Assembly (NCBI RefSeq): GCF_031769215.1
Contig: NW_026781915.1
Location: 682,001 to 746,000, forward strand
Source of the DNA: Ylistrum balloti
Lineage: Eukaryota
Direction of reading: 5' to 3'
Length of the DNA: 64,000 nt
The translations under genes were made by a program, and so were the position numbers. Positions 1 to 64,000 of the stretch are shown in pieces. The notes beneath the pieces are model-generated. The model ran no database searches. It saw only the letters and a program-made list of their open reading frames with translations, and was not told where the DNA came from. The number at the start of each line of letters is the position of its first letter. The stretch's first letter is position 1.

Positions 1-1251
1 TGTGTTAATCTAAATATTTTCCGTTATCTCCAGACCTTGTCCTTAAACAGATACAAAGTATTGCTGATAATTATACATGAGCACGTGACAAAGCCTGTAC
101 CAGTTCTTTGTATCATTTGTTTCATGACACAGCGTTTTTTCTATGTTGTCATTGACAATACGTGTACCAGATGTTTGGTACATAAGAATTATGGCACAAC
201 CTAGCTATCCAGGAAGCTACCATTATACATCTGTTATTTTGCCATCTGCACTGCATGTTTTCTTCCTTATGTCGCAATTTGTTTTGTTTTGTTTTAAATT
301 CCTCTGTGAAAACTCAAATTATCTTGAGGGGGGACTTTCAACTGCAATCGACATCTCCCAATAACATTTGCCGATGAAGGGTAGTTCTCATAAATCAGTG
401 GTATTTTTTTATCAACAACCCGTTAGTTTGCTTATCTCCCTTTAACGTTTGACAAATTTGTGTAACTTAAAGTCCAAGACAAGTTTGGCTAACGTTTCAT
501 GCTGCTTGGTTATCCACGTGGTAACATATGCATGGAATATATCAGGTATCTTTCCCTGGCCGATCGGATCACATCGGTCGAGTTGCGAATTAAAAAATAC
601 ATGTTTCCCAATAGAAAGTACTCGGAGCACACATATATGTTTGTGATAATCTCATTTTCAGCACTTTTCGCGCTGAAAATATTGCACTAAATTTTGATGT
701 CGTTAATTGCAATGTCTGAACGTTGTTTATATAACAAAATTCTGGATGCTACCAAAAACGAATATGTAGGAAGCATTACGCTTCATATCATTCCTCATCG
801 TTAATATTTGATGTTTTCGTTTTACAGTGGGAAAAAAACGCAACATATTTTTGGATTCTTTTTGACAATGAAATAAAGTTAAGAATATTCAAAAAAAAAA
901 AAAAAAAAACGAATATGTATATTATCTCTTGGTCTCTACTGTCCCGTCTAACTAAAGCCCTAACGCATCTTGTTTACACCATCAGTGTACTTGACGTCTT
1001 CTGATATTCTAATTGATCGAATTATGGAGCACATGCACCTCCCATCTAGATTTTGACATTTATGTCGCCTCCTACGTTTCAATGACGAATCCTATTAGGA
1101 CGAAGCAGCGGTATGATGCAGTTTTATTCATCATTTGCCTCTATTGCAATTAATTCTTAATTTGTATTAAAAGTTCCCATCTACTTTCGTAGCTTTTGTA
1201 CAATTTTCAATCACTAATAATTAATTGAACACTTTTCTTTCTTATTCATAG

Positions 1252-4200
1252 CCTTGACCGTGTGCCCTGATGGCTGGATACGTCGGCACCAGTCTTGCTA
1301 TTTTGTTTCAGAAGGACGTTTCCAATATGATGACTCCGTGGTTTGTACATACATTTATATTTTATAATAATATCATGTAATCAAAGTTCGTTAAGCTCCA
1401 GATTTGTTAATGAACTTAGGATATAGAGCTAGTATGGCTGTTCTCAGTAGTGTTCTACATGAAAGTATGAAAATCATTTTCACAACGTCCTTTCCAGATC
1501 ACTTTTCTCCGTTTGTGGGTCATAGTTCTGATTTGCTAATATCAGTATATAAGGGACAGTTTGGAGACCCTGTGTATGTGGGCGAAGACGGAATGACCTG
1601 ACATATACCACCAGTGAGCATTTAAAGTGTTTATGTATTATTCTAACATATAAGTTAAGCGATTTAGTTCCCTATTTAACATGCACTGGTCACCATCTGT
1701 ACCTTACAGGTTAATTGTGGGTCGGTAAATGCGAGTCTGGCTAACGTGGACGATGTTAACGAGTTAGAATTCCTCCGGTCGCTGATCAACCGATTTCCAA
1801 CAGGTATGTGATCTTTAAGTCTAGAATTTATATCAATGGGGGTGTCGGTGTGTTTCTAATAACTTGAATTCTAGATCTGCAGGTGTTGCAATTATGTTCA
1901 GAAATACATTTGAATACACTATTCACGGCAGTCGATTATATACAGCGAGAAGGTTTACTATTTTAGATATTACCATTAATACAAATAGCCCAATACGGAC
2001 TTGTGTATATGGGCCAAATCAAGATACACTAGAATTTTTCGACATTTTATGTGAAACATTAAAGGTTTGGGAAGGCTATCTTATGATTCTATGTGGGCAT
2101 TGGAAGACAGTTCAAGACAGAAATATGGACACCTATAACATTCTCAGAAATAATAACCCCAAGTGCCAAATAAGCATCGCTCAGATGATGAATACACTTG
2201 ACCTTGTTGATCCGTGGAGAAATTTTAATCCAGAACAAAAAACTTTCAAATGGAGACCAAAAAACACACTCATCCGACAAAGCAGATTAAACTATTTTTT
2301 AATCACAAATGATATATTTACAAAAACTAAGACTGCTACTATACTTCTAGGTTACAGAACTGATTACTCTTACATTGCCCCAGAATTTAACTTCGACAAA
2401 ACACAAACGGGAAGGGGTTATTGGAAACATAATGCCAAACTGCCAAAAGAATATGTCAGACAGGTAAAGGAATGTATTAGAGAAACTGTAGATTAGTACA
2501 TCTGGGGACAAACACAATCTTGCATCTACCACTTTTCGGATAAATGATGAATGATTCTTTGAAATATTCAAAATCAAAATTCGAACCTTGACTATTTCTT
2601 ACTCTCTAATCTAATTAAAGCAGAGAGCTTGAAAAGACAGGACAAAAATCTTGATATATTATCAAATTAGAAGAAAAACTTAATAAAGATGCTTCTAGAG
2701 AGCTTCTGACTGAATGGAAAACAAAAACCAAAACTTAGAAGACATTCGTAGAGATAAAATAAAGGGTGTCATGTTAAGATCCAAAGATGCATGGTATGGA
2801 GACGGTGAAAAAAATACTCATTACTTCTGTAATTTGGAAAAAAGAACAGATTCTGATAACATTTTAGAGGATATGGACAAAATATTACAGGAGGAGGCAA
2901 ATTTCTTAAGTAATCTGTATAAATCAAATAAAGAGACACAGGGTACTGATCATTCAGATTTCTTTAAACATACAATTAGGTTGAGTGAAGGTCAGAAAAG
3001 CAGTTGCGAGGGATTACTGATTTTACTAGCCTTAAAATACATGGAAAATTAGAAAAGTCCTGGTTAAGATGTGTTTTGGGCAGAATTTCAGAAATTTTTT
3101 GATGTGATTTAGGAATTCTTCTTCGAAGATCAGTTAACTATGGATATGAAAATGGGAAACTTTGAGATTTTCAATGTCAAGATATTATTACATGTTTGCC
3201 AAAAGAGGGAAGAGATAGAAGATATCAATATCATTACTGAATGTAGATAACAAAATAGCAGCAGCAGCCAAAGCTAATAGGATCAAGCCACTGTTAGTGC
3301 TATTATTAGTAATACACAAACTGTGTTTATTGAGGGTAGGTTTATTAGGGAAAATACAAGACAGCTGTATAATATAATACAACTTTGAGAAGAAAATAAA
3401 CAATCAATTAGAAAATGGTTTAAAGTGTTACACAATAATTAAAAAATTGCATAATTAATAATGGTCATTTGTTAAACTTCTTCAGTCTTCATCGCGGCTC
3501 TCGTCAAGGCGACCCATTGTCCCATTATATCTTTATCATATGTGTAGAAATCTTATCTCTGGCTCTGAAGACACATCCTGATCTTAAACCTCTACAGATA
3601 GACAATAAAAGTTTCCTGTTAGGTCAATACGCTGATGATGCATATATTTTGCTGAAAGACTCAAGTCAATCTTTATATGCTGCTGTTTAAATATTGAGTT
3701 TGTTCTCTGTCATGTCCGGTTTGAAAATTAATGTTACGAAATCTAGTATATATTGGTTGGGCGGTAAAAAGTTTTCGGAACAAGGAACTTCAGACTATTA
3801 GGAATATTGTTTTCATTGAACTTGGATGATATGGAAAGACTGAACTACTCTAGCAAACTAAAAGACACTGAACGAAAATTGAAATTCTGGGCAAAAAGGG
3901 ATCGTTCTTTACTTGGCAGAATAACAGTGGTAAAATCAATTATCATTCCTACTTATGAACATATATTTAGCTCTATTTCAACTCCATCCTCAAGCATTAT
4001 AATTTAGTTAAATAGCATACTGTACAAGTGTATTTAGAAATTCAAAGTAGAAAAAATTAAAAGGAACACCTTGATTGGTTTGCTAGAAAATGGAGGCCTT
4101 AAATGACACATATCAGTTCTTTTATCAAATATTTAAAATTGAAAGGATTAAAGAGATTACTTGAAAATGAACTTACAACTTGGAAAACTTTAGTTCAAGA

Positions 4201-7003
4201 AATCTTAACAATGGATCCAAACATTGCTGGTCGACTGAAATCAGAGTTGCTTGAAAATATAGGGAAACATATTAAAAACCAATTATGGAAAGATGTAACT
4301 TTTGCTTTAAGTAGAAATTCAAAATGAGTCATCAGCCTAAAAGAATAATTAGATGAAGACTTAATTAAACTGCTACCTTACAATAAAATTCACTTGGGAA
4401 TCATTTTGGGTTTAATAAAATTAACGACCTTTTACAAAATGGTACATTAAAACAATGGCAAGATGCTCAAGATATTCCAGATTTTGGCTTGCTGCAGTTT
4501 ATTCACTTTTAAATAAAATTAAACCAATATGGAAAGACGAATATCGAAGAAGGAGTTCTCGGGGTGGGAAATATAGAAATGTGTTTAACTGCTAGTGTAA
4601 TCTATAGAATAAAAACTTCTTAGAGCTTAGAATTTACTTACAAAATATATACTGAGAAAAGTTTGTACAGCCTTTAAAAAGTCTGGAAAAGTGGAGAATA
4701 AAATTAGACCTAAGTGAAAACTTTAAATTTGCCACCTGTGCATGTGTTTTTCAATATACTAGAGAAACCACACTACAGGCTTTTCAATATAAGATCCGGC
4801 ATAGAACAAGATAATTCATGTTCATTTTGTAAAAGGGGAGGAGAAACAATGGAACACATCCTGTACAATTGTTATCATACAAATGAATTGTTACAGGAAT
4901 TCACTATATGGTATACTGTAAATGACGATGTTCAAAATCATTTTATTCTGAGTACCACTGAGGCAATATTTGGTAATGCAACATTCAGTGGAAGACTAAA
5001 CCATTTCTTGTTAATGTTGCGATATCATATTTTTACCTGTAAATATAAAAACAAATTACCAACATTTCAATCGTGTAAATTTTTTTTCCATTCAGTTTCT
5101 GAAAGTGGAAAAACGTATTGCTAAAAGATTTGTAAAGTAAAAAAATAAGAATGGTATTTATGTTAGAGAATGAATGAAAGGTTTGCGAATGTGTATATCA
5201 ATAACATGTAAAACAGGTATGAGTGAGAGTGAAAAAATGAGGCAAGTAATGTGTAATGGTTTTGGGTGGTATTTGTGGGGGGACTCGTACTAGGCTTGTT
5301 GTGTTAAATGGCAATTTAACCGGCATTCGATATCGGGACGAAATTTTAAGACCAGTGGTTCTGCCATTCTTAAGACGCCATGGCGTTGGCGCCATTTTCA
5401 ACAGGATAACGCACCAGCGCACACCAGTCGCGTCAGCAGAACTTTCTTGCAGAAGAATAACGTACAGGCGTTAGATTGTTAGATTGGCCATCTAAATAAC
5501 CTGATCTGTCACCGATTGAGCATGTCTGGGACGTTCCTGGGCGACGCATGAGAGAACGTCAAAATCAGCCGTCAAACTTGCAGGAGCTGGCCCAAGCCTT
5601 GATCGCTGAATGGAACAGCATCTCTCCTCGAATTACCCGCCGCTTTGCGAGTTCCATACGACGACGCTGCAATGCTGTTTACTTCGCAAACGGTGGCCAT
5701 ACCCGTTACTTATGGTGTTACCTTTGAAATTGACCCCAACGTCCTTTACAGTCGAATAAAATCAACAGAACGCAAAGTTTTATAATGAACCATGACTGCA
5801 GTTTTATCAGAATTGATCAAATACTTTACATGACTGGTAAGGATTTATGAAGGGGTTAATTAATTAATCACAGAATAAAGTAGTGTTACCTTTCTTTTTT
5901 TTTAGTATATTAGATACTTGTGCAACTTGATATACCTTTCTATAAAGTGATGATTATTGTAAACAAAACAAGTCATGTAGGACACAGTGTGACAGAGTAG
6001 AAAGAATATGTGAAACACGATGATTTTTTGTGTGTGTACAGGGGTGTTTGTGTATGTGTCTGTGCTGTCTAGGTGTATGAGGGACACGTATTGTACAGAG
6101 TCTGACCCCAGGGCCCCAACCCTGGCCCAAACCCTGGCCCTAACCCTGGCAGAGCTCTCTGAAATTATGTTCTGGGGAAAAATAGAATTGATATCGATTT
6201 TTAATGAGTTTATGTGGTTTATTATCAACGTGTAAGCGATTTGATGTTCTAATGATTTCAGTTGACAAGGTTATAGGCAATACAAGTGATGTTTTTCTTT
6301 ATCAAATATCGCAAACTTATCCGCCAGATGTAGTGAACAGTTGTCTCAACTTAGTGACGGCTTTCTATATGGTCGACCTGACAAATGTTTTTCTATATGA
6401 TCGACCTGACCGCGGTTTCTGTATATGGTCAATAATGTCGATCCGACAGAATTAAAACAGGCAACATTCATAATTTTTGCAATTATTAATTTTGTTCTTT
6501 AAGAGCGAACAAGTGATCATTTCTATTGGATTGACGGAGTTCGTAACCATAACAACCATTGGTTCCGGAAAAATGGCAATGCTCCTCTGACTTTTTTCGC
6601 TTGGGGTACCGGGGAGCCCAACAACAGGTTCGGCAGAGAAAATTGCTTGGCGTTATATAACAAGGTTAATTTCTACTTCACCGACACTTCGTGTTATGAA
6701 AACGGCCAGTACATCTGTGAACTGAGGTAAGATAACATAACGATGCACTTACTGCCCCGACAGAGAAAGGACATAGCATAGTATAATTACTATTCACCAA
6801 GATGTTGGGAAATGATGTCGTATCAATTATTCAATGAAATAATCGGTTATTGCCTTTTTTGGTGTAAGATATCCGTGATCGTGCACTATTTTCTTTAGAT
6901 AAATTAAAAACGTACGAATATAGATAAAGATGCGTTGTTTTTTCAGGGATACAGTTCAGTCATGCATACAGACCGCGCCTCCATCCAGTACCTCCAGCAC
7001 TAA
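1252..7003 (+). CDS. C-type lectin domain protein (single CTLD, EPN motif); 5' exon(s) not identified
   Basis: Phase-consistent exons: 1252-1340 ([29 protein letters not shown]), 1710-1803 ([31 protein letters not shown]), 6504-6727 (FYWIDG...[19 protein letters not shown]...[17 protein letters not shown]), 6947-7003 ([18 protein letters not shown]). All have AG/GT boundaries. The CPxGW, SCY, WIDG, EPN and ENC...C...YICE motifs are CTLD hallmarks. Confidence 0.88.
1835..5124 (+). mobile_element. Degenerate, 5'-truncated non-LTR retrotransposon ORF2 (L1/Tx1 clade: APE endonuclease, reverse transcriptase, C-terminal zinc knuckle)
   Basis: Fragments in several frames: endonuclease ([35 protein letters not shown]), linker ([13 protein letters not shown]), RT ([34 protein letters not shown]) and zinc finger ([18 protein letters not shown]). 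Many stops and frameshifts. Lies in the lectin intron 1804-6503. Confidence 0.93.
5250..5909 (+). mobile_element. Tc1/mariner DNA transposon, 3' fragment (DD34E transposase remnant with probable right TIR)
   Basis: [36 protein letters not shown]; after a frameshift QDNAPAH...[16 protein letters not shown]...[15 protein letters not shown]...[17 protein letters not shown]. Ends in a TIR-like tract agtgttacctttcttttttttttagtata at about 5882-5909. Confidence 0.9.
6107..6150. repeat. Short 12-bp C-rich repeat (aaccctggccc-like, about 3 copies)
   Basis: ccccaaccctggcccaaaccctggccctaaccctggc is visible in the sequence. Confidence 0.6.
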
Positions 7004-7422
7004 GGCGTGGATACAATTAGGATGATCACAAGGTGACATCATAAACTTGTCACATTATGGTAGAAACTCTGTCTTTGAAAGACACTTGTATATTTAATAA
7101 AGCACCGGGACCATAGACCGCAGTTTACTAAAAGCTTCTTTACGAAAACCACACAGACGTATACAGAAGCATCAACAATAGCAGTTCAACGGAGGAAAAA
7201 TTTGATACCATGATATTTAAAAGTAGAAAGACACAAGCTGACTGAACATAATGAAAACATCTTACAAAGTTAATTGTTTTTGTTCAATTTCTAGATAAGG
7301 AAACAATGCATAGACAAGGAAACAACGCATAGATAAAAAAAAACACCAAGACTCCCAGACAGGAGTTTATTTAGGTAAATAATTGATGATATATGACCCT
7401 GTCATTCAGATTTAACGTGTTT

Positions 7423-7642
7423 CCTTGTAAACACTGGTATATGTAATGGCGCCTTGTAAACACTGGTATATGGTAATGGCGCCTTGTAAACACTGGTATA
7501 TGGTAATGGCGCCTTGTAAACACTGGTATATGTGATGGCGCCTTGTAAACACTGGTATATGGTAATGGCGCCTTGTAAACACTGGTATATGTGATGGCGC
7601 CTTGTAAACACTGGTATATGTGATGGCGCCTTGTAAACACAC
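7423..7642. repeat. 29/30-bp minisatellite (ccttgtaaacactggtatatg(g)taatggcg), about 7.4 copies
   Basis: Head-to-tail units with no spacers; explains the repetitive ORFs at 7371-7644. Confidence 0.95.
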
Positions 7643-9528
7643 ATTATGCTTATTTAAAGACGGTACTTACTTCATTGGAGTCAACTGCAAGGGGTACTTA
7701 ATCAATAATGTCGTCGTGTCGCAGGATATCAGGACACCATTGCGTCAAGTACATAATTGCGTGGTTTACTCTTATAATGTATGGCTGTGGCCTCCCGCCT
7801 CCCTATATATGCGAGGTTAGCGCATGTTGAGTGCAAGTGAGGAGTGGGCGGGGCACTGAAGTTCCGCCACAACGCACAACATACGAACTGGGGACATCAT
7901 TAGTATCAAAGTTACGAAAACATATGCTACGTATCAGCCTATTAATAATTTCATTTAGTTTTAATTCCATTGTGAAATTACCATAACATTATTATTCAAT
8001 ATTTTCCCGATATGTTTCGGCCCAAGGACCGTAAAACCCAAAGCTTTCCTTACATAGGCGAACACTTGACTAAAGGCCAAAAGTGATTGGCAGATCCAAG
8101 GCAGACATTAGGAAAAACAAACAAGTTTAGAGAGGAGAGAAGATCGCAAATGGCTTCCCTTCATGAGTATGCAGTGGAAGCACTAGAAACATTTCTTATC
8201 TCATACCTACAAGGGAAAAAATGTAGGAGGTGATTTGATGGTTTATATTATAGCCCGAGACGGAACTAATAATTATAATATGGACATTGCTCATTTTGAA
8301 GGCCAAAAGTGATCGTTGTTAAGGGATACATATGGAAGAAAAACAAAGAACAGAAGATATTACAACCCCAAGTTTAGTTAAACTGTTATATGCCAGATAA
8401 TTATTCCATCCGAATTATTAATGTTTAATCCTAGGTTCTTCATTTTTTAGACTATCTCCCTTGACAGAACAGCCAAGGACCTTAGTTGTACGTTTCACTC
8501 CCCTCTGTGATCGTGTAACAGTATACTTTATATCAGGAATTCAGACACGTCTAACATTTCTTTCAAGTCCAATGATATTATCAGTCTACAATCTACTTTT
8601 TTTCGTAGATGTGTCTTTAAAATGTGAGCTGAGAAAGGAACACCTGTGTGACGATTGTCGATTGTAAAGACCGCTATTGCATAATATCGAATAAGTCCAT
8701 TTGACAACGAAGTCCCGATAAGTTGCTGACAAATCACAAAATAAGTGAGAGAAACCGAGCTGACCAGCCTTCAAGCACTACGTAAAGTGTTTTATTAGAG
8801 GTCTGTCACAGAAACCTTTTCGATGTAGGTTTTTTGTCTGTATATTAAATATGCTTGTATATATTTACAATTGCCACTGTTTCTGTATCAATAATCTAAG
8901 TGAGAGTTATTCTGTGTATTTCTCTAAAACTTGAATGTGAATTTTGATCCAGTTTGAGTTTTCATCTTAGGATGCATCACTTTCAAACGTAGCTATCACT
9001 AGTACTTTCCACCTAAGTATTCTGTCCCAATACCTACTGATACAAGTATGAAAATATTGTAACAAGTAAAATATTGATAATCATGTGAACAAGCTTATTT
9101 AGATATTTAAACGCAGGAACTTTTTTCTTGTCACGGAGAAAATGGTGGTTTATTGCTGTGGGAGATTTAGTTACTAATCAACAGGTTTAAGATGACGTCG
9201 AAATGATTTTGAACGAAGAGTACACTAGATGAATATTGTATCTGACTCTATAAATGGTGTTATTCTAAAAGATGATATTATAAATAGAAGTATTGACCAT
9301 TTATTTTTTTAGTTTATAAGATGATAAATCCAATGGAGCAGTTGGGTAAACTGTTCGAAAAATACAAACCTGGTAACTTTGCTAACTGTGGCGAAATTCG
9401 ATGCAAAATAGGTATTTGAGACTTTTAAAAACAGGTCTTAATTTCGAGGAAATCAGTCCTAGTAGAAAAGCACAGATAAGTAAAGAAAATGTTTAGGATT
9501 GCAATAAAGTTGTCTTAACAGCAAAGAG

Positions 9529-9668
9529 GTCTTATTTTAGAGGTTGTATTTAAGCGAATTGGTCTGATTTTAGAAGCTGTATTTCAGCGTGTTGGTCTTA
9601 TTTTAGAGGTTGTATTTAAGCGAGTTGGTCTTATTTTAGAGGCTGTATTTAAGCGAGTTGGTCTTGAT
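9529..9668. repeat. 33-bp tandem repeat (ggtcttattttagaggttgtatttaagcgagtt), about 4 copies
   Basis: Four imperfect adjacent units are visible. Confidence 0.85.
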
Positions 9669-9785
9669 TGTATTGTTTTAGTCTATGGGATATCTTCTGA
9701 AAGTACATGAGACTGATAACCTGTATGTGACCAGGCCTTTCAAAGCGAGATAAGGCATATATATATATGTAAACAAAATGTGAAC

Positions 9786-10022
9786 ATGGCAACTAAAATT
9801 CCAAATCACAATCAATAACGTTTTCAAGCCTTGTGGTTATCTTCAGGAGATTGAATTGATGCCATAACAATAGGAAAGTTACATACTAATAGGAAAGTTA
9901 CATAGTAATATGTACGTAACATTATTAATATGTTACGTACTTATGACATAAAGGCAATAGCCAGAAAATGGTCGCAAGGCTTGAAAACCTTAGTGATTGT
10001 GATATGGAATTTTAGTTGCCAT
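9786..10022. mobile_element. Fold-back / MITE-like element with about 50-bp terminal inverted repeats and a central hairpin
   Basis: atggcaactaaaattccaaatcacaatcaataacgttttcaagccttg (9786-9833) is the near-perfect reverse complement of about 9975-10022. Internal palindrome gtacgtaacat...atgttacgtac. (TA)n tracts lie nearby on both sides. No ORF. Confidence 0.7.
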
Positions 10023-10994
10023 TGTTAATAATATTGTGTTTTTATATTAACACGTATGATACACTAAACGTAATTGAATTATATATATATATATTGCCAA
10101 TATTTCAACAATATTTATATTAAAGGTCGGTAGCAAAAAATATATATAGCTGTGTTTCCAGTTTTTTGACCGTCCATTTTTTTGTTGTCGACCTTTTTCA
10201 ATAGTTCGACAAAAGTGAATAAATAGTTTAAGAAATAAATAAAACTAACTCTCAATGTTGATTTTGCTCATGTCATTCCCGAGACTACCATTGAAATGAG
10301 AAAAAATCACTTAGATTCTTGACATACATGTGCTCATCGTATGGGCCGAATTAGGTAAGTCCTCGGAAGCATGTTCTAAACCAAAGTAATTCTTAACGTC
10401 TGTAGGAAGAACACTTTTAGCAAGAGAAAAAATTTACATATATCGTAGTGTTGAGAACGGAATTTCAGTGGCGACTAAGTGTAGCCTACCCTGGTGGAGG
10501 TCTCTCCGATGTTCTGGCTAGGAGACATTGTAGAGCCTTAGAATAGTGTCAGCTGTATTCCACTTCATGCTCATAGGAGGGGTTGAAAATGTTCCCCAGC
10601 AGTGTCTCGAACTAAAGGGATATTGAAGGGACTGAAATCAATCTGTAGCCTCCATCGCAATACTTCGGGTCTTGATTTTTCCTTTCTCTCTTATCTCGCT
10701 CTGTATTTCTGTGTTTTCCCCCATTCCAGGGTTCCACTTGACGCTCGTTTTCTCATGACCCTGGTTGTTGCCAGGACGTTGAACCAATCAACTCACCGTC
10801 AAGAAGAATTATACTGCGCTTTATGAAAGAATGTGAGATGAATGTCAACCATCATGAGAGATTTTAGATAAATCTTAGTTGGTCATGGACATATGGAAGG
10901 GGAAACTCTTTATCAGATAAGCGAAGTATTTTATCAATAACAACATGCATTCACAAAGATTGGAAATCTGTATTTAACAACTTGCGGTTACAAA

Positions 10995-11792
10995 TTAAAA
11001 ACAATTCGATGTCTTCGGCGCACAGAATTGGTTCACAGGTAGACCGAGGGATGTCATGTGACCTTTGACCTCAGTCAGAACTTCACTGCTAAGTGCCGGC
11101 ATGCGAGAGAAAACGACAGACCCTTCATAGTACCAGTCGGATGCTACATGACCACAATAGTAGCCTATCATATAACTTAGCTTTGGGTCCTGGTACAGAA
11201 TTCTCCATTCTGTGGTCGTCTCATGTCCCATCTGCATGCTTTTGTATTCCAAAAGTCCCTGAACTGATGTGTTTTGCACGGCCGTTTCGTTAACCAGCCT
11301 GTGTTTAAGCTTACCGTCGACGGTATGTACTTCAAAAAGTTCGTTTACAAACAAGGTGTTGGAAGTGTTCGACGGTTGAAATGTGGTTATTTGGCAGTCA
11401 AAACAGTCGAAATTAGGGTTAAGTCCGAGAACAATATACCACGCACCTTTAAGTTGCTGTGCGGACAGAGTTTGTAAAGGTGGATGTGGAGGCTTGCAGC
11501 GGAAGTTAGGGTCTGGCGAAACCATGGTGATGCATTTATGTTCCGTAAATGCACACTTCATGAAGGTATCGAACACGTCGTCCTCGTACGAATAAAGACA
11601 GTCGAACATGCATGTTTCGTTTTGCGTTCCACATCCCGTGATACATGCCAGTGCCGACCTACAGTCGGAGTCCAACATGCAGTTTTTAGACTCTTCAGCG
11701 CAGTGCATCATCATGCACAGAATATTTTGACCACTTGCACCATCCGGGCTAAACAGAAGAAACAGTGAAAGGGAAAGAATGGCAGATATCAT
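10995..11792 (-). CDS. Violaxanthin de-epoxidase-like (VDE/VDL family) secreted protein: signal peptide, Cys-rich domain, VDE-type lipocalin; 265 aa, intronless CDS
   Basis: Hydrophobic N-terminus MISAILSLSLFLLFSPDGASG. Cys spacing C-x4-C-x6-C-x5-C-x5-C-x3-C-x6-C-x3-C-x14-C-x6-C, versus plant VDE C-x4-C-x6-C-x5-C-x5-C-x3-C-x8-C-x3-C-x14-C-x6-C (from memory). LKGAWYIVLGLNPNFDCFDCQ matches VDE GKWFITxGLNPTFDAFDCQ. Also EWRIL, YYCG, YEGSVVFSR and terminal F...NC. Confidence 0.9.
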   Translation of the reverse strand: MISAILSLSLFLLFSPDGASGQNILCMMMHCAEESKNCMLDSDCRSALACITGCGTQNETCMFDCLYSYEDDVFDTFMKCAFTEHKCITMVSPDPNFRCKPPHPPLQTLSAQQLKGAWYIVLGLNPNFDCFDCQITTFQPSNTSNTLFVNELFEVHTVDGKLKHRLVNETAVQNTSVQGLLEYKSMQMGHETTTEWRILYQDPKLSYMIGYYCGHVASDWYYEGSVVFSRMPALSSEVLTEVKGHMTSLGLPVNQFCAPKTSNCF

Positions 11793-14175
11793 GACTGCTG
11801 CAGCACAACCGGTCAGTTACAATACCAGAGCACGACGCAACGCTACCACAGATAACGGCGAACGGAAGGCCTAACGCCCGCAAGATAAGGTTAACAGGTC
11901 ATCTTGGCTACTTACATGATTGGATTATATTCATCATATGACTTGAGATACAAATGTGTTTTGTAATCATCATGACACCAAACATTTTTATTAACCTTTG
12001 AGGACTACCTCTGATTAATTTTAAGTTACCAAAGGGTAACACAACAGACTCCACTCTTAATAAACCGTGAATTAAATCACGGACCACAATCTTTTTTTTT
12101 ACTTTTATAATGGCCAGTCAAACGTAACCTTACAAAGTGATGCCGAATTTTGAGCTATGGGGTGATCACATAAAAAATAAGTCAATAATTATCAGCTGTT
12201 TAAGTATTTTCATGAAAGAAGCCAAAAAACCTAACATCGAAAGGTGTCATTTCTATCACAATTCTTTAATAACAAAATATAAGAGTTTATCTTATTGTAT
12301 AAATGTTAGGATCTTTTATAATTCGCGTTTAGAGCAAATAGGTACAGAAGCAGAAAAAAATTACCTCACAAATTCAAAAATTTTAAGTTTGTGTGCAATA
12401 AAGCATGTTCTCAGCAGTGTTTGTGGTTCGTGGCAACCTCTCCAACAGACTGTTAAGGAACGACAACTCTGGTAGAGATTGGCACTGGTACCACAGATAT
12501 TGATACAACATAATAATAATTCTTATATATATATATATATATCACTGTGTCACCCAACACAATAGTATTTCTGGTAGTATTCAGTGGTACTTCCAATAAA
12601 ACTAGCTTATAATCATATGATAAAAATGTCGGAAGTATCAAAGTGACGTTGAGAATTAAAACATTTGATGAAAACCACACCTATCTATTATTGCATACCA
12701 ACACAATATGTTCCTTTATGACAGTGTATTGCTTCCCCTATACCATCTGAATGAACCCCGACATGGGTTCGACCAACAAGTATTGTCATAAGGAATTAAG
12801 CTTGCAGGACAGAACTACCAATCTCAACCAAAAGGTTAAATACAAATATAAAAAAGAGGGAGAAAAAAATAGAGTTAAAAATGAATTATAAATATTGTCA
12901 ATCCAGGAACACTGGCTGTTGATTTTCAGAGAGTTGCATTAAAAGTAAATCCCATACAAACATTCCTTTTCAGAGCGAGAAACCATTTTTATTCAATATC
13001 TAATAAGAAAGCAAAGGGAAGGGGAGATGGGTTGCACTGAGCACACAACATCAAATTCATTTGGGAAGCCAAGTTCACCACTGTGACGTCACAGTCGATA
13101 CCACATCAGAAACAACCAGAAATACCAACATGTTGACGGAATAATGAGCTGAAACTAAATTCAATAAAACTATGGCAAAATGTTAACAATGTAAGATTTA
13201 CACGGAGACTCCTGAAAAAGTACAAGGAGGCCATATCATAGACATCAGCGAAGGGCTGAATTACATTATCTTAAGCAGTTCTAGTCATCAAAGGAGGCAC
13301 GGTTGCTCAAAAATTTACACTTAAGGTCCTGTTAGAAGATATTCCTTCCAAAGTGAACAAAACAATTATGAACAACATGAGACTGGAATCATCAGCGAGT
13401 CACAGCGTAATTGGTTAGGAGTGGCTCCAAGTTCAACTGACACTGGCAATTATAGTTTAATGAACAGTCAAACAACAGCTACCCATCTCATCTTACAGGA
13501 GAGTTCAAAGTGGCGAAGGCAAAAACTTAGTCAAAAATAGCTGCATGGACCCCAATTCAAATTTACAGTATCAAATACGTCTATCATTGTTTTACAACAG
13601 GAGACGGAGTCAACGTTTCTGATGTTCTGTCGTATCGTGAATGTGTAGTTTATATTTGAAATGCATCGTGCCTCATTTTATTGACAGAAATATGACATAA
13701 AAAATAATAATCTAAGAACAACAACCTATATAAAATAAGCGTGAAATGATATCTGTATTCTGAATTAACACGTTAATTTTCGAACAATTTTAGTTGCCCA
13801 AAAATGACTAGATTAGCCCTATTACATTTAGTGAAGACACAAGTCTGCGTGATGATATTCCATTTATTGTTTAATTTAGTTAAATGTACCCTCACTTAGA
13901 GGGATAATGACCTTCAGAGGCCAAATAGCGATACACGATAGTATCAGGAGCACTTCGATTTTTGTAACGCTAGGAGCAAAAACCTCAACAAAGTCTCAAG
14001 AGCCATTCCGGCTTTTGGTTTTAGTATTACTCTTCTTTAAGCGCTCTTCTGACACAGTTTCTCAAGCGTCTCTATGCATAGATTGCCTCACATGTGGAAC
14101 TAAACCGTATGTAATAGTTCGATTTAAAAATTAAGAAGAAAAAAACTCCGAGGAATTGAAGCTGACAGAGAAGAT

Positions 14176-17100
14176 ATGGGCAAACGGAAATTTAAGAAAA
14201 GTGTTGAAGGGTCGCTTGGTAATTTAAAAACAACATTTGTTTTCAGTTTTCATTGAGAACATTTCCCGAACTTATAGTATACCTCAATAAGTTTGGTTTC
14301 GACACTAGTTATGAATGATTTTAACAGAGAATGGGTAAACGCCGGTAAATACTACCATTCATCCATATGGCATCATTATGATATCAATCAACATTAATAT
14401 GATCGATATTGGTCATTACAACACGGAAATTTGACGAAAATTCAAGAATACGTATGCTGTATCTCAGTGCATGTAGTTTATGTCTGGTATATAGTTAAAC
14501 AGCGAATGTGAGTGTTGAACCCCATTAAACTGTGTGCCCTAGCAGAAAAATATAGACATGCTTGCTTGATTGTTTTATATAACATCGTCAACAACTGATA
14601 TACAAATGTAACTGATAAACAGTGATCTCACAATCAGGTTGGGGAAACCACAAATTTGCATATAATACACAAACTAGCCACTTATTATATACGTATGGAT
14701 TTGTTATGAAAATAGCCGCAATCACTTTAAACTAAGTTTCTCTAATTTTTTGCAACAGTCACATTTATATAGTCTGGAAACATACAACTTCAAAATTATG
14801 ATTTAGTTGCATGTGTGAAACTACTGGATATAGATCATAAGATGCAGTACTTCCAGCCTATTATATGATAGTACAGTTACTACAGGGACAACCGTTACAT
14901 CAAATTTCTTAGTTGCGAGCAGTTTCAATAAACATCACTTAGTAAAAAAAATATTTACCTTGTCATAAATAAATGTGACTTTTAATAATACATTGCGAAA
15001 ATTACTGTTTAAGTGATTTTGGTTATATTTTGTAACAAATCCATATTCCTATTTGGAAATAATAAATAAGCTATTATACACAAAGTTGTGGTTCTCTCTG
15101 AGATGATAAGTAAGTGTATCTGTCAACTTTCCTTACAGATCATGACATATTCCAATACTCAGTTAAGAAAGCGATCATTTATTCTTCCTTTGAAATGTAG
15201 CTATTTGTAATTAACTCCAACAAAGTATTTTCTTGTGTCCAGCCAAGCTCTCTTCATGAACATTGATTAATTTGTTGTATGTTTGAGGAAAAATTATAAA
15301 CAGGTTGTTGTAGTTGATCAGTACTCTTTGGAAGTAGAAATAATTGATTGAAATATATTTTACAAATGTTTAGTTAATGTAGACAAGTACACTGGTGAGT
15401 TATAATATTCATATTCTTTTTAGCGGAGAGGAGGCGACGTATACAGCAAGCAAAAAGAGAAGTGGCTATCGAATCTAAGGGAAAAGCATCTAAAAAATAC
15501 AGTGTAGAACAACTTTTGGAGAAGGTAGATATTTTGATTATTCAGTGCAAACATAATTCTTTTTATGAATGGAAATTAATTGAGGAAAAAGCGTAATTCT
15601 CTTTATCCTTGCAAGAAGTTTATTACTGTTTAGATTTGAAGGATCAACTTCTATGATATTGTTATGATTGTGTTAGTGGTGGTGACTATAATACTCTGTA
15701 AAAATTTGTAAGAATTACCGAGTAAGTTTTACTTAAAAAGCGCCCCCACCCCTCCCAAAAAAAAATTGGTTTTTGTTAGCCCACCATCATCAAATGTTGG
15801 GTTCATTAAATTTCCATGGTTTATCTGTCCTGAAACAATTCCTTCATCATTTTTTCTGGAAAAGTACTGGATGGATCATTCTCAAATTTCATATGTAGAT
15901 TTGCCTTGGTTCCTGGTAAGAAAAGCAAGATGTCTGCAGGCAGCCATTTTGGGTTTTGATAGCCATACATTTTTATTGCTATTTCTGGAGAAGCACTGAA
16001 TGGATCATATTCAAACTTCACATATAGTCCTTAGCAATTTTTATTTCATTTTGGGACAGGTGATCAATTTGGATTTTGACAATGAAAGTTTGTTAGAAAG
16101 AAAAACTAGTAAGACAATGCTTTAAACTATTATGATGAAATTTAACCTGAACAAATGATAGAACTTTTGACATGTATAAAATTGAAGAAAATAAAGAAAG
16201 AAAAATGGCATATTCTTATGGAATTGCAAAAATCAAAATCAAATATGCACCAAAGCCTAAAGATTGACAGACGACATTTATGGATTTTACAGGGGAGGCA
16301 CTGGTAGTCAAATTAAAAAAAGTAAGAAAAAGAAAAAAATAACACCTGAATTTTTGTTATTTCAGTAAAAGTTTGAGTCACAAATATGTTGAAATTATAC
16401 ATCAACAGATCTCTTCAGTAATTCAGTTAATAATTCCTCACTGATAGACTGTCAACTGCCAGCAGTAAATTTGAAGAACTCTTCTTTGCTAGAGGCACAA
16501 TACTGAGTGGTGGAACATTTTGCCTTGAATTATAAGTCAACTTATTCTTTCCATTTTGGTATTCAAAATAGTGTCACACTAGTAACAGAATGAACTAAGC
16601 TCTGATAAATGTCAAAAGATATTTCAATACTTAGAGCTATGAAAATTTGTGAGACTGAAAATCAAATTTATACATAAAGGAAAAGTTGTGTCTCCCTGGA
16701 GGTAAGAAGTGAAATCCAAAACAAGGAATTTTGTACAAGTCACCTTTTTCACCAACAAAAATATCTTTAGGGCACTGCAGTGCCTTATACATACTAAATA
16801 GATAAATCATTTGTCTTTAACCTTAACTTGTAAAACTAGACTCTGAAAAAAATTATTCTTTAACTCCAATTGTTTGTATATCATATGCACAGAACAAATG
16901 TACACTTTCTATTACACAGGCAGAAGATTGTATTGATCGATTTGAATATGAAGTTGCCCAAAAGTTCTGTCAGAGGGCTTTGGAGATGGAGCCTGATAAT
17001 ATTCTGGCTCTGGAAACAACAGGATCCCTTCTGTTAGAGCTTGGAAATCAGGAGGCTGCAAAACAGGTAGTGTATTTCAAATGAAGAAGTGAATTATAAC

Positions 17101-20100
17101 AAGCTTCCTGTAGTCTCTGAAGGAAGTTTTCAAAATAGGAACAAGAGGATGCTGCTAAATGCTGATAACTTCACTTTCCTGTATCAACAGACTCTTCTTC
17201 ACTGCAATATAGAAAAAAGTAATGAAGTTAAAATATGCAAAACTTAACTACCCTTTCATGAAAGCCTACATATGTTTAAATACAGTTACTGTTTCAATAC
17301 CAGGTTACTTCCCTTTGATGAAGCTTTCTTGTCAATCCTATTTTTGCAGTGTTTTGGCCGAGCTGTGGAAGTCTGTCCTAACCAAGGCCATTCAAAGTAC
17401 ATGTACCTAGGGCAGTTGTTTGAAGGTGCACAGGCAGTTCAATGCTTCCAGAAGGGAATAGAATTAATGATGAAGGAGCATGAGGCGAAACAAGCATCAG
17501 AGGTGTAAAATTTATGTGCTATAAACTTACCATATTTCTTTAAAAACTTGTTAAATGGTTAATATTTTCATGTGTATAATGAATAGAAAATGCTCAGGAA
17601 TTAGTATAGTGATCTCTTAATTGAATAATTTACAAACTGGAGATACATACAATTCATATGTATAACTTGAATGCAAACAAAATCTCATGTATATTCAATG
17701 AACAATGTGCATTGAAATTTTCCTCCTGAAGTGTCAATTGAAATTTCCAGTTGGCAGCTGCCTGTGGGGGTGGACCACGAGATGGGGTTTCAAGTGAAGA
17801 AATTTGCAACGCCTACCTGTCCCTGGCAGAACTTTACATGACAGACTGTTGGTAAGGGTGTTTACATGAGTGGGAAAACTTTGTGAGAGGAAAATTAATA
17901 TACCTGGCATAGAAATGTACTAGTTTTGTGATAGTTAACCCAAGTTAAAGGGCTTTCTGAGATTGGCCCATTTAGAATTATGTTAAACTTTATTGATATG
18001 AAAAATTTCAAAACTTGCTAGTTACCAGTACTGCTGAAAGTCTTCAAAAATTTGGTTCTCAATTGGTTAATTTTCTTCCCAATATCATTCATAAAATATT
18101 CAATTGCAAATGGTCAGGGAATACTCTTACTTAGAGGAGTTAATTATTTGTTATATTTTGCATTAGAGTTTGAAGTAAAAACTCAATTACCTCTACTCTC
18201 TCATTCTACCTGTATAATTAACATGATAGAGAATTGTTGAGTTTCACTTCTATGCTTCAAGGCCGACAGGTGTTCATTTTGTTACCTAAAAATATCCAAT
18301 GGCTTTTTAGTTTTTTACCTCGAGATTTATTGAAAATTTTAGCATGGAGGAGGATGCAGATATAAAATGTGAACAGTACATAAACCAAGCTGTAGCAATT
18401 GACAGTGAGAATGCTGAGGCCTATCAGATGATGGCCAGCTATCAACTCTCTAAAGAGAATGATGAGGTATGTTCTCGTTCCTCTACAGCAAGTGTTGTTC
18501 AGTAGAAAGTTGTGTAGCCTTCCATTTCTCCTTATACTATGTAGTTCTTAGAGAATCAAATGGAATCGACTTTTATTCCATTTTATGTGTGGTTTTTAAC
18601 AGAGAGTTGATTATATGTAGATATATTCCTTACATACTCATAGACTTAACAGGGAAATATCATTCTTTTCATACTATTCAAATAATGTAGAAGAATATAC
18701 ACTTTGTATTTGCAATATCCTAATGTAAGTTTCCTCACAGTAAAAGAAAAATGCAAAGAAGGTATTTAGGAGAAAACTTCTAGTTTTTATGTTGCTTTTT
18801 AAAAGCACCTGTCCCTAATATGTGAACATTTCAATGTTCTAGAAGGCTACAGAGATGATTAAGAAGAGTGTATCATTATGGTTACCCAAATATAAAGCAG
18901 CTGACAAAGGAGAAGTTCCTGATGAGGAGTTTAATCCACTGGAGGTAATCCTTTACACTGTACACCTCCATATTTTGCTCAAGAAAAATTGATAATACTG
19001 AATGCTTTTGATATAAACAACAACCATTCACCAAACAGTTTGCTATAGCTGAAACTTGTTAATCATGGATTTTATAATTATAAATTCCTTTCTAGAGGAC
19101 AAAGTTAAAACTTAAATACAAATGAATTAACACACTTTAAGATTGATTTTAAGAATACATACAAAAAGCAGTTGTCACCATGTGAAAATTTGGTTCCAAA
19201 ACAAAATGTATGATGAATGTATGATGAATTTGTGAATATATATCCCTATCGTCGGGTCAGATAGGTTGTTATCACCACTTCCATGTCGGGCCTTTCTTGG
19301 TGAGTGCCACTCACCTTATGACTAATCTGGAGGGTTGACCCTTCTCATTTTCAGAGGCTGCCCATGGGTTTGCCTTATCAGGTGGTCTAGTTCCCTTTCA
19401 GTTTAAATTTGGTCCCTGGACAGATTGTTTGAAACTAAAACTCTCCCTACCAGAAGTGGCTTTTAAATCAATGAATGTATTTATTGAATGCTTGTTCGTG
19501 TTGCGTTATGTGCTCATAAATAAAAAATATGCATTTTGAGGTCATATACCTGAAGGGTGAAGATGACCTATTGCTAGTGTGCACTGTCCATAGTGGTACA
19601 CCGTTCGTTGACTGTCGTCATCCTTGTGCCATCCGTGAACTTTTCATTTAAAACACTACTCCTGCTTATCGCCTGGGTGGATTTCAACCAAATTTGGTCT
19701 GAAACATCATTTGAGATGAGGCCTCAAATGGGGAAGTAAGACAATACTTGGCTTCATGATGCTATTTCTTCTTAATGCCTAGGTAGATTTTAACATAATT
19801 TGATCTGAAACATGATTACTGGTGGGTTATCATTTCTTAAATTCAGAAAAGTGATTCGACCTCTAGGGATCTGGAGTTAGTTAGTCGATGATTTTGCTTC
19901 AAAATGCTATCCTTCCTTACTGCTTGAATGGATTTATGCTGAATTTGGCCTGAAATACATCATGGGAATTCATCAGATTTGTCAGGCAATTATCTGCAAA
20001 TTCTGTGGTTAGTCCATCTGTTCATTGATTGTCAGATGACGGGTAAGGGCCATGGCCCTCTTGTTCTAATACTTACCTCTGTTCAATTAAATTGCTATAA

Positions 20101-22438
20101 TTTGTATTCATGTGTGATAAATGCTGTTCAGCATATGTTTGTAAATATGTCCATTTGCTGTGCTAATGCTATAGTGAAATTTGTTCTGTTTCTGTGGATA
20201 TGCACAATGTAGCCATTTCACCACATGTAAGAAGTGATTCTTCAAAGATTTTCAGAAGCATGGACTTCATAAGGTTGGATTGGAGGCGAAAGGTTTTTTT
20301 TAATGTAACTTGCATGTTATGTTGATTTATAATAAATTAGCCAAAACTGGATTTCAGTTTCTATGAGATATGAAGGGGAGATAATTAAGGAATTTTTTGC
20401 ATCAATGTTGTAATGCTATGGAAGGGAGGTAACTTAAAAGTATACCCCGGTAATATGCCTTGGAGACAGACCTGAAAGTTGTTTAAATAGCATATAAACA
20501 ATCAGATAAATTATATGTTATATTTTCTTATTCTTTTCAGTTGACTCCACTCAGTTTTGATACTAGGATAGCAGCAGCCAAAATATTAACAGAAGTGAAA
20601 GAATATGAGGTAAGTTTTGTTTTTGTCTTCTCATTTGATTAATTTCTTCATTTGGAACAAAAATTTTACTTTCAAACTCAGTGAGCTAAAAAACAATACA
20701 TTTTTTTTTCTGAAAATACATCATTTCTTTTGTAAGTGGGCTCCACCTTTTGGTAGATGAATGATAATTATTCAGAATTGTTACTGTTTTACATGATGAT
20801 TAAGATATCCTGTGGTTCAAAAGATATTAGCTGACCATGCTGATGGTGTTAAGACTGATCATGGTATGCTTTGCAAAATTGATAAGACTGATTCTGACAA
20901 AGTTGATTCATTCATAACAATCAACTAGTAGTGTTTCCTAGCAAGTTCATTTATTATACAATGAGCCTAGATAAATGCCGTATGATAACAAACAGATGTT
21001 ATATATTGTTCAATTCATGTAATGCTGTTTTAAAAATTAAGACATGAAAGGTAATTAGGAGATGACTGAATTCATAGTTTCTATTAGATTAGAAAAATAT
21101 ACCTGTTAATAATGATATTATTGCACAGACTGCGGTGGATGTATTAGAAGGTTTACTAGATGAGAATGATGAGGTTCCACAAGTCTGGTATATGATTGGC
21201 TGGTCCAACTACCTACAGGGCCAGGACTATAAGGAGAATGCCCGCTACTACCTGCAGCAGGCAAAACAGGTAGGTTATGATAAATTTGTATCTGGCAGTA
21301 AAAACTTACTTGTAGTGTAATTTTTACGGATAGTTTAATGGTGGTTCAGCTACATTCAACAATAAACTGATTCCTGTTTGATATATAATTGAGTTATATT
21401 GGGTAGAAGCAGAACAAAGCTAGAAAAGTTTTAAGTCATATACCCCACATTAATTACTTGTGGAATTATATCTATTACAGGTGTATGAAAAGATTAAATG
21501 TGATGATCCAGAACTTTTGAAACACATAGAGGAACTAATTGAGGAGATTGGCCCAGGTATGTAATATGCTCTTAGTTTGACTTGAAGTTGATACTAACTT
21601 TGTTTTTATGCCCCTCCCCCACTACCCCTCCCCCTTTCCTTGAGGCATAAAGTGTTATTCCATATCTGTCCATCATGTTGCACCCTATCCTGTTTCGCCA
21701 CATTTGGAAACAAGGTCATATCTTGAGAACCTCTTAAAAACAGTCTTAGTTCATATTTCCCCCGGTGGTATCATTACATTAAGTTCTAAACCTTTCTGAT
21801 TAAAGTGGACATTAGTCATGGTTAAAGGGGTAAAGGTCTTATATACCAACATCTGTGAATTCATCAAACAATGATACTTTTGCATGGGAGCATTAGACAT
21901 TTTGGAGTTGAATTCTGAAGGTAAGATCAAAACATGGCTGTAAAATTTCATCAAATTCAAAATTTCTTGACAAATATTGAAACTAATTTCAGTAATTTGG
22001 TGAAATAGAAAAAGTTTATTTTTCAGTCTTTGTAGGTATTTCAAGCCTCTGCCCATTTAATCTTGTTGACACAATCTATTACTTTAGAATCAGACTGTAG
22101 AATAAACCTTGAATATAAACTAATGAAGTCATATTTTCAGCATGACATCATTATTGGCAATTAACTGAGGTCTGGTTTGCTTTCAAAAATCCTACTTACT
22201 TTAGATGTGCTTTCTTGTTTTGTAATATATCTCTGTCTAGATTACATGTCCAAAAAACATTCTTATATCTTTATCAAAGTAGTTAATTGAACACCATGTA
22301 TAACTGTTCACATGATCTATTTCTGTAGGCGAGGAAGAGGAAGATGGCAATGAGGATGAAGATGTAGGAGATGATTTTGACAGTGACAGTGATGATGAAA
22401 TTGATAGTAAAACAAACGATGAAGCAATGGAGCACTGA
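14176..22438 (+). CDS. ACL4: TPR protein, assembly chaperone of ribosomal protein L4 (Acl4-like), 11 exons, 388 aa
   Basis: Exons 14176-14218, 15424-15524, 16920-17066, 17350-17502, 17751-17851, 18343-18466, 18843-18944, 20541-20609, 21129-21269, 21481-21556, 22329-22438 are all phase-consistent (1167 nt). Motifs: AQKFCQRALE, KYMYLGQL, LAELYMTDCCMEEDA, LEGLLDENDEVPQVWYMIGW and an acidic C-terminal tail. AATAAA at about 22453. Confidence 0.88.
15795..16080. mobile_element. Degenerate non-autonomous intronic repeat (Helentron-associated/HINE-like)
   Basis: Starts ttagcccaccatcatc, carries two similar tggatcat..tcaaa.ttcatat modules and a gcagccattttgg motif resembling invertebrate non-autonomous elements. 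Family assignment is inference. Confidence 0.4.
19535..20090. mobile_element. Degenerate non-autonomous element with internal core repeats (CvA/pearl-like, Helentron-associated)
   Basis: 5' module gaggtca...gatgacctattgcta, then a cgtcatcc/ccatccgt tract, then three degenerate repeats of tggattt...aatttgg.ctgaaa (about 19678, 19784, 19929). This architecture matches bivalve HINE/pearl elements (inference). Confidence 0.5.
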
Positions 22439-24363
22439 GGTCATTAATAATCAATAAAAATTGTTCAAAACTGTTTCTCCTCAGTTCATTTTATCTACTG
22501 ACAACAGGAATATAAACACAACTATTGGTGTGCACATCTGTGTGTTATCAACATGTGACATTTTGAAGAATAACAAGGGAAGACACGTTTCCTACCTTCA
22601 GTACTACCATCAAGCCACCAGTTCAAAGAAGTTGTTAGATTTTGTTTATGTTCACCTATTATACAAGATGTTAATTTGCCATGTATATATGTAACAGGGG
22701 TCCTTGTTTATTTCAGAGTCGCTAATTGCATTCAAACCTTAGGCCTCTGGGTTAATTATCTTATAGTGAATAGATCAAACTGAAGGAAAGATCACTGTTG
22801 CTGAGCAATATTTCGCTATTAATATTTTACCTCGGATACATGTATTATTTTTGTTGTAAGTTCGATATTTTCCAGCCCATTACTGATTCTGAGAAATCAT
22901 CTTTGACCTCTGCCAAGCTGAAGTTAAAGAGACTAAACTGAACTTTCATCGTCCGACCCCCATCCCATCCTCTGTTATATACAAACCTCCATGTTTCATT
23001 TTTTCTTCTGTTTTTGGTAGTGTTTTTCTAAACACCTTTTCATAGGACCTCGTGGTAAGGCCACAGAGACAAAAACAAAATAGTGTTATAGTCTGTAGCT
23101 CCTGATACCTAAGCTTTGGTTCCTGTCTAGCTTTGTATCACCTTCCAGTACCTACCATAAACCACTGTTATATATCATACCTTTGTGCGCATACAGACTA
23201 CTTCACAAATCAACTCTTATAACAAGCTTCATCTTCATTAAATAAAACACATAAATGTTGTAGATTTTATTTCTTTTTCTCACACAGTTACTAATTTGAA
23301 TTCTTGTATCTTGACTTTAAAGAACAAATGACTCATGATGATATCCTCATAAAGGATGGCAAGGATAAGTCTTTCAATATTGCATCTTTTAAAACCTGTC
23401 ATTTGATCAAAAATTAAAATCAAGATATTTGGAGAAACTTTTCAACTTTGCAAGAGGAAACAGGAACATTCTTTATAACTTCTTAAGAATCATGACAGGA
23501 AAATGGGAATTTAATAGTATTGGGGTCAGTGAGTCCACCTGTATTGTTGTCACAACTTGGCCCTCGGTTTCAGGAAGTGTCATGTTTTACCGCGGTTTAC
23601 ATCATGGTGGTACAAACGTGGTTGTGCTGAGGTGTGACTTTATTTATACATTTGAAGTATTTCTGTCGTCTTGGTTATTGCTTGCTTTAGTTTCGATTAC
23701 ATTCTGAAGTGACTTTAATTGCGGTGAGAAAATAGAAACCATGAAATTTTGTCTGGGTCTTCTACTACCTTTTTAGTTCAGAAATATTAAGCTTCACACA
23801 AGTGTTATGAAAGGAAAGGTTAAAGTTTCATTCAAAATGAGTGATTTTGATGGCAGAGGTAGGGACATTACACAAAAGGAGCGCTGAAAACGATGCATGA
23901 TAGCCTTTCGACCACAGCAAAAGTTTCAATGACTGACCCTAAAGGTGAGGTCCCTTTATATTCTACGTGCCTTCCCAGTTCCTTAATTACGGTTATGTAA
24001 TATCCGGCTATTTAATAAAGTCCTATTGCAATAGTTACCGTAAAACGAAATATGAAAATTTCGACCCAAAAATAAATTTCACACGTGTTTCAAAATACAG
24101 ATATTCATAGTTACATACAATCAGAGCCTTGATACAAAGACTCAACGCTGTAGAACTGTATATGAGGTTATGAAGAAACTAGCCCAAACCTGTTTTGTCC
24201 AAAAATGTGAAATCGCCAATATGTCCGAAATTGGAAAACTGAGAAATCATGATTTTTTCAAAACTGATATCATAGCAATCATGCAAGGAATCAAGAACGT
24301 GCCAAAAATATTTATCTGAAACTGTTAGCCCGAAAATGCAAAGTCTCGTACAAATCATTAATC

Positions 24364-24408
24364 CCCCCTCTCTCTCTCCCTCTCTCTCTCCCTCTCTCTC
24401 TCTCTCTC
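24364..24408. repeat. (CT)n microsatellite
   Basis: A ctctctctc run is visible; it produces the ERERE stretch in ORFs 24179-24536. Confidence 0.9.
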
Positions 24409-27002
24409 CACTTAAGATATAATTTGATATAAATTGCATTTTTATATTTTGTTCCAAACTGGTACATACCGACTTTCTTCCACTGTTCGAGAAGTCTATT
24501 TGTATTAGATGAAAACACAGTACCTGTCATGATCAACTATTTCTCGAGGTTATATCAAACTTGTCTATATAGACCAATCTGAGTTATATAACCTTGACAT
24601 TCATACTTAGGGGCCCATGATCATACATTATATCGACAGGATGCAATTTACAACAAATGATAAAAAGTTAAATAAACGAATTAAAGACAACTTTTTGTAA
24701 TCAAGCATTTTCATATAGATAAACTTTTGCACATAAAAAAAAACGGAAATTCATTCATAAATACCATAAAATAAAGACACGGTTAACGTGTGCTCACAAG
24801 AAACCCTAACAGTGTTCAAAACCTCAGTATATCGTACTGCACATGGCACGACCGCATTTATAGAAGCGATTAGGAATGGGCACAAGCGGATCACTCTTTC
24901 AGGGAGCTTTGTTCATGTGACAACCCATGCTTGACAGGAAAATCACACTTGGCTTCTTTTTGAAGACGTTTTTAACACGCTCTTGTATTCTGTATATATA
25001 CAACAGGACAAATCTTAATCGCGGTGTTTCAAATCTATTCATTTCAAATGCACTCATTTCAGAATTCCAATGAAATAAGACATTGAACTAATGTCGGGCG
25101 TTGCAGTTTGTAAATTGTGGTAATGAATTTCGGTCTTCACCTCCGTTTAACTGATTTTATTTCATTATTTTTACATGCTATCATTTGGTATCACGGGATA
25201 GGTAACGTATATAGAACGTATGTGAAAGAAACTCGCAACACCAGAGCATACTAGCTTCAAAATCTCACCATATTTCAGTTTTGTTGCGAAAATATTGCTA
25301 CGTAGTTGGTTATTTTAAACACGAATACCTCCTAACAGGTTGATTTTATTCGTTGCATTGAATTTTAAGTGAAACAGCACCATGTATGCAAATGACTCTA
25401 AAACCACATAGTCGACGTCATGACACCAATATAACAAATGCACCAAAGGGAGGATGGTGGGCGTGTCTTTGCTTTAAAAAAGGGGGCCTTTAAACGTTAC
25501 TATGTCCAAATTTGACAACATATTTAAATGAGTAATTTAAATATGCAAATTAGATTTTCCTGATACTTTCGATTTGCGCTTGATCAGGATCTACTTATTA
25601 TGTAAATAATCAACACGGATTAGATTAATTCGATTTTAATTTGCTGGTGATTGGAATATCGGGAAAAGCGGACTTACCTATTACCTTTTCAATTTTTTTC
25701 AAGGTTTGATCATCGCAACGCATTAAAATGTTACGATGAACTTGTTTATTTATTCATTGACTGATATATGCCTAACCAGTAATCATTGTTTGATTCCAAG
25801 ATGAGCTTTTGTAACGATTATACATTATTCATAGAAAATGTGAAACGAATATTGCAGGCGTCATATTACAGTGTAAAACACGTTATCTGTCTTACAACAT
25901 TTAACGTACACTTACAGAAAAAAAATCGCGAATAGATCATTTGTTTCCTCAATAAAACAGACTGTCCTTCTCTCAATACATTTAAATCAATTATCAGTAA
26001 GACAGAAATAATACATGACAAATGCTTTTAGGTATGAGATTTACGTAATTTAAACATACTTCATTTCCGTTTGAGAAATCCTGCCAGATCTCTTGATTAC
26101 GATTTTTTTAGAACAAATGGTAATACAGCTGAATGTAGATGCAACAACCCATGTGAAGACTTTTATTACTATTTTTATGTTTGTCCCCCTATACATTCAT
26201 AATCGAAATCTATTAATAAGACAGTTACAACCTCTGTTTGAGAATTTAATTAGATTTACTCATATACGGCGATCAGAAATTAAGCAAAGTTGATGGTATC
26301 TCTTAATTGCAAAAAATGTAAAATAGGGATTTGATTGAATGTGACTCTGTCTCTCTGTCTCTCTATCTCTCTCTCTTTTTGATGTTTACAATTTTTGCTG
26401 TGCTCATTTTGGAATGTCTTTAGCTGTAACCCACGTCCCCGACGTTCATGCATAGAGAGCCGGACCGTGGGCTACCGACGATTCATCTTTTGCAAGATAA
26501 TGAAAGTGTTATGATTGAAATGCAGGAAAAGTAATAATAATAATAATATGCAATATTTATATAGGCTCTATGCTGTTAAAAAGGTCAGCTCTAAAGCGCG
26601 TTACAAGCCATGTTTTAAAATCTTATCTCATATACACCTATGAAAACACAAATAAATAATGGGTAAATTTCGAGTCAAATACTAGCGCAAACTAATTAAA
26701 ACACAGTTAAAACACTAAATAGTAACTATTTATATGTATCATATGATTGAATGTTGAAGTTTGTCGTCGGACAACAGAAACAATCTTGGGCTGTTAACAA
26801 TAATTATATTAAAACTCACGTGATCAAAACCTACTCTTCCTTGAATAGCAATTAACATTAGACCTAGAATTTATGGATACAAATGTAGGTCGTTCGAACA
26901 AAATGGTCCTACATGTTAATCCTATGTAACATATTTTAAGCGATTTCTCTTAATCTGATGTATTGTTAAATATTTTTAAATACATAGCATATGCTAAACT
27001 CG

Positions 27003-27072
27003 AAACAGGGTTGAGGGATTGGGTGGGGTCGGGAGGGGGCGGGGAGGGAGGTTGTTGTTGAGGGGTGAGGGA
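27003..27072 (+). other. G-rich tract with more than 4 G3+ runs (potential G-quadruplex)
   Basis: agggttgagggattgggtggggtcgggagggggcggggaggga sits in an otherwise AT-rich region. Confidence 0.5.
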
Positions 27073-28357
27073 TGCCTTATGACTGTATTCTGTGCAAGTC
27101 ATTGGATAATAACAGAACTAGTGAAATCAAACACACAAGGCGATATTATAGTAAACAGCAAGTGACTTAACACGCGGTGTACACTCAATACTATCATGTT
27201 GGATATACTAGTTTATGAGTTTTCGTCAGCAATATCCTAACCAGTGTGTGTTACCAAAGCTGTTGACAAACACAAGGCAGTAGCCATCGCGAATCTGTAG
27301 CATAGTTCAAATCAAAGACAGAGCTGTTTGATATACGCTCTTCAGTACAATCTTCAATATCGTCCAAATTGATTTTTCCTCAGATGCTATGTCACGACTT
27401 AACACACTGTCAAATCATAGACATTCTATTGCTTTATTTAAAAGTCATTTTATCATATACGGTTATGTTTCACGGGCACATGTTTCAGATGTGCATGAAG
27501 TGAATAAATTATAATTTTAAGATTACTTCACTAAGTTAATAACAGAAAACAGACAACGACAACATTATTTAAAAAGACTGCAGCTTTTCACGAATTAAAT
27601 ATTTGAGTTGGAAGTTCAGATAAACCCATAAAGGATTTTAATTAAAAACACGAAAACGTATTTATAATCTACACCTGGGTTTGCGTACACGGTGTTTGCA
27701 TGTATACTATTTGTCTATACACAGGTAGCTGTGTGTATTGGGTAGCCACCTGAATAGTATCGATCTATTAACTGTCCGGAACGTGCCCGAACCCATTGAT
27801 GTGCTCTGAATACGTACATAGAAAGCCGGGTTGTTTATATTGGGAAATGATTACCTGTGTCAGGTAGACAATATTATGGTGTAGTTCTTTACCGTTTACC
27901 TGTCTGTGTGCTTCCCGAGACGCTTCGTGTTTATATTATTATATAGACCTCTTACTGCGCCATGACAACTATTTAAACAAGTATGGCGGCCTCCTGATCG
28001 TCCTTAATGGAGTCGGATATGGAAGATAGTGGACACAACTGTATATTATGGAGGGATTTATTACAGTCAACGGATAAAACCACACGGATATGGTAAATAA
28101 TCTTATCTTTTTGATTAGCACGTCCTTACATTAGGTACAGCTGTATACACAAAGGAAATTTGATTGTCTATTTTTGGCTTATTTCTATAACAATAGAATA
28201 ATAATTCACCTACAAGATAAGTAATCATGTCGAGCTTATGCATTATGCATAGTATATCAAGATATTAGCTGTGGTGTGAACACTGACTAAACTTGATGAA
28301 TTAATTAAATGTTTCAGAGCAAATTCAATCTCTGACTAAGCCCTCGCAGATATCAAA

Positions 28358-29248
28358 ATGGCGTCAAAACAGAAGTATTCTGTGACCCGGATGCAAAAAC
28401 TACCGCCTATTCGTGAGGAATCGTTCGCCGTCCCGACCCCCCGGACTCCACGTGTTCCCTACTCTCAGGCGTCAGTTCCAGTTAAGGCGGGTCGTCCTGC
28501 TCCCGTGTCAAACGAGCCAAAAGCCAATCTGGCAGATCTGAACACAACTTCTCTCAGTAAACCAAGAATTCACGTGAGGCCACTCCCAGGAACTGGACCC
28601 GATGACGATTTAGACCGACCTAAACTGGTCCAGAAACCACGCCTCACCGTGGAGATGCCGATGACACCGAACGACAGTCACACCCTGGTAGATGGACTAG
28701 TAGCAGACTATCTTCACTACGCAGCTTACGGACACATTATCCCTGTGTATGAAGGCATCGGCCAATTACAGTGTTCCTGTTGTAAAGACAGAAACAGAGA
28801 GAATGTTCGAAATCTTCTAGGCCTGCCATCATCAGACAAAAAAGTGATCAAACACAAAAAGGCACAGCTTGGACGTCTTCAACCCAAGTTTGTACCACCG
28901 ACCAAACCCAAGGAAAATCACGAAGTTGACGAGAAGGCTTGGAACGCCCCCAAAAAGAACCACACTCCGAAAGTAGACTGGAAGAACGAGACTTGGATGA
29001 AACACCAACCTTTGCCAGCAGCAACAAACTTTTTGAATCCCGAGTTCAATCGCCCTATATATGCTTATCAGAAACCGCCCGAAATTGAGATACCTTCGCT
29101 AGTATTTGACTCTGTACTTCACGCAAATACCAAATATGACCAGTCTATGAAAAGACTAGAGAAAATGTTTCAGATAGATTCCGAACTTCCACCCAACCCT
29201 GATGATGATTATTTGTATAATGGTCCGCCGGAATGGAACGTCATGTAG
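28358..29248 (+). CDS. Uncharacterised Pro/Lys-rich protein, 296 aa, single coding exon
   Basis: Long GC-elevated ORF with a good start context (tcaaaATGG). Splice acceptor tgtttcag at about 28310-28317 just upstream, and a probable 5'UTR exon ending at a donor at about 28092. No recognised domain. Confidence 0.75.
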   Translation: MASKQKYSVTRMQKLPPIREESFAVPTPRTPRVPYSQASVPVKAGRPAPVSNEPKANLADLNTTSLSKPRIHVRPLPGTGPDDDLDRPKLVQKPRLTVEMPMTPNDSHTLVDGLVADYLHYAAYGHIIPVYEGIGQLQCSCCKDRNRENVRNLLGLPSSDKKVIKHKKAQLGRLQPKFVPPTKPKENHEVDEKAWNAPKKNHTPKVDWKNETWMKHQPLPAATNFLNPEFNRPIYAYQKPPEIEIPSLVFDSVLHANTKYDQSMKRLEKMFQIDSELPPNPDDDYLYNGPPEWNVM

Positions 29249-31611
29249 AATCCTCAGGGTTAATTGTTACAAATAATGTTTTGATTTTTTTTAACGGTGA
29301 CATCATATTTTTTTATGTTGTTACTTACTTTGTTCAGTTGTTAATTGATTTGTTTAGCATGAATCTTATTTATCTTAACCACCGAATCTCTTTTGCCTTA
29401 ATGACAGATTACAAAACTGGACCTGTTTGTGCAATGTTTCGTTCGTATGAGAAGGTTCAAAGTCCAAATATCAATGACTATGCCATATTTTTGTACTTCT
29501 TTCGAACTGATCAAGATTAATTTGTCGTATTTGTACAAGTTTACTTAATTTGTTTTCCAAAATGCTTAATACGACCATGAAACACTGATTATGTCGTGTT
29601 AATAGTGTCTAATCTACCTCGTTAGGGCGACACTTTATATTTTTAATGTTAAAAACGGTTTTGCTATCGGTTTTAGATACACTTCCATTCATTTGACGTC
29701 ATCTGTTTACAAAAGTGCTGGCTGGAAACGGTGCAGGATTTGTTACGTTACGTTGGTAAATTATGACGTCAGATATGTTTGCGCCTTGTTATACTGATAC
29801 TCTTATAATTCCTTTAATTATTATTGATTAATCATTTATGGGATGCTCTGTTATAGTCAGAGAAAGGTATGCGAATTGCAAACAAGCATCTGTACCTTGA
29901 GTGAATGCACAGTGTAAAATATTGACACTGCCGAAACATTAATGTGTATCTCCAGAAAGCTTGTATGGGATGCACAAAAATGTTGGATTAATTATAAAGT
30001 TATTTAACTCATTTCACATGAATGTTAAACGCACCTAAATCCTTTTTAGTTAAGCAAACGTGTCATTTATGCTGATATTATGGCATTTGTAAAAAAAATG
30101 TTTAAAAATTGTAATAAGGATAAAACAATATCAGTTTATAAAATGTGATTATTTCATAACAATGAAAATTCTTTGTTGAATAAAACGTTTTATCAATTTT
30201 ATCAATTTTTAACGCAAATGATTGTTGTTGGGTGTCTGTATTATCACCTTTGCCCATCGCAAATACAGCCCTGTCTGGTTAAAATGTCTGGTCAAATGCT
30301 GAATTAGATTTTGTTAGAGTTAAATCGACAGGTCGAAAAGGAAAAGTGAATGTTGAAATTGAAACTGAAAACGAATTAATGGATCCTGATTTTCAGACCA
30401 CATTAAGGCTGTACAGTAGGGCCAAACTATGAATTAAACTGTGTCATGCAGCTGATTCTAAGGGCCTAAATTTCGAAGGGTAAGGGGGCGAATGAGAAAA
30501 ACTGATGGGGAGGTGCACTAGCCACATAATTAAATAACTGTCGTAAGTGTTATATGTCTGATAATTTTAAGCTATCTTTAAGTGGTGGTTTCGCCTGACG
30601 ATAAACCGTTTGATCATTGAAACAAAAACCTTGTTGTAGTGTTTTGAAACCGTCACGTTCATCATTATCATCGGGATTAACGTTATTTGCAGCAGTACAA
30701 TCCAGAGTGGTGTGGGATAAATGTAATATTGATGGTATGTTAAACATGAATATATTGTTATCTGTTTCCGATTATATTGCTTGTATGAAAACATTTCATT
30801 TTCCACGCTTTCAATTATTTTGAAAGTAGGGCTTGCAACAGCATATTGGCGATATTTTGATGAGTTTGAAGCACGAATGAAACAGAGACATTTCCTGCCA
30901 TATAGGTGAAAATTGATTTATCTATCGGTGCATTTGAAACTTTAAATTTTGAAATCTGGGTTATGAGCAACTTAATGTATGGCTTAAGTTTGACAGCAAG
31001 TATATTACTACGCGCTTAATTAGTTAAACAAAAAAATTCTTTAGTTACCCTCTACTATCTGGTTTACTTTGCTATCTTGTATCTACAGTATATGCAACAA
31101 ACATTGAACAGACATTTAATGGAAACCCTTTTTTCAGTACGACGTTAAAACACCTTTCTGGTTTGTAAATACTTAAAGTGACACCTTTCCATGTAAATGT
31201 ATAGCTGTCCTCATTGCTCTGCGGATATATACTGGTATCCTTTCAATATGCTGATTTGATAAGTTTCCCTGATAATGAGTTATGATTAGACAGATACATT
31301 GGAATGTGATCGACGGAAAGTTTTATTCGGAGCTTTGATGGGTGTTATATGTTGTGTAGGTAAATAAGTATACAGTTATGACAGATCTTTGATGTTCCAA
31401 ATTGATCAGAGTGTGAATAACAAGCTAAAGATAAATTGAAATGTAATCAGTGGGTAGTTTTGATAAATTTTCCACCCTGCTCGAACACGATAATAATCAG
31501 ATGTTTGAAAAGTTCCGATTTTACACTTGAAATTTCCCACACAAATTCACCCGAATGAAAGTAAAAACAAGAGAATACCAATATGAGAACAGAATCATAG
31601 TCCAAACTCAT

Positions 31612-31866
31612 ATTCAATAAAACTAGGTCAAAATATGAAAAAAAGAAAGATTTACACTGAAAAAGTACTAGGAGAATAAGACCAGTTGTATCAGAAGAAT
31701 GAGCGTCTTCTGCTTCATCGACGACACTCGCAATGTAAATCTTGGTCAATCCAACTAAGTGACGTCACGTTAAGACGAGTAAGTAATGACAAGGTATATA
31801 ACAACGGAACAAACAGGTAAACTAATGAGCATCAAACACGTCCAGTTTCAAATCGCGCAAAGAAAG
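31612..31866. repeat. Dispersed repeat copy A (homologous to 54221-54457)
   Basis: Shares blocks attcaataaaa.tagg.caaaatatgaa, atcgacgacac...atgtaaat.ttggtcaat, caaggtata.a.caacggaac.aacagg and aaacacgtccag.ttca.atcgc.caaagaaa with copy B. Confidence 0.75.
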
Positions 31867-33045
31867 ACGATATTTCTCATTGTGATCACCATGACGACTA
31901 TAAACTTCCCCACAATTTTCATCAACATGCATCTCGTGAAACCCTGTGTTTTGAATAAAGAATTTATTCCCTACCGTTATATGCAGAATGTGAGCAAAAA
32001 AACATTAATACGAGATTTAAGGAACGCATTGGATTGCATGTGAAAGTAAAAAAAAAAATACAGGACTGTGAGAAATATTAAGCCAAGAAGTTTTACATCT
32101 TATTAGATTTAATGTGGTTTATAGTCAAACTTTATCGCTTTATAAAATATTAATACTTGTGATACAAGAAGAATACCCTGAACCCCGTCCAATCATATTA
32201 AATTCATATTCAAACATAGTTTCACACCATGAAGTTTTACACCAATTGATTTTGAGGGTCATTGGTCAGCATTAAATGGTCAAAGGTAGCGCTTGACCTC
32301 ATTTGAAATAAAAAGATTAGGGGATGGGGATATAACTATGTGAGATTCACCGATATATTAGGAAAAGATCTTAAGCTGTATATCAATGTTTGTTATACTT
32401 TACCCTCAGACCGAGACGTCCACATATTGGTCAGATGGTAATCATAAGACATGCCTTGTGGATATTGCATTATATTAGATTGGACTCTAAAACCCAAAAA
32501 ACAACTGTCTATAAATATTTTGTGATTTATGCTAGCAAACATTTGTTACTTTGATTATTATTAAGGACGAACTGGTGAATTGCCTTATCCAGATGTTTGG
32601 TTACTGGTATTGTGCAAGTGGTATAAAGACAGACTCGCCACACAACCTTACAATATCTTTCGAATTCTAACAGTGTAAAAAGAATAAAAAAAACCCACAC
32701 GAATTAACTTACAATTAGTTTATTAGTAACTTTGAAATTACGTTGATTTTTTCACAGCCAGACGTTACTACAGTGTCTTGTGTACTCTTAGCCTGTGAAA
32801 AATTCAATATGGGTTATATGATAATAGGACATGCTAATTAATATATAGTTTCCTCTTTATGATAGTGGGTATATCAGTCTTTACTGAGCTGTTGACATTT
32901 AACAATACTACGGGGAAATAGATCCGTTTTTAATCAACGGGTGATTATTATTATTATCATTATTATTATTAATGAAATGATCTCATGATCTGAATATTAT
33001 TGTTGGGTATCCCACATTTAGATTATATGGCAATCATTGAAGAGT

Positions 33046-36000
33046 TTATTGGCCATTGAGGTCACCAGCATTATTATGGTCAGACTGCAAACTGGAGTCA
33101 TTCAGATAATGACCTTCAACCGACTCTATCACTTCCTGGACAGATATTCTGAAGGGATCGGTGGCCTCTGGGTTCTCCATTAACCTGTAACAGACATTAT
33201 TATTTCATGGAATATGTATTAAGTTTGATGAAAACATGATGTAGAGTCATTTGTTAATATAATCTCCTGATAACTGAATCCGAAAACCTATTTTGACCTT
33301 TATAATCAGATTACTATTTCACTTTCTAAATATTGTAACCTTGTGCGAATCAAAGACAACTATGAAGATAATGACGTCAAAAATCGGGCCATGGCATTTA
33401 TAATTTACATTAATGCCGCGAGAAATCGGTTTCTCTTTACCGTGTAAATTCTTAATTACCATTCTTTCGACATGTCCAGTATCCATTGTTTAGCCTCTGA
33501 CATTCCCACTTTGTCACACGCTTCTATCAGCATCTTGTAAGCCTCGATGTTACTCTCACTTTTCTCACGGGCAACCACCAGCATCTTAGACAGAAATATT
33601 TCGTTACTTAATTATGAGTTCGAACAAATCTTTTAAAAGGCAATATTTTCAAAATAAAACAATTGGAAGTCGTTGTGACCATTTGATTAGTTATCTAAAC
33701 TTCAGAAAATTTACGTGTTCCATTTTAGAAAAAAAAACCGCTGAAATAATACGAGAGTATATCGTCTAGTAAATGTTTGACATATATGTTAATGTTGTCG
33801 AGAGTATTTGACAAGGAAAAGTGAATTTGAGATTCAAAGGTTACTTCGATGTATATACTTCCATTTCGACGCAGAGAAAGAAAGATATCATCATCGTAGA
33901 TACACATTGCATGCAGCTGGAAAAATAATACCATGTTATTTATATCATAGCAAGGGACCCAAGGCGAACAGGCAGGGAGAAGGGAGGGAGGGGAGACTAA
34001 TAAGGTATACCACTAAAAAGGAAAGCAAGAAGTAAAATACAGCAGAACAATTATTCATGCATTTTATTTTGGGTGAATAATTCTTCACAGAATACATGAT
34101 TGATCAGTATATTAAACGATATTGACGAAGATTAGAGAAAAAGATGTACTTAGTGATAACTGAGGTGCTCCGAACTGACTGACATTATGGGTGATATCAT
34201 GCATTTACTGTGAAAGTTCTCATCTTGTCATATGAATCGCTATGAGTCGTTCAAGACATTGGATAACATCTGAAGATGGATATCGATGGATAACGATGGA
34301 TAACGTATAATTTGTCACCATTTGTTACTGGAGAATCGAAAGTTGTAATTCTATAGACGATAACGCCGTTGGGTCCACTCTTTATATACACAATTGATAC
34401 ATGGATAGAGATACAGGGATTTCTTCATTGGGTGATCGAGATAAAGGAATCTATATCCTGCTTTAAACACGTCTAGATATTCCTAAAAGATAGAAAAGTG
34501 GGCTGATGATTCGCAATGGCGATAGATGGAAAAAAGGATTTGTGTAAATATGAAGGAGATGGAAAAGCAGCTGCAGGAATCAATAGACCTACTACGGTAA
34601 TATGAAAAGAAAACTAAATATAGGTATATGAAAAAAATGAAAACAGAGCATGCATATATGTTACCCTCAGTAACCTATGTCCATGTCCAATAGGGTAGGC
34701 TACAATTTCTTCGATCTCCGCCGAACAGAGGTCATAAAACTGACCCAAAGACTGCAAAAAATATCCATAGTTAAAAGCTTGTGTTTAATGTACTTTTCAT
34801 CTTTTATCATCTACCAAAATCACTATCAATCGAAAGTAACACAAGCAGGTTAGAAAGAGAAATAATGTTTAATGGTGCACCTGATTTTTCTGTTGTTTGA
34901 ACTGGTTTTTTTTTCTAATTAATAAACTAAAATATCAACGATATGTAAAAACTACAAATCGAGCGCAAGATTAATGAATCTATGAAAAATATTAAAGATA
35001 GAAAAACAAACAAACAAATAGCTAAATAAATCAAGAGGACAACATCAGAAGAGCAATGCTGCGTGTTCAAGAAGTGTATTGTTCTGTTCGTCTATAGCCA
35101 AATTTATGTAATACCGCATTTGAAAGGAAAAATCGATTAATTGCTAGTTTGCTGAAAAGATGCGTCCGAATTAGCAGAGTCTAGTTAAAGCAGTTTTCTT
35201 TATAACAACGAGTGTGTTTTTCCAAACAGAAATGAACCTGATAAAGCACTGAAAAAGTATCTCCAGATCCTCGGCTATACTACCTCGCTAGGAGGTGTTG
35301 GTGAGTATCGATCGCAGTCGTTAGTACATTCCCGACTCAACAATGCATTGTTCATATCGATATTGTTTAATATTTAACTATCACTTGGTGTTCTATCTAG
35401 GACAAGCTTACATGAAGTAGTTTATGCTCTTCTTTGTTGATCATTGTGTCTGAGAATAATTCATCCAGTTCCGGTTTTGACAGGTCGAGATGACTTCCGG
35501 TGGACCTGAGATTAATGCCACATTTTTCCACCAGGAGGACGTAGAACTGGTCTGACATGGGCTGCGGGTGACCTACAATTACAACATCATGGCCACAATT
35601 GTATAATGTACCGCTGTCCAGTGAGTAACCCATGCAGTAATCTATTTCTTCTTATCTGATGTATACATTCATATTTGCTGTGGATGGTATTGACAGTAAC
35701 CATTTCGACCCTAATTAACAGTGGTAATTGAATACCAAAAGTAATTATTTGTGCTGATTTGCAAGAGATCAAATAATGGACGAGAAACATAAGTTTTTGT
35801 TTAGAATTCACGAATGTTTTATTTGTCCCGCGAAACCTACAAAATATTCAGTACATCTAACACTACATTACATTATGAAATACAAATACAACAATTAAAG
35901 TAAAGGAGGGGGTGCATTAGGCAATTTTGTTGATAGTTTAATGTCTCCAGAACTAAGTGAACTTGGTATTAGTATTCCGAATACTTATACGTGTAGACAA

Positions 36001-39000
36001 CACAGCACGTACATATATACCGTACTAGACTAGTTGTTATTTTTACGTGTAATTAATTGTTTTACGTGTAGTAGACACTTTTCCAAGTATATTCAGCGGA
36101 TGCTCAAAATATGAATTGAGTACTAACTGTTGGTTTCTAGAATATCTTTGTTGGGGCCTTGGAAAACATCCTCTAACCAGTTATAGAAACGGTCAGGTTG
36201 GCCTTTTTTCTCCTGAAGCCTGCAATAAATGATAAACAAAAGTTACAACAATCACCAATACTGTTATATCAGTCTTACTACAGATTCGCTGTCTAATGTT
36301 CTATACCTAAGTATAAAACAGGACATTGCAACATAGCACTGAAAATTTAAAGATTCACATTCTTTGATTGAATGTTTGGCTGTACTGTACTGTTTTAAAT
36401 GTTGCTAGTCTCTTGTGTGTCTTTTGACCAATCTTTGAATAAAATGTCGTAATTGGGCCAAGACTAGAACAAATTAACACTAATTAAAAACCCAGATGTA
36501 CTAATCTTGTCAATCAATGTGTTACTTACCAAACTTTGAGCTGTGTATTAACATACTCTACCAAGTCATCTCGTTTGGTTTTACCTAGAGCAGACAAGAG
36601 ATCGGGAACACCTAGGTCCTGCCGATTTTTACTCAAGTCTCTCCACAGCTTTAGAATCTTAAAGGAAAGGAATGTATTGTAATGCACAAGTTTTTTTTAT
36701 AAGAAATACATTCTTGGTTTTGTTAACAATGCAAACAGTTATCAATAAAATTTAACATTAACTTTGCAATATACAACTTCATACTGTCGATTTCTTTAAA
36801 CATGGGTTTTGGAGTGATGATTTTGTCGGGCAAAGGAAAAATGACGAAAATATTAAATGTTCGCAAAATACTACAGAATGCTACAATCGCAAATGGGGTA
36901 TGCATACGTCTAGAATATAGTGTAAATGTTTAACAAATGCACATATAACGCCTTGTCTCGTTTTTTGTCTGCACTTGCGGCCGCCATTTTGCTTGACAAT
37001 ACTTTGCAACTTCAGATCCATCGTTTTTTTTAAATTAGTCTTTATGGATTTGATACCTCGAATTTCTTCTCTGTGATTGTCTTGTTGGGAAGCTTAGAGT
37101 GTTCCTCTACTGTTCGGTACGTCAGACCCATGAGGACGCTTACTTTGATCCATTCGTCGCCAAGTTCTCTAGCCAAGTGTTTCAGTAAACTATTTCTTGT
37201 GAAACCTGTCAGGTATAATTTATAGGCACATAGTAATCGTTCTCGATATAAGAGTTTAATAAACATGAATGACTCAATGATACCAAACCCAAATAAATGT
37301 ACATGGTATATTATATCATAATTAAGTGACATTGTTTTGTATAGCTCTTTACTTTCAAACTAACAAACGACTTAACGACTTGTTCGCTTTAACTTTCATT
37401 GGTAGCAACAATCTAATCTACTTCTAATGCTTATTGAGTTACATGTAGAGGCCAATATATTAGTTCAGACACTAATTATATAGATATTTTTGTCTCAGGA
37501 GCTGAATTGATTAATTTGTATGGTTATCGTTATGGTACGATTTCTACCTATACCACTGGTAAATATATTTATCAATGTCCTATTTATTTACCATGATTTG
37601 AAATAACGGGTTTGTCCGTTGTGTGTTAATCCTTTCGAAGTACTTAGTTTGCATTCATTGATGAGTTGCATTTTCTATCGTTCGTTTCAACTTCGGGTTT
37701 AATTAAAAGAACATTGATGCACTGATACGTATTCGTCAGGCTCTTTTCCTCTGCACTAATTACTTACGTTTCTATTTTAGGTTAGAAGGAAATCGTCTCA
37801 TGAAATGTTAACAGAAAATTAACTCGAGAAGTTACTGAGTTGGATTTGACATTCGGAGAGAAATTGGTAGTCATTCACTACTTAACATGTAGTCATAGAA
37901 AAATACTGTCGTGCTTACCTGGAAATCCGTCTTCAAATTCCCCTAAATCCTCAAGAAATGGGGTACCAGTTAAATGAACCGTTATTCTAGCAATTTCCTC
38001 CCCAGTTTCATCATCAGTCAGAATCACTGAGCCAAAGTTCAGTTCACCGTTCTTTTTCCGACGTATTTGAAACTGTTGAAAATTGAACCGTTTTGGATGA
38101 AAGTCTAATGGAGTAGAAGTTAATCCTCCATGCTTTTCGATCTCGTCACTTAGTGTTATGAGGTACCTCTTTCTGGGAACGGATTCAAAGTCTCGTGATA
38201 TACTGGGCTTTTGATCTAGATATCTGCACGCTCTCCAGTGATTAAGCCTGTCCTCCGCTTTTCTTGCTATTGTTATCTCCACAATGACGTCGTAAATTTC
38301 ATCGCCCAGTGGTTTTAACATGACAATGAGTTTGACATGTTGTTTTTTAAGTGAGGCCCTTCTACACAATTTGGATGTCTGCCTAATTACCGCCTCTTCT
38401 GTCATGTTCTGTTGGGCCTCAGACGCTACATAGCTGTAATAGTTCAAAGAAAACATATTAAAATCTAACTTTATTATACTTTAATCATCGCTATTATGAT
38501 ACGTTCGAAAAAAATGTCCTAAGAATTTCTGTCTCTTGGTCATAAAGTAAATTGATGGAACTGTACTTTTTGAACCAATACTTAACTTTAACAAACATGT
38601 CTGTGGAAGTATCTCACCGCTACCATCCAAATTCTATGCAACCATAAAGTGGTGAAGATTCGTTGTCAAAACACAACAAGATATTTATCCGTGGTAGCGT
38701 GGATATCATATCAATAGAATGGAGTGGGTAGTAGACCCTTGCCTAAACTACCTGGATACCGACGACCTACTGCACAAATCCAACACATATTCATACCAGT
38801 ACGTCAATTAAGGAACAACTATAAAACCAACTTACGGGTACAAGTGATTTATAAATATACAATTAAGTTGACAAATACGATATATCTTCTATACTTGCAC
38901 ACTCTGGAATTCATACAACTTTCAAAATCGCTCATAAATAGGTTTTAAATAACACAGAAATTGAGATCTTAATCTGTATGAACTTTCAATAACCTATATT

Positions 39001-42000
39001 CTCAAATAATATGACTTCCTCTTTCTGCAGATACAATTTGCAATTTTTGAATATGTTATATGAAGTAATAAATGAATGCTACTGCCAGTTGAAGTAAGAA
39101 ACTTTGATGTAAATACTCAAGACCACAGAGGCAGATATACATGACAAGTAAACCATTAGCCAGTCAGCAGGATCATAATGTTCACTAAACCTGAATATAA
39201 CAATAAAATATTGAAAATGAAAATTGTGGATAGTAGTTAATGAGGTGCTATTGGATTTAAGTGCTTAAGAATGTTTGTTCCAAACTTCAATCATAATGAT
39301 GAAAAAGGACTAAATTATTATAAAATAAAAATATCAGTAAATCTGGATTACTCACTATGAGAAATGTGTAACTGGACACTTAATACAGCCTTTGACAGAT
39401 ACAGGGTTTTTTTCAATGATACTCCATTGTTCTATGATGTGTTTCTGTGTCTCTTCTCCTTCACCTTCCATATCCAAGTAGACTTGGCTGCTGAGTTCGG
39501 CCCCCAAAATATAAAAATTTCCCTCTCCGTCGTAGTCCTGTGGAAGCGGTACCTTCAAACCAATCTCCTTCTGTGGACGCTCTGAATGGTTATGATTCAA
39601 GTCATAAAAATGACTGACGGATACGATGTTGCCGAAGTCTTGAGGATCGAAAACTGGACTTGGCAAAACCTATGATAAAATGTATTGTTTACTTCATTTT
39701 CGAACATGCTGGATGATATCAGATTATGATAATGTGTCAAGTTGAATCTGTTCATTTCCGGTTGTTATGCTAACAAAGAAATGAACGTTTCTATTGACCC
39801 AAATTGCCTTTTTGTTGTACAGAAACATTTACAATTTGGAAATAAAATGGATCTGGAAACTAACACGAAAAAATATTCAGAATTATTGTCTTGATGGATA
39901 AGATAAAATTTCATATGTACATCGTTAATATTACCTCTAAAGATATTCTACTTCCAGGGCACTCGAACGCATTCGGCGGGACGGAAATCTGCACGAACTG
40001 GTCCACTTCCGATGTCAAAGTAATTCCTTCAGGGGGAATATCGAAGTTTTCTACTCTTGGAAAGGTGACAAGGCAAAAGGCCGTCATTGTTGTGATGTCT
40101 ACCTCAGTGTAACATACCCATTTATAGTCACTTTGACTATTCTGAAATAATGACATATCATTCCACATCAATAGTATGCATAAACAAATAATTACTCAGA
40201 TTCTACGTAATATCTTTGGAAGCGCTGGACTCGTTTCATGGAAGTCAAAAAAGAAGATTTACGACCTTTGAAACCTGACATCATCCAATGCTAATCAGTA
40301 TGCGTCACTGTTTATTTCTCCACATTCCTAGTGGCTCATTGTTGTTTATCTTATCCTTGTTTTTGAACGCGACATTACTTCCTCAGGTTAATAAAGATTG
40401 ACGTAATTGGTGTCCTTGATAAAACAGAAGTCGCTTACTCACCCGCTTTCTACTCTCCGTTTTCATAGGTCGCAGTGGAAATCTTTCTTTTGTTCACATT
40501 TTGCCTTAGACTTTGAGTTTGAATTTATCTTCTGTCGATACTTACCTCGCATCGAATCCTTCTAATATCCGTTATTTTTTTGGCAGGGTCGATTTTAGGA
40601 TTTGTATCCGTCTTTATGTAAACATCCTCAAATGGGTCTGGAAAAGTGTAGAGAGGGATTTCCAGCAAAACGAGACCGTCTGACTGGGTGGCCGACAATC
40701 TGTACTGGAATGTATCACTGATCAAGAGTTCCTGTTTGTCGGGACGAAGGATGTTGTCACTGTACTCGGGTCTGACGCGACGACAAAGGAAACTCAGACT
40801 GTCGGAGCTGAATGTTGGCGGTGTGAACACCACGAGTCCTATCTCGTTAAAAGGGGTTCTGGAATCTGTCTCGAGTTGTTTGTGTTCTACGAAGACATCA
40901 CTGGATGAAAACAAAAACATAAAAATCCAATGATCCATAATCTGCAGATCAGTAATAGGAAGAGAATTTGAATGAGAGCAAAGGGAGTTGCTTCTATGTG
41001 TTGTAAAACCACAGGATTCATGATGTAAGTCTAGCCAAATGTCTTAACATTCTTTCATAGTATAAAGCGAAATATTTGCAAATAATGTACTACTGTATTT
41101 GAAACAAGTTGAGCTACTTACTTATTTTTCATTCCATTCACCACTCGCTTCGACTCTTGTAGAATTTGCGCGACATCCTCATTTTCGCATATTGATATAG
41201 GTGTTTCTTTTCTCTGGAGGATGTTATAAAAAGAATGAGATATTCTTATGTCACAGAAGCAATATCATATATATCACTTCAACTCTCATATATTGTTAAA
41301 TAAAGTATTTGATAATCGGTATGTAAATAATCTATTTTCAAAAGAATCGCTATCATTACGAGTCAGGTGCCGGATCTTTTCATATAATCTATTGGTTTCA
41401 TAAATGAGTGATTACACAGAGTTGAAACATAGAAATGAACGTAAATATAACGATAGATATTTGTGAAATGTAAATGTTCCTAAGTATGGCTGGAAGAAGA
41501 TATTTACGATGTTACGTATGGTCGCGTCAGCTCCACAGAACACCAATAAGTCAGCAGCTCTGGCGTGGTCCCGGTTGGAGGCGTAATGGAGCGGAGTACA
41601 CCCCACCTGTCAGATATATAAAATACTTGCGTTCATCACACCTGCAGCATATTACTGCTTCTGTCTTTGATAGGTGCTAGTGGTATATCTTCAATGTGAA
41701 GTGACTAAGCCTAGTTGTATGTTATGATTGTACAAAAGGCATTCAAGTGAATAGCACCTATTTGTAAAACTTCAGAATTAGAGTATATTCAAATAATGTC
41801 TTCCTTTTAGTGTTCGTTTGTGATACACGGGCTCTAAAATGTTAGAACCTGTGATCCGACTTAGGAAAATGAAGACATAAATGACGAAATATCGATGAGC
41901 AGGTGTATTACCCGATGATTAAATAAATTTTCAATATTGGAATGTCTATTATGACATTATGACTATTTATGCTAATAACAAAGCATAGTCAAAGAAAGAA

Positions 42001-45000
42001 TAGCATAGTCAAGATAACTAAAACACCATACAGTAAATTAATTATCATAGAGTAACTAAATTATAGTCAAAACAAATAAATCCTGGTCATGGTAACTAAA
42101 TCTTACTTAGAGTAACTGAGTCATCGTCAGAGTAACTAAATCATTACCATAGTAACTAAATTATAGTAAGTAACTTAATCATAGAGCAACTAAACCATCG
42201 TAGTCAAAGTAATTGTGTCTTTGTTACAGTAAATATGCAGAACAAATAAATCATTAACAAAGTAACTAAAACCTCATAGTCAAAGTAACTTAGTCATAGT
42301 CGAAACAAACTAAAATCATGTATACTTTTGTTAGTTTCATGGATTCCAGTATTTTACCAAAATCACGTGTATTTTCTACTAAATAAAGTTATATATGTCT
42401 TTCGGAAAATAGAATTTCAGACTATCGAGTATCCATACAGTCGTATTAATTAATTGATTTACACACATAGTCCGTGCTTTCCATGTGGGCACTGAAGGCG
42501 AGCAGCAACATCATACTCTCTGTGTCTCCAGCCTCCGCCAAGTAGTGCATCGCTGTAAGCCCCCGCTCCTACCATACAGAAACAGATGTTTATAACACAA
42601 ATATGCCATAGATGTTTAACACATCTTATCATAGACTTGTCTCATTAATTACTTAGTGAATATCTGAGAGAATAAAACCAGTTTAATATATATATATAAA
42701 CGTAGTGTCCTATATCGTTTCCCGGTAGTGTCTACAGTAAGCTACTTTTTACTCCTTATTGCATCACTAACACTCAACTACTCGTTACATTTCATTGCAT
42801 CAGGAACTGTAATGCATGACAGGGATATAATTCGATGTGTTGTTTTTCACGAAACAGATAAGATGCCATGCAAGAAGTAGACAAACCAGTCCATGAGATA
42901 GTGACTTAAAAGACAGGTACGTATTACGATATTTAAACCTTTTTACATGTATGTATAACACAGCTGATATATAATGTAGATAAAATTTATCGTAATTCTT
43001 ATCAGTATAACAACTGAAGTATTGTTTACTGATAATATTCAAATCTGTATCTATCTGTATATTACATATAAGAAATTACCATTTTAGTAACCATGTTACC
43101 AAGTCTTGTTCAATTATCGCAACAGTTTACGATATGAATTGGTGTTTTTTTTTTAAAACCTTGTGAGAGATATTGTGTGTACACCTATGCTGGAACTTAG
43201 TAATAGCTAAAATTAGATCCAAGCCTTATCGTCAGTGAAGTGCATTTATATGTTTTAATCAGTGAATTTGTAAATAATATTTAGATGTTGTATATCATAG
43301 TAACTAGACAATGGAATATGATATACCAGAGGTTATAGTTCTTCAATACTTCACAATTTTATATGATAGTCATCAAAGCTTTTCAAGTGACCTTATTATC
43401 TTCATTGTTTATAGTTACAGTGTAGGATCCGAGTAGCACCATCGCTCATGTCATACTGATACAGCTAGTAAAAACATATCTCTCTGATGTTTTATACACA
43501 TATTTTGATGATGAATTGAAAATGGAGAGAAACTTGGTCGAAAAATATTGTTCCGTTATATATATATAATTATAGAAGATCGACATTGGAAGGAACTATT
43601 TTTAGTGATTATGATATGTATATATCGCTAATATGTAGCTGTTTGTATTGTTTCCTCGTTATCGTGTTTATCATACAAGTACTATTTAAGTGTCTACCTA
43701 AGTGAGATAAGTGGTCTGTTGTTTTAATTCTGATGCAGTATTTAACGTAACTGCTATCAACACATACAACAGGAATTCTTTATAAATAAAGTTGTAGTGT
43801 TAGAAAAAAAACCCGCTATAATCATCCCTTCGACAAGGAGTAGCCGAGTGTGTGCTAGCTCGCAGTGGTTGACGCCACAGGATGTACCAAGTGGTGTGAT
43901 GCAGTAACTACGTTAGATACACAAGTTTGTGATCACGGCGGATGTACCAAACGAGTACATGTAGATTACACTTCATTGCACCAGGTAATGTAATATACAA
44001 CACGGATGTAAGTCGTCATTGTAAGGAAGTGACCTTAATGTGTTATTTACGAAACAGGTACAAGGACATGTTAATTGGAATCGTACTAGGATCAGACCAA
44101 GGGATGGTGACATAATTGACAGGTATGTGCTAATTTGAATTGTAATATATGTACAAGACGCCATAGGTATAGGTAAAAGACATACAGTCGATCGGACTGT
44201 AGTTTAGAATGTATCTTGTTAGTTGTTTGCAATAGTTTTATCATCCTATCACTAGGGTATATAGCAGTCGACACTACAGGTAAGTACACAATCTTTATTG
44301 GTACAATACACGCCAAGCTTACATCAGTAATGATAATTGTCGTTCATGTCATATTTTAATTATGTTTATCGTTATATGTAATACTGAAATTTGTCTCAAC
44401 ATTTATTTGACCACTGCATAGCAAGAATCACCTTATTATAATACAACGAAATTTATGCTTCTACTTTTTAAAGTCATTTACGTACTAAAAGTCTCTCCAT
44501 CATTGTGTTGTACGATGTTATCTTTCTTATTGTGTGCCATCAGCAGCCAAATTATTGTATCATTATATATCTGTTATATCTCCTCTCACGAACGGAAACA
44601 CTTTCTACCTTATGTTATTGAATGGCAGTTTTACCTGGTGACAGAGATACCGTGTTTATCATCACTATACACATTTGTAGGGCATTAGTAATAACTAAAA
44701 TTAGATCCAAGCTTTACCGTCAGTCAAGTGTAACTTGTCAGTTGCCTCTTTATGAATATGACTGTTTTTGATACAATAGTTCGATCTAAGCACGTTGTGT
44801 GTTGTTACAGTAACTATTCAATTTAAGTCGTAGATGCCTTATATGTATTTTCTCAACAGCAGTCGGGGTTTGATGTCTCACAGTGTCAATAAAACAGTTA
44901 GATATATACGTTTAACAGTTTAATGGTATTCTGTAGCTTGCGGTATATTTTACAATCATAAAAACTAGTCAAATTTCACGTATCGTTTAATGCTAGTTAT

Positions 45001-46941
45001 TATACTTGGGAAACTGCTGAGTTGTTAATTGAAGGTTTTAGGGCCGTCACACCCTAACTCTTTAGACAAAATACCACACGTTAACCGGACTATCGATTCG
45101 TTATAAGTATCTATCTTTGTGGCTAGGTGGACGCCTTTACACTGAACAGTAATATAAACGATGGCATGTACGCCCTTAACATAAAGATATTTTCCATTTC
45201 TATAAATTTGTTTTAGAAACACAAGATGTATACGTCAGTCTCTATATGCTACAAACTAAATATCTTTGTCTAGCCATGGCCTCACCAAGTATTGCCTCAA
45301 CTGAAGTTTTTGTGTAGATAGAAGTTGGTATCAATTCGATACACACCGAGCGGTGCACAGGACACCTACCTGTTTATTTACTTGAGTTGGGCTGCACATG
45401 CCCAAGGAGACTAATTAGAAAAATACACAACGCTCTTGTGCAAAGTTTAAATACACCCAATGAGACGTCGATACTTAGTATTTATGTGATATTGTCGGAT
45501 TAAACATTTATAGGTGCTATTAGTTATCATGGTCTAAGTATTATGGAAGGCAAATCAGGCCATTTAAAGTGTACTAGTCAGCTCCTGGGGCCTACTTCAC
45601 AATATGTTACACGTCGTTAAAGACAACTGTTATAATTCCTATTGGTTTTATCTTTGCGAGTTTATCTATTGATACAAACACTTGTGTATAAAATGTGGCC
45701 TGAAGTTAAGACACACGGAGATCGGTTTGAAGCACCAAATACAGGTTAGAGTAAAGCTAACAATGGCCTGTGTATTGTCCTCTGTTCTCTTTTTGTACTA
45801 ATCACAAGGGATTATCTTTCCGCTGACATCTGGGTAAACTGCGATCAGCTGATAATTTAGAAAACGTTGGCACTAAACAGACTGGAAAGCACAACGAGGG
45901 ACAATATACAAAGGGAATCACTATAAGCTACCATTGAAATTTGTCGCATTCTATCAGTTTTGACCTAAGCACTAGTTCCAAGTATACACACTCACTTTGT
46001 CCCTTGTGTTGGGTTTCGCGCCATGGAAAAGCAGCAATTTCATCATGACGAAGTTTCGCCGACGGGCTGCTTTTAACAGCGGTGTCATGCCATCAATCTG
46101 TAATGGTAGATAATGTTAGTAACGTCAATGTGGGAATTAATTATATATATAAACGTGTCCCCTTGATTATATTTACTGTAACAGGCGTAAAGGGATTTAG
46201 ACTCGTTCCTTTCTTCTTGAATTCATTGGAAAGATATGGAAAAAAAACACTTAAAGAGATAATATAAATATTGGAATTTAAGCGAAAGGATAAAATACGA
46301 AAATAGAATAATAGGTTTAATTATTTCATCCCTTTTATGTTTTATCAGTTATTTCGGCTAGTTTAATTTTCATTACTCCCTGGCTCTTGGCATCCCCAGA
46401 GAGTTTTAGATGGACGGAAAAATTCTATATCGCTTTTTTTCATTTTCCACTTAGGCCTTGGACCATCACTAGATTTACATTGCAAGGAGGAACTACTCGT
46501 TTGACTTTAGTACGAATGGTATCGCACAGAGTGTGGATGCAAATATATCAAGCGCGAGGGAAATGTGTTAAAATTGTTTGTTGCATTTGCGAAAAAACAA
46601 AACAAATAAAATCATATCAATGATGATGTTGATATCAGAAACATCATACATTCAGCATTTCCTTTCTATCTTCATTTTCCATGATAGTGTAATTAAGTGG
46701 GAATATCTACAGCTCTCACTGATGAAAGACCTAATGGAATGAATTCGTTCAGGGTTAACTACAAAACGGATAAAAGGTGCCAGGATCAGATTGAATATCT
46801 CCCCTCCCGTTGGTGTATTGATGAAAAGGTACGTACCACATCGCGCTTGTTGACGTCCGCTCCCAGCCTGAGGAACTTGAGGGCGTTTCCCGTCTGGCCT
46901 TTAGTGACTGCATCATACAGTCGGTAGTTAATGTCGTGCAT
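33046..46941 (-). CDS. Ankyrin repeat-ZU5-ZU5-UPA-tandem death domain protein (PIDD1/DTHD1/ankyrin supramodule-like), 14 exons, about 860 aa
   Basis: Minus-strand exons 46941-46837, 42568-42467, 41606-41508, 41213-41122, 40900-40546, 40141-39935, 39669-39356, 38433-37919, 37205-37057, 36657-36530, 36219-36128, 35572-35412, 33584-33460, 33184-33046 are all phase-consistent (2583 nt). ANK: GLTAMHYLA, GCTPLHYAS. ZU5: FDIPPEGITLTS...ISVPPNAF, SHFYDL...KVPLP...VTHFS. DD1: LKHLARELGDEWIKVSVLMGL...LKLWRD...DLLSALGKTKRDDL. DD2: MSDQFYVLLVEKCG...LDLSKPELDEL...MLVVARE...MLIEACDKVG. Confidence 0.82.
41985..42320. repeat. Degenerate about 20-bp minisatellite (agtaactaaatcat-like)
   Basis: Recurrent gtaactaaa/gtaactta/ataactaaa motifs at irregular spacing of about 20 bp within an intron. 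Confidence 0.6.
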
Positions 46942-47164
46942 TCTGGCTACCTTCTACAGCATCATTGACACTCAGTTAATGTACTGTAATACAAATTTTA
47001 AAATGGACATATACCATATATTCAACAGATTCGCCTCAGTCGACAGATTAACACTTGATAAAGCGGAATTATAGACCGCAGGAAGGAACATTAACGAAAA
47101 CTAGACTTATTTACTGCATGAAGACAAATTTTCCAAAACAGAAATTAGTCAATACAAGAAGGTT

Positions 47165-48028
47165 CACTCGCTTAGACCGGAATTATTCACTACAGTATGG
47201 TACACTTGCTAAGACCGGAATTAGTCACTACAGTATGGTACACTTACAAAGACCGGAATTATTCACTACAGTATGGTACACTTACTAAGACCGGAATTAT
47301 TCACTACAGTATGGTACACTTACTAAGACCGGAATTATTCACTACAGTATGGTACACTCGCTTAGACCGGAATTATTCACTACAGTATGGTACACTTACT
47401 AAGACCGGAATTATTCACTACAGTATGGTACACTTACTAAGACCGGAATTATTCACTAGAGTATGGTACACTTACTAAGACCGGAATTAGTCACTACAGT
47501 ATGGTACACTTACAAAGACCGGAATTATTCACTACAGTATGGTACACTTACAAAGACCGGAATTATTCACTACAGTATGGTACACTTACTAAGACCGGAA
47601 TTATTCACTACAGTATGGTACACTTACTAAGACCGGAATTAGTCACTACAGTATGGTACACTTACTAAGACCGGAATTATTCACTACAGTATGGTACACT
47701 TACTAAGACCGGAATTAGTCACTACAGTATGGTACACTTACAAAGACCGGAATTATTCACTACAGTATGGTACACTTACAAAGACCGGAATTATTCACTA
47801 CAGTATGGTACACTTACAAAGACCGGAATTATTCACTACAGTATGGTACACTTACTAAGACCGGAATTATTCACTACAGTATGGTACACTTACAAAGACC
47901 GGAATTATTCACGAGAGTATGGTACACTTACTAAGTCCGGAATTATTCACTAGAGTATGGTACACTTACAAAGACCGGAATTATTCACTACAGTATGGTA
48001 CACTTGCTAAGACCGGAATAAGTCACTG
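47165..48028. repeat. 38-bp VNTR (cttactaagaccggaattattcactacagtatggtaca), about 22-23 copies
   Basis: Contiguous constant-length units with a few variant positions (cttacta/cttacaa/ctcgctt/cttgcta; tattc/tagtc). No spacers. Confidence 0.97.
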
Positions 48029-49779
48029 CATAAGGGTACGCGTTTCGCTATGCATGAAGCGTCTCTTGTCAAATATAGAAATTACCCTGGGTAGTATGTA
48101 AGTCACCATTAATCGAAATCATTAACATTAGGTTTTTGACTTCCGAAATCTCTAATATACGAATAGACTTAGAATCGTATCAACAAATCTATTGGTGGGA
48201 ACTAATGCCAATTCCTAATTTGATAGATATTTAGCAAAGAGTCATCACACCCCTGAAGTATTTCAGTAGACGTCTGTAACATACTTAACTGTAGGAAAGA
48301 TACAAATGTCTTTGTTGTCGTTGTGGAACAGTTATTAAGAAAGACAATGAATTTGATGGGAATTCCAACCAAGCCGTAAGAAAAATCCGATCGGGTTGAA
48401 TGGTATGCGTCTAAAGCAGGGTCATGACATTTATGCGCAAAGACACATTAAACTTGGTCATTGATTGGTTATATCTTCTATTAACACTGTATCAAATATT
48501 TACAGTATATGATTGTTGTTTTACAATTGTTGTAAATTAAAGATACAATGTTGTGTTAGGTGTTATTTAGTATGGAAGAGAATGAAAAAAAAAACATTTA
48601 CTGATACAAATGATATGTATGTTTAGATTTAAAATCACGTGTACAAAATGTAAACTTTGCGAGATATTTGTCTTAACAATTCTTTATCAAGATACTGTAA
48701 ACATACCTGATGATATTCAAACTTTGACTGTCACCTTATTTATAAATCCCGATTCGTTCGACATCGAAACATCTGCAGTGTGCTTGTAGACCTTCTTCTC
48801 CCATGGTATTAAATCACTAAACATAACTACCTTGTCATGACGTAAGATTTTGGTCCACTTTGTTTGTGTAGAAGCAGTCATACATATTACCGAATTACTC
48901 CGTGTTAAATTACGCTATAAATGTTTGATATCGACTCAGGTAACCTAACTCGAGGTTAGATCAATACTGTCTGAAAACTAGTAAAGCAAACAACAATCAG
49001 GTAGTATGTTTGATACCTTTATCATGCAATAGTGTTCAAATCTTATTAATATTATTAAATTACTTACCTGGAGAGAATAAAAAAGAATTTCCGTCACCTG
49101 AACACCCTAGAGAACACTTTCCAAATGGATCCAGTGTAAATCTGTTAAACCAGTACGACAATAACTCCTACTACTCACCATAGTCTTGGTATATTCCATA
49201 CAATATTTGGCATACAGACTGGGAAATATGTCTATTGGTTGAACATTGTTAACAGATCTGTCACTTACAGGTACCAGTATCTCTTGTTTATGTCTTATCG
49301 TCCATCAAGGGTGTCGACAACTATAAATTGTTATTCCTACTGCCTGAAGTTAATCACATGGTCTGTTTTGATCTGTGACACCGGCCAGCAATACACCTTA
49401 AATATGAATGGGACTAGACCCAACGTACATGTAATCGAGTTTATAGAACTATATCAGACGCAACAGTAATGGAATAATAAAAATAAATTAAACATACCTT
49501 GTGTAGTTACCTTGTTGTCACAGTTTGCTTCCATGGTGCTTGTAACATATTACTTCCTTGTATTTTAGGCACGCACTGGCTGTGTACAGGCACGTTCTGG
49601 AGTGTCTTGGGTGTCCAGAAGAAGTAATACACACCCGTCACATTGGTACCAGTGGTCAGACTGCAGGGGACAACACAGGATAAGACAATGTAGTGTGGGA
49701 GAATAGCAGATATTATGTTTCTCCACCCTGGCGAGGAGTGCTCAATTAAATATCTATAAATAGTGCGTAGATCTTTAAC

Positions 49780-49906
49780 AATTACTGTCAATGGTTACGG
49801 AGACGCACTTCAGGGACTCGGTGTGTATTTCGTCGACAAAATGGCGAAGTATGTTGTGAAGAAGAAGAAGAAAATCTGCAGTTGAAGCTGAAAATTTCCT
49901 TTCATT
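49780..49906 (+). promoter_or_regulatory. Probable promoter/5'UTR of the giant ankyrin gene, with a YY1-like AAAATGGCG motif; probably bidirectional
   Basis: CpG-containing patch with caaaatggcg at about 49837-49846, just upstream of the ATG-GG|GT first coding exon. Minus-strand exon-like segments start just below 49660. Confidence 0.45.
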
Positions 49907-52900
49907 ATGGGGTATGTTATGTTTATTTATATGCTTCTTTCAATGTCTCAGCATTAGAAAAAATGTGCACTGTACTGAACATATATACAAGTCAACCCTT
50001 AGATTTTAAGATCTCAAGTAAGTATGACATAATCAAAGTGGTTCTGTAATAAGAATGACCTAACAAGTAATCAAACTTATATGATTAAAATTATGATATA
50101 GGTTACATTTACCGTGTTATATCGCTTGCTGCTAATCATTTTTCATACCAGTGGAATTCCTTGGATTTGTAATTGCTTGAATATTATTAAATCGAAACAC
50201 ACTTCTAATCTAAAGCAATATGCGTGTTGCACACCGTATCATTTCTACTTACAGGATGTTTACATGTTATTCAGTACTATGCTATGTTTAATGAGACGTT
50301 AGAACATCATCACTGGCAAATTACTGCTGAACAGGAAGCTACCTATCGACTTAGTTCTGAAGTTAGATAGTTGTTTCACAGTACATTAGAGATAGTGTGA
50401 GATTATCTGTAGATAAGGCGCATACAGAGTGCTGACCTAGAGTCGTTCGTCTTAGATTCTCTATCCATTACAATAAACAAGGGCTAGTATCGGATTCTAC
50501 CTATCTTTAAAAGATGTATCTATGTACTGTTTGCTTTTAAAGAGTAACCTTTCTTCGTCGATCGGTATCGATTTAGTATGCGTCAACACTGAGCCAACGT
50601 GTTCACTTTATCGCTTTAAGTATGCACGAGATATATGCCTGTAAATCAAAAGAATATTTCAGTATCCAACATCTGAAACACTTGGGGAAAGTTACATGAA
50701 ATATTTCGTGTGTCTTTACTTCGTTTATGACATGATCTGACCTTGCTAATAAAGATAACCAACACATTTTTCAAATAAACGTGCAGAATAAGTAAGGGCC
50801 ACTGATAAGCATTCGTTATATATGTTTATTAAAGCCTTAATTTTGTCTCCCGAGAAAATTATTACACCAGGAAGCACAATAGACAATGGGTTCGTGGTAG
50901 ACTACGTTCATGTAGACCCACTAGCTGTGTCCTGAGCCTTTAAATGTACCTGGTACATGTACATATGTATATGTATATAACTAAATATAATAGTAGTATT
51001 CACAGCGCGAGTTACACAACACCAGGGAACAAAGTTACCTTCCATTTAAACGTATTTAAAAGAAGGAATGTGACTGGTGTATTACTTTACCGACATGTTT
51101 TCAGATCAACTATATTTGCTATAATTTTTAACTGTTGGATATTTTTGTATGTATTTATGCTATTGTTGAATTGTTTTGACTTCAAATATTTATATTTTAT
51201 ATTAGATTGTAGATTATAGAGGTCCTTTGAACAATAGCAGTGTATGTGACTTTGAGATAAAAACCTTGGTTGCTATTATTTACGTCGCTATTTTCACGAT
51301 ACCGTTTTGTGTTTTATAACCGACACTAATCTTCTGGAAAAAAAAAGAAGTTCGAGCATGAAAGGTCCCTTTATATATATAATCCAACCTATTATATCCA
51401 AAGAAATTTCATGAGCAAATAATACATCTTCTGATTTGTTACAGTGCTAATTTCTATTCATATTTTGCACTACTTCCATCGAATTTGAGTTTGAATCAAA
51501 ATTCTGTTGAGGTGTTGGTACTCTTTTTGTAGTTCTTGGTATCAATTTGATATTGTCTCTTTTCGGTAATCCCTCTACAAAAACACTTTTTCTTATGATT
51601 AGCACTGCTGCTGTTATAAACACAATTTACGATTGAACCATACCACACGCCCTACGTTGAAATTGGTCACTAAATATAGTGCGCTTCATTCATTAGAAAA
51701 ATACTATAGTCTTCAATGTTATATTTTTTCCATTTTAAACAATATTTTATAACAATGTATATGTAATCATAACACATCCTCATCGAGATTTTGTCTTTTT
51801 CTTTAGATCACTTCGGATTTTCCTGTTGCTTCCAGGACTTTAAATTTACGCTCTTAGCACCATTTTCGAGTCCTAGAAGTACATGTATGATGTAGTTTAA
51901 CTCATTGTTTGACTGTACCGTACCTTACTCTAAATTTGTATTGAAATGTTTGGATACTATCATCTGTCTTTTATTTTCCGATGGTACCTTTTGTATTTTA
52001 CAAGTCAGAGTTTGGTTTTTTCCCCTGTCTTCAAATTTGTAATGATGATACTATCTTAACAAACAGTACCTGTATTCACTCGTTAAAATTATTTTCATCT
52101 TTACAACGATATACTGCCCAGTTATATAATCATGATGTCATATTTTGATCACTAATTGTGTTCAAAAACATTTTTTCTTAAGTGATCTTTTTATCATTAT
52201 CATTTAAAACACTTATACTCGGTGAAAATGTAAGGGTCAGTGCACCTCTCCATCTGGTTTTTGACATTTCTTTCACCAAATTTTGATTTTAGCATCAACG
52301 TCGAGTCTTAAAATGAAGAGTCAGTTGTAGGTTAATTCATAGATTTCGCTTCTCCGTATCTTATTCAGTCTATTGTATCGTCTTCCAAGATTTTACGAGT
52401 TTCCCCATACACATGATATATCCCTAAATGAGCTCAACAGGTTCTATCTTATTTTGTTTTTTTCAATAAAAGTTACTTTAGAAGTGCATTGCGGTCACAC
52501 ATCATGTTATGCAAACTGTTGGAAGGAGGGACGTATTCTTAATACTTAATAATTTTGTTATTTTCTCTTTATGTTCAATATTCATTCATTTTTCATTTGA
52601 CAGTTGATTCATTTAAAACTTTCTGTCTTTGCATTTTGCTTGATAACACAATTCATGTAGTCCTTTCTGAGATTTATAATACAGTGTATCAAATGTTTTC
52701 AAAGTGTACGAAACTCAATTAGTCTTAACATATTTTGTCTAAGAAATACAAACCATCAATCATACACGTTTTTATCAGTCCTCATTTTTATTTTGGGCGA
52801 TACAATTTCATACAGCTATGTAGTTCCATGACTGTGATTGTGGGCGTCAAGGAGCAGTGTAAACAACTAAACTTGTATTTTTTCTCTGTTATGCTATATT

Positions 52901-55900
52901 TCAGGAGGATTAATTGTAGTTTTGTCATTTTCGTCAACATTATTGAACATACAGGGTTCAAATTCGTGTACGTGCTTTGGAACACAGATATAAACTTATG
53001 TCGTAATCGATCAAGTGCCTGAACAACTGCCGTTATGGCCGTCAAGTAGAGACTGACATACAATACCATATGCTTATCTGCGAATAGTCATTATTTATGA
53101 GATTTGCAGGGGATATTTATTGACTGTATTTATTTACTTCTTTCTATACACAAATAAATGGAAATTTGACGGTTTCTGATGTGTATTTGTCTTTAGACTT
53201 TAATTTCATTACACGTTAAACCTACTTAATTATTTGCTAGCTGTAATTGTTCACGCATGCAGTTTCTGTCATCTTTAACATTTAACACCAGTGTTTAAAG
53301 AGATTACTTATATTATTATATATCCTCCACGATGAAATACACTGAACATTTTGGTCCTTGGTAACTTACGTAGCTGTTGTGTTCTACAACAACATGCCCT
53401 GAGTTTCATGTTCCTTGATAACCGAATATGGTTGTTGCGTTCCAAAATAACTGAACATGACCGTTGTATTCCTTGGTAATTGAACATATTTGTTGTGTTC
53501 TACGGTGATATACATTGAATTTTACACCCTTATGTCACTGAATTTGTTTGTTATGGTCTTCTGCGCTGCGTTCTTAAGTAGTTGAATATGCCCGCGGTCG
53601 TGGTCTTTATTTTTCCAGAACTTCGTGTTTATTAGGAACTGTTGTGTTGTGTCATATACTGAATATTGTGTAATTGAATATGCTTGTTTGGTTCTACAAT
53701 GGTTGCACGCTTAGACTAAAAACTTTCAGATTTTAATATTCTGCTCTTGGATGACATGTTGACGTTTTGTTTCAGAGTAATTGAGAGGACAAAGGGGCTG
53801 GAGCGTGAAGATGACGACAGCGAAAGTGTGTACTTGTACTCTTCACGTCCCACCACCCCTGGTGAAAGAAAGGGCCTGCTGGTCAGATTCCAACTGGTCA
53901 GTCGGACACAGCCCTGTGTAGCCTACCATTACATGTCGGTCAATTTAAATAGTAAGCTGTCAGAACTCAGGCGACCAGTCAACGCACACTTCAAAACACA
54001 CTTTGATGGGGGTTTTATTTTCCTCTGTAAGACCAAAGAAGTCATCAATTCCAGAGAGAGACAGCTGACCATATTTGACATTTTGCCAAAGCTACCAAAT
54101 CTCGCAGTAACACAAAGTTACAATAGGACAGATCGCCGACAAAAAATGCCATCCGACAGCTTTTTATATCCGGGCGTGCACTACAAAGAGGTAAGACTGT
54201 GAATATAACCATGATTTAAAATTCAATAAAAGTAGGGCAAAATATGAACAAAAGCAAGAATAACACTGCGACTCTGAGATAACATGAAGGTTAAGGAAGC
54301 GTGAGTGTTTTTTGTTATCGACGACACCAACCATGTAAATTTTGGTCAATTTAAGTCAAGTCACAGCCTCAAATGTGAACAAGGTATACAGCAACGGAAC
54401 CAACAGGCAAAAAACCCCAGCATAAAACACGTCCAGCTTCATATCGCACAAAGAAAAGCTCTTCGATAGATTTAACATCGTAAGTTAACAAAGAGGTACA
54501 GTTAGTTTCTATAGGAATGCTAATAGCCTATTGAAGGATCTTACCACCAAACTTGACGAAGATGTTGTCAATCAGCAACTCAATTATTTTCTGCATATTT
54601 CTTCCTTGAATTGGATATGGTTAAGTGCAGACTGGAAATATTAAACGTTCTCATAGCAGAAGAGTGTGTTGAAGATTGGTCAAATGCTGTTTGGAGTTCT
54701 TTAAAATTTCAATATCATTAATTCCACTTTTTGAGTAAATAGTATTACAATAAGATTATGGCCCATATTTGATTGTATTAAGAATAGTAGTAGATGACAG
54801 GACAAATGTTTGGCTGAACAGCTAGACGAGCTAGCAATCAAACGATGTCTTTATATATTCTTGTGAAGTTTACGAATCGAATATAAATGAATGCTTTATT
54901 TCTCATTGCAGTTGTCACATGACATCGATGGGAGACGTCATTTGGTAACATGTGCGTGCGTGGTCTTCCTGTTTGAGCGGAGTAAGGTTAGCCATTGGCC
55001 TGCAGACAAACTTCAAGAGGAACTCAGTGCCGGCATGTTGGAGGGTTTTAGCTTTATTCCAAGCGACATAATGTCTTGGAAGGAAAAACTCGTCGGTAAA
55101 ACACGCTGGTGTATTATCATGATATGCTGTTGTTGCTTCTCGAGTTCAATTCTCTTCCATTGAATTAGAAATATTACCCAATTTCTTAGCGTGGAAAATT
55201 TTGTGTTCACTATTATATTGTTAAGATTATCGGCAAATTAATCGACGTCTCATTTCAAAATAATGTCGTTTCAGAAAACCGGGCTACAGCTATTCATGGT
55301 TATGCCGCATGTAACCAGAAGAAAGAACTGGAGACCGCAATTCATCAACTACCAGGGAATACCTACGTGCAAAACTTGAAGGATCAGAGAGGCGCCGTTC
55401 CTCTCCATTATGCCGCAGAGAGTGGTCACCTAGAGATTTGTGAGTTATTGATAGCCGCTATTGGCAAAGATCTTATCTTTCAGCAAGACGTGAACCAAAA
55501 GACTCCTCTACACTGTGCTCTCTACAGGCGAAAGCTACAGACTGCTGTATATCTTCTCCAGTTAAACTCCGACTTGACACGGAAAGACGTATATGGAAAT
55601 AGCTGTATAGATTTATTACTTCAGCAGTCTTCCAAGGATCTGGATTTCATCATTTCAAAACTTCAAACAGACTGTATTGACGAAGTCCTGAAATATCATA
55701 TTACGTGGTTTGCCTTAAAGAAAAGGGATATAAAAATCTCAAGAAAAATAACTGCGAGCGTTCAACCTGTTGTTGACGACAATCTCGGTGAAGATCTATT
55801 ACACATCGCGGCTGACATGGGTGACAAGGATGTTGTGGGACATCTGATTTCAAATAAGTTTAGTTTATCAAAGAGAGATGTGAACGGATTTTTACCGTTT

Positions 55901-58900
55901 CATAGAGCATGTGCTAAAGGAAATGAAGATGTTGCATATTTGCTCCTGTATCCGGACATGGAAGATTCCGATGTATGCAAAGGTGTATCTCTAGCAGTGA
56001 AACAGAAGTGTTATACAATCTGTTCAGAAATACAAATGATGAAACCATCCCTTGTCATGGACGAAAGTTTTGTGTGTACCCTAATAGAACACATTGACAC
56101 AATACTTAGCAAAGTAAGCAAAGACGGAAAGAGCAGAGAAAAAGAACTTAAAGACTGGGAAAAACTTTTAAAGAACGTAATTCCCCTGTTGCAGAAGGAA
56201 GATGGAGTACTGGAGACTTACGTATTCGACTGTGCTCGTCACAACCTACCAAATTCCTTAATGCTTTTGAAGTCAATCGGAGCAAACTTCAACGACAGGG
56301 ATTTCATGGGGAGATCACCATTACATGAAGCAGCAGAGCGCGATAGTTGTAAAGCCATCAATGAGCTTTTGAATGGAAACTGTAATCCAAATGCGGTTGA
56401 CTGGCGAGGAGGAAGTCCACTGCACTATGCATGCGCAAAAGGGCATCTACAGTCCGTCAAAGTGCTGTTGAGCTCAAATAAACAAGTTGAAGCAGGCAAT
56501 CAGAATGCAAGTGGAAGAACACCACTGCTCGCAGCTGCGTATTCTGGAAAATTTGAAGTAGTCCAGTTCTTGGTTTCTAATTATGCCAGCAAAATTAACA
56601 TATCAGCCACTGACAGCTACGGCCAGTGTATACTTCATCATCTTGTCGGGATGCCGGAAAAAATAGCAGATCTCGTCCTCGCGAAATACTTCTCTGTTGA
56701 GAAAACAGAGAAAGGAAAGTACTTCAAAAGAACTCTCTGGGTGGATTCGGTGAAACACTCTGGGTGGTGTCGAGAAATTATTGTCTCTCGCTTTCGAGCG
56801 ACGGTGTTGGATATGTCTAAGGAAAAGGGGAAAGTGTACTTTACGGATTCAGAGACCGACGAGAAGTTGGAGGGACCATTCAATCATGGATTGAGAGTGG
56901 CTTCGTGGAATTCTCGAAAAGGCATTGAATCAACAACAAATTTGAAACCTAGAAAGTCACCAAAGAAGGAGACAAACGCGTGCACGAGATGTAAAGATTT
57001 CGTAGGCATGCTTTCAGCATACCGAGGGTAAATACTTACTCCTGTCAGTCCCCCATTGATATATATTCATCAATTATGCAAAATCTTAATAGAGAATCAA
57101 AAAAGTTTATCAACCATGTTTTTAATGCGCAATTTCTTTCTTTGCTGACTTTGCTGATAGAGTTATCAAGCAATATTAAGACAACTCTGTCTATTTCATA
57201 CGAACATGTATTAATGTATCATTCAGCTAATAATGTTCCCCGCTATGTTTTTTGTGTCGACAGACGTTTTCTCAAATTATGTCGTGATAAATTTATAATG
57301 AATATGCAATGCTCTTGTTTTTCTAGACCTCACAAATGCACGTTGGCAGGGAAAAAACGGCATGAAGGAGAGGGTGAAATACGCAAGATTGCTCACAAAG
57401 CTTTTAAACACCATTACATCTTTCAACAAGAAGTCATCTCGCCCGTGTTTAACGCTGTGAAAACAGGAAATATTTTGTTGGTAAAGAAACTGGTGAAATT
57501 TAACCCGGAATACATCAATCAAACTGATAATTTCGGTAGAAGTTTAATAGAACTCGCTATTGATCGAGGATCGGTGAAAGTTGTACAAACATTACTAGAC
57601 CTGCTACCATCACAGCCTAACCCAAGTCTAGTGTACAGAGTTCTTATGCAAAAGAAAAAGAGCAAGAGCGACAACACAAGGAAGGTTTTACTAAGTTCTC
57701 TGATTGCAAAAGGTCATCTTGTTGACAAAAGGCTGGAGACCGGTAAAGTCACTCACGACGGCTGTTCAATTCAAAAGGGCAAATTCTGCTACAAACAGTG
57801 TTATTTAAAGGGATATACGCCATTAGAAGTTGTCGTGAGAAACAACGATGAAGATGTATTTAAGATGGTTCTAGACAAATCTTCCAGAAGAAACAAATCT
57901 GTTGCATTGTTGATAGCAGCTTACAAGGGACACCATGCAATGCTTGAGACAGTCAAAAGGAAAACTTATTCTCAAAAGAAAGACAAAAATGAAGACGAAG
58001 ACGACGAAGAGGATGATAACAAAGACGAAGATGAAATTGACGAACGCGTTTTGTTAGACATTGCTTGTCGAAGCCCACACATCACGACTGATTTAATAAA
58101 AGTTCTTGGCAAGCTGTATCCTGAAATGATGGAACAAAACACACAAGGAATTCTGACAGAACACCCAGTGAACAGACAGTATCTGCTATTTGATATACCA
58201 AAGAAAAAATTTCCAGAATCGACCTCTCTTGGAAAAATTCTTTCAAGAGTGTACGACCGAAAATCGAGAATATTCCTCAAATCGAAAATAGAAGACATCG
58301 CTTGCCAATTAATAGACGAAGGGATTAATTTAGGCAAAGTTTATCTCAATACTCATTCTCAAAGGACAAACGCCGACAAATTCCTGCATGGTTGCTGCGA
58401 ATGTTTTCTCGCAGCTATGGAAGGAAAGTTCTATAAGGTAGCGGAACGTATTTTGAATAAAGATGTTTCAACGATATGGAAATGTGCAATGAGTGAGACG
58501 CCATGTCGATTTCAACATTCCTTCAAAAAGAGGATGATGGACCGGAAAATGAATCACATGCATGAACCACAATATATCGATTATATGTTGTTATTAGCAT
58601 GTTCTGCAGAGGTACCAAAGACAATCCTTCAGGTCTTATTACAAACTGGAATCAAGGAATTTAATAAAGATACCGGTCCACTAGACGATATGGATGAAAT
58701 AACGAGATCAAAAGTAGAAAACATAAAGGATCCCTTTCTCCAAAAGGCAGTTTACATCGCACAGTTAATGTCAATACAACGCAAGGGCACTCCCGATATA
58801 TTCAGGTTGATTAAAATGCTGCCAAATATCTTCAATATTCTTCAACATGTCGATAGCAAACTCTTCAAACAACCGACTTGTCGAGATGGTATCAGCTGCT

Positions 58901-61900
58901 TCATCCGTACATGTTGTGATCTTTCGATCAGTGGTCGGTGTGGATATGACAAAAGGTTGGCTGCCAATGGAAAGGTTGAATATGTTCCTGTGGATCTGCC
59001 TGAAGGTCTTCATCTCCTCCATATGGTGTGTGCGCTGGACAACGTAGAGTACGTGAAGGACTTCATCAAGGTATGTATATTTTTCGTATGCGCTAATGTT
59101 CATCATCTTAAAAACTAAAAAGCTAAAAGTAAATTTGTTTTGGCAAAATGTCGAAATGTGTCTGGTCAAAGGACTAGGGATTATGTATTAGTAATGACTT
59201 ATTTGTGTCTGAAGGAGAAGAGATACCAATTAACTACATTCCCAGATCCCCAGGTGCAGATTGTGTTGAGGAATTGAAACATTTTCTTGACCACACTATT
59301 GCTATCACTACTCTTTTGCATGCATAATTACCAGGATACATATATATATAGTATGGCATGAATGGATGACCACCAAGTCCTTTGTCAGTATTTATATGTC
59401 CTTTTCCTATTGTTTGTTCTAGTGTGGCACAGATATTGACATCAACAAGGTGTCGACCAATGGCATCAGGGCAGTTGATGTGGCAGCTGCGTGTGGAAAC
59501 TGGCCTGTGTACAAATTCCTAATTGACAAGAAAGCTGAAATCAACAGTGATACTCTCCTCGCTTGCTGCGCCAAAGACAGACACAAAGGTAAACTAAAAT
59601 TATAATAAATTTAACGCATTTCATCCGAGGCCAATTGAGCTGTTAGAGGTCAGTGGAGGGCTAAATCTGCAGCGGAATCTTAATCTTTTGTGTGAAGACC
59701 GAAATCTGATTTTACATATTGTCAGCACTGTAAATTCCATTTCCATTAAATTCTTTTTCTCGTACATGTGTATCAAATACGGACCTAAACGTTTTAATTT
59801 GTTTTAATTTCAAATTCGTCGCGATAATCGTGATATGACAGAAAGGTTACACTCATTCAAATTAATATCAGTTTAATAAAAGGAAGCAATGCCTTTTAAT
59901 ATAATAGTTGTGTGGAGTTTGGAAACCGTGCAACTCGGCTTCCACAACGCACATTTATATCACATGTACAACTTACCTTGCAATTTTTTTTCAAAGATAG
60001 GCTTCGTTTGTATTGATTTATAAGGGCTGCGAATTTAAATGTTTCTTTATTTTTATGATATGAATGCCAGAAAAATATTTATTTCTCTTTATTACATCAA
60101 TATTACATTTACATTACAAGTAAACTATTATGAACACGTATGTGTAATTTACACTGACCTTTGTTCCTATTATCTGACCACAGATATGCACTTTTGGATG
60201 GATCGATTACACACTGTCTATGGGGAAACCTCGGCCTTAGAGAAACACAGGCTAAAGATAGCAAAGGATCTTTGTAGCAGGTAATACAGGTGTTCTACGT
60301 CGGAATCCAGTATATCAAACAACTCAAATTACAATTATATAATATCAAGAATAATTACTTCACGCTTAATTCATTAGGTAAATCAAGGGTAAATGTCATG
60401 GTCACTTAAATTGTAATAGCATTTTTAACAGATAGCAAAGCCATTTCATTATATACAAGTTTCTCTATTATTTATGTTTGTAAAGCCATGAAGATAATTT
60501 ATCTTACTGAATCATGAAGACCTTCGATTTAATAGGTGTATTTGTTTTGGGTGTTTGAATCGGACACAATAAAACTGAGACATGTCACTGAGTTTGATTA
60601 TCACGTGTAAGCTTATTATTTACTATATAATTGTTATGCCGCCTCAAATATCAAAGAATCATTGTGTTGCATAAGTGATGGATTTATGAAATTGTTTCCA
60701 TTGCTTTCGATTGCTATTATACTATTTATTTGCATTTCAAAAATGCTTGATATTATACCGGAAATTAAGGTCCTGTGACTTATACACATATTTAAAAAAA
60801 ATTTCTATGTGAGTTACAGAAACGATAAAGTAAAACCCTCGTACTGTTCCGACTCCGGAGACAATCCTCTAGGAGCTGCCCTAAAGTCAAAACTCTGGAG
60901 TGTGGCCGAATTTCTATGCACTGTAAACGCTGGAGCAGCAGTCTTACCCATGTTACAAGGCATAAGAAGCGACAGGTATACCCACACTAATATATGCTAT
61001 TGTAAAATAGTGTCAGTGTTTGTGCAATAGGCAATTTCGCAGTCGCTTAGCAAGGTTCATAGAAATTAAGGGTTATTTAAAGGATATTAAAAGTTGTAAA
61101 ATATTTAAAGACGATGCGTTGCATTCCCTACAGACTTAATGTCCATTGAAATGTCGTGAGAATAATGAGTCAAATATCACTGCTCATTCCCGCAATTTTC
61201 TAACACTTTCGGTTTGGAACTTTTAAAACTAGTATGAAAAAGGTCCCCGTTAAATATAGGTCGTATGAGAGGTCTGATACAAGCTTTTCAGTGATGCGTT
61301 ATTGGTTAAAACTATAGATTGTTAGTGTTTATGTTACTGATGCCATGATGTGACGTGACTGATTGTATCATGATTTGAACATTTTAAATGATATACATTT
61401 GATTGGCCGTATTGTCCTCTTTTTGAACCTTGGATTTCCCCACTTTATTTTCATTTTTAACAATATTGTGTATATTTGAGTTCAAAAATTTGCTTTTTAA
61501 TTACTGTAAGACATAAAATGTTTAATTTTCATTTTGTTCATAACTATCTATTTTGTTTCTTTTAAGAAAACCGGAATGGGCTTTAGAAGCGCCAAAGGAT
61601 CTCTTACGGATGATAGTGGAGGCTTCAGTGAAGTTTTTCTCTTCAGCTACCGAGAGTTCTTCAACTCCAATTCCATTCTTGCTTCAAACCATTACAAAAC
61701 GGTCCGATTTCAAGTTAGTGGATAGTATGGTGAAACTGCTTGACGCGTTAATTACCGGAAACGAAAAATGGTTAGAAATGTGTTGTCAGTCTGACCAGCA
61801 TGAAATGACAATTTTACACTATTTATCACAAATCGGGCATACACGTGGCTTAGAGACCATATTGAAACGTATACCGGCAAACATAAGCAGAAAGAAAATT

Positions 61901-64000
61901 ATTAATCAGTATGATTCAGCCGACGCATCCGCTCTTTGGTATGCTCTTGCAAACAAACACTGGTCTACAGCATCACTGCTGCTTATATCTGGAGCAAACG
62001 GATACAACGAAAGAGCAATACCTGGTTTTGAGCCAAAACAATGTGCTTATGGAAAACAAGACGTTCAGACTGGACAGGGTACGAGGTTGAAAACCGCAAG
62101 CGTCGAGAACGGAATTGATATTTCTTCAAATGCGGGAAACAATGTTACCTTGTGTCTTGCATCTTCGAGTTCTTTCTTCAGCGACAAAAAAGAGACTGTT
62201 TCTGATACAAACACAAACCAAAAGGAAAATAGACATTCCACAAAAACCGATCCTGAAAAAGTTGCTGTTAAAAGACTCTTAAAGATAGCACAGGCAGCGG
62301 ATGCAGCAGGATGCGATATTATACATGCTGCATGTGCTACAAGAAACTATGAGCTTGTACAGGAGATCCTAAGGATACATCCAGATGCTTTCAGGCAAAA
62401 GGATGATCAGGGTTACTTTCCATTTGCTTATGCAGTGATTGGGGGAAGCAAGGAAGTAATAGATGTGCTGAAAGAAAACATGACTGGTGAAATAGCCGAA
62501 AAATCATTAGAACCCTTTATATGGAAAATGGCGTCTTCAGAAAAAAGAAATTTACTTGATCGTGCATTTTCACAACTTCTCGCACATATTTATGATGAAA
62601 AGCGTGAATTTTTTGAAGATCACACAAAGGAAACTGATGTGAAACTTTCTCCTTTTCGATGGGGCGAACTTTATTCTAGCACCATATGGCAAGAAAAGCA
62701 GAAAATATTAAAGAGTTGTTTGAAGCAAGATGAATTGGTAGGTAACGATATTGAGCAAGTGATGGAACACATTGATGTTTTACGTAATGTGTTGCTGAGA
62801 ACACATCCGTTGGACTCGTTTCTTTATCTAAACCCAGTAAACGACACATACCTACCTGAGGAATATGCGGAGTCACTACTTACTCTGTTATTGAATCACA
62901 TCACAGACATTAATCCCAGTAGCATATTATCTCTCGTGATGATGCAGAAGTCATGGATCTTAAAAGAACTCAAAAAAAGCAACGTTGCCAACACTATTAA
63001 GGCAATGAAGAAACAAATACTGTGGAAATATTCCGTTGTCGATTGCATATTCATTTTTGCTAGCCCAGAAGATGAACGGAATTTTAGCGATGGTATTAAT
63101 CAACTTAGAATTGACAAGGAATTAAAGGAAATCATGGGCAAATACAGCTTGAACTTGTCGTCAGGCATAGGATCGCTAGCGGTGCAGAAGAATCTATGGG
63201 TTTTCCTTGAACATGTCCTGTTTCAAACGTTTGAAAACGAAGGAAGTCTCAGTGACAAATGGCATTCCATTCTTGCGACCGCAGCGGAGCGTGGACAACT
63301 CCCGTTCCTCAGGTCGATATTGGACAAACTCCACATACCCAGAATGACAGCTGAGCAAAGGTCTTGTTTTACTGCGTATCTCTGTCTAGCCTGTCGGGCT
63401 GGAAAGACTGATGTTGTAAAGTACTTACTACGGCACAACGTGCCGACCGTTGGCTCCATGGATGAATACCCAATACGTGATATTCTCGGAAAGCGCCATG
63501 AGAATTCGTGGAACATTTTGCAATATGTATTTTACAGTAAGTCAGAAAGTACACTTAAAGAGATACTGAGTGTTCTGAAAACCGAAAAGGAATTTCTGAG
63601 AACTCTTCAAGTCGACGAATGCATCAAGCAAAGTGGAAAGACGGGCAGTCCAGGAATTGTACATCAGATGACTCAATTCTTGTCCATGACCAAAAATGAA
63701 TGTGTCACACCGAGAGAATGGGACCTAATGCTACAGACAGCATCAAGCAGAGGATATGAAGATCTATGCATTTATCTTATTGAAAAGCAATCAGCAGACG
63801 AATGTTCGACTGATAATAGCAATATGTCACCGTTACATTATTGTGGTTACTATGGAATGGAAAAATTGGCGTCGGTTATAATAGAGAAACGACCATCAGC
63901 GCTGGGGAATACCGACATCAGGGGCCTGACTCCTAAAGACTACGCAAATGCGATGGGAAGGCCACAATTATTCAAGGGTTCCACGCAAACTCTTAAACAA
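49907..64000 (+). CDS. Giant multi-ankyrin-repeat protein (over 2318 aa, incomplete at window end)
   Basis: Phase-consistent exons 49907-49911 (ATG GG), 53776-54190, 54912-55095, 55275-57027, 57327-59070, 59423-59588, 60184-60280, 60820-60975, 61567 to beyond 64000. The last exon appears open to the window end in spot checks. ANK motifs: GAVPLHYAAESGH, QKTPLHCAL, GFLPFHRACAKG, GRSPLHEAA, GGSPLHYACAKGH, GRTPLLAAAYSG, GYTPLEVVV, NMSPLHYCGYYG, GLTPKDYA. Confidence 0.88.
53335..53700. repeat. Degenerate about 30-bp tandem repeat (actgaatat..ttgttgtgttc.ttggt-like)
   Basis: Recurrent actgaaca/attgaata and ttgttgtgttc motifs in intron 1 of the ankyrin gene. Confidence 0.55.
54221..54457. repeat. 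Dispersed repeat copy B (homologous to 31612-31866)
   Basis: See copy A; same orientation. Both give minus-strand ORFs starting MTKIY. Confidence 0.75.

What the first reader, a model, noticed from the sequence alone, without database searches (positions are those of the whole stretch)
10995..11792. Violaxanthin de-epoxidase (VDE/VDL) family gene in an apparently animal genome
Seen: an intact 265-aa ORF with a 10-Cys domain whose spacing differs from plant VDE at only one interval (x6 vs x8), followed by the VDE lipocalin motifs GAWYIVLGLNPNFDCFDCQ, EWRIL, YYCG and YEGSVVFSR. Known: VDE and its paralogs VDL/VDR act on 5,6-epoxy-xanthophylls in plants and algae (xanthophyll cycle; diatom VDL1 converts violaxanthin to neoxanthin; VDL2 acts in fucoxanthin synthesis). 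Bivalves eat microalgae and modify dietary epoxy-carotenoids by epoxide opening and rearrangement, and the enzymes are largely unassigned. Inference: this is a candidate animal enzyme or carrier for dietary xanthophyll epoxides. Automated annotations of homologues may already exist, but I know of no functional characterisation.
Basis: partly seen in the sequence, partly recalled or inferred. Interest (0 to 1): 0.92.

Follow-up and report, generated by a model that had tools for sequence, protein, structure and literature searches.

The report
Secreted VDE-like lipocalin gene in scallop
A scallop genome carries an intact, strongly conserved gene for a secreted relative of the plant and algal enzyme violaxanthin de-epoxidase; such animal copies are already annotated in databases but never studied, and they are a plausible, untested candidate for the unknown enzymes that rework dietary algal pigments in shellfish.

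Summary
Window 10995-11792 (-) is an intact single-exon ORF of 265 aa. It matches Pfam VDE (PF07137) end to end (E 9e-49) and has plant VDE's ten-cysteine spacing except for one interval (x6 against x8). Its predicted fold matches plant VDEs best.

It is a real animal gene. It lies on a 3.58-Mb scallop contig beside the same neighbour gene as in Pecten maximus, and dN/dS against that orthologue is 0.055. Relatives occur in oyster, zebra mussel, soft-shell clam, abalone, chiton and amphioxus (introns in two), and in a chytrid and an alga-eating amoeba.

In my tree it lies outside the strongly supported VDE, VDL-type and VDR-type clades. It belongs to a loose group of short proteins with a signal peptide, four extra conserved cysteines, no plastid targeting sequence and no Glu-rich tail.

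The active site is only partly kept. Y198, W179, D114 and Q119 equivalents are present. The proton donor D177 is Thr, with Glu next to it and another Glu at the Q153 position. The H121/Y214 pH switch is gone.

The existence of these genes is not new: an oyster EST was noted in 2008, and RefSeq names the orthologues 'violaxanthin de-epoxidase, chloroplastic-like'. The proposed role in handling dietary epoxy-xanthophylls is plausible but untested. This scan's note s1-244198 covers this same stretch, not other DNA.

The parts
10995..11792 (-). Complete single-exon coding sequence (265 codons plus stop) of the VDE-like protein
   Evidence: ORF list. Pfam PF07137 E 9e-49 over the whole profile. The same gene is called on contig JAUZWB010000590.1 of GCA_031769215.1. 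dN/dS is 0.055 against the Pecten maximus orthologue.
11730..11792 (-). Residues 1-21: hydrophobic N-terminal signal peptide, ending just before the first conserved Cys. There is no plastid or lumen targeting extension.
   Evidence: Read from the sequence. pLDDT is below 50 for residues 1-21. Short forms have 0-27 residues before the Cys domain, against about 80-270 in most VDE, VDL-type and VDR-type proteins. The cleavage site is inferred, not predicted with a dedicated tool.
11523..11723 (-). Residues 24-90: helical Cys-rich domain with ten cysteines (C26, 31, 38, 44, 50, 54, 61, 65, 80, 87)
   Evidence: Cys spacing is 4,6,5,5,3,6,3,14,6 against 4,6,5,5,3,8,3,14,6 in plant VDE. The model has helices 24-84. 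Foldseek aligns both domains to plant VDEs with TM 0.76-0.77 by query.
10998..11495 (-). Residues 100-265: eight-stranded lipocalin barrel plus C-terminal helix. It carries D129, D132, C133, Q134, F138, E169, T194, E195, W196, Y212, F228 and C264, the extra cysteines C99, C130, C213 and C257, and sequons at N142, N168 and N174 (a fourth, N58, lies in the Cys-rich domain).
   Evidence: Strands 116-229 and helix 236-248 in the model. The best solved match is the Arabidopsis VDE lipocalin domain 3cqn/3cqr.
14176..21792 (+). Context only: neighbouring multi-exon gene (388-aa product, faint TPR hits), head-to-head with the VDE-like gene. It serves as the synteny anchor.
   Evidence: Called gene at L001 1-7617 (-), converted to window coordinates. 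The same neighbour lies beside the Pecten maximus orthologue. Collinear conserved blocks of 81-92% identity.

Best explanation
This is a genuine scallop nuclear gene that has long been resident in the genome and is under strong purifying selection. It encodes a protein routed to the secretory pathway, with a signal peptide, four N-glycosylation sequons and probably eight disulfides. The protein has the two core domains of violaxanthin de-epoxidase: the ten-Cys helical domain and the lipocalin barrel. It lacks a plastid targeting sequence, the Glu-rich membrane-binding tail and the H121/Y214 pH switch. It belongs to a separate group of short VDE-like proteins found in heterotrophic eukaryotes, outside the VDE, VDL and VDR clades of algae and plants.

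Most likely mechanism (inferred, not shown): the barrel takes up one end group of a long hydrophobic ligand, most plausibly a dietary 5,6-epoxy-xanthophyll from microalgae, stacked on W196. Polar residues facing the cavity then open or rearrange the epoxide by acid catalysis, as VDL enzymes do. These residues are Y212, D129, Q134 and a carboxylate: E169 at the Q153 position, or E195 beside the lost D177. The reaction would take place in an extracellular, digestive or lysosomal compartment rather than being gated by the thylakoid lumen pH.

Confidence in the identity, meaning a real animal gene and a VDE-superfamily member of a distinct secreted clade, is about 0.9. Confidence that the ligand is a carotenoid is about 0.4. 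Confidence that the protein is catalytic on xanthophyll epoxides is about 0.3.
For: Family and fold: Pfam VDE E 9e-49; AtVDE lipocalin is the best PDB sequence hit, E 2.6e-14; Foldseek top hits are 3cqr/3cqn and four Swiss-Prot plant VDEs at E 1e-17 to 1e-19 and TM 0.76-0.77 over both domains, with generic lipocalins ten orders weaker.

Real animal gene: a 3.58-Mb contig; the same neighbour and collinear blocks in a Pecten maximus chromosome; dN/dS 0.055 with dS 1.30; homologues in Ostrea, Dreissena, Mya, Haliotis, Liolophura and Branchiostoma, with spliceosomal introns in Dreissena and Branchiostoma; mollusc monophyly is not rejected (p-AU 0.13).

Distinct clade: the VDE (100/95), VDL-type (100/100) and VDR-type (100/100) clades each exclude it.

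Conserved polar cavity residues: D129, D132 and Q134 are invariant and W196 and Y212 nearly invariant across the twelve sequences of alignment A1, six from named bivalve species and six unnamed. They map to AtVDE D114, D117, Q119, W179 and Y198.

E169 lies between N168 and T170 of a sequon on a strand, so it should face the cavity like Q153. VDL-type proteins also have Glu there.

Biological fit: bivalves convert fucoxanthin and peridinin by allene-to-acetylene change and epoxide cleavage (PMC6949322). VDL1 and VDL2 act at the xanthophyll end groups in algae (PMC13181403). The organisms I could name that carry short forms are algal feeders or algal parasites.
Against: The residue equivalent to the essential proton donor D177 is Thr in all three scallop sequences and Ser in oysters. 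One oyster-like representative has no acid at either 177 or 178.

F155 is Ala, R138 is Glu, H121 is Thr and Y214 is Phe, so the VDE mechanism cannot simply be transferred.

There is no expression, binding or activity data for any animal member. I could not inspect model coordinates, so side-chain orientations are inferred from strand periodicity only.

The ecological correlation rests on about ten named taxa. The VDL-type label rests on signature residues and on diatom-dominated Atlas clusters, not on named VDL1 or VDL2 sequences.
Confidence: 0.45

Rival explanations
1. It is a non-catalytic carrier. On this reading a secreted lipocalin binds and transports or stores carotenoids or other lipophilic molecules, as crustacyanin or apolipoprotein D do. 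The ancestral enzyme activity would have been lost in pteriomorph bivalves.
For: D177 is Thr or Ser in scallops and oysters, and one oyster-like representative lacks an acid at both 177 and 178. The pH switch and the membrane-binding tail are absent. Most lipocalins are carriers (PMC13181403). ApoD, bilin-binding protein and crustacyanin are the next-best structural matches.
Against: Several polar or charged residues facing the cavity stay invariant or nearly so: D129, Q134, Y212 and E169 in pteriomorphs. That is more typical of an active site than of a greasy carrier pocket. The Cys-rich domain, which is essential for VDE activity, is fully kept. Very low dN/dS fits either reading.
Confidence: 0.3
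2. It is an enzyme or binder for a non-carotenoid hydrophobic substrate, such as other epoxy-lipids, sterols, polyene or polyether algal metabolites, or quinones. On this reading the resemblance to VDE says nothing about the ligand.
For: It lies outside all clades with a known substrate. F155 is Ala and Q153 is Glu, which change the pocket. The family occurs in heterotrophs with very different diets.
Against: Every characterised member of the superfamily (VDE, VDL1, VDL2) acts on xanthophyll end groups (PMC13181403). W179 and Y198 are kept. The named carriers are mostly algal feeders.
Confidence: 0.2
3. It is an artefact or a foreign sequence: algal DNA contaminating the assembly, a very recent transfer from an alga, or a dead retrocopy.
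For: The CDS has no intron, and its GC (0.455, GC3 0.50) is somewhat above two ankyrin-repeat ORFs in the window (0.38-0.42). Filter feeders are full of algal DNA.
Against: It is embedded in a 3.58-Mb low-GC contig next to an intron-containing gene called on the same contig. The same arrangement is found in a Pecten maximus chromosome. The ORF is intact with dN/dS 0.055 at dS 1.3. It is not nested in any algal clade. Orthologues are present in chiton, abalone, oysters and clams.
Confidence: 0.03

Closest known systems
Plant violaxanthin de-epoxidase (Arabidopsis VDE, Q39249; lipocalin domain structures 3CQN/3CQR)
   Same: Both have the ten-Cys helical domain, with the same spacing but one interval, followed by a lipocalin barrel. 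Equivalents of D114, D117, C118, Q119, F123, W179, Y198 and C249 are kept. It is the best sequence and fold match among solved and reviewed proteins.
   Different: The scallop protein has no transit peptide and no Glu-rich C-terminal domain. D177 is Thr, H121 is Thr, Y214 is Phe, R138 is Glu, Q153 is Glu and F155 is Ala. It has four extra conserved cysteines and N-glycosylation sequons. It lies outside the VDE clade.
Algal VDE-like proteins VDL1 and VDL2 (violaxanthin to neoxanthin; diadinoxanthin to allenoxanthin; PMC13181403)
   Same: Both lack or have only a weak Glu-rich tail, and both have C130 and C257 equivalents. Glu sits at the Q153 position. The imparident bivalve sequences (Dreissena, Mya) and the abalone, chiton and amphioxus relatives also have Glu at position 177, as VDL does. 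The ascorbate-independent end-group rearrangement fits the conversions seen in bivalves.
   Different: The VDL-type clade (100/100) excludes the scallop protein. VDL-type proteins have long N-terminal targeting extensions and the E-N-W motif, where the scallop has T-E-W. My VDL label is by signature and diatom taxa, not by named reference sequences.
VDE-related proteins (VDR) of plants and green algae
   Same: Same two-domain core. The sixth Cys interval is x6 in both the window protein and the VDR-type sequence compared (Nicotiana).
   Different: VDR-type proteins carry N-terminal extensions of roughly 110-320 aa (about 200-270 in most), Q at 121, Y at 124 and E-[FY]-W, and they lack the extra cysteines. 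They form a 100/100 clade that excludes the scallop.
Annotated orthologues: Pecten maximus XP_033739127.1 and Mizuhopecten yessoensis XP_021343544.1 ('violaxanthin de-epoxidase, chloroplastic-like'); the Crassostrea virginica EST noted by Coesel et al. 2008
   Same: 86% identical over the whole length, with the same single-exon structure. The Pecten orthologue has the same neighbour gene. Both share the same T-[ED]-W motif.
   Different: None of substance. These are the same gene in other scallops. The name 'chloroplastic-like' is an automatic transfer and is wrong for a secreted animal protein.
Animal carotenoid- and pigment-binding lipocalins (crustacyanin, apolipoprotein D, bilin-binding protein)
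   Same: Secreted eight-stranded lipocalin barrel with a C-terminal helix and a barrel-to-tail disulfide. They are the next-best fold matches.
   Different: They have no Cys-rich domain. Sequence similarity is marginal (E 0.004-0.5), and the Pfam lipocalin models stay below threshold.

Membership tests
VDE superfamily (Pfam PF07137) | Match to the family profile above the curated cut-off, over its whole length | tested here: met
   166.5 bits against a cut-off of 25.7, profile positions 3-239 of 242
VDE superfamily (Pfam PF07137) | N-terminal domain with ten conserved cysteines in fixed spacing | tested here: met
   4,6,5,5,3,6,3,14,6 against 4,6,5,5,3,8,3,14,6 in plant VDE
VDE superfamily (Pfam PF07137) | Lipocalin barrel packed against the Cys-rich domain (VDE fold) | tested here: met
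   AF2 model with pLDDT 77. Plant VDEs are the top hits over both domains, TM 0.76-0.77. 3cqn/3cqr are the top PDB hits.
Violaxanthin de-epoxidase in the strict sense (EC 1.23.5.1) | Catalytic proton donor Asp177 | tested here: not met
   Thr194 aligns with D177, and Glu195 aligns with D178. The other two scallop sequences show the same pattern.
Violaxanthin de-epoxidase in the strict sense (EC 1.23.5.1) | Tyr198 and Trp179 in the cavity; ascorbate-site D114 and Q119 | tested here: met
   Y212, W196, D129 and Q134 are present and are invariant or nearly so among bivalves.
Violaxanthin de-epoxidase in the strict sense (EC 1.23.5.1) | pH switch H121-Y214 and the D114-R138 salt bridge | tested here: not met
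   H121 is T136, Y214 is F228 and R138 is E154
Violaxanthin de-epoxidase in the strict sense (EC 1.23.5.1) | Glu-rich C-terminal domain of about 100 residues, and a plastid or lumen targeting sequence | tested here: not met
   The protein ends one residue after the last Cys, and 21 residues precede the Cys domain. Most VDE-clade sequences have tails of about 80-190 residues with 8-27% Glu.
Violaxanthin de-epoxidase in the strict sense (EC 1.23.5.1) | Placement inside the VDE clade | tested here: not met
   The VDE clade is supported at 100/95 and excludes it
Violaxanthin de-epoxidase in the strict sense (EC 1.23.5.1) | Ascorbate-dependent de-epoxidation of violaxanthin | not testable with these tools
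   Needs an enzyme assay
VDL (VDE-like, chromalveolate) | Glu at position 177 | tested here: not met
   Thr194 in the scallop. Glu is present at this position in Dreissena, Mya, Haliotis, chiton and amphioxus relatives.
VDL (VDE-like, chromalveolate) | Placement inside the VDL clade | tested here: not met
   The VDL-type clade (E-N-W signature, diatom-dominated by Atlas) is supported at 100/100 and excludes it. Caveat: no named VDL1 or VDL2 sequence was available as an anchor.
VDR (VDE-related) | Long N-terminal extension, Q121/Y124/E-[FY]-W signature, placement in the VDR clade | tested here: not met
   None of the signature is present. The VDR-type clade is supported at 100/100 and excludes it.
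Kernel lipocalins (ApoD or crustacyanin type) | Match to the Pfam Lipocalin or Lipocalin_2 models; single-domain barrel | tested here: not met
   14.4 and 14.1 bits, below the cut-offs of 23 and 24. An extra Cys-rich domain is present.

The most novel reading that the evidence does not exclude
The short, secreted VDE-like lipocalins of molluscs, amphioxus, sponges and algal-feeding protists and fungi are the long-sought enzymes that open or rearrange the 5,6-epoxy and allenic end groups of dietary fucoxanthin, peridinin, diadinoxanthin and violaxanthin in filter feeders. They would be an animal counterpart of algal VDL1 and VDL2, working outside any plastid. In pteriomorph bivalves the catalytic carboxylate would have moved from position 177 to the Q153 position (E169) or to position 178.
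Probability: 0.2. Interest if true: 0.85.

Novelty: new variant of a known kind. Interest (0 to 1): 0.55.

Why it matters
Marine animals make dozens of carotenoids from algal fucoxanthin, peridinin and diadinoxanthin, among them pectenolone, mytiloxanthin, halocynthiaxanthin and the crassostreaxanthins. They do so by epoxide cleavage and allene-to-acetylene conversion, and the review consulted here (PMC6949322) names no enzymes for these steps. The only enzyme family shown to perform this kind of end-group chemistry in algae is VDE/VDL.

A conserved, secreted member of that family in scallops and other algal feeders therefore turns the question into a concrete experiment: one small gene to express and assay. 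It also bears on the origin of the xanthophyll-cycle enzymes. A plastid-free branch spread over opisthokonts and protists argues that the Cys-rich-plus-lipocalin architecture is not a purely photosynthetic invention.

The value is limited by two facts. The gene's existence has been visible in databases since 2008, and nothing here shows function.

Tried and rejected
1. Contamination or recent algal transfer was rejected on contig size, synteny, purifying selection and tree position.
2. Strict VDE, VDL or VDR membership was rejected on clade support and signature residues.
3. The second and third word-indexed homologue searches, run with profiles, added few or no named animal sequences. Taxon labels therefore come only from cluster look-ups and Atlas summaries.
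4. The AFDB-clusters fold search returned no organism names, so it gave no taxonomy.
5. A pattern scan of bacterial and archaeal genomes found no relative (the first attempt failed for lack of a conserved stretch). This is a narrow test, not proof of absence.
6. Literature searches for the assembly accession found nothing. Searches for VDE with bivalve, scallop, oyster or digestive-gland terms found no functional study.
7. Intron positions in Dreissena and Branchiostoma appear not to coincide, on rough mapping of the exon boundaries. They say nothing about common ancestry.
8. Two short contigs that carry relatives could not be shown to be transcripts.
9. Model coordinates are not exposed, so I could not check whether E169 or E195 faces the cavity.

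Full report
**1. The observation**

Window 10995..11792 on the minus strand is an uninterrupted ORF of 265 codons from ATG to stop. It is the only copy in the 64-kb window (tblastn).

The ten N-terminal cysteines are spaced 4,6,5,5,3,6,3,14,6. Three canonical-VDE-clade representatives, one of them from an angiosperm, are spaced 4,6,5,5,3,8,3,14,6.

Pfam's VDE model (PF07137) matches residues 25-258 over profile positions 3-239 of 242, with E 9e-49 and 166.5 bits against a cut-off of 25.7. The generic lipocalin models stay below threshold. NCBIfam, which covers prokaryotes, has nothing.

**2. Fold**

An AlphaFold2 model built on twelve bivalve-type sequences, six of them from named bivalve species, has mean pLDDT 77 and pTM 0.70. 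It shows:
- a disordered N-terminal 21 residues
- a helical domain at residues 24-84
- eight strands at residues 116-229
- a C-terminal helix

The best solved-structure matches are the Arabidopsis VDE lipocalin domain 3cqr/3cqn, by sequence (E 2.6e-14) and by fold (E about 1e-12). Among reviewed proteins, the four plant VDEs match both domains at E 1e-17 to 1e-19 and TM 0.76-0.77 by query. ApoD, AMBP, Blc and crustacyanin follow at about 1e-8 and match the barrel only. The ESM Atlas shape search agrees.

**3. It is an animal gene**

The exact protein is encoded on contig JAUZWB010000590.1 (3.58 Mb) of assembly GCA_031769215.1. Its 90% cluster also holds Pecten maximus XP_033739127.1 and Mizuhopecten yessoensis XP_021343544.1. 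Both are named 'violaxanthin de-epoxidase, chloroplastic-like', and each is 86% identical to the window protein. The window therefore comes from a third scallop lineage.

In the Pecten maximus chromosome the orthologue lies next to the same gene as here, a product of about 388 aa with faint TPR hits. The exons of that neighbour form collinear blocks of 81-92% identity.

Between the two scallops dS is 1.30 and dN is 0.072, giving dN/dS 0.055 (Nei-Gojobori). The ORF has been kept intact under strong constraint over a long divergence.

The GC content of the ORF is 0.455. That is somewhat above two ankyrin-repeat ORFs in the window (0.38-0.42) and above the flanks (0.34-0.37), as expected for a coding exon.

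**4. Distribution**

An exhaustive profile search found 971 representative clusters at E 1e-3 or better, and 68 at 1e-30 or better. The relatives I could name are:
- Ostrea edulis, Dreissena polymorpha and Mya arenaria
- Haliotis rufescens and H. cracherodii
- the chiton Liolophura sinensis
- the amphioxus Branchiostoma lanceolatum
- the chytrid Quaeritorhiza haematococci
- the vampyrellid amoeba Leptophrys vorax
- Emiliania huxleyi

The Atlas summarises the query's own cluster as mostly Mollusca and the next cluster as most often Porifera.

The CDS is a single exon in scallops, oyster, abalone and chiton. It is split by introns in Dreissena (at least two exons mapped) and in Branchiostoma (four exons).

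A pattern scan of bacterial and archaeal genomes found no relative.

**5. Position in the family**

A careful IQ-TREE analysis of 86 domain sequences (LG+C20+F+G4) recovers three strongly supported clades.

| Clade | Support | Signature | How labelled |
|---|---|---|---|
| Canonical VDE | 100/95 | H121, Q153/F155, D-D-W, Y214, Glu-rich tail | Anchored by a Sarcandra sequence |
| VDL-type | 100/100 | N at 121, Glu at the 153 position, E-N-W, tail poor in Glu | Diatom-dominated according to the Atlas |
| VDR-type | 100/100 | Q121, Y124, E-[FY]-W, N-terminal extension of 200-270 aa in most | Includes plants, Chlamydomonas and other green algae |

The scallop protein lies in none of them. It sits in a 19-sequence group (85/91) with the other molluscs, amphioxus, the chytrid and unnamed sequences. 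Within that group the scallops, oysters and their unnamed close relatives (the pteriomorph-type sequences) join at 90/57, and the Dreissena-Mya (imparident) sequences form a 100/100 clade.

The backbone between groups is weak (65/76), so the sister group is unresolved. A tree with all mollusc sequences held together is not rejected (p-AU 0.13).

This agrees with Coesel et al. 2008 (PMC2483416). They saw an eastern-oyster EST among VDLs without bootstrap support, and at the root of the family with another method.

**6. Anatomy compared with VDE**

I used the Arabidopsis numbering of the recent review (PMC13181403), the phmmer alignment to 3cqn and the family alignment.

Kept:
- all ten N-terminal cysteines
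- D114, D117, C118, Q119 and F123 (D129, D132, C133, Q134, F138)
- W179 (W196), Y198 (Y212) and G200
- the C-terminal partner Cys (C264)

Changed:
- D177 to T194, with D178 as E195 (Asp in Mizuhopecten)
- H121 to T136
- Y214 to F228
- R138 to E154
- Q153 to E169
- F155 to A171

Added:
- four cysteines invariant across the group (C99, C130, C213, C257)
- four sequons (N58, N142, N168, N174)

Missing:
- any targeting extension beyond a 21-residue signal peptide
- the Glu-rich tail

E169 lies between N168 and T170 of a sequon on strand 162-173. If N168 is glycosylated and points outward, E169 points into the barrel as Q153 does. This is inference from strand periodicity only.

The Dreissena-Mya (imparident) sequences instead have Gln at the 153 position. 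They, and also abalone, chiton and amphioxus, have Glu at 177, as VDL and VDR do. The acid-less position 177 is thus a feature of the scallop-oyster (pteriomorph-type) sequences, the chytrid and two unnamed relatives.

**7. What it most likely does**

Shown:
- it is a secretory-pathway, disulfide-rich, two-domain VDE-superfamily protein under strong constraint
- its cavity retains several polar residues that matter for VDE catalysis and ascorbate binding

Inferred:
- It takes up a xanthophyll end group and opens or rearranges the epoxide with a cavity carboxylate and Y212.
- This would happen without the thylakoid-style pH-gated dimerisation, because the switch residues and the tail are gone.

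Three facts support the carotenoid guess. Every characterised member of the superfamily works on xanthophyll end groups. Bivalves and tunicates perform allene-to-acetylene conversion and hydrolytic and oxidative epoxide cleavage on dietary fucoxanthin and peridinin (PMC6949322). The named carriers of short forms are algal feeders or algal parasites.

Against it stand the missing D177, the altered pocket (F155A), and the complete lack of expression or biochemical data. A non-catalytic carrier role is a serious rival. So is a non-carotenoid substrate.

**8. Novelty**

The presence of VDE-family genes in bivalves is already on record:
- an oyster EST in 2008
- a VDE family listed for the Manila clam genome in 2017 (PMC5499747)
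- RefSeq and UniProt names for scallop, abalone, Dreissena and Mya proteins

I found no paper that treats the animal proteins as a group, describes their secreted architecture or tests a function.

- the demonstration that the scallop gene is syntenic and constrained
- the finding that the animal proteins form a group outside VDE, VDL and VDR, with a defined signature
- the partial remodelling of the active site in scallops and oysters

An earlier first-stage note of this scan on the same stretch (s1-244198) made the same architectural points. I checked them and they hold. The scan has not reported this gene on other DNA.

**9. Limits**

- Taxon labels cover only a minority of the sequences in the tree.
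- The VDL label is by signature, not by a named reference.
- The deep branches are weakly supported and several rows are long, so neither ancient inheritance nor old horizontal transfer can be decided.
- Expression of this gene was not tested.

Noticed in passing
window 14176-21792 and beyond (+): A multi-exon gene (388-aa product, only faint TPR profile hits) lies head-to-head with the VDE-like gene, about 2.4 kb away. The pairing is conserved in Pecten maximus.
   Followed up: partly
window 55367-57031 and 57076-59118 (+): Two long adjacent ORFs (554 and 680 aa) are full of ankyrin repeats (Ank_2 E 9e-44 for the first). They are probably exons or parts of one large ankyrin-repeat gene.
   Followed up: no
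window 47174-48027; 7423-7640; 9528-9665: Minisatellites: a 38-bp unit x 22.5 copies (95% matches), a 29-bp unit x 7.4 copies and a 33-bp unit x 4.2 copies. No Rfam family matches anywhere in the window.
   Followed up: no
window 28358-29248 (+), 1864-2496 (+), 37893-38456 (-): ORFs of 296, 210 and 187 aa with no Pfam match. They may be chance ORFs or unannotated exons or repeats.
   Followed up: no
P0031 (Quaeritorhiza haematococci KAJ3084678.1): A chytrid VDE-family protein is named 'Vitamin D3 receptor' in GenBank. This is almost certainly a wrong expansion of the abbreviation VDR (VDE-related). The host of this chytrid is the carotenoid-rich alga Haematococcus.
   Followed up: no
P0188, P0194, P0200 and other plant proteins of about 510-560 aa: Several plant proteins named 'violaxanthin de-epoxidase, chloroplastic' fall in the VDR-type clade (E-[FY]-W signature, long N-terminal extension), not in the canonical VDE clade. 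The name seems to have been propagated across paralogues.
   Followed up: partly
L003 (Dreissena polymorpha CM035915.1) and cluster 5: Dreissena has at least two VDE-like genes (LOC127865316 and LOC127847942), and Ostrea edulis has three adjacently numbered loci (LOC130046680-82), so the family has duplicated in some bivalves. The window itself holds a single copy.
   Followed up: no
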